Below are positions 1 to 46,778 of a stretch of 46,778 nucleotides of DNA, piece after piece. Every line of letters starts with the position of its first letter. The first letter of the stretch is position 1. This stretch comes from Craspedostauros australis (lineage: Eukaryota), in NCBI GenBank assembly GCA_030167865.1, contig JALAGF010004636.1, positions 1 through 46,778 on the forward strand, given 5' to 3'. The position numbers and the translations under genes are program-made. The notes below the pieces were generated by a model, which saw only the letters and a program-made list of their open reading frames with translations, was not told where the DNA came from and ran no database searches.

Positions 1-11319: not shown

Positions 11320-13670
11320 ATGTTCATCAAGACCCTCATCTCTGCGGCTCTCGTCGCCATGAGCCACACGGCTCAAGGTAAGTATGGTAGCACGGCACCA
11401 CAAGATTCACGTATGATTGTGCAATTCGACATCATGTTTTGCGGATCGAGGTGCATCCTGAACCATTGATGCCAACTCATGCCAGTGAACACATGAAGCG
11501 GTTTATTTTCTAACCGTCGTTGAAACATCACAACTTGCATGCTCTACCTACCACTATCTCATCTCCTCAACACCCACACATGTTCACACGCAGCCATCCA
11601 GCCAAACGTTGACACCTACTTTCATGAGAAAACCTCTGTCCTCGGACCCGCCATGTGGACCTTCTCCGCCGACGGTGTGAAGGTCCATTCTGCGGATGGA
11701 ACCAAATTGCTCAAGGACCACACCCACTCTGATCTGGCATGCGGTTCCGAACCAAACTGCTTCTGGTTCGATGCCGCCTCCGACGGCCACAAGTACGTAT
11801 GGGCAACTGCCCTGCATGCCGGCAGCCAGATGTCCGTCTTCTCCTTGGACACCGGTGACTTCGTCGGCAACGTCGACACCTGCGGCACCCCGCTCGACGT
11901 GGACTACGTTCCTAATCGTGAGGAAATGTGGGTGCGTTGCGCCGGAGGCGGTGGCGGTGTTGTGGATTCTCACATGGCCGTCGTGTCCACCAACGCCCTG
12001 TCCGCTTCGGCGGAGGAGGTGTTCCTGGGAACAGCACGTGGATACGGACGCTCCACCTTCCACAACAGCCTCGGCAACTTTGGATACGCCACCCACTACA
12101 ACCATAACGTCATCTTCAAGATCGACATGGCCAGCCGCAGGGCCGTTGCCAACTTCACCATGGAGGGAGCCCACGCATCCTATGACATGACCTACTCCGC
12201 TGTCAACAAGCATCTTTTCATCCGTACCCGCGTGTGCTGCTCGTGCCAATTCCCAGGTGCGGATGCCCAAACCTGTGGACGCGGTGGGACCCCAGTCCCA
12301 ACGTTGATTGAGGTCGGACCGTTTGCGTAAGTATTGTCATGTTGCCTTGCGGTTCATCACATCTGGTTCGGAGATATGTATGTCCGTGCGACGATCAGGA
12401 CATGTGCCTTGACCTATCATCAGACACGATCTCTCACGCTTCGCATTGCATCTTCCCCCCTCTCTCTCTCTCTCTCTCTCTCCTTTCTTTTCTATTCTAA
12501 TGCGCATCAACATATAGTGGACAAACTGTGAACGGAACATGTGGCGGCGGTTGCGAGGGTTCCAAGGCGGACGTCATCGGAGTCCTCGAGTTTGACACTG
12601 TTGGAGAAAAGTTCCTTGGAGGCCACCAGATCAAAGAAGGAACCGGATTCGGAGCGACCCCAGAGGCTTCTCCAGATGGCAGTAAGTGTTGACGACGTTT
12701 GCTGTTTCTGCGTCCACATATTCATGTTTGCTTGTCCGTCCCGCTTCGGTTGCTTCCGATTGTTTGGGGATGCCGTCGTGTACCTGCGTGCCTTCGCGTA
12801 AATATGCATGCGCACACACTTCTTTCTGTTGGACGCACTTGGAGTCTCGACTCATCCCGTCTACGATACAAGGAACACAGCAATCATTCCATAACGGCTC
12901 ACACACTCGCTCCCTCCCTCGCTGAAACTGCTTGGCTTCCTCCACACGTTGTATACACAACAGAGCACATCGTCCTGTTTGGAAACGACGGTGCCCAAAA
13001 CCTTCGAGTCCTGCGCGCCGGAGCGAACGGGGTCAAATCGACCGTCGCTTTCGATATCCCTCTCCAATTCGAGAACGTTCCAGCTGGCAGCGAGGCACTA
13101 AGAGACTTTGCTTTTGTCAAATGGAACAACCACGACATCATCGCCCTTTCCACCGGGTACGACAATAACCTCGCCATCATCGATTTGGATGCCACACCGC
13201 CAAAGCTCCACAACCTCAAGCTGTCCGACGCTGCCGAAACTACAGGCGGCCGAAGCGGACGCATGATCGAATGGGCCTACGGTACCAACTACCTCTGGGT
13301 CGATGCTGCCAGCGCCAAGGAGATCTACGTCATCCGCCTCAGCGAGGATGGAGACGTTACAAAGGCCGTGGTCGAGCGCACTATCCCAGAAGTCTCCTCC
13401 AGCCTCATGGTCTACGCCGAGGACTTCGCCGAGCGCAAGCAAGACAGCATGATTAAACAGCTCGTCGAAGCTAACATCGACAGCGGCGACGACGACGATG
13501 ATGCTTCCCCCATCGCCATCGCTGCCCTTGCCATTGGCGTCTTCTCTCTCATCCTTAACTTCATCTTCGTCGGTCATTTCATGAGCAAGAGTCAGCCAGC
13601 AGCAGCCGAAGCAAAGGAGGAAGCCGCAGCAGAAGACAACCGCACCCTCGGAAGCAAGCGCGTGGCCTAA
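11320..13670 (+). CDS. ISIP1: ISIP1-like (iron starvation-induced protein 1) type I membrane protein with predicted beta-propeller ectodomain, 553 aa; exons 11320-11377, 11594-12326, 12518-12681, 12964-13670
   Basis: Signal peptide MFIKTLISAALVAMSHTAQA. Three gtaagt...ag introns restore a single frame. Motifs SDGHKYVWA, DTCGTPLDVDYVPNREEMWVRC, YSAVNKHLFIRTRVCCSC, GVLEFDTV, SPDGKHIVLFG and IEWAYGTNYLWVD, plus a C-terminal TM helix and short tail, match my recollection of diatom ISIP1 in size and architecture. The gene model is more certain than the name. Confidence 0.7.
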
Positions 13671-14005
13671 ACGTTGGCGCGTCCAACACACTCTCGCGAG
13701 CACGGGAAGGACAGATACTTCCAACTTAGGTACATCGTCTTCCCTTGCGATAGACACCAAGCCCACAAACGAGGGAAATCTATGTAAATCTCACACAAAG
13801 AAATAGGAATATCATGTTATACTCAGCAATAGTGTCCCTGCACCTCCGGCCCTTTCCTGTGCTCTCTGCTATAATATTATAGTTTCCAATTCAGTAGTCA
13901 ATTGGACACATGCAAGACCTCATATCGCTTTGCTACTGATGCCGACGCCAGCTTTTGTTGCGCCGAGAGACCACGCAATTCGTTTCCTTCTCCTCGTCCA
14001 TGGTT

Positions 14006-14875
14006 TCATTCTGCCAGCTCCACAGACTTCCCGCTCGCGACGCTCCACTGATGCGTGAGAAAGGACGTATTGACGATACCAGGCGAGCGAGAGTTTCCAA
14101 AACGAAATGAAACGCAAACGACACAGTGGAGGAGAGCAGAGCAGTGGGTCTGTCAGCATCCAAGGTACAATCTTGCAAACCGCGTGCATTTCTGAACTGA
14201 ATAAATCACATTTTGCGCTTTCATACCATGATCATTGAGAGGCATCGTTCTGTTTCTGATCCGTCCGCCTCACCTTTTGCAGCTTCTTCAGCATCAATTC
14301 CTTCGATGTCGTTTCCGATGCCTCCACCAGCACCGTCTTTGTCTTCCAATCCGTCTGAACGTCGCTGACGCCTGCAACCGCGCAGCGTTGTTGTTGTTAT
14401 TGAGGGAGAAATGCCAACGCAGAGATTGTTCCGAAACAAGGTTGAGAGATGCGACGCGCTGATGTGACATGGTGCAACCAATGCAGGTCATGTGTGCGCG
14501 GAGTGGAACAAGTCATGGTGAATTGCGCCCTCCCTCCATCCTCACCGCCAGTAGCACGAGGCATTGACTTTCAATTGTGCAGAGTCCGGCATACCGTACA
14601 TCCTCGTAGAGACTCCAGGACTCTCCTTTGCTCTCTTCTGCTCACCTTCAACTTTGGACAGCACATTCTTGACGGCTCTCTCGCATCCTTCGCTGCAGCA
14701 TGAAATACGGACGAGCAAACAAAGGGGAGCAAGGTTGGGCATGTGAGAATCGCCAGGCCTGTGTCATCGTCACCCGCAGCACTTCATCAACAGCCAATCA
14801 GCGCAGTCCGCTCATCCATCCATCCCATCGACGCACGCACCATGTCATGCCGACATTGAACTTCGTTTGAACCAT
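14006..14875 (-). CDS. ATX1: ATX1/ATOX1-type copper chaperone (HMA domain), 73 aa; exons 14875-14841, 14692-14646, 14371-14274, 14047-14006
   Basis: Spliced translation MVQTKFNVGMTCEGCERAVKNVLSKVEGVSDVQTDWKTKTVLVEASETTSKELMLKKLQKWSVASGKSVELAE*. It has the MxCxxC metal site and C-terminal GK, and all three introns are GT-AG with consistent phases. Confidence 0.93.
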
Positions 14876-16185
14876 GATGCTGTCTCGTTTGTCTCGTGCA
14901 GATATTGGATACGATGGCACTCCTGCGCTTCTTGTTGACGTATTGTGCTGTGTGTGCGATGTGTGATGTGTATTGTGTTTATGAAGTATAGTAGAGAGGA
15001 CGATGGGAAAGAGCAGACGAGAGGGCGGATGTCACAACCAAGAAGGACAAGAGCAGATGGAGGAAGGCAGGAGAACGTGCTTGTGACCGGTGCCCGCGAC
15101 GCTTGGCGTGGCGCTTTTCGCACGACGAAACCATGCGCAAGCGCTTTCGCTAAAAGATCCCTCGGAGTGAAACGGGTCACGAAGGTTCAGTCACGGAAGG
15201 CCCTTTGAAGAGGCGGAGTCCTGTTTTCTCGTGAACGATACTTTGACTCAATCGAACACAATGTCCACTGACATCTATCCACAATATCATGACATTTCTA
15301 TTTGAAATCAAACTGTAACCAGCGACAAATTAACGTCAACGACATGCATCAGACAAACCAGAAGAACATCCGATCCATCCACAAAATAGCGACAGAGCAT
15401 CAACACGGTGCTCAACACGCCCGTGGACAACAAAGCAACAAGGTTTCCAAGAAGAAAAGCACTGTCCTGGACCACCACCAGCAGGCTCCTACCGTGGATC
15501 CAAGCTTCTGCATGTTGCAAGTTAGAGAGCATCCTGCTCAAAGGAAACTTTCATTCCGTTAGCATGTGTCAGAGTACCATGATATTGAGCACTCGAATTG
15601 CGGCGTCAAAACACGGCGTGCACGTCCAGTTCCACTCCGAATTTGCATCAAAGACAGTGCGGGTGATGGAACACGACCCACCCACGAAATGCACACGCCG
15701 TAGTTGTGTTACGCTACAAGTATAGTATTCTATACTATTCTATTATAGAATAGTATATCGTGATCGTGCGAGTAGCTCAACAACATGACAGTCCGACCGG
15801 AAGTACTCCGCAAGTGCACACTCCATGTGCTTCGAGCAACGATGGACGGAGTATCGTCGTCGCCAGTGTCATCACCAGCAATGCTATCGACATCATCGTT
15901 CTCCTCGTCAATGAATGATCGCGGACGACACGATGTTGGTGTTACAAGCTCAACGGCCAATACATGGAGACTCACCTTGAGAATCATCGATCGTGAAAAG
16001 CCAGTCGGCACCTTTCGTGTGATGTACGAGCATCGTGAACATTGACAACAACCCACGCTGTGCCACGCTACCGATGCTGGCACTGCCAAACCAAGGCCAA
16101 CGACCTGCAAAACGAAACAGCGCAAAGCATCATAGCACAACTCCGCTCATCTTCGTTGCAATGCAAGGCGAGATGTGACGAGACG

Positions 16186-16250
16186 AGACGAAACGAAACA
16201 CGGCAGAACACGACGAAAACGAAACGAAACGAAACGAAACGAAACGAAAC
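16186..16250. repeat. (GAAAC)n microsatellite; a shorter copy lies at ~21655-21705
   Basis: gaaacgaaacgaaacgaaac... upstream of both ankyrin genes. Confidence 0.9.
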
Positions 16251-16360
16251 AGGGCAGGACAACACAACACGATGCATGACGCGACGGAACATGAGATCAT
16301 GAGGGAAAGGCGTATTCCGGCAGCTCCATCCAACCATCTCTTCGAAGCCGTGTTCATAAA

Positions 16361-18013
16361 ATGAATGAATCCTCTGCGCAAATCAAACTTCTATCGCATA
16401 CACACTCCATTCCTCTCATATCACATCCGCAACAACGCACATCATCTTGTCACGTCCACACGATGTCTTTCTATTCTTCATGCATCCGCAATGTACTGTC
16501 GCGGATTGCTTCAGCTTTCGGACATCACTCACACAATACCAACACATCACACGTCGCAGCCAACAATCATGACGCCAACATGTCCAACATCACGAAAGAC
16601 AAACTCCTTCGCGCTGCCACGGACGGTAACCTGACGGTGTTAAAGGAGTGGAAGAACAACGACCCAAGAGACGATCACGGTAGCATCAAGGATGACGACG
16701 GCAATACTCTCCTGCATCGAGCATGCATCAAAGGCCATTTGGCTTGTGTGAAGTATCTGTTGCAATCAAGCCAGTCCGATATCAACATCCAATCCAACAA
16801 TGGCAGCACCCCGCTTGTGTTAGCATGCTGGAATGGCCACCTGGATTGCGTGAAGTACCTGGTGGAAGCATGTAACGCTGACATATCCATCCCTGGTCAC
16901 CGTGGCGCAACTGCATTCCAGTGCGCTTTCTACTACGGCCATATGGATTGTGCGAAGTACCTCGTGGACTCATGTGATGCAGACATCGATGTTCGGGACA
17001 CACAAGGCCTCACTCCACTTCAATGGGCATGCTCGCGAGGTCACTTGGACTGCATGAAGTATTTGGTGCAATCGCTCAACGTCGATGTCACTGCCCTGGA
17101 TAGCGCTGGTTGCACGGTGCTGCATTACGCATGTCTAAGTGGCGCTCCAGATGTGATGAAGCGTTTGGCCGAGTTACGCTCCGCTCCCGCCAACTTGCAG
17201 AGGTGGGATCAATATGCTTCATTGGGTGTTGAGTACTCTGGAAGTGACCCTTTGGAGGTTGTGAAGTACTTGATGGACTCATGCAATGCTGATGTCAACG
17301 TCCAAGACGCTCGTGGTGCCACTCCACTTCATCTTGCCTGCGCATTCGGCCATTCGAACGTTGTCAAATATTTGTTGGAATCTTCCAACGCCGATGTCAA
17401 TACACAAAACGGCCAAGGCGGCAGTCCATTACATGGGGCATGCTTTGCTGGCCAATTGGAAGTTGTAAAATCTCTTCTGGAATCTCCCAACCTCAACATC
17501 AACATCCAAGACAGTCACGGCTTGGCCCCACTTCACTATACATGCTCCAACGGCAGGACTGATCTTGTAAAGTCTCTTCTGGAATCTTCCAACGTCGATG
17601 TCAACATCCAAGACAGGGACGGCTTCACCCCACTTCATGGTGCATGTCGCAGTGGTCACTTGAATGCTGTCAAGCACCTACTGGAATCTTCCAACGCTGA
17701 TGTCAACGCACAGACCAGGCACGACGCCACCCCACTTCATGTTGCATGTCGCTTCGGTCACATGAATGTTGTGAAGTATCTTCTGGAATCTACCAACACT
17801 GATGTCAACGCACGAACCGACGCAGGCCTCACCTCACTTCATGCTGCATGTGGCGGCGGTCACTTGAGTGTTGTCAAGTATCTGGTCGAGTCCAGCAATG
17901 CTGACATTAATGTGCTATGCCGCAACCGCACACCTGCTCGTCTTGCTGCAAATCTTGGGCACACAGAGATCGCTGATTTTCTTGCAACTTGGCAGCAGGA
18001 GCATGGGGCGTAG
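16361..18013 (+). CDS. Ankyrin-repeat protein, paralogue A (about 12-13 repeats); true start may be 16463 or 16580
   Basis: Tandem ~34-aa repeats G.TPLH.AC..GH..VVKYL.E...D.N; single uninterrupted ORF. Confidence 0.93.
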   Translation: MNESSAQIKLLSHTHSIPLISHPQQRTSSCHVHTMSFYSSCIRNVLSRIASAFGHHSHNTNTSHVAANNHDANMSNITKDKLLRAATDGNLTVLKEWKNNDPRDDHGSIKDDDGNTLLHRACIKGHLACVKYLLQSSQSDINIQSNNGSTPLVLACWNGHLDCVKYLVEACNADISIPGHRGATAFQCAFYYGHMDCAKYLVDSCDADIDVRDTQGLTPLQWACSRGHLDCMKYLVQSLNVDVTALDSAGCTVLHYACLSGAPDVMKRLAELRSAPANLQRWDQYASLGVEYSGSDPLEVVKYLMDSCNADVNVQDARGATPLHLACAFGHSNVVKYLLESSNADVNTQNGQGGSPLHGACFAGQLEVVKSLLESPNLNINIQDSHGLAPLHYTCSNGRTDLVKSLLESSNVDVNIQDRDGFTPLHGACRSGHLNAVKHLLESSNADVNAQTRHDATPLHVACRFGHMNVVKYLLESTNTDVNARTDAGLTSLHAACGGGHLSVVKYLVESSNADINVLCRNRTPARLAANLGHTEIADFLATWQQEHGA

Positions 18014-18167
18014 GTGCATAACACAGACTCATTGATGATGAATATACCTAATACCAATCAGAAGCACCACAAGTACTCTGTGTTTCACAGTTTAGTCGCA
18101 ACTGTATGTATAATGCCATAGAGATGTCTGCATGGCCATCAACTGACGGTACGGTCAAGTGCCAGTT

Positions 18168-18204
<37 letters not shown>

Positions 18205-18234
18205 CCAACCAATCGATCCAGCTGGCCAATAGAA

Positions 18235-20269
18235 CTATTGCGACTTAAAACACCAACCCTTCATGTGGAAGCGCCACCGCTTCAACGCCAGATACGTCTT
18301 GGACATAGCCTCAATAGATGGGACTTCAATTGCACGCACACATGTTCCCAAATCTCGCGCCACGCCATCGATCGCTGCCAACAGCCCATCGTCTGCTGCG
18401 GCGAACCCCCTCCCCGCATCACGGACCAAGTCGCCATGACTGCTGTCCTCTTGGTAGACGACCGGCAATCCGCACGCCAGCGCCTCCATCACAGCATTCG
18501 AGGCCGGTTCGCCACGTGATGGTGCCAGGTAGAGATCGCCAGTGCGCAGAAAGTCAGCCAGATCTTGCGAGGTCCCTGATTTGAGGAGCTGGATGTTGCG
18601 TGGCTCGAATCCTTTGGCTGGGATGCCACCCATGTACACGAATTCGTAGGTATCGAAATTGAGATTCTGATCCAGCCACAGCATGGTGTCGAATCCTTTG
18701 CGTGGATTGTTCGAATGGGATGATGCGACGATGCGGATGCGTTCGCGTTTGCGTGTGGTGGGATCGTTGTTGCTATTGTGGTAGTTGTTGTTGTTGTCGT
18801 TGCTCTCACTGTGGTTGCCGCTGTTGGATGGAAGATGGTAGGATTGATAGTGTTGGGAGCAACAATTGGATTGCACAGCTTGAGCTGGATGTCCAGATTG
18901 GCATCCATGCTCTATTGCGGCTGGAACACAATTGCGCAAGCGTACTTACGATTGAAGCCCTGAATTCGTCGATCTTCCTTGGGTACTTTTGGATCCTCCA
19001 CACCAAGAGGACGAAAGTAGCGCGCAACGTAGTATGGACCATCGATGCGATGGACCAAGGCCAGATTGGAGCTGTTCAGCTTTCGATCCAGTATCGTCGT
19101 CTTGCCTTTGAATGTGATGGCATTCGCAAGCAAGGTATCTGTTGAGTTGTTGATGAGCGACTTGCCTTGGGGATCGCTCTTTGCGATGACCGTCCGATTC
19201 CAAATGTTCTCCAAACCGTATCGCAGAGCAAGGAGGAACTGATTCCCACCACCCCAAGGAGGTAGGTGGAAGTCATGCCAGATTCCGATCCGTTGCAGTG
19301 ATGGATGCGGACATACTGCGTCCATTTTCCATTTCAGGAATGCCGGCATGTTGTCGGATGCGCCTGTGCCGTGTATCCTTGACGCTATCGCTCTGTAGTC
19401 TTTCTTTTGCATCCGGCAGTCATGGTACTCGTACGTTGGACTTTCTCCGCCAATGCTGTTGCTTTTGTTGTCTGCTGGATTGTGGTTGTCTTGACGATGT
19501 GTGGCGTACATTGATAGCAACGATGCCGCGGATGGCACAGACTGGGTACTCATTCGTTGAACAAACCCGTTCGCGGCTCTTGTTTCCATGACCATCCATC
19601 CATCGTTGCCTTTTGGATGCGATGCCATGAGCTGGATGGGCCGCAGAAAGATGGTGGTGTCCCGCAGCACCAAGTAGCTGTCACTGAGATTTGGAATATC
19701 ATTCGCCAACTGATTTGCATGGAAGGCCGTCCACTCCAGAAGCATGGATGGATCGTCATCGTTGTTGCTCTGCATTCCATGCATGCGTATTTGGATGCAG
19801 GCATGGCGGTGGTCGATGTTGTGGTTCGGCAGGATATCGAAGAATTCATCACAGTGTTCCTGGCCTTGCTTCGGTGTTGTTGCTGTTGTGGTGGTGTGAT
19901 TGATGGCGATGATTGCAGCGTATCCATAGCGATCACGAAGACGACTCGCCGTATTCCGTCCTTCGCGAATTGGAATAAGTTGTGCATGCTGAGTGCAAGT
20001 GGTGCTGTGGCATGACGCGCGCTACTGCGAAGCGTGGGAGTGACGAGGACGACAACATTGAGACCTGCTTGCGTCTCTGATGCCCGTTGCAACGGTGGCT
20101 TCATGCATGTCGTCCCTGTGACATTCATGATGAATGCACTGCACAATGTGTGCGATTGTGGCGGCAATCGATCGAAGACAACATCATGGTGCGATATGGT
20201 GATGGTTGGCAGCGTGTTCAAGGGTGGCTGCGATTGTTGTGGCGGCTGATCCACCTATTGTTAGTCCAT

Positions 20270-20303
<34 letters not shown>

Positions 20304-20584
20304 ATCTGCTCCTGACCCATGCGATGTTGATCGTTCGCTGCGTCGTCTTCCGCAATGCCATTCAAAGCGAGTTGCAAGTTGAAAGAGGCCAGGCCCGGTT
20401 GATGCATCCCCACAGACGCAGCACATGTAATCCCTGCTGCGATCAGCGCAACATTCCTCAGCACACATCTTCGACCTGTTGGTCGGTTCTGTGACGACAT
20501 TGTGGCAGCAGCATTCCCCGTCGATACACCAGAGCCGCGCTCATTGGCAGTCGCCATCGTTGGCTGTTTGCGAGATTGCATCAT
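18235..20584 (-). pseudogene. Disrupted type II membrane glycosyltransferase (GT4 / GT-B fold) gene
   Basis: N-terminal TM anchor (VALIAAGITCAASVGM); PPWGGGNQFLLAL, VHRIDGP, NNPRKGF and the GT4 E-x7-E motif EPASNAVMEALACGLPVVY. In-frame stops at 20270-72, 20261-63, 20255-57 and 18912-14, plus frameshifts near ~19900 and ~18790-18830. Confidence 0.8.
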
Positions 20585-21809
20585 CGTTCCAATCTCGTGT
20601 GGTGCACTGTGGTGTGCGTGTGTGGTATCACATGTATGTTGAGCAGTCTTCGTGCCATGTGCGTCAGCAGTTGCGGCAGAAAGCAGAGCGTTCTGCTGTG
20701 CCCATGGTCATTTGGGAGAGTCCATCATCGCAGGTTGTGGATGGACACAAAGGACGAGGCGTGTTGTGGAGATCCTTCACCTTTCTCACGTTCGCAAGAT
20801 CATGAACAACACACCAAGTTCTCATTTCCATTTTGTCTGTTTGATTTGATTTGATTTGTGATGTTTTCTTTATTCGTACTAGTCGATTTTATCTTTTTGT
20901 CGGTTGATCGGTTTGGTCGACGATTGGTATCTGAGTGTTCGGGTTCCAGACTCGAGCGAGTGAGAGAGGTTGGTTAGATTTCTGTTTCGCATTCGTGTTC
21001 ATCTCTGTGGCACCAAACGCGAAGACTCACCCAGACAGCGACCGCTCGATGATCCAACAAGAAAGCAAAGGAGAGCATTGGTTCTCAGACCATTTGATGG
21101 CCACCGCTTCTCTCTCACCAAAATCCAAAGATCTTGCGTTCTCCGTCTCCTCCATGTGGTGATGTGTTGATGAAACACGACCCCTCCACGAAATGCACAC
21201 GCTACAAGTAAAGTATGGTATGATCGTATGATCGTGCGAGTTGCTCCACAACATGACAGTCCGACCGGAAGTACTCCGCGAGTGCACACTCCATGTGCTT
21301 CGAGCAACGATGGATGGAGTATCATCGTCGTTGGTGTCATCACCAGCAATGCTGTCGCCATCATCGTTCTCCTCGTCAATGAATGATCGCGGACGACACG
21401 ATGTTGGTGTCACAAGCTCAACGGCCAATACGTGGAGACTCACCTTGAGAATCATCGATCGTGAAAAGCCAGTCGGCACCTTTCGTGTGATGTACGAGCA
21501 TCGTGAACATTGACAACAACCCACGCTGTGCCACGCTACCGATGCTGCCATTACCAAACCAAGGCCAACGAGCTGCAAAAACGAAACAGCGCAAAGCATC
21601 ATAGCACATCTCCGCTCATCTTCGTTGCAATGCAAGGCGAGGCGAGATGTGACGAGACGAAACACGGCAGAACACGACGAAAACGAAACGAAACGAAACG
21701 AAACAGGGCAGGACAACACGGTGCATGACGAGACGGAACATGAGATCATGAGGGAAAGGCGTATTCTGGCAGCTCCATCCAACAATCTCTTCGAAGCCGT
21801 GTTCATAAA

Positions 21810-23258
21810 ATGAATGAATCCTCTGCACAAATCAAACTTCTATCGCATACACACTCCATTCCTCTCATATCACATCAGCGACAACGCACATCATCTCGTC
21901 ACGTCCACACGATGTCTTTCTATTCTTCATGCATCCGCAATGTACTGTCGCGGTTTTCTTCGGCGTTCGGACATCACTCACACAATACCAACACACCACA
22001 CGTCACAGCCAACAATCATGACGCCGACATGTCCAACATCACGAAAGACAAACTCCTTCGCGCTGCCACGGACGGTAACCTGACGGTGTTGAAGGAGTGG
22101 AAGAACAACGACCCAAGAGACGATCACGGTAACATCAAGGATGACGACGGCAATACTCTCCTGCATCGAGCATGCATCAAAGGCCACTTGGCTTGTGTGA
22201 AGTATCTGTTGCAATCAAGCCAGTCCGATATCAACATCCAATCCAACAATGGCAGCACCCCGCTTGTGTTAGCATGCTGGAATGGCCACCTGGATTGCGT
22301 GAAGTACCTGGTGGAAGCATGTAACGCTGACATATCCATCCCTGGTCACCGTGGCGCAACTGCATTCCAGTGCGCTTTCTACTACGGCCATATGGATTGT
22401 GCGAAGTACCTCGTGGACTCATGTGATGCAGACATCGATGTTCGGGACACACAAGGCCTCACTCCACTTCAATGGGCGTGCTCGCGAGGTCACTTGGACT
22501 GCATGAAGTATCTGGTGCAATCGCTCAACGTCGATGTCACTATCGTGGATAGCGCTGGCTTCACGCTGCTGCATTATGCATGCCAACGTGGCGCTTCGGA
22601 AATGATGAAGCGCGTGGACGAGTCACGCTCCACTCCCGCCAACTTGCAGAGGTGGGATCAATATGCTTCATTGGGTGTTGAGTACTCTGGAAGTGACCAA
22701 TTGGAGGTTGTGAAGTATTTGGTGGATTCATGCAATGCTGATGTCAACGCCCAAGACGCTCGTGGTGCCACTCCGCTTGTTAATGCCTGCGCATTCGGCC
22801 ATTCGAACGTTGTCAGATACTTGTTGGAATCTTCCAACACCAATGTCAGCGCACAAAACAGTGACGGCTTCACCCCACTTCATATTGTATGTCAAAATGG
22901 TCACTTGAATGTTGTCAAGCACCTACTGGAATCTTCCAGCGCCGATGTCAACGCACAAACTACCATCGGCGTCACCCCACTTCATGTTGCATGTTGCGCC
23001 GGTCACATGAATGTTGTGAAGTATCTACTGGAGTCTTCCAACGCCGATGTCAACGCCCAGAACAACGAAGGCCTCACCCCACTTCATGCTGCATGTGTCC
23101 GTGGTCACTTGAATGTTGTCAAGTATCTGGTCGAGTCCAGCAATGCTGACATCAATGTGCTATGCCGCAACTGCACACCTGCTCGTTTTGCTGTACGTCT
23201 TGGGCACACTGAGATTGCTGATTTCCTTGCGACTTGGCAACAGGAGCATGAGGCGTAG
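21810..23258 (+). CDS. Ankyrin-repeat protein, paralogue B (two repeats fewer than A)
   Basis: Same N- and C-terminal regions as 16361-18013; 482 versus 550 aa, a difference of 68 aa or 2 x 34. Confidence 0.93.
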   Translation: MNESSAQIKLLSHTHSIPLISHQRQRTSSRHVHTMSFYSSCIRNVLSRFSSAFGHHSHNTNTPHVTANNHDADMSNITKDKLLRAATDGNLTVLKEWKNNDPRDDHGNIKDDDGNTLLHRACIKGHLACVKYLLQSSQSDINIQSNNGSTPLVLACWNGHLDCVKYLVEACNADISIPGHRGATAFQCAFYYGHMDCAKYLVDSCDADIDVRDTQGLTPLQWACSRGHLDCMKYLVQSLNVDVTIVDSAGFTLLHYACQRGASEMMKRVDESRSTPANLQRWDQYASLGVEYSGSDQLEVVKYLVDSCNADVNAQDARGATPLVNACAFGHSNVVRYLLESSNTNVSAQNSDGFTPLHIVCQNGHLNVVKHLLESSSADVNAQTTIGVTPLHVACCAGHMNVVKYLLESSNADVNAQNNEGLTPLHAACVRGHLNVVKYLVESSNADINVLCRNCTPARFAVRLGHTEIADFLATWQQEHEA

Positions 23259-23466
23259 GTGCATAACACAGACTCATTGATGATGAATATACCTAATACC
23301 GATGAGAAATCCTACAAGTACTCTGTGTTTCACAGTTTTATTGTTGAATATGTATAATGCCATAGAGATGTCTTCATGGCCATCAACTGACGGTACGGTC
23401 AAGTGCCAGTTTCCAATCGATCAGCCGATCAGCCGATCAACTAATCAATCCAGTTGGCCAATAGAA

Positions 23467-23607
23467 CCGTTGCGACTTAACAAACAACCTTTTCATGTGG
23501 AAGCATCACCACATCAACACCAGATACGTCTTGGACATAGCCTCGATGGATGGGACCTCAGTTGCATGCACGTACGTTCCCAAATCTCGCCCCAACGACA
23601 TCGATCA
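23467..23607 (-). pseudogene. Remnant of the last ~45 codons of the GT4 gene carried in duplication copy 2
   Basis: Homologous to 18235-18373; the stop codon TAG reads CGG here, and similarity ends abruptly at ~23607. Confidence 0.75.
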
Positions 23608-23860
23608 CGTCATGGATTTGTGCGACAAGGCACTGGCAGCTCGGAGATGTTTGAACTCGACTCAATTCAGCCATCGTCTGATTGATACTGACACACGGAA
23701 GAGTTGTTCATATGCTGTTCTATCTGTTGCCAAAATGAGCGAGTGTTCCATGGGCAATGCTCTGCCGACGATTGCTGAAGCATGCAGACTGGAGCAGAGT
23801 AATCAACTCCAATTCATGTACATTGCAGACGCAATTCCCCTTTGTTTTCGATGCAAGTAC

Positions 23861-26800
23861 CTACGCCAACCCACGGACCGGCACAGATCTGGATTCGCGA
23901 GACACCGTCTCTTCGTCGTCATCGGTCGCATCAACGTCCTCAAGCACCGAAGTTGACATCTCAACGCCCAAATTGATCTTCCGCATCATCGCAGTGCTGG
24001 ATCCTTCATCGAAGCGTGTTCTGGCCTTCAACGCCCTTGCCTTCTGGGCACGATGCGTGGATTTCATCCCCAACGTGCGATCGGAAGACCGAAGCTGCGC
24101 CACCTTCCCGTGGGCCCCCCAATCAGCATACAGCCTCAGCGCCCTCTGTTTGTACCTCTCGATGGCCGCCTCGTGCTCTGCGTCAGTTTCGTACGCCGTG
24201 GACGCCGATGAAGATGTCATCAGTAATATCGCCAACTGTTCATTGGCTATGGCTTCGAGATGCAGCAACCCGCTGCGCCCAGCCGCGATGATGGCCTTCT
24301 GATATAGACTCTCCGTGCGACCATCGATGGCTTTCAGCAGAATCAGGACCGAGAAGCCGTTCACCGATCCGTCCTTCACGCTGTCCTGGAAGGTCTGGAC
24401 GATCTTGCGTCCCGTTTGAAGGTATCGCCTGCGTTTGATCAGCGACAGGTTGTAGGAACTATCATGCGCCAACAGGAGGCACGCGATCGCAGTGAACGTG
24501 GAGCGAAAGTGGACGCGAGATATCATGGGTTCGTGGAATGGAATATCCAGGCTTTCATCGAGGTTGAATTCCATGGCCTTGCGGTCGTTGAAGACGGACG
24601 CCAGCATGAGCCGGAATGCGCAGATGTCGCGCAAGGTTGAGCGATGCTGACTGGATCCCTTCATAGCATCCAGGACTTCACGCTCCTTCATCATATCACC
24701 GTTGAGCGCCGCGGGATGCTGCGTCATGTTGAAGCTCTCGCCTTGGAGGTTGGAGATGGCTTGACGGAACATGGAAAACAGGACCTGCATGGACATGGGC
24801 AGGGAGAACTGGACGGATGCTTTGTGGTAGTTCCCAGCGTCGGACTCCAGCGGTGCCAGACACAGCCCCAGGTTCATGTACGAGAAGCAGTAGACCATGG
24901 CCGTAATGAATGCCTTCTCCGTGTCTCCGATGGACAGCAGCACGCTGTATCCCCGCGACAACGGATCCAGGCTTTCGTGGAAGGAGTGATGCCAATGGAA
25001 AAGCGCACCATGGATCAGGGCGATGATGCGGCAGAGGTCGGGCGTCGTCTTGAGCTGCTTCGAAATGTCGATGGCCAAGCCGATCCGTTGCTTGGCTTCG
25101 GCGGACACTTTCTTCGCTCTCAATCGGATGGCAGGGAACATCACGGCCATGACGGTGAACTCACTGAGACCGTGCCGAAAGGTGAGGGCAAGGATATGGG
25201 AGCAGCATAGATGTGCCAGCTTCCAATTCATGCCTGGCATGCACGCGAAAATGAGGTTGGACAGCAGCTTACACGTCTTCCACGCCAATGTATCTGACAT
25301 CATGGTCGATACTGAAGTGACGTCCTTCCACGTTTTTCCTTGGCACAGCTTTTGCACCTTGCGCTGGGCGAAGAAACGCGACAGCCTTCCCGGTTGCCGT
25401 TGCAGCTTGATTCTGTACTTGGCGAGCATGGTGACGTAGCATTCTTGGGATTGGATGAAATCTCTCTTGTGTCCCGTGGCCGCCGCCTGCGCCTTGAGCA
25501 ATTCGGCGCGGTACGTGTCGTCTCTGGTCCTGGCGTGCCGCATCACCACATTAATCGCAGCCTGGCTCTTCTCGTAATGGCCGAGGTAGTGTTCCGTTTC
25601 GGCCAACGTCGAGTAGAGCTCCAGCAGCAGCCCGGCTTGCGCCGGATCCTTCCACGATCCAGGCCCCTCCGTCTTCGATATGCCCACGCGAAGCAGCTCC
25701 GTTGCAGGATAGAAGGCAGACTTGGAGATGCTGAGGTTGGCAGCACGCAGATTGAGCTGGCCCAGAAAGTTCTTTGGCACCAAGGCGTTCGTGTGGGGGC
25801 AGGCGGATGGTGATCGCACCGCGTTCATTTGCGAGGCCGCCAGGTAGATCAACCACTCCGTGTCTCCATGCTGGGTGGAAATGAGCCACATCAGCATGCC
25901 GAGTCGCATGTGCAGCTGGCACCGGTCGATGGCTGGCAGAATGCAATCGTAGGCGGTGGTGCGGAATTTGTCGTGCGACCAGGTGTAGTACTGCGATCGT
26001 TGCCGTCTGGGTTCCGATTGGTCGCCGATGGCTGGATGGCGCAGGATGCCCGCGCCGATGGCGTTCGACAGAGCCTCATCCAGCTGCAACGCAGGCAATT
26101 GAAGTTCGTCGATGATCTGGGCGTCCGCAAAGAACTCCCGCAGGACGAAGGATGGCACCTCGCTGCCAAGGCACGATGCAACCAACACGACCGCCTGCGT
26201 CTCCAGTGAGACGTTGCGGAAGGTGGTCTTGCGCATCTGATCCGCCAGCTCGTCCGAGACGATCGGTGTCGCAGCATCGATCTCCTGCGGTGAGAGCCAC
26301 TTCCATGTGGCGTCATGGACCGAGTCGAAGTACACGAACCGCTGTTCCTGCAGGAGCTGGAGGTAGATGGAGATATCGAATGGATTCCCCACCGTCTTGG
26401 CGTGTATGACCTTCGAGATGGCGAGCGTATGCGACGGAGTCTTCTGCACCAGTCCTGAAAAGAGCTGGTTGACGTCGTCCTCACGGAGATTGGTCATCTC
26501 CAGAGTGGCGCTTTCGAGCCGTTCGGCAACCTCCGCGAAGGGGTGATCTGTTGGAGCAATGCTATCCACTGACGCAGGGTCCCGGAAGGACATGACAAGC
26601 AAGAGACCGTTGACGGAGATGAAGTCTCGCTTGTGACGTTGCGGACTGTTCGCGAAGGACGTGGTCGCACTGTTCACCACCGCCTTGATGAGGTCCACGC
26701 TGGGTTGATCCATGCACTGGGCATCATCGAGATAGATGACGACGGGCTTCGTCGGTTCGCAGGCAAAGGCGAGGACCTTGAGAGTCGCGAGCTTGAGCCT

Positions 26801-27835
26801 TTCGAAGCTGATGCTGTGGTTGATGCTGGAGAAGCGCTCTTCGTCCAGCTCGGTCCTCGTCGGCGGTTTGCAGCCCTGAGTCGGACCTGTTGATGTGCCG
26901 GCGCCACCAGCACAACTGGCGTCGCAGTTCTCGTCATCGTTGTCGTTGTCGTTATCGTAATCCGCCAACTCAAACAGAATCGGAAGAAAGGCCCGCAGAA
27001 TCGTGACGTCCTCCTTCACCGAACGCAGGAACGTCCGAAGCTTGTCGACACAACGATCCCGTTCATAGAGCCGACGCATCAGCGACGAGATGGCGTCGAC
27101 CAAGCCAGAATAGGGCTCGGCCTTGGCGATGCACGTGGCGCAGACGAACTCGGCAGTGATGCCATGCAGATGAAAGACGCCGTGCTTGTGCGCCGTGTGG
27201 ACGAAGGTGGTCTTGCCCGTGCCTGCCTTGCCGCGCACGATGACCAGCGAGCTGCCGCCCTTGATGATCTTGCGGAAGCTGCCGCGCATCGTTTGCAGCT
27301 CTGCGTCGCGTCCGACGAGCAGCGAGTAGCGCGAGATGTCGCTGTTGTCCGATCTTCGTTTCGGCGTTGTCGACGGCATCCGCAGCAGCTTTCGCGGCCC
27401 GCTGGGCGTGGGATGCAGCAGCGCCGAGACGTGCGACCGATCCTGGATGCTGACGTGCAGCGCGGCGGCGTGATCCTCGGCTGGCCGTCTCGAGCTGCGG
27501 CGCGGCGACGAAGGCGACAGGATGTTGCTGAAGGAGGACTGCAGCAGGGCAATCTTGGCGCTAGTGGCAGGCATCGTCGTCCTTGGCGTCGTGGGCGTCT
27601 GCGGAGTATGCATGCTGGATGCCGGTGCGGTCGCTAGTGTCATTTCCATGCTCTCCAAGGACTCTGCGCTGCTGCTTCTGCTTCTGCTTCTGGTCCTCAT
27701 TTGGCGTTGGATTATGCTTTCGGAAGTGATCGCGACGGCATCTGTGGTGGTGTTGGTGTTGCTCCTCATGGTGGAGCTCCTCATGGCAGTACAGTCTATG
27801 GAGGTGCAGTCTATGGTGGTGGTGGATTGTGGCAT
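23861..27835 (-). CDS. STAND-class P-loop NTPase (AAA_16 / COG3899-like) with a helical, TPR-like C-terminal region, ~1324 aa, intronless
   Basis: LVGRDAEL; Walker A GKAGTGKT; EPYSGL; Walker B VVIYLDDAQCMD; LVMSFRD; GNPF; ASCLGS; WSHDKFRTTAY; C-terminal EAIANE...YADWGAHGKVAQL. About 170 aa of Ser/Thr/Pro-rich sequence at the N-terminus. Confidence 0.9.
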   Translation of the reverse strand: MPQSTTTIDCTSIDCTAMRSSTMRSNTNTTTDAVAITSESIIQRQMRTRSRSRSSSAESLESMEMTLATAPASSMHTPQTPTTPRTTMPATSAKIALLQSSFSNILSPSSPRRSSRRPAEDHAAALHVSIQDRSHVSALLHPTPSGPRKLLRMPSTTPKRRSDNSDISRYSLLVGRDAELQTMRGSFRKIIKGGSSLVIVRGKAGTGKTTFVHTAHKHGVFHLHGITAEFVCATCIAKAEPYSGLVDAISSLMRRLYERDRCVDKLRTFLRSVKEDVTILRAFLPILFELADYDNDNDNDDENCDASCAGGAGTSTGPTQGCKPPTRTELDEERFSSINHSISFERLKLATLKVLAFACEPTKPVVIYLDDAQCMDQPSVDLIKAVVNSATTSFANSPQRHKRDFISVNGLLLVMSFRDPASVDSIAPTDHPFAEVAERLESATLEMTNLREDDVNQLFSGLVQKTPSHTLAISKVIHAKTVGNPFDISIYLQLLQEQRFVYFDSVHDATWKWLSPQEIDAATPIVSDELADQMRKTTFRNVSLETQAVVLVASCLGSEVPSFVLREFFADAQIIDELQLPALQLDEALSNAIGAGILRHPAIGDQSEPRRQRSQYYTWSHDKFRTTAYDCILPAIDRCQLHMRLGMLMWLISTQHGDTEWLIYLAASQMNAVRSPSACPHTNALVPKNFLGQLNLRAANLSISKSAFYPATELLRVGISKTEGPGSWKDPAQAGLLLELYSTLAETEHYLGHYEKSQAAINVVMRHARTRDDTYRAELLKAQAAATGHKRDFIQSQECYVTMLAKYRIKLQRQPGRLSRFFAQRKVQKLCQGKTWKDVTSVSTMMSDTLAWKTCKLLSNLIFACMPGMNWKLAHLCCSHILALTFRHGLSEFTVMAVMFPAIRLRAKKVSAEAKQRIGLAIDISKQLKTTPDLCRIIALIHGALFHWHHSFHESLDPLSRGYSVLLSIGDTEKAFITAMVYCFSYMNLGLCLAPLESDAGNYHKASVQFSLPMSMQVLFSMFRQAISNLQGESFNMTQHPAALNGDMMKEREVLDAMKGSSQHRSTLRDICAFRLMLASVFNDRKAMEFNLDESLDIPFHEPMISRVHFRSTFTAIACLLLAHDSSYNLSLIKRRRYLQTGRKIVQTFQDSVKDGSVNGFSVLILLKAIDGRTESLYQKAIIAAGRSGLLHLEAIANEQLAILLMTSSSASTAYETDAEHEAAIERYKQRALRLYADWGAHGKVAQLRSSDRTLGMKSTHRAQKARALKARTRFDEGSSTAMMRKINLGVEMSTSVLEDVDATDDDEETVSRESRSVPVRGLA

Positions 27836-30522
27836 CACTTTCTATGGATGTCCAGAGCGTCTCTCTCTCGCTTTCCACTGTATGACACTGCGAGCTACGC
27901 ATGCAACGCCTCCTTGTTTCGCAACGTCAAGGCAGGGCCGTACCCGTGGTGGGAAACAACACCAGGATGAGAAAGGGATAGGTACGCTCGTTGGTGTATC
28001 TGGGAGAGTCCCGTCCTTCCGCGGACAAACACACGAAGACCCACGGAGAGGCTTTTGATGGTTGCTTTTGGCTGTGTGTAGTGCCAAACCGCATTGCGGC
28101 ATTGGTTTTGTCGCGTCGAGCGACAGAACTTCGAGGACTGAAGGGTCTGTCTCCACAACATATGAAGGCCAAGGCCGCCCTGCACGGTTGAGTGATTACC
28201 GCGTATTTTCGCTTTTGTGACGCGTTTGTACGATTACAAAGAACAGAGAAAGTGTTTGATGGTTTGTTTTGCGACAAGTTCGCTGTGAAGGGAGAAGCGC
28301 ATCTTCGATATGCGACGTGAAGAATGTCGCTATGACGAAAATATTTGTCGCAGCGCCATTCATTGACATCTCACGCAAGTTTGTAGCGTGCGATTTTCTG
28401 ATTCCAGACAATTATCCGCCATGTTTGATGGCGGCTTGGACAACGTCCTCTCCTCCTGACTCCTCTGTTGCCGGTGTTGGTCGGAATGCGGACTGGAACC
28501 GGAGATCGAACGCATCGCTCGTGCTGGAGTGCACCAGAACGGGTGGATGCGAACTGCACAGCGAGGTGATGTGATGTGTGATGTGATGTGATGTGACGCG
28601 AGATCGACATGCGCAGACGGACACGCATGCCCTTCGCTCGGAGAGTATCAACATCCGATCCTCTTCAACTTGATTCCGGCCTTCTCGCCATTTGTGAGCA
28701 CCCGAGAACCTACCTGTGGACAGCGGCGACGCAAATGAACGCATCGACAGAAAATGGTTGCTCTTCGGGGTGGGTGGATGTGATTACGCGGTATCAGCAA
28801 ATCGGGGATTACCGGGCAATCGGCGCTGCAGATGCACGCTCTGGGAAGCCTAAGAGAGGAGATCAGTCGATCCCTTGTGACCCAGTGATGATTAGCCTGG
28901 TGATACCGCGGGGCGTTGATCGTGTTGTGAGTGATGGAGGCTGATGCACGAGCCCTCGCTCAGATCGAAGCGTGGTCGTTTGCGAGGAGCGCGACATGGA
29001 TGCAAGAGCCCCTGGATCGATCTGGTCTTGCATTTGCCATCGTTGCTGCGGACGAGGTGTCGAGAACCATGTGTCCGTGATGCCTCGACGCAAAGTGCAA
29101 GAAGAAGTGAAGCATGAGGATAGGAGTAGCTCGTCGCCACAAGAATGTGCAGACGAGCGTTGCGGATACGAAGGTGCTCAGGACGTTGCTCGACAGAGAC
29201 ACCACGCTTCAGCCAAGCGTGGCAGATTGCAGCGACAGCAACGAAGAGCACCAACGTCATTTTTTGAGCTTCTTTGCAAAGATGGTGATGACAACGACGA
29301 CTGCTTGTGCGGATCACCTTGCCACTAAGATCCACTCGTCTGGGTCCACCAAAACGCAACACCACCCAGTCATGCTGGGTTCGTGCCTGTCGTGCCTTGG
29401 ACAGGATCCAAAACGGTCCCAGCCAGCAACACGAAGATGCCCTGAATTGGGTTTCGGTGTGTTTCGGCCATGGCATAGCTCGTGCACGGCAGCACATCGA
29501 ACCGGAGCGGATTGTCTCGTGCCCGCCTGTATCCTCCCGAGAGGTACTAATACTCGCGTATCTCGCCACCATTTTCCTTCTTGTCTGGGTCTACTTGTCC
29601 GAAGGGGGCATGGATGTTGCAGTTGTGCCAAGGGTGGCACGGTTGTTGGCATGGCGGGTCGGCTTCTACCAATCTTCAATTACTCTGTTCCGTTCTCTGG
29701 ATCCACTGCATCCTTGGCGCACAGCATGACTTGCGTCATGATACAATTGGAACTGCAACTGCGGCTACTGCAACTCCATCCTCCGCAACGAAGGAGGAGC
29801 AACACCAAAACAGTTGCGGCTCACGTGCCACTCATTTTGAGCCACAGCGAACGACGAACAACATCATGAAGGACAAGCAGGGTGACAACTAATCCAAGAA
29901 GCCACAGACGTCAGTGCAATGGCATGTGGACGCACGAGTAATGTAGATGGCGACACAACAACCAGCGATCGCCTCCTTCAACTCCCACCTCCATGTGCAA
30001 CTCTGTACCTCCAGACATTAAATACCAATGTATCCTTGGGCCAGCACAGAGAGACGCAATGAGAAGTCATGAAGCGAGGGACCAGAAGTGTCCAGAAACA
30101 ACCAACCGGAGATCTTGTTCGGGTGTCGCAACACGATCGTTTTGCATATGTAATTCCACTTCAAGTCATGGATGCTCTACCTTCACAAAGTGTTTGGCTT
30201 GACGCTCCCACGCTTCGAATGATGCCTGACGTGAGCGATGCACGACACAAAACCACAGAGAGCCGAGGTCGGCGATGTTGTCACGCTCGTATTCTCCATG
30301 TCCTGATGTGCATTGTTGCAACCCTCTCTTGGTGATCCATTGTCTCAGCAAGCCTCCACCCACACCAGTCGCTGTTTCCTGTGGTGATTACCTACTGTCT
30401 CATCGCCCAGCCAGAGCCAAGTTAGATTTTAGCTCGCATTTCATCTCACAAAACACATCCATGCCAAAGCAGAAAAGGCACTGATCCCACCCCAACAGAG
30501 AATCGCACAGCACCACTCCACC

Positions 30523-31614
30523 ATGCCAGCCTTGTACCAACACAGCGCATCATCCCACGACGAGAACCTTGCCGTCTCGGGTGGCGTTGATTTCCTCGCG
30601 CATCGACTCAAATTGAAGAGCATCACAGGTAGCACCAGCGCCGAACACTCCTCTGCTCATGCTGTTGCATCGTCACAGCGAAGTACAGGCTCAGGCTGCC
30701 CCAAGCAGCCGCACATCAAATCGGCTCTCTCAAGTTCCTGCGACTACGCAGAAACAGGCTCAAGTCACACCGCGAGATCATCGCTTCACGTGTCCTTCTC
30801 ATCTCACCTGCACATTCGCGAGATCCCTTCGATGGACGAGTACACTGGTGAAGAACGCTACCAGATGTTCTACGATCGAGAGGATTTCCTCGACTTTCAA
30901 CAGGAAGTCCGAGAGACAGTGGACGTCTTGCTGTTTCCGGATGACCGAAGCAAGGATTGCAGCAGCTGCAGCAGCCACAGGAGCAGCAGCTCCCATGAAG
31001 ACGACCATGACGATTACGACAATGAGTACGACTACGAGAATGAGTCATCGCTGTCATCCCATGATGTGCACTCGGGATTTCCCAAGCAGCGAGAGAACTA
31101 TGACATCCACGACGAAGATGAGGACTGCTACTCCTCCTCCTCCTCCTGCGACCATGATGCCGACGATGCCGATGACTTTCACATCGAAGAACGCGAGGAC
31201 GAGAAGGAGATGCACTGCCTGCGCGGCTGCGAACTTGGCATTCCATCCTTCGTGGACCATCGCGAGAGAATAGTGGAGGACGCGTGGGATGCTATCCGCA
31301 AGGAGCACGATAAGCAGGAAGAGGAACAATTCTCTCGTCAACCTCGTTGCGCCTACGAAGATGAAGATGAAGGTGACGATCACCACATCTTCCACTACGA
31401 CCTCAACCGTTTCCGAGCGGTCTACCAGTGGTTCTCAGTGCCAAGCCTCGCCAAGGCGCATCGGCAAGGCCTGCAGGACGAGAAAGATGCCCGTGCCATT
31501 CGGTTGGAAGACGAGCGCAGCCTCCACAGCAGCTTTTCGTCCTATTCCGACAACTCCACAACATCGCTGTGGTTCAACGAATCCAGCCATTCATGCTTCC
31601 TCGGGCCCGAGTAG
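30523..31614 (+). CDS. Diatom-type hypothetical protein of the 'VxF...CxRGLE' family, with an acidic insert
   Basis: 363-aa ORF with coding-like codon usage: LHVSFSSHLHIREIP...EERYQMFY...CLRGCE...AIRKEHDKQ...YQWFS..SLAKAHRQGLQDEKDA. Confidence 0.8.
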   Translation: MPALYQHSASSHDENLAVSGGVDFLAHRLKLKSITGSTSAEHSSAHAVASSQRSTGSGCPKQPHIKSALSSSCDYAETGSSHTARSSLHVSFSSHLHIREIPSMDEYTGEERYQMFYDREDFLDFQQEVRETVDVLLFPDDRSKDCSSCSSHRSSSSHEDDHDDYDNEYDYENESSLSSHDVHSGFPKQRENYDIHDEDEDCYSSSSSCDHDADDADDFHIEEREDEKEMHCLRGCELGIPSFVDHRERIVEDAWDAIRKEHDKQEEEQFSRQPRCAYEDEDEGDDHHIFHYDLNRFRAVYQWFSVPSLAKAHRQGLQDEKDARAIRLEDERSLHSSFSSYSDNSTTSLWFNESSHSCFLGPE

Positions 31615-33974
31615 GGACACAGCGACAGACATTGCCAGAATGTTCTATCTCTGCCCCTCGCGACAGCAGACATCATTTACATGTTTATTACATTCTACAA
31701 GAATTAAATACAACTAGAGAGACATCAGAGGAACAGACAGACATGTTGTAACCCGCAGCGCGGAGCATGTTCGGAAGAGGATTGCATCCTAACTTCATCC
31801 CGTAGCTGCATCAGCCAACACAAACTTTGAACTCGTGAATGAAACCTACACACGAATAAAACCCTGTGTTCGAACTTGGTCGTGTGCGGTTTTCAATCAC
31901 AAAGACAAGTTGTGTGTGACAAGCGAAAGATGCATCCAAGGCGAATCTGTGAATGCGAGAACCTTCACGGGAAACAACCGGCTGCGCAATGCAATCGAAC
32001 ACACACATGACCAACGAAACAGGTGCCTGGATCCATCGCCATCACCAGTACCAACAAGATTGTCGCGTCGCATCGTGCTGTGTCGTGCAAGGCGATAATC
32101 GCGGATGTCGTCATCATCCCTGACCAGACCATGACTGCCAACGACGATCCGCAGAAGCGCGATGGCAGAGACCGGTGGATTCTGCTAGTGCGTCATGGCT
32201 CGAGAGTCCTCGCGGAATGGCGCACGTGGTCGAGACACCCATCGGTTGAGGAACGCAACGATGGAGCAACGATGAAGCAACGATGGCGGCAGGTTGTACT
32301 GGTCGGCAACGACCGATTGCGGACCCAGAGATTGTTCTGAAATCATGCTAGTTTCATGTGGTGTGATCTGGAGAGTCAACTGCAATAGAATAGTTGGTGA
32401 ACGGTACGACTGCACCAAACTGAGCGAGTCGCTTTGTTGGCCTCGCAGAGCACCGAGCAGCAGGGCATGGGAGCGTAGGAAGTGACAGCAGCCAAATTGA
32501 TTAGAAGCAAGGACGATGGAGGAACAGCGCACCGAGAAATCCAAGCGGACTTTGAGTGTCGCCGCAGCGAGCCTTCGGCGGAACGAAAGTTGCCGGCTAT
32601 CGTGGCCGTTTGTCGTTTGGAAACATTGTTGTAGTTGCCTCCGGTCGATGCGTTCATCGAGATCGACGCGAGATAGTGCAATCCATCATCGGAAAGTGGA
32701 TTGTGGGCATGGGGAGTGTGAGATTTGTGGGCGTTGGCGTAAGACATCCGTGATGTTGCAGAGCAAGGAGCAGGGTGCGTACTACTATGTGCAACGCGAC
32801 AGGACAAGGGTACGCTTAAGATACGTATGTAATGTCAAAGGTGGGAGGATAGCACGCGTCGAAGGAGGTATTTTCCTCCTCTCAGCAAGTTCGATGTCGA
32901 CCACCACTCCATTCGGCTCTTTGGTCGGTTGCCATCCTCCACTACTCCACCACACGATACCAGAGAGCGCTATCGGCTGGCAGACGCACACACGCAGCAG
33001 TTGCTATAATAAATGTATGAAGCGGTGTGCAATAGATGTTGTAGGCCTGTCTTGGGGGTATGGTTGACCTCAGGCAGCGCCAAACATTGTTGGCACCATG
33101 GATACGAGGACGAACTACACGCTAGGAGCAAATGGCCCAGCATTGTTCTCCGAAGGGGACATGAAGCAGTCGACCCAAACTCTCTCTCTCTCTCTCTCTC
33201 TGGCACCCTGCGCTTGACAGGATGCTGCATGTTGCATGCTGCACGTCGCATGTTGACCGCTGTGAAGGAAAAGCACAAACACAAGAGGGATTCGCTCCGA
33301 GCGTCCTAAATCTTGACTCTGAGTGAACGTTGGCGCAACATCCCAGCCCACCACCCTCTCAGGGTGCTTATTTGGCCTCGCCAGAGTATGACCGTCGAAA
33401 GACCAAGGGTTCGTGGGTGTATGATGCACTCCAGCGTACGAGTCCAACCACCACCTCGCGTTCGACAGCAACGCACAACACAAAGCGGACCGCGAAGCCA
33501 ATGTATCAACCAAGACATCATGTGTCGCGATGGCGCGCTACAACAAGGTCATAGGACATCGTGCGGACGAAGACAGGCATGGCGAAATCCAGGAAATATC
33601 ACTGGCGTTCTCCCATGCACGATCAATTTTCTGGTGTCGTGTTTGGGGCACCTTGTGGCATGCAAGAAGGAGGAACAACACAAGACCGGTGAGGACTGCA
33701 TTGCTGCATGGTAGGAAAGATACCTTTTGTGCGCAACAATCATGAAGGTCCACACGACATCAACCCTTTCATTTTTGATGCCACAGAGCACGAGGGCAAC
33801 GCGCAGAGCACCCAGACACCCAAACATCCCCACAATTTGCAACCAGCGAAAACCCAATCACACCTCGCGAACCCACAAACAACACAGAGCAGCAAAAGAT
33901 TCGTCACCAACCAGACACAAATCAAAGATCACACAACCGCAATCCCATAATTCAACAACAACAACAACACCAAC

Positions 33975-34958
33975 ATGACAGGCTCCATTTCAAGATATTC
34001 TGGCGATGCCGTGATCACCCATGATGATAGCTCAACGTCGAGTCTGAGCAGCAACAGCAGCAGCAACAGCACCGCCCAGCATCACGGCGCAAGACACCCA
34101 CGGTCACGATCCATCTCGATTCTGCCATCAACGTCAATCATGGTTGACAAGGCTGCAAAGAAGCCACATCGCCAAACGACCAGACGGGTGGTGTCATTCA
34201 AGCTCCACGCCGAAACGCATTACATCCCAGCCAAGGATACACCACAATCGGCAGAGGAGAAGCACGCGCTCTACGCCAACGTCGCCGACCTCAAGGCCTA
34301 CAAGCATCAGGCCGCGGAGGACTTCAAATATTTCAAAAGAACAACCCAAAACCAGCGCGATCTCATGATGCTCTTTGGCGACGATGGCATGTCCGACCAG
34401 ATCTGCGCACGCGGCCTGGATGCTGTCGACAAATGCATGGTGCGCATCAAGAGTGCCAACCGTGCCAAGACTGTCCGTGCTGTCTTGCGTGTCCAGGAAC
34501 GATGCAACGATTCCCCGCACATTTCATTTCGCGAGACTGGACACCGGATCGCATCCGAATGCGCCACAACATCGGCGCATTGCGTACAACGCGCCATTCA
34601 GCTTGGAATGGACGATGCGAATGACATGGACGTTCAAATCTACCGTGAGCAGGGGATGAAGTACTTCAAGACCTGCATGCTGCACAAATCCAAGGGTCTG
34701 CGCCGCCTGTTGCCAATCAAGCTGAGCCATTCCACGCCACCTCGTACTGCCAGCAGCAGTAGCAAAGGCAGCAGGAGCAGCAGCAAGAGCAGGAGCAGCG
34801 GCAAGACCAACGACGATAATGGAAGCAACCACAGAAGAAGTATCTGGAAGCGTCTGCTGAGAAAGAAGGCCGGACAGTGCGCACTAATCACCGCAACTCA
34901 GCATGGCTCGTTCAGCGACATTCCAAAATCGTCACTGCGAAGCCAGCTTTGCCAGTAG
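33975..34958 (+). CDS. Diatom-type hypothetical protein of the 'VxF...CxRGLE' family
   Basis: 327-aa ORF after an ACAACACCAAC ATG leader: RRVVSF...HYIP...EEKHALY...CARGLD...VRAVLRVQ...IASECATTSAHCVQRAIQLGMDDA. Confidence 0.82.
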   Translation: MTGSISRYSGDAVITHDDSSTSSLSSNSSSNSTAQHHGARHPRSRSISILPSTSIMVDKAAKKPHRQTTRRVVSFKLHAETHYIPAKDTPQSAEEKHALYANVADLKAYKHQAAEDFKYFKRTTQNQRDLMMLFGDDGMSDQICARGLDAVDKCMVRIKSANRAKTVRAVLRVQERCNDSPHISFRETGHRIASECATTSAHCVQRAIQLGMDDANDMDVQIYREQGMKYFKTCMLHKSKGLRRLLPIKLSHSTPPRTASSSSKGSRSSSKSRSSGKTNDDNGSNHRRSIWKRLLRKKAGQCALITATQHGSFSDIPKSSLRSQLCQ

Positions 34959-35305
34959 GCGAGGCACCAGCAATGACTCAATGAATACAAATAGAAACAG
35001 TACGTACTCTCTAATATAATTGAGTTAGTTGAATTAATGAATGATATTGAGCGTACTCTACTTGTGTTTGCTGAGTACTTGTTGAAGTACTCTATTGTGT
35101 TCGTACATGGGTACATCGGTTTATGAGTTCTTGATTCTGGAGGTGCGGGCATCTATCGATCGTCGTCATCGCCAGCGGTGGCGGCCGAAGCGAATAATGT
35201 CGCTGCTGGTAATGCCATGGGAGCATGGCGACGCTGTTGGAGGCGGTCGTGATGCCATTCCGAAATGGGCAGGAAGTACTGCACATTTGCGTCGGTTCTT
35301 CTCTG

Positions 35306-35340
<35 letters not shown>

Positions 35341-35403
35341 TTAGTTTGCTGCCACAGTCTCTTTTCTGTTCGTGCTCCCTTGTTTTTGCGTTCCTGCCGG
35401 TCA

Positions 35404-38400
35404 CTACACGCTGATGCCTTGGCAGATACAACAAGCATCGTACGCCCTGCGGGAGTCAAGCCCGCGGCGTCGGCATCGTCGGAACGGCCGTCGCTCGACC
35501 CAGGCGCAATCCAGCGTGATGCCATTTCGGGTGCGGATCCACGATGCATCATCGACACACCCGCTCGTAGGTGTTTCCGATGGCATTGAAGATGGAGCCT
35601 CCGATAGGGTCTCTGATGGGGCCACCGAAGGGGCCGCCGAAGGGAATGAAAGATTCCTCGATCCAGTGATAGTTTTGGTTGGTGCTGCCGTCGGTTCTGC
35701 CGTTGGTCCGCTTGTGGGTCTGCTCGTTGGGCCGCTTGTAGGCCTGCTCGTCGGTGAGCGCGTTGGTCCACTTGTTGGGTTTGTTGTGGGTGCGCTTGTT
35801 GGACTTCTTGTTGGACCGCTCGTCGGGCCGCTGGTGGGCATGCCAGTTTGTGCTTTCGTTGGACTGTTTGTCGGTGTGCTGGTCGGTGCACGTGTTGGTC
35901 CGCTTGTGGGTCCGCTTGTTGGACTGTGGGTCGGGCTGTTGGTCGGTGACCTGGTCGGGTGCGTGGTTGGGAGCTGCGTCGGTTCGCTCGTGAGCCCACT
36001 GTAGGTGCCAAATCTTTGGGCCAACGCGTCAAGATACATGTCTCCGTATGCTCCGTACGTGATGTCCTGCGTGATATCGACCGGCAGGTTCGTGTCTTCC
36101 CCAAATACTGGCAGTAGCTGCGTATCCTCGTCAAATCCATTGAGCGAGTTGACGATGATCAGATCGTCCGTTTCGGAATCCAGCAGATACTTAGCTTTGT
36201 CGAGGGAATATTCGAACAGGCTTCCTTCTTCATCCCCCGCATTCAGCCGGCGCGAAAGGGCATCGAGCGTACCCCCGACAGCACGGTTGTTGAATCCGGG
36301 AGTCACGCTCGGCAGGTAGCTGCATTCGTTTCTCCATGCTGCAAGACGCCACTGCCTCTGTTTCTCATAGTACGCATCGACGGCGTCGGTGCCTGCGCTT
36401 CCCTTGGCGCCCAAGTCTCCGTACACGTCTCTGTTCATGATACCATCCAGAAGCTGCAATGCCTTGTCGTTACCTTCAGCAGGTGCAGGTCCCCACACGT
36501 GATCGCCGATCAAGTACATATCGTATCCCTTCGACGTGGCGACATTGCGAATCGCCAACGTGAGGTCCTCGAGGATGCCGCGCCTGTCGTGCACTCTCGT
36601 GAGCGAAAGGAAAAGGACAGGTCGGCCACCGACGCGGTAATAATTGTTGTTGGACGGATCGAAGTAGTTGTCGCAGATGTAGGCAACGTCTGCCTCCACG
36701 CGCACGGTGCTCCAATTGTCGCTCTGCGTGATGCGGGTGTGAATTTCGTAGAACAAGGCGACGCGGTGGTTGAAGAGATATTTCGATTGCAACACGCCAT
36801 TCAAGACGGATCTGTCGGTGCCGTGACCTGGCGAGATCCATGGCGTGATCCACAGGCTGATTCCGGCCTGCCTCGAATACTCCAGGTGCTGACGGATCAG
36901 GTCGGTGCCGCTCTGGCTATTTTCATCATCAAAGACGGCAATCGGTGTTGCCTGCTGCGGTTGCAACGCGTTGCGGTGGAATTGACTATTTCTGTAGTAG
37001 TCGACCGGCAACCATGGTTTGTAGAATGCGGCGACGTTTGCGATTGCTGGTGGGTCTGACATGAATTGAACCGGCAGCGGTGCCTGGATGGGTGGGCAGG
37101 TTGCTGGCAAACAGGTGTACGCTCTCAGCATGTTCAAATAGAGCTCGCCGTATCCTCGGTACTCAAGTCCCTGCGTCAGGATTTCTGGTTCCGTGCTTGG
37201 CTTGCCATCGCATGGCTCGATCTGCGTGTCCTCGTGCCATTCATTGAACTGCAAATCGAGACGAGCGGAATGGAATTATTTGAATGCGGTGTGTGGAGGG
37301 AGTGCGTGTGATTTTTGTTTGAGTATGGTGTGGTGGTGGACATGTGAGTGTGTGTTTGTGTGCAAATGAGGAAATGAATGTAACCGCACAACAAAGAGAA
37401 GAAAAATGACATCGTCACAACACAATTGACGAAAAGAGGACCAAAGGGATTATGGCGAAGAGCAACATCCATTTTTTAACTGCAACACACACGAATGGAG
37501 CATGTGACAATGCGGGTGGCAAGTGCCACAAAATGCCGTTGATCAAATTTGAGCACATGTGCCAACCATCCATGCACGAGTTGTGTACTTGTATACACAT
37601 ACTTACCGAGTTGACGATCATGAAATTTGCTGCCTTCGGATCGGTCAACATCGGAGCTTGTTCCAGCTGAGCGGCGAAGAGAGTTCCGTGCTCGGACGTC
37701 TCGTGGAGCTTGCGAGAAAGCGCGGCGTTGTCGGATTGCAGACGGACACCGCGGTCGTTGTATCCTGGTGAGATGGACGGGATGAAGCCAACGCCTCTCT
37801 TCTCGGCCTGCAATTTCCACTGCGCCGCGTTGGCGAAGTGCCTGTCCAGCAGCTCCTGACCGGCGTAGCGCGGACGACCGATGTTACCGTAAATGTCGTA
37901 GTTGGTGACACCGTCCAGCAGATCGAAGGCCGAGTACGTTTCGGCGTTGGCAGGCGCCTTGCCCCACACCTGATCTCCGAGCAGGTAGAAATCGACGTCG
38001 CAGTTGTTGCGCATGGTGGACACGAGCTTGTCGAGCACGCCTCGGTGGTAGAAGAGTCGCGTGAGGTAGACGGTGAGCACCGGCTTGCCGTTGATGCGGA
38101 AGTAGTTGGGATGGTCGAAGTACTTCTGCTCCTGACAGATGTACTGCATGTCCTTGACGACGTTGTCCATGTTGAAGTTGTCGCGCTCCTTGACGCGCCC
38201 AGCGGTCTCGTAGAAGAAGGAGATCTTGTGATCCTGCAGGTCCTTGTGCGGCAGAATGACTTCGCGCAGGGTGCGGTCCTCGGGCGATCGGTACCCCCAC
38301 CAAGACGCGACCCACACCTTGATGTTGGCCTGTCTGGACCAGTCCAGGTGCTGCTGGATGACCTCGGGTCTGGTGTCATCGTATTCGCCGAGGCGGATCT

Positions 38401-38668
38401 CGTGGCGTGGAGTCATCTCCGTGCGCATGTAGCCGATCTTCTGATCGAAGTGGGCCTTGTGCCAAGGATAGTAGAAGGCGCCGACGGTGAGATCAGGCGG
38501 GATGGCCGATTGCGGATTGCCAGTGAATACGTTCTGCGAGCTGTCGTCGGAAATGACAGACTGCTGGCAGCACAGCAGCAGGAGGACCGTCAAGATCGTG
38601 GAGACGGAAAGCGAATGTTGCCGTCGGCGGTGAGGTTGGAGCTGTCGACCGAACATCATCGTTGTCAT
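35404..38668 (-). CDS. Secreted tandem GH99-like (endo-alpha-mannosidase/mannanase family) protein with a PT-repeat linker and a C-terminal Cys module, ~968 aa; exons 38668-37607, 37248-35404
   Basis: Hydrophobic leader; VGAFYYPWH, LGEYDD, QHLDWSRQANI..W..SWWG, SPGYNDRGVR. A gtaagt...cag intron joins VNS|FNEWHEDTQIEP. A second homologous domain follows (AAFYKPW...QHLEYSRQAGI...TPGFNNR). Confidence 0.9.
35565..35990 (-). repeat. Coding 12-nt repeats giving a (PTxx/PSxx)n mucin-like stalk
   Basis: PTRSPTNSPTHSPTSGPTSGPTRAPTST... within the GH99 protein. Confidence 0.9.
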
Positions 38669-40890
38669 CGTGGCTCTTTTGATTGAACGATTTGCTTCTG
38701 GGTGATTTCTCAACGTTGTGAGATTGCTGCGTTAAAGATCGGTCGCTCGATCGATGACGGAAAAGTATGTGCACTCGTCTGGTATTCCACTTTGCCACTT
38801 CTCTTCGTCACTCAGTTGTGTGTCCTGCGTCCTGCGTCCTGTGTGCTTACCACAGAAGCCGAGATCGATCACCGAGCGAACTGACTGGCTTTCCACCTTG
38901 TTGACGCGAAGAAGAAAACACAAAACAAAAATAAACCGACGACGACGACGACGAGAAATTACGGTCGGTGGGCGATCCATGTGAGGCGCGGCGACACGAT
39001 GTGAGGTGCTGCGGTGTGATGCCACATGCGAAGAGATGTTGTGATGAAGTGAGATGACACGCCATGATGTGACACATGAGGTGAGCTGTGTGTGGTTTTG
39101 TGCGAGTGGGCAATGAATGGTCATAGTTCTGGTCGGTGGGCAGAACTACGAAAGGACGAAAATTGGTGGGGCCATAAACGGAATCTTCGCGATTTTTGGT
39201 CACTCCGACCTGTTTCGGAGGAATCGTGTATGTGATATGTCGCATGCGACATGAATGGGCCTCTTTGACGTCAGCTTTTTGCATACAACGGACAAAGGTC
39301 CGGATGCTGTGGATATTTCATGGTGAACAAAATTGGCGACGTTGTTCTTCCCATCTCTGTTGTGGATATTGGTTTCTGTTGGTGCAACACCAACGTCGAG
39401 TGGAGCTGCTGACGATGTCACAAAGAACAGTTGCCACGAGCCTCCTGCTGTGAGGCTCATCATCGGCTTCCTCAAATTTTGATCTCTCTTCGCCTCTGCG
39501 TGTGCCACGACTTGTACCAATGCGAGCACGTGGGAACTCTCTCGGCACTCTCGTTTGCCTTGTGAGAGAGTCCAAGAGAGAGAGAGAGAGACCGTGATGT
39601 TGATGTTGATGTTGATGTTGATGCCCACGAGAAAAAGACAACATGGGCGCGGTCCTTTCCGTTCGTCGGCCATGGGCTCACCTATTGTCTCGCAATCGTG
39701 TGTCGTTCGACTTTCCCAACATCGGAGAAGGCTGTAAAAGGGAGCAGATCACACCACATGAACCAACCATCGCAAACGGATGGCCCACTTCGGTGGAGCA
39801 TTCATGTGTGTAATGGAACCCAAAAGACAGCGTGGAAACCGCACTTTCGAGGGTGGACATCCACACGCCACAGGGGTGAAGAAGCAGAGAGTCCGAGTTT
39901 GTCGCTTCGTCTTGGTTGGTGATTCAAGAGGCTCGTGCTCGACGATTTGCACTGTCTCTTCGTGATTTCTTCTTCTCGAAGATTGAAGATTGAAGATCAA
40001 TGCTTGAAGACCGATGCTTGGTCGATGGAACGCTTTTCAGCGCTGTGGTGTGATCCATGTGCCACTGCCGTGCAGAAATGGGAAGATCGTGGACCGGTGT
40101 CGCCGAAATGCCTCGGTTGGCCGAAGTTTCTGTGCATCGTCCCGCACTGCTCACAATTGTGTTTTCCAACCCAACACGATTCCCATCGCAGAAGCATCTT
40201 ATTCAAGTCATGGTTAATGTTGACTCAAACATGAGTCGAACGAGTCATAGAACGAGGAGAAATATAGACTTCCGCGATGATGATAGACTAGAGACTACGA
40301 ATCATTCAGTCCACTTTTGAAGTCTTTAGTGATACAGGTTGATCTCTGCGTATCGTATTCCGGCCGTGTCTGCTCCGCATGACATGGTAATCATTACTTG
40401 AGTACAAGCCATCTCTCTCCGCGTCCCCATTCATGGTCAAGGAGTGTGGTTGGGTTCGGAATGGCACAAGGATCATATGTGCTCGTTCATGCGTGCATAT
40501 TAGTACACCACTACAAGGCTTCTTGTTGGCCGTCGTGACGGCGGTTCCACGCCTTTGTTGATTTGGAAGGGGACGGTTGCATCAGGTGAAGACGTCTATA
40601 TCATTTTGGGAGGAATCCGTGGTTGCCCTCTGTTGGTGATGGATCAAGTCTTCAAGAGTGGTTCAAATACAAAGATGGATTATACATGTATGTACGTGAC
40701 GCGGAACGAAATGTATTGAAGGTGGAAATGTGATGCCTTGTGCTGTGTTGGTGATGCGGGGTGTAGCTTGGAGTAGAGGAGAGTAAACAAACCGAGTCTC
40801 TAGCCTCTTGGAGCGTCGTGCGCACACCGAACGTACGAAGTCTATCTCTCGAGGTTTCCGCAAACGTGTGGATCAATCATGATGAGAGCA

Positions 40891-42674
40891 TCACGACGAT
40901 TCAGTAGCCTCGGATTCCTCCTCGGACGATGTGATGGCTTGCCGTCTTCCGAAACCGTCAGTAACTTTGACATTGGTCCCACCATCGTTGCATTTGTCAT
41001 ACGCGTCGTCACCATCGTTGTTGCTGCTGTTGCTGTGTCGGATGTTGGATTCAACATCCGCAACATCCAACATATTCGTGTCATCATTGAAGCTCTTCTG
41101 ATGCTCCATGTCGGCTGGTTCCAGACCGATGCTGCTGCGATACAGCTCATCCGATTTGACGTGGTGTGAGAAACGCTGTTCACCGCTGTCTCCCTGCCTC
41201 ATACTGGTGGTGGCGATGCGGGAATTGCTGTGCGGTGGCATCTTGCACCCTGTTCGAGCAGAACCACAGGACTGATGAATCCTCGACTCGCGCTTTGGCA
41301 GCTCCTCATCCGAGAGGGCACATCGCAGGATGTACGTTGCTGGTTCATTTGGCAGCGCATTTCGCCACTGCTGATACCGCGGCGATACGAAGATGATGAG
41401 GTTGAGCGGTGCAATCATGGATATGCAGGTGCTGACGAGGAAGAGATACACGAAGACGGCTGGATGACCGAGGTGGTCTTCTGCCTGGAACGCATTGATG
41501 AGAATCTGCGTGAGGAGGTTCCAAAACATCCAATTGAGGTATACCCTGTCATGGCAATTCAACGTGCCATAGTGCGGCGTATCGGAACGAATGGTGGGAC
41601 AGATCCACGTGTGCATGTTGAATCGAGTTGTGTGATGCGATGTGGAGTGATACAAATATCACGGAGAACAGGAGTTGAGATGTGAGTGAGAGATGTTGAT
41701 CAGAGAAACAATGGTTGTCCTCGTATAGTAGAGCTCATCGCCATCGAGTGAAAATCACTTATTTCACGTGATGAGGCAAGTCCAAGCAGCGCAAGCGAAT
41801 CATCCACCATGAAGGTACGCGCGCATACAGATAGTCTTTGCGTCGCCGCAAAGGACATACGAGCAGAAGACGTAGCACACGTATGTGACCGTACTAGTAT
41901 GGTATGCCTGCTTTGAACTTACAAACAATACAGCACGCACTGCCGTGTAACAGTGCGCTTGCGTTCCTGTTGCTGCTGCACCATCGCAGACGTCGTCATG
42001 GCATGCCGCATGCCTCTTGAGAGAGTTTGTTTGACTGTGCGGTGCAACATGTATGTGCACACGAAGCCGACGATGGCGATGATGAGCACCGATACGGAAC
42101 CTATCCTGCCAATGGCGGCCGAGATCGCCCCTCCTCGCTCGCATTCCACATCATTGTCGTTGATGCATCCGTCTGGGTAGTCTGTGATGTAGCACGTGCC
42201 CGTCAGTTGTATCGGACTGTAAGATTCCGTAGCCCAAGCAGATCCGGAGACTCCCACACTGAGGATGATGGTGAAACTGTGATAGAACGGCTCGATCCTT
42301 TTCACAACCATCTCTTCTGTCCACTTGTACTTGATCTGGAGGAGGAAGTTGATGGATACGAATGCGGTGTAAGACGCTGTTGCCGCTACCGAAGTGGTGT
42401 AGATGAAGCCAGACAGCGAGCACGTCATGTCGTTGCCCATGGCAAGCGGCCGACCTTCCACCCGATCTTCCGGCAGCATGAACGGCTGGACTATCTTGAA
42501 GAAAGAGAACATGATATCACCCAATGCCATGGATAGCAGGATCCTGTGGTAGATCTTGCTGAGATCTCGTTTGACCAGGATGATCATGATCGTGCTGCTC
42601 GCCAACGACAACAGGCTCGCCACGACGGACACGAGCGTGATGGTGATGTATTGCCAAAGCGGAAGAGTCGCCAT
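40891..42674 (-). CDS. 7TM GPCR-like protein (cAMP-receptor/Git3-like type), paralogue 1, 468 aa; exons 42674-41923, 41545-40891
   Basis: Seven hydrophobic segments; IYHRILL..GD, GNDMTCSLSGF, extracellular Cys (CYITDYPDGC..C), QCVLYCL|VYLN, TM7 LNLIIFVSPRY and a long polar tail. A phase-2 gtaagt...cag intron lies in TM6. Confidence 0.85.
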
Positions 42675-44424
42675 GATAAGTCAGTGGCAACGTTGTCGAT
42701 GAGAATCTGTCGCCTGAAGGTTGATGGTCAATGAAAGCTGTCAGTATTGGTGCAGCAGAGGTATCACCATGCAGTGGTTGCCAGTTGTCTGGAACGTATT
42801 CTATGATGGTTGTGCTTTGTCGTCGAATTGTGTTGGTGAAGTACGAGCGCGAGCTGTGGGATGGAGTAAGCTCCTGTGGTACCGCCTCTTATTGCTGCTC
42901 ATGTTGCTGCTCATGTTGCTGTTGTTGTTGCTGCGTGGTGTCCACCGCGAGTGGTCGCCATTCCAAGGTTGGTGTTGGTGTTCCTCTTCTTTGGCTTTCC
43001 CAGAAGAGGAACAGGAGGAGAGGATTGGTGTTTCTCGGCCTTCCTGGAGAGTGCTACTGTTCCTGGAGTTCGTGTAAATCGAAGGAACTTCAACATTTGG
43101 TTCGCCATTGCGATTCTCGATGACACAATTTGTCGGTGACAGCAAAATGCCTGTTAGCGCATAACCACGCCATTCTTTGACACTTCAGTCAGTTGTTAGC
43201 AACATGAAGCCTGCCCAAGGAATGTTGCAAATGACTGTTTCAATCCGGAAAACCTCAAAAGAAATCTGGTTTCGCATGTGACATCTGTATTATTATCAAA
43301 AACGAGGCTTTTGCACTTCAACGATATTTCACATAGTATCCCTGGTGTGATTGATGCATGGTCCAATCACGAACACTTCCATGACGCAATATAGGCTACG
43401 AAACTGAAGCTAGTCAGTGCCATTCACATTTCTTGAACTCTTCTGCGTTGCTGCTTCTGCAGATCAATCTATTGCACCCGCCTCTGCGACGAGCTATGCA
43501 TACCAATACACATATGAAAACAATAAAATCCCTGCCATTTGTTCTCACTCACTCTCTCTCTCTCTCTCCCCTCTGCTGTGGTCCGTCTTTATGCCAAGAG
43601 GATATCGTTGGATTTGAAATCGTATGCCAACAGTATTGCTATGCCTGGAACACGTTTAATACGTAGGCGCGTGGCCACCATCTTCTTGTTGCCCCATTCA
43701 GCCACTACATCGCTGCAGCGACGGTTTCATCACGTTGTTGATTTGTAACGATGTGGCTGCATCGGGTGGAGACGCCTGGCTGTTCTAGGAGGAATTCGTA
43801 GTCGTAGTTGATCGCGGCTGGAGGATCAAGTGTTCGGGCAACCTCGAGTACGAGCGCGAGTACGGTTGATGGATTGCGTCAGAGCTCGCCTTTCGTCGCG
43901 TTTGCGAGTACAGCCATTGTGGATAGGGAAGCGCCGATTGTGGAAGTAATGATCATTGCAGAAGAGTCCACCCTGCGTCGCCGGAATGCATTGTGGCAGG
44001 AACGCTGCCCATACTTGGACTCCGTCGATTCCGACGAATTCCTGGCATGGACCAACTTACCCGACTTACTCTATTCTACATTAATATAATAGTTAATACA
44101 GACACCATTGCTGGACGCTTTTTTACCCTACAGACAGTCCCTGCTTTTCCCGTGAAGGCAGAAACGGAGCCTACATCCATCGTGGATGTGTTGAATTGGT
44201 GCAAATGCAAACACGGAGGAGGTATTCCATGTACTTCCATGCATGGGGCATGAAGCGAAATGGAAGGAAAATGGACATGGCGATGACGCGTGTTGTGACA
44301 GTCACGTGGGGCAGTATGGAGCAAACCGAACCAAGACTCTGACCTGGTGGCATCGTGCATGTTGCCCGAATGTACAAAAATAGATCTCTCGAAGCATCTG
44401 CACGGATCAATCGTGACGCTGGTA

Positions 44425-46139
44425 TCACGACAGCGTGGCAGTCTCGGATTCCTCGTCGGACGGTGTAGCGGTTTGTCGCCTCTCCAAGGCATCCGTAACT
44501 TTGGCACTGGCTTCAGCATCATTGCATCTGTCATCCTCGTCATCGTCACCACCGTTGTTGTCGTCCCGCCGGATATCGGGTTCAACATCCGCAATATCCA
44601 ACATCTCGGTATCATCATTGAAGTTGTTCTCATGCTGCATAGCGGGTGTGCCCAAGCCGATGCTGCCGCGATACAGCCGATCCGAGTGTTCGTAGTGCGA
44701 GAAACGCTGCTCATCGCTGTCTCCATGCCTCGTGCTGGTGGTCGCGATGCTCGACATGGTGTGCGGAGGTATCTTGCCATTCGGTGGTAACTTGCAGCCC
44801 GTTCGAGTAGAACCAGAGTACTGATGAATCCTTGACTCGCGCTTTGGCAACTCCTGGTCCGACAGGGCACATCGCAGGATGTAGGTCGCCGGTTCATTAG
44901 GCAGCGCATTTCGCCACTGCTGATACCGCGGCGACACGAAGATGATGAGGTTGAGCACGCCATTGAGGGATATGCAGATGCTGGCGAGAAAGAGATACAC
45001 AAAGACTGCCGGATTGCCGAGGTAGTCCTCCACATGGAACGCGCTGATGAGAATCTGCGTGAGGATGTTCCAAAACATCGAGTTGGCGTACACCCTGTAA
45101 TGGCGATGCATCGTGATACAGTGTGGTGTGTTGAGACGTATTATATGTGGATGGAGCAATGGATTGGTACGAATGTGATAGAGGTTGTCAGTTGATGCGC
45201 GCGTGAGATGACGACGATGATCAGAGAATCAATAGTGGCAGTGGCGCAAGGCAACCCTGCACCAAACGGATGCCCACGCACGCACGCACGCATACAGACA
45301 AACAGGCTTTGCATCTCCTCCAAGGACATGGAATATAATACAAGCAGAGTGTACCATAGATATGGAGTCCACCCATGTTCAACTTACAGACAGTACAGCA
45401 CGCACTGTCGCGTGACAATACGCTTGCGTTCCTGTTGCTGCTGCACCATCGCAGACGTCGTCATGGAATGGCGCATGCCTCTTGAGAGGGTCTGCCTGAC
45501 TGTGCGGTGCAGCATGTATGTGCACACAAAGCCGACGATGGCGATGATGAGCACCGATACAGAACCCATTCTACCGATGGCAGCCGATATTGCCCCGCCT
45601 CGCTCGCATTCCACATCGTCCTCGTTGATGCATCCATCTGGGTACTCTGAGATGTAACAGATACCCACCAACGAGAGTGGATTGTACGATTCCATGACCC
45701 AGGCGAATCCAGAGACCCCCACAATGTAGATGATGGTGACACTGTGATAGAACGGCTCGATCCTTTTCACGACCATCTCCTCCGTCCACTTGTACTTGAG
45801 CTGGAGGAGGAAGTTGATGGATATGAATGCGGTGTAACACGCTGTTGCTGTTGCCGAGGTGGTGTAGATGAAGCCAGACAGCGAGCACGTCATGTCGTTT
45901 CCCATGGCAAGCGGCCGACCTTCCACCCGATCTTCCGGCAGCATGAACGGCTGGACTATCTTGAGGAGGGAGAAGATAGCGTTGCTTAGCGACACGCACA
46001 GCAGGATCCTGTGGTAGATCTTGCTGAGATCCCGATTGACCAGGATGATCATGATCGTGCTGCTCGCCAACGACAGCAGGCTCGTCACAGCGAGTGCAAG
46101 GGTGACGACGATGTATTGCCATAGTGGGAGAGTCGCCAT
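44425..46139 (-). CDS. 7TM GPCR-like protein, paralogue 2, 473 aa; exons 46139-45388, 45094-44425
   Basis: Same exon-1 length (752 nt), same intron position and phase, and clear protein similarity to 40891-42674. Confidence 0.85.
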
Positions 46140-46778
46140 GATAAGGCAGTGGCGACGTTGTGGATGGAAGGTTGTAGTCCAGAGGTGGTCAATGGTTCTG
46201 GAGAGAAGTATCGCGATGGTTGCTCCTTGTATGGTATTCTACAAGTATGATGGTTATGCTTCGTTGTTGAGTTGTGTTTGTGAAGTATGGCTGTGTGGCT
46301 GACCTGGCCTCCCTGCGAGCTACGATAAGTGCAGCCCTTCGTTGCTGGTTCTGTTGTGCCCAAGCGGAGGTCGCTTTTCCGCAATGGTTGCAGTTGCGCG
46401 TGCTGGGGTCTCGCGATGAGGTGGAAGCAATCGTATCCCAACTTGAGAACTGTGCCCTTCCGCGGATTGACGGTTGTCTCGGTTGGTCTTCGTTTCGCAG
46501 CTGTTCCAGGGAGCCATGGTAATATAGATAATTTCCCTCAGGTCTAAAAACAAAGACCCAACGGGATTCATTCGAATTGGCAACCACACAAACAAAAAAT
46601 GAGAACAACGACAGGCAAAATGGGTCTCCTGCGCGATGCATTGTTCATACGTGTACAACCAATTACTCTGGTCTGCTCTACTTGTTTAGTCGCCGTCTCT
46701 CTAGTAACTGACTTGGAAAGGCTGGAAGAAGCCTTCATCAATGGACAGCTGTGTGATCATGGCAACCACCTTGAACAC

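What the first reader, a model, noticed from the sequence alone, without database searches (positions are those of the whole stretch)
16361..23258. Ankyrin paralogues with invariant N-terminal repeats but hypervariable binding-face residues and repeat number
Seen: repeats 1-4 are identical at protein level (I noted only three differences, all synonymous, over ~400 nt). The C-terminal repeats differ by two whole 34-aa units and by clustered substitutions at helix-1 exposed and beta-turn positions: HGACRSG/HIVCQNG, ACRFG/ACCAG, ACGGG/ACVRG, QTRHDA/QTTIGV, RTDAG/QNNEG, AANLG/AVRLG. Framework residues (TPLH, GH..VVKYL) are largely conserved. Known: these are the ligand-contact positions randomised in DARPins, and this pattern marks repeat-based non-self receptors such as fungal HET/NLR repeats. 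Inference: diversifying selection on a recognition surface.
Basis: partly seen in the sequence, partly recalled or inferred. Interest (0 to 1): 0.72.

Follow-up and report, generated by a model that had tools for sequence, protein, structure and literature searches.

The report
Diatom ankyrin binders with hypervariable faces
Two neighbouring diatom genes encode repeat proteins whose sticky surface changes faster than chance while the scaffold stays put, and they belong to a much larger family in the same genome that looks like a natural library of antibody-like binders, possibly used to recognise foreign proteins.

Summary
Copies A (550 aa) and B (482 aa) are intronless ankyrin-only paralogues differing by two 34-aa repeats. 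All six quoted motif pairs check out. In their C-terminal halves, binding-face codons show dN/dS 4.5 (P=6e-5) against 0.6 for the rest. Across 33 C-terminal repeats from the subfamily the value is 3.1 (P=1e-10), beyond all 24 neutral simulations with recombination. One plain tree-free test was not significant. The N-terminal repeats are not invariant: other copies in the genome differ there, and A and B merely share a recent 5' half (B is a recombinant). The genes are not NLRs (no NOD or effector domain). They share their N-cap and 34-aa repeat with a family of at least 150 loci, many fused to a MATH-BTB-type BTB domain (148 matches; up to 59 repeats). In that family the same face positions are hypervariable while BTB is under purifying selection. 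Best reading: an evolving library of intracellular binders for fast-changing, probably foreign proteins. The BTB forms would act as Cullin-3 adaptors and the window pair as BTB-less binders. Ligand and function are inferred, not shown.

The parts
15664..18373 (+). Duplicated segment, copy A (promoter region, ankyrin gene, 3' flank)
   Evidence: blastn of A against B region, 88% and 85% identity; the same left boundary recurs on other contigs
16361..18013 (+). Ankyrin-only gene A: 550 aa from the first ATG (alternative starts 16463, 16580); N-cap, 11 internal repeats, C-cap; no BTB or NOD domain
   Evidence: tblastn of BTB against the window and 12 family loci found nothing
16463..16579 (+). 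39-codon in-frame leader with a predicted helix; coding status uncertain
   Evidence: open and of equal length in 9 of 9 copies but dN/dS 1.26, not different from 1; helix 2-20 at low confidence
16580..16699 (+). N-cap shared with the large ANK-BTB family
   Evidence: 150 matches in the genome (all that were scored): 10 at 81-100% identity, the rest at 40-55%
16700..17107 (+). Repeats 1-4 of A, nearly identical to B but variable in other copies
17108..17314 (+). Repeat 5 with a 35-aa insert (degenerate extra repeat)
   Evidence: 69-aa unit; model residues 230-259 have pLDDT under 50; no conserved splice sites across copies
17315..18010 (+). C-terminal repeats and C-cap of A, with positively selected face codons
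17417..17620 (+). Two 34-aa repeats present in A and absent from B
18238..20707 (-). Family-4-type glycosyltransferase gene between the copies (several exons, ends approximate), co-duplicated with the ankyrin gene on other contigs
   Evidence: Pfam PF00534/PF13692; copies on C4236, C3153, C6457, C3418
21168..23606 (+). Duplicated segment, copy B
21810..23258 (+). Ankyrin-only gene B, 482 aa, 9 internal repeats; recombinant with an A-like 5' half and a C4449-like 3' end
   Evidence: pS to A 0.034 (cap-R4) and 0.152 (last 62 codons); pS to C4449 0.141 and 0.066
23864..27841 (-). AAA_16 (STAND-type NTPase) gene converging on B; used as a control
   Evidence: Pfam PF13191; dN/dS 0.30 and 0.47 against its copies

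Best explanation
A and B are two of about ten copies of an intronless, ankyrin-only gene in a pennate diatom. The copies spread by segmental duplication of a roughly 5.4-kb ankyrin-plus-glycosyltransferase unit (shown). They diversify in three ways: unequal crossing-over that adds or removes whole 34-aa repeats (shown between copies), recombination that swaps gene halves and repeats between copies (shown for B), and positive selection on the residues that form the concave binding face, strongest at ANK positions 10, 13, 14, 3, 5 and 2 (shown statistically). They are a BTB-less subfamily related to a family of at least 150 loci, many of which join the same type of hypervariable repeat array to a BTB-BACK domain akin to diatom MATH-BTB proteins (relationship shown; loss of BTB inferred). 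Most likely working model (inferred): the arrays are intracellular binders for fast-evolving, probably foreign proteins (virus, intracellular bacterium, oomycete or transposon). BTB-bearing members would deliver the target to Cullin-3 for ubiquitination. The BTB-less window proteins would simply bind and block their target, or act as sensors or decoys. My odds: about 0.8 for selection on a binding surface, about 0.5 that the ligands are foreign.
For: Pair, C-terminal half: dN/dS 4.5 at a priori face codons (P=6e-5) versus 0.61 elsewhere. 33 unique C-terminal repeats of 40: 3.09 (P=1e-10), or 2.44 (P=0.0035) with its own silent rate; 3.34 (P=3e-5) when position 10 is added. Tree-free piN(face)/piS is 1.60, CI 1.11-2.15, with transition weighting. 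In 24 simulations with true dN/dS 1 and up to heavy recombination, 0 of 24 reached the observed value (maximum 1.66). The neighbouring AAA gene gives 0.30 and 0.47. Framework of R1-R5 in 9 copies: 0.23. ANK-BTB family: 148 BTB matches. 17 of 20 long-frame loci fetched have repeats and BTB in one frame. One gene has 59 full repeats with face dN/dS 3.25, P=1e-15. Over 259 unique repeats piN is 0.45 at face codons and 0.74 at position 10, against piS 0.23; BTB/BACK dN/dS is 0.59, P=1.5e-5. At fourfold codons of the three hottest sites the silent base is kept (89 of 93, 95 of 103, 65 of 76) while the first two bases vary. The next-nearest BTB relatives are MATH-BTB proteins, and the genome encodes a Cullin-3. 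The model is a standard ankyrin solenoid, pLDDT 86, with DARPins as top fold matches.
Against: Unweighted piN/piS for the window subfamily is 1.22 (CI 0.83-1.69, not significant). Face codons of R1-R5 are not significantly above 1 (1.37, P=0.19; 0.91 with own silent rate). One ANK-BTB subgroup loses significance when face codons get their own silent rate (1.07). Non-face dN/dS in C-terminal repeats is high (0.6-0.9), so constraint is weak. Glycosyltransferase copies give 0.46-1.35 on few changes, so recent duplicates here are noisy. About 50 of 148 BTB matches contain stops (hand count), so many loci may be dead. The tree does not resolve whether the window clade nests in the ANK-BTB family. 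The BTB domain has no significant sequence match among solved structures. No ligand, induction or localisation data exist.
Confidence: 0.62

Rival explanations
1. Diversification against self or semi-self partners: the copies are being tuned to different endogenous proteins (neofunctionalising adaptors), or to mating or self-recognition partners, not to pathogens.
For: Positive selection says nothing about the ligand. BTB adaptors ordinarily handle host substrates (established knowledge). No pathogen-linked data were obtained.
Against: Hypervariability within one gene of 59 repeats (13 residues at one site), large repeat-number variation and many broken copies fit arms-race families better than stable substrate tuning. 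[quoted passage not shown]
Confidence: 0.17
2. Neutral drift in a recombining repeat array: surface residues are simply unconstrained, and gene conversion plus tree error inflate dN/dS.
For: Unweighted piN/piS is not significant for the window subfamily. N-terminal face codons are near 1. Silent rates at face codons are raised 1.3-3 fold in some fits.
Against: 0 of 24 neutral simulations with recombination reached the observed estimate. Silent third bases stay fixed while the first two vary. Other positions of the repeat, many on the outer helix, stay conserved. The tree-free ratio is 2.5-3.1 in C3870.
Confidence: 0.11
3. Split NLR: the ankyrin protein is the sensor for the converging STAND NTPase next to B.
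For: An AAA_16 gene lies 0.6 kb from B, and the same pairing occurs on C4449 and C2994. Fungal NLRs use positively selected ANK sensors (PMC4986451).
Against: Six other 3' ends are followed by the glycosyltransferase side instead, so the linkage is that of a segmental duplicate. The C2994 AAA copy shows 3 stops in projection. The wider family is fused to BTB, not to an NTPase.
Confidence: 0.05
4. Assembly artefact: tandem haplotypes, or B's 5' half is a collapsed copy of A.
For: The assembly is fragmented (6734 contigs), and there is a 290-nt stretch with no A/B difference (16739-17028). No laid contig spans both copies.
Against: A unique gene lies between the copies, and each has its own downstream neighbour, reproduced on independent contigs. 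About 10 distinct 5' ends lie in unrelated flanks. A and B differ at private sites throughout the 5' half. Contigs of run X1 match B exactly over 22508-23130. An artefact could affect the N-terminal identity but not the selection signal.
Confidence: 0.04
5. Targeted mutagenesis (diversity-generating-retroelement-like, adenine-specific) creates the variable codons.
For: Hot codons look like NNG and NNC series.
Against: Columns whose consensus is A are no more variable than G columns (0.155 versus 0.159), and 10 of 29 A columns are under 5% variable. No template or dedicated reverse transcriptase was seen in the window; the only RT noted is a copia-type ORF on C3153.
Confidence: 0.01

Closest known systems
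Fungal NLR ankyrin sensors (Podospora PNP_UDP/NACHT/ANK; PMC4986451, section 17 read)
   Same: Repeat-number variation, recombination among repeats, and positive selection on inner helices and beta-hairpin of the concave face
   Different: No NACHT/NB-ARC or effector domain here; window repeats are only 61-77% identical to their consensus, below the 85% criterion; the wider family is fused to BTB
Nematode and plant F-box and MATH-BTB ubiquitin-ligase adaptor expansions (Thomas 2006, seen only as summarised in a passage of PMC4334554)
   Same: Large birth-and-death family; selection on the substrate-binding part, purifying selection on the cullin-binding part; BTB related to MATH-BTB
   Different: The substrate module is an open-ended ankyrin array of 1-59 repeats rather than MATH or FTH; the window pair has no BTB at all; diatom host
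Ectocarpus ROCO-LRR and NB-ARC-TPR candidate immune receptors (PMC3341825, passages read)
   Same: Stramenopile repeat proteins with diversifying selection on the concave face and high birth-death rates
   Different: Those repeats are single exons that shuffle and are joined to GTPase or NB-ARC domains; these are intronless ankyrin arrays
DARPin and ANK-N5C designed libraries (PMC4308713, PMC8683736, passages read)
   Same: Fixed framework with variable positions; ANK-N5C randomises 2, 3, 5, 10, 13, 33, and five of these show raised dN/dS here
   Different: Natural, 34-aa repeats with a conserved Cys in helix 1; position 33 is not positively selected here (0.9)
Bathycoccus prasinos ankyrin expansion, 149 copies (PMC3491373, passages read)
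   Same: Lineage-specific, partly tandem ankyrin expansion in a marine microalga, function unknown
   Different: Different architecture (unknown N-terminal part); no selection analysis or BTB fusion in the passages seen

Membership tests
Ankyrin-repeat proteins | Tandem TPLH-type helix-turn-helix repeats forming a solenoid | tested here: met
   Pfam Ank hits far above cut-off; AlphaFold model pLDDT 86; fold matches to DARPins and ankyrins
Fungal-type NLR / HET receptor | NACHT or NB-ARC domain in the same protein | tested here: not met
   Only ANK families in both ORFs
Fungal-type NLR / HET receptor | N-terminal effector domain | tested here: not met
   Only a short leader and N-cap precede repeat 1
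Fungal-type NLR / HET receptor | High internal repeat conservation (85% or more) | tested here: not met
   A 0.72 and B 0.77 identity to consensus for C-terminal repeats, 0.61-0.63 overall; 22 genes of the ANK-BTB family range 0.76-0.88, 6 of 22 at 0.85 or more (my measure approximates the paper's)
Fungal-type NLR / HET receptor | Positive selection on the concave face and repeat-number variation | tested here: met
   repeat number differs among copies; allelic polymorphism between strains not tested
Fungal-type NLR / HET receptor | Triggers cell death or incompatibility on non-self contact | not testable with these tools
   No functional data
Cullin-3 BTB substrate adaptor (window genes A and B) | BTB domain in the protein | tested here: not met
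   No BTB in the ORFs or in the window and 12 family loci
Cullin-3 BTB substrate adaptor (wider ANK-BTB family) | BTB followed by a BACK-like region, with a substrate-binding module | tested here: met
   PF00651 above cut-off in 3 of 3 tested, weak BACK_BPM_SPOP hit in 1 of 3; atlas neighbours are BTB/BACK/SAP clusters at 0.82-0.89, a lead only
Cullin-3 BTB substrate adaptor (wider ANK-BTB family) | Binds Cullin-3 and ubiquitinates a substrate | not testable with these tools
   A Cullin-3 gene is present; binding needs experiment
Diversity-generating retroelement target | Adenine-specific variation with a template repeat and RT | tested here: not met
   No adenine bias; no template or RT seen in the window's ORFs

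The most novel reading that the evidence does not exclude
This diatom lineage has evolved an innate intracellular defence built from natural DARPin-like arrays: over a hundred genes whose recombining, positively selected ankyrin repeats recognise foreign proteins. BTB-fused members act as natural degraders through Cullin-3, and BTB-less members such as the window pair act as neutralising binders or decoys.
Probability: 0.35. Interest if true: 0.85.

Novelty: new variant of a known kind. Interest (0 to 1): 0.64.

Why it matters
How diatoms recognise viruses, bacteria and oomycete parasites is largely open. This gives a concrete, testable candidate: a family with a measured arms-race signature, defined variable positions and a plausible output (Cullin-3 degradation). 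It joins two known regimes, fungal-NLR-like repeat diversification and nematode-like ubiquitin-adaptor expansion, in one architecture that my literature searches did not find described in diatoms. The 259 natural repeat variants on one framework are also a ready survey of which residues evolution favours on an ankyrin paratope. If the ligands prove to be ordinary host proteins, it remains an unusual lineage-specific expansion but is less surprising.

Tried and rejected
Complex prediction of a family BTB domain with a stand-in diatom Cullin-3 N-terminal part gave no answer (score 0.00, alignments not used). It is not evidence either way. Sequencing runs: no RNA holder was listed; one run X1 (RNA only by guess) was laid as contigs. 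It shows one joint with intron-like ends at 14692-14841 and exact pieces on B, but it cannot show expression, depth or spanning of both copies. An intron reading of the repeat-5 insert was rejected: the GT donor is not kept in B or other copies and the frame stays open. A pure gene-conversion tract confined to R1-R4 was not shown: the low-difference window is significant against the whole alignment (0 of 20000 permutations), but silent divergence there (0.034) is close to the 5' flank (39 differences in 834 nt, about 0.047). A shared recent 5' half plus purifying selection explains it. The protein tree of N-cap plus first repeats did not resolve the origin of the window clade. The homologue search with protein A returned only generic ankyrin proteins, at most 42% identical among the 120 listed. 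The BTB domain had no significant PDB sequence hit. Two rows (last 62 codons against C4236 and C2994) were out of register and were ignored. Repeats containing N, the 69-aa and 33-aa units and the caps were left out of repeat-level tests. Three look-ups in earlier findings returned nothing. Classical DARPin positions (2, 3, 5, 13, 14, 33), fixed before testing, and their mapping to my numbering are recalled, not from a call. No supplements were read; supplements of diatom genome papers could list this family.
Full report
1. Setting. The window is contig C4636 of a 65.9-Mb eukaryotic assembly in 6734 contigs. Its Cullin-3 has pennate diatom proteins as nearest named relatives. The nearest named relatives of the family's BTB domain carry the UniRef label Craspedostauros australis. 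I treat it as a pennate diatom and did not trace it further.

2. Observation. Genes A (16361-18013, 550 aa) and B (21810-23258, 482 aa) lie in duplicated segments 15664-18373 and 21168-23606. Pfam finds only ankyrin families. They differ by two 34-aa repeats, and all six quoted motif pairs are present. From 16700 to 17092 there are three differences, all silent; two amino-acid changes follow at the end of repeat 4. The AlphaFold model of A is an ankyrin solenoid (pLDDT 86) with a low-confidence 35-aa insert in repeat 5. DARPins and ankyrins are the top fold matches. The start codon is uncertain: the family-wide homologous Met is at 16580, and the 39-codon leader shows no purifying signal.

3. 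Paralogues, not haplotypes. A glycosyltransferase gene lies between the copies and a STAND-type AAA_16 gene follows B. The genome has 10 close 5' ends at 81-100% identity. Six 3' ends run into the glycosyltransferase side and three into the AAA gene. Upstream flanks on C4236, C6457, C3153, C6119 and C3970 are largely unrelated to the window, and C3153 sits beside a copia-type ORF. That is more versions than a diploid locus allows. Repeat number among complete copies varies: B has two fewer than A, C4236 two more. Read depth and spanning reads could not be tested.

4. The N-terminal repeats are not invariant. Over R1-R4, A differs from B at 6 of 408 nt but from the 7 other copies at 30-41, including face positions. 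A/B silent divergence is 0.034 over cap-R4 and 0.152 over the last 62 codons. B's 3' end is closer to C4449 (0.066), and one B repeat is nearly identical to repeats in C4449, C3153 and C2994. B is therefore a recombinant. In R1-R5 across nine copies the framework has dN/dS 0.23 and the face 1.37, not significantly above 1.

5. Selection on the face. I fixed the face class beforehand as the classical DARPin positions (recalled: 2, 3, 5, 13, 14, 33). For the window pair's C-terminal half, dN/dS is 4.5 (P=6e-5) versus 0.61. For 33 unique repeats of 40 from nine contig copies it is 3.09 (P=1e-10), or 2.44 (P=0.0035) with a separate silent rate. Per site, position 10 is highest (6.3), then 13 (5.2), 14 (3.9), 3 (3.6), 5 (2.9) and 2 (2.8); position 33 is 0.9. 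Position 10 is randomised in the ANK-N5C library, whose random positions line the beta-turn and helix 1 (PMC4308713, passages). Tree-free diversity gives piN(face)/piS of 1.60 (CI 1.11-2.15) with transition weighting but 1.22 (CI 0.83-1.69) without. In 24 simulations with neutral face codons and recombination blocks of 34, 6 or 2 codons, the largest estimate was 1.66. The AAA neighbour gives 0.30 and 0.47; glycosyltransferase pieces give 0.46-1.35 on few changes. Non-face values of 0.6-0.9 show that overall constraint is loose.

6. The larger family. Weaker DNA hits led to genes with the same N-cap, 34-aa repeats and a C-terminal BTB domain. A BTB query finds 148 matches (144 of 390 candidates scored, so a lower bound). 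By hand count about 50 contain stops and about 50 lie stop-free in frames of 500 aa or more. The N-cap query finds 150, all that were scored. Of 20 long-frame loci fetched, 17 have repeats and BTB in one frame. C3870 has 59 full repeats, with face dN/dS 3.25 (P=1e-15; 2.22, P=0.006 with own silent rate). A three-gene subgroup gives 2.71, but 1.07 with its own silent rate. Over 259 unique repeats of 266, piN is 0.45 at face codons, 0.74 at position 10 and 0.13 in the framework, against piS 0.23. The BTB/BACK region of 22 loci has dN/dS 0.59 (P=1.5e-5). At fourfold codons of positions 5, 10 and 13 the silent base is retained in 89 of 93, 95 of 103 and 65 of 76 cases while 7-8 different first-two-base pairs occur, and there is no adenine bias. 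This is the mark of selection on amino acids, not of codon-wide or adenine-directed mutagenesis. An exhaustive search found 49 relatives of this BTB at E up to 0.001. Of 16 examined, 8 carry ankyrin repeats plus BTB and 6 carry MATH domains, which suggests that ankyrin repeats replaced MATH as the substrate module (inference). The genome encodes a Cullin-3. The window genes end cleanly after a C-cap, with no BTB nearby. The tree leaves their exact origin open.

7. Mechanism. Shown: duplication, repeat gain and loss, recombination between copies, positive selection on the concave face, purifying selection on BTB. From established knowledge: ankyrin concave faces bind proteins, and BTB-BACK proteins are Cullin-3 adaptors. 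Inferred: the arrays track fast-evolving ligands, most plausibly foreign proteins. BTB forms would route them to the proteasome, and the BTB-less window pair would bind and block, or act as sensors or decoys. Rivals are self-directed tuning (0.17), neutral drift (0.11), a split NLR with the neighbouring NTPase (0.05), assembly artefact (0.04) and targeted mutagenesis (0.01).

8. Comparison and novelty. The family evolves like fungal NLR ankyrin sensors (PMC4986451: passages and section 17) but is not an NLR. [quoted passage not shown] An unexplained ankyrin expansion is known in Bathycoccus (PMC3491373, passages). PMC8683736 was seen in passages only. Searches for a diatom ANK-BTB expansion or hypervariable diatom ankyrins listed nothing on point (listings only). 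The library lacks most subscription papers and I read no supplements. Verdict: real, a new variant of a known kind, interest 0.64.

Noticed in passing
G000:C3870 about 19350-26760 (L030:1851-9257): Single 2469-aa open frame with about 60 ankyrin repeats followed by BTB; 13 different residues at ANK position 10
   Followed up: yes
window 15664-21086: The ankyrin plus glycosyltransferase pair behaves as a roughly 5.4-kb unit with similar boundaries on several contigs in unrelated flanks; how it moves is unknown (no long inverted repeats found)
   Followed up: partly
L021:3689-8350 (G000:C3153): 1554-aa copia-type ORF (Pfam RVT_2) directly upstream of an ankyrin copy, replacing its usual 5' flank
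   Followed up: partly
window 40870-42843 and 44404-46287: A second tandem gene pair (77-82% DNA identity) encoding hydrophobic, apparently multi-pass membrane proteins with no Pfam match in the exons tested
   Followed up: partly
window 35404-38731: Two adjacent glycosyl hydrolase family 99 genes, one with a PT/TS-rich repeat tail
   Followed up: no
window 6071-8354: Phosphoinositide-specific phospholipase C gene (PI-PLC X and Y domains)
   Followed up: no
window 14692-14841: A contig of run X1 skips 148 nt with CT..AC ends, consistent with an intron of a minus-strand gene
   Followed up: no
L027 (G000:C2994): The AAA_16 copy shows three stops when projected on the window gene, and an LRR-containing ORF follows it before another ankyrin copy on overlapping contig C3970
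   Followed up: partly
L031, L033, L034, L037, L038: Several family members keep an open ankyrin array but break just before or within BTB, so BTB-less forms may arise repeatedly
   Followed up: partly
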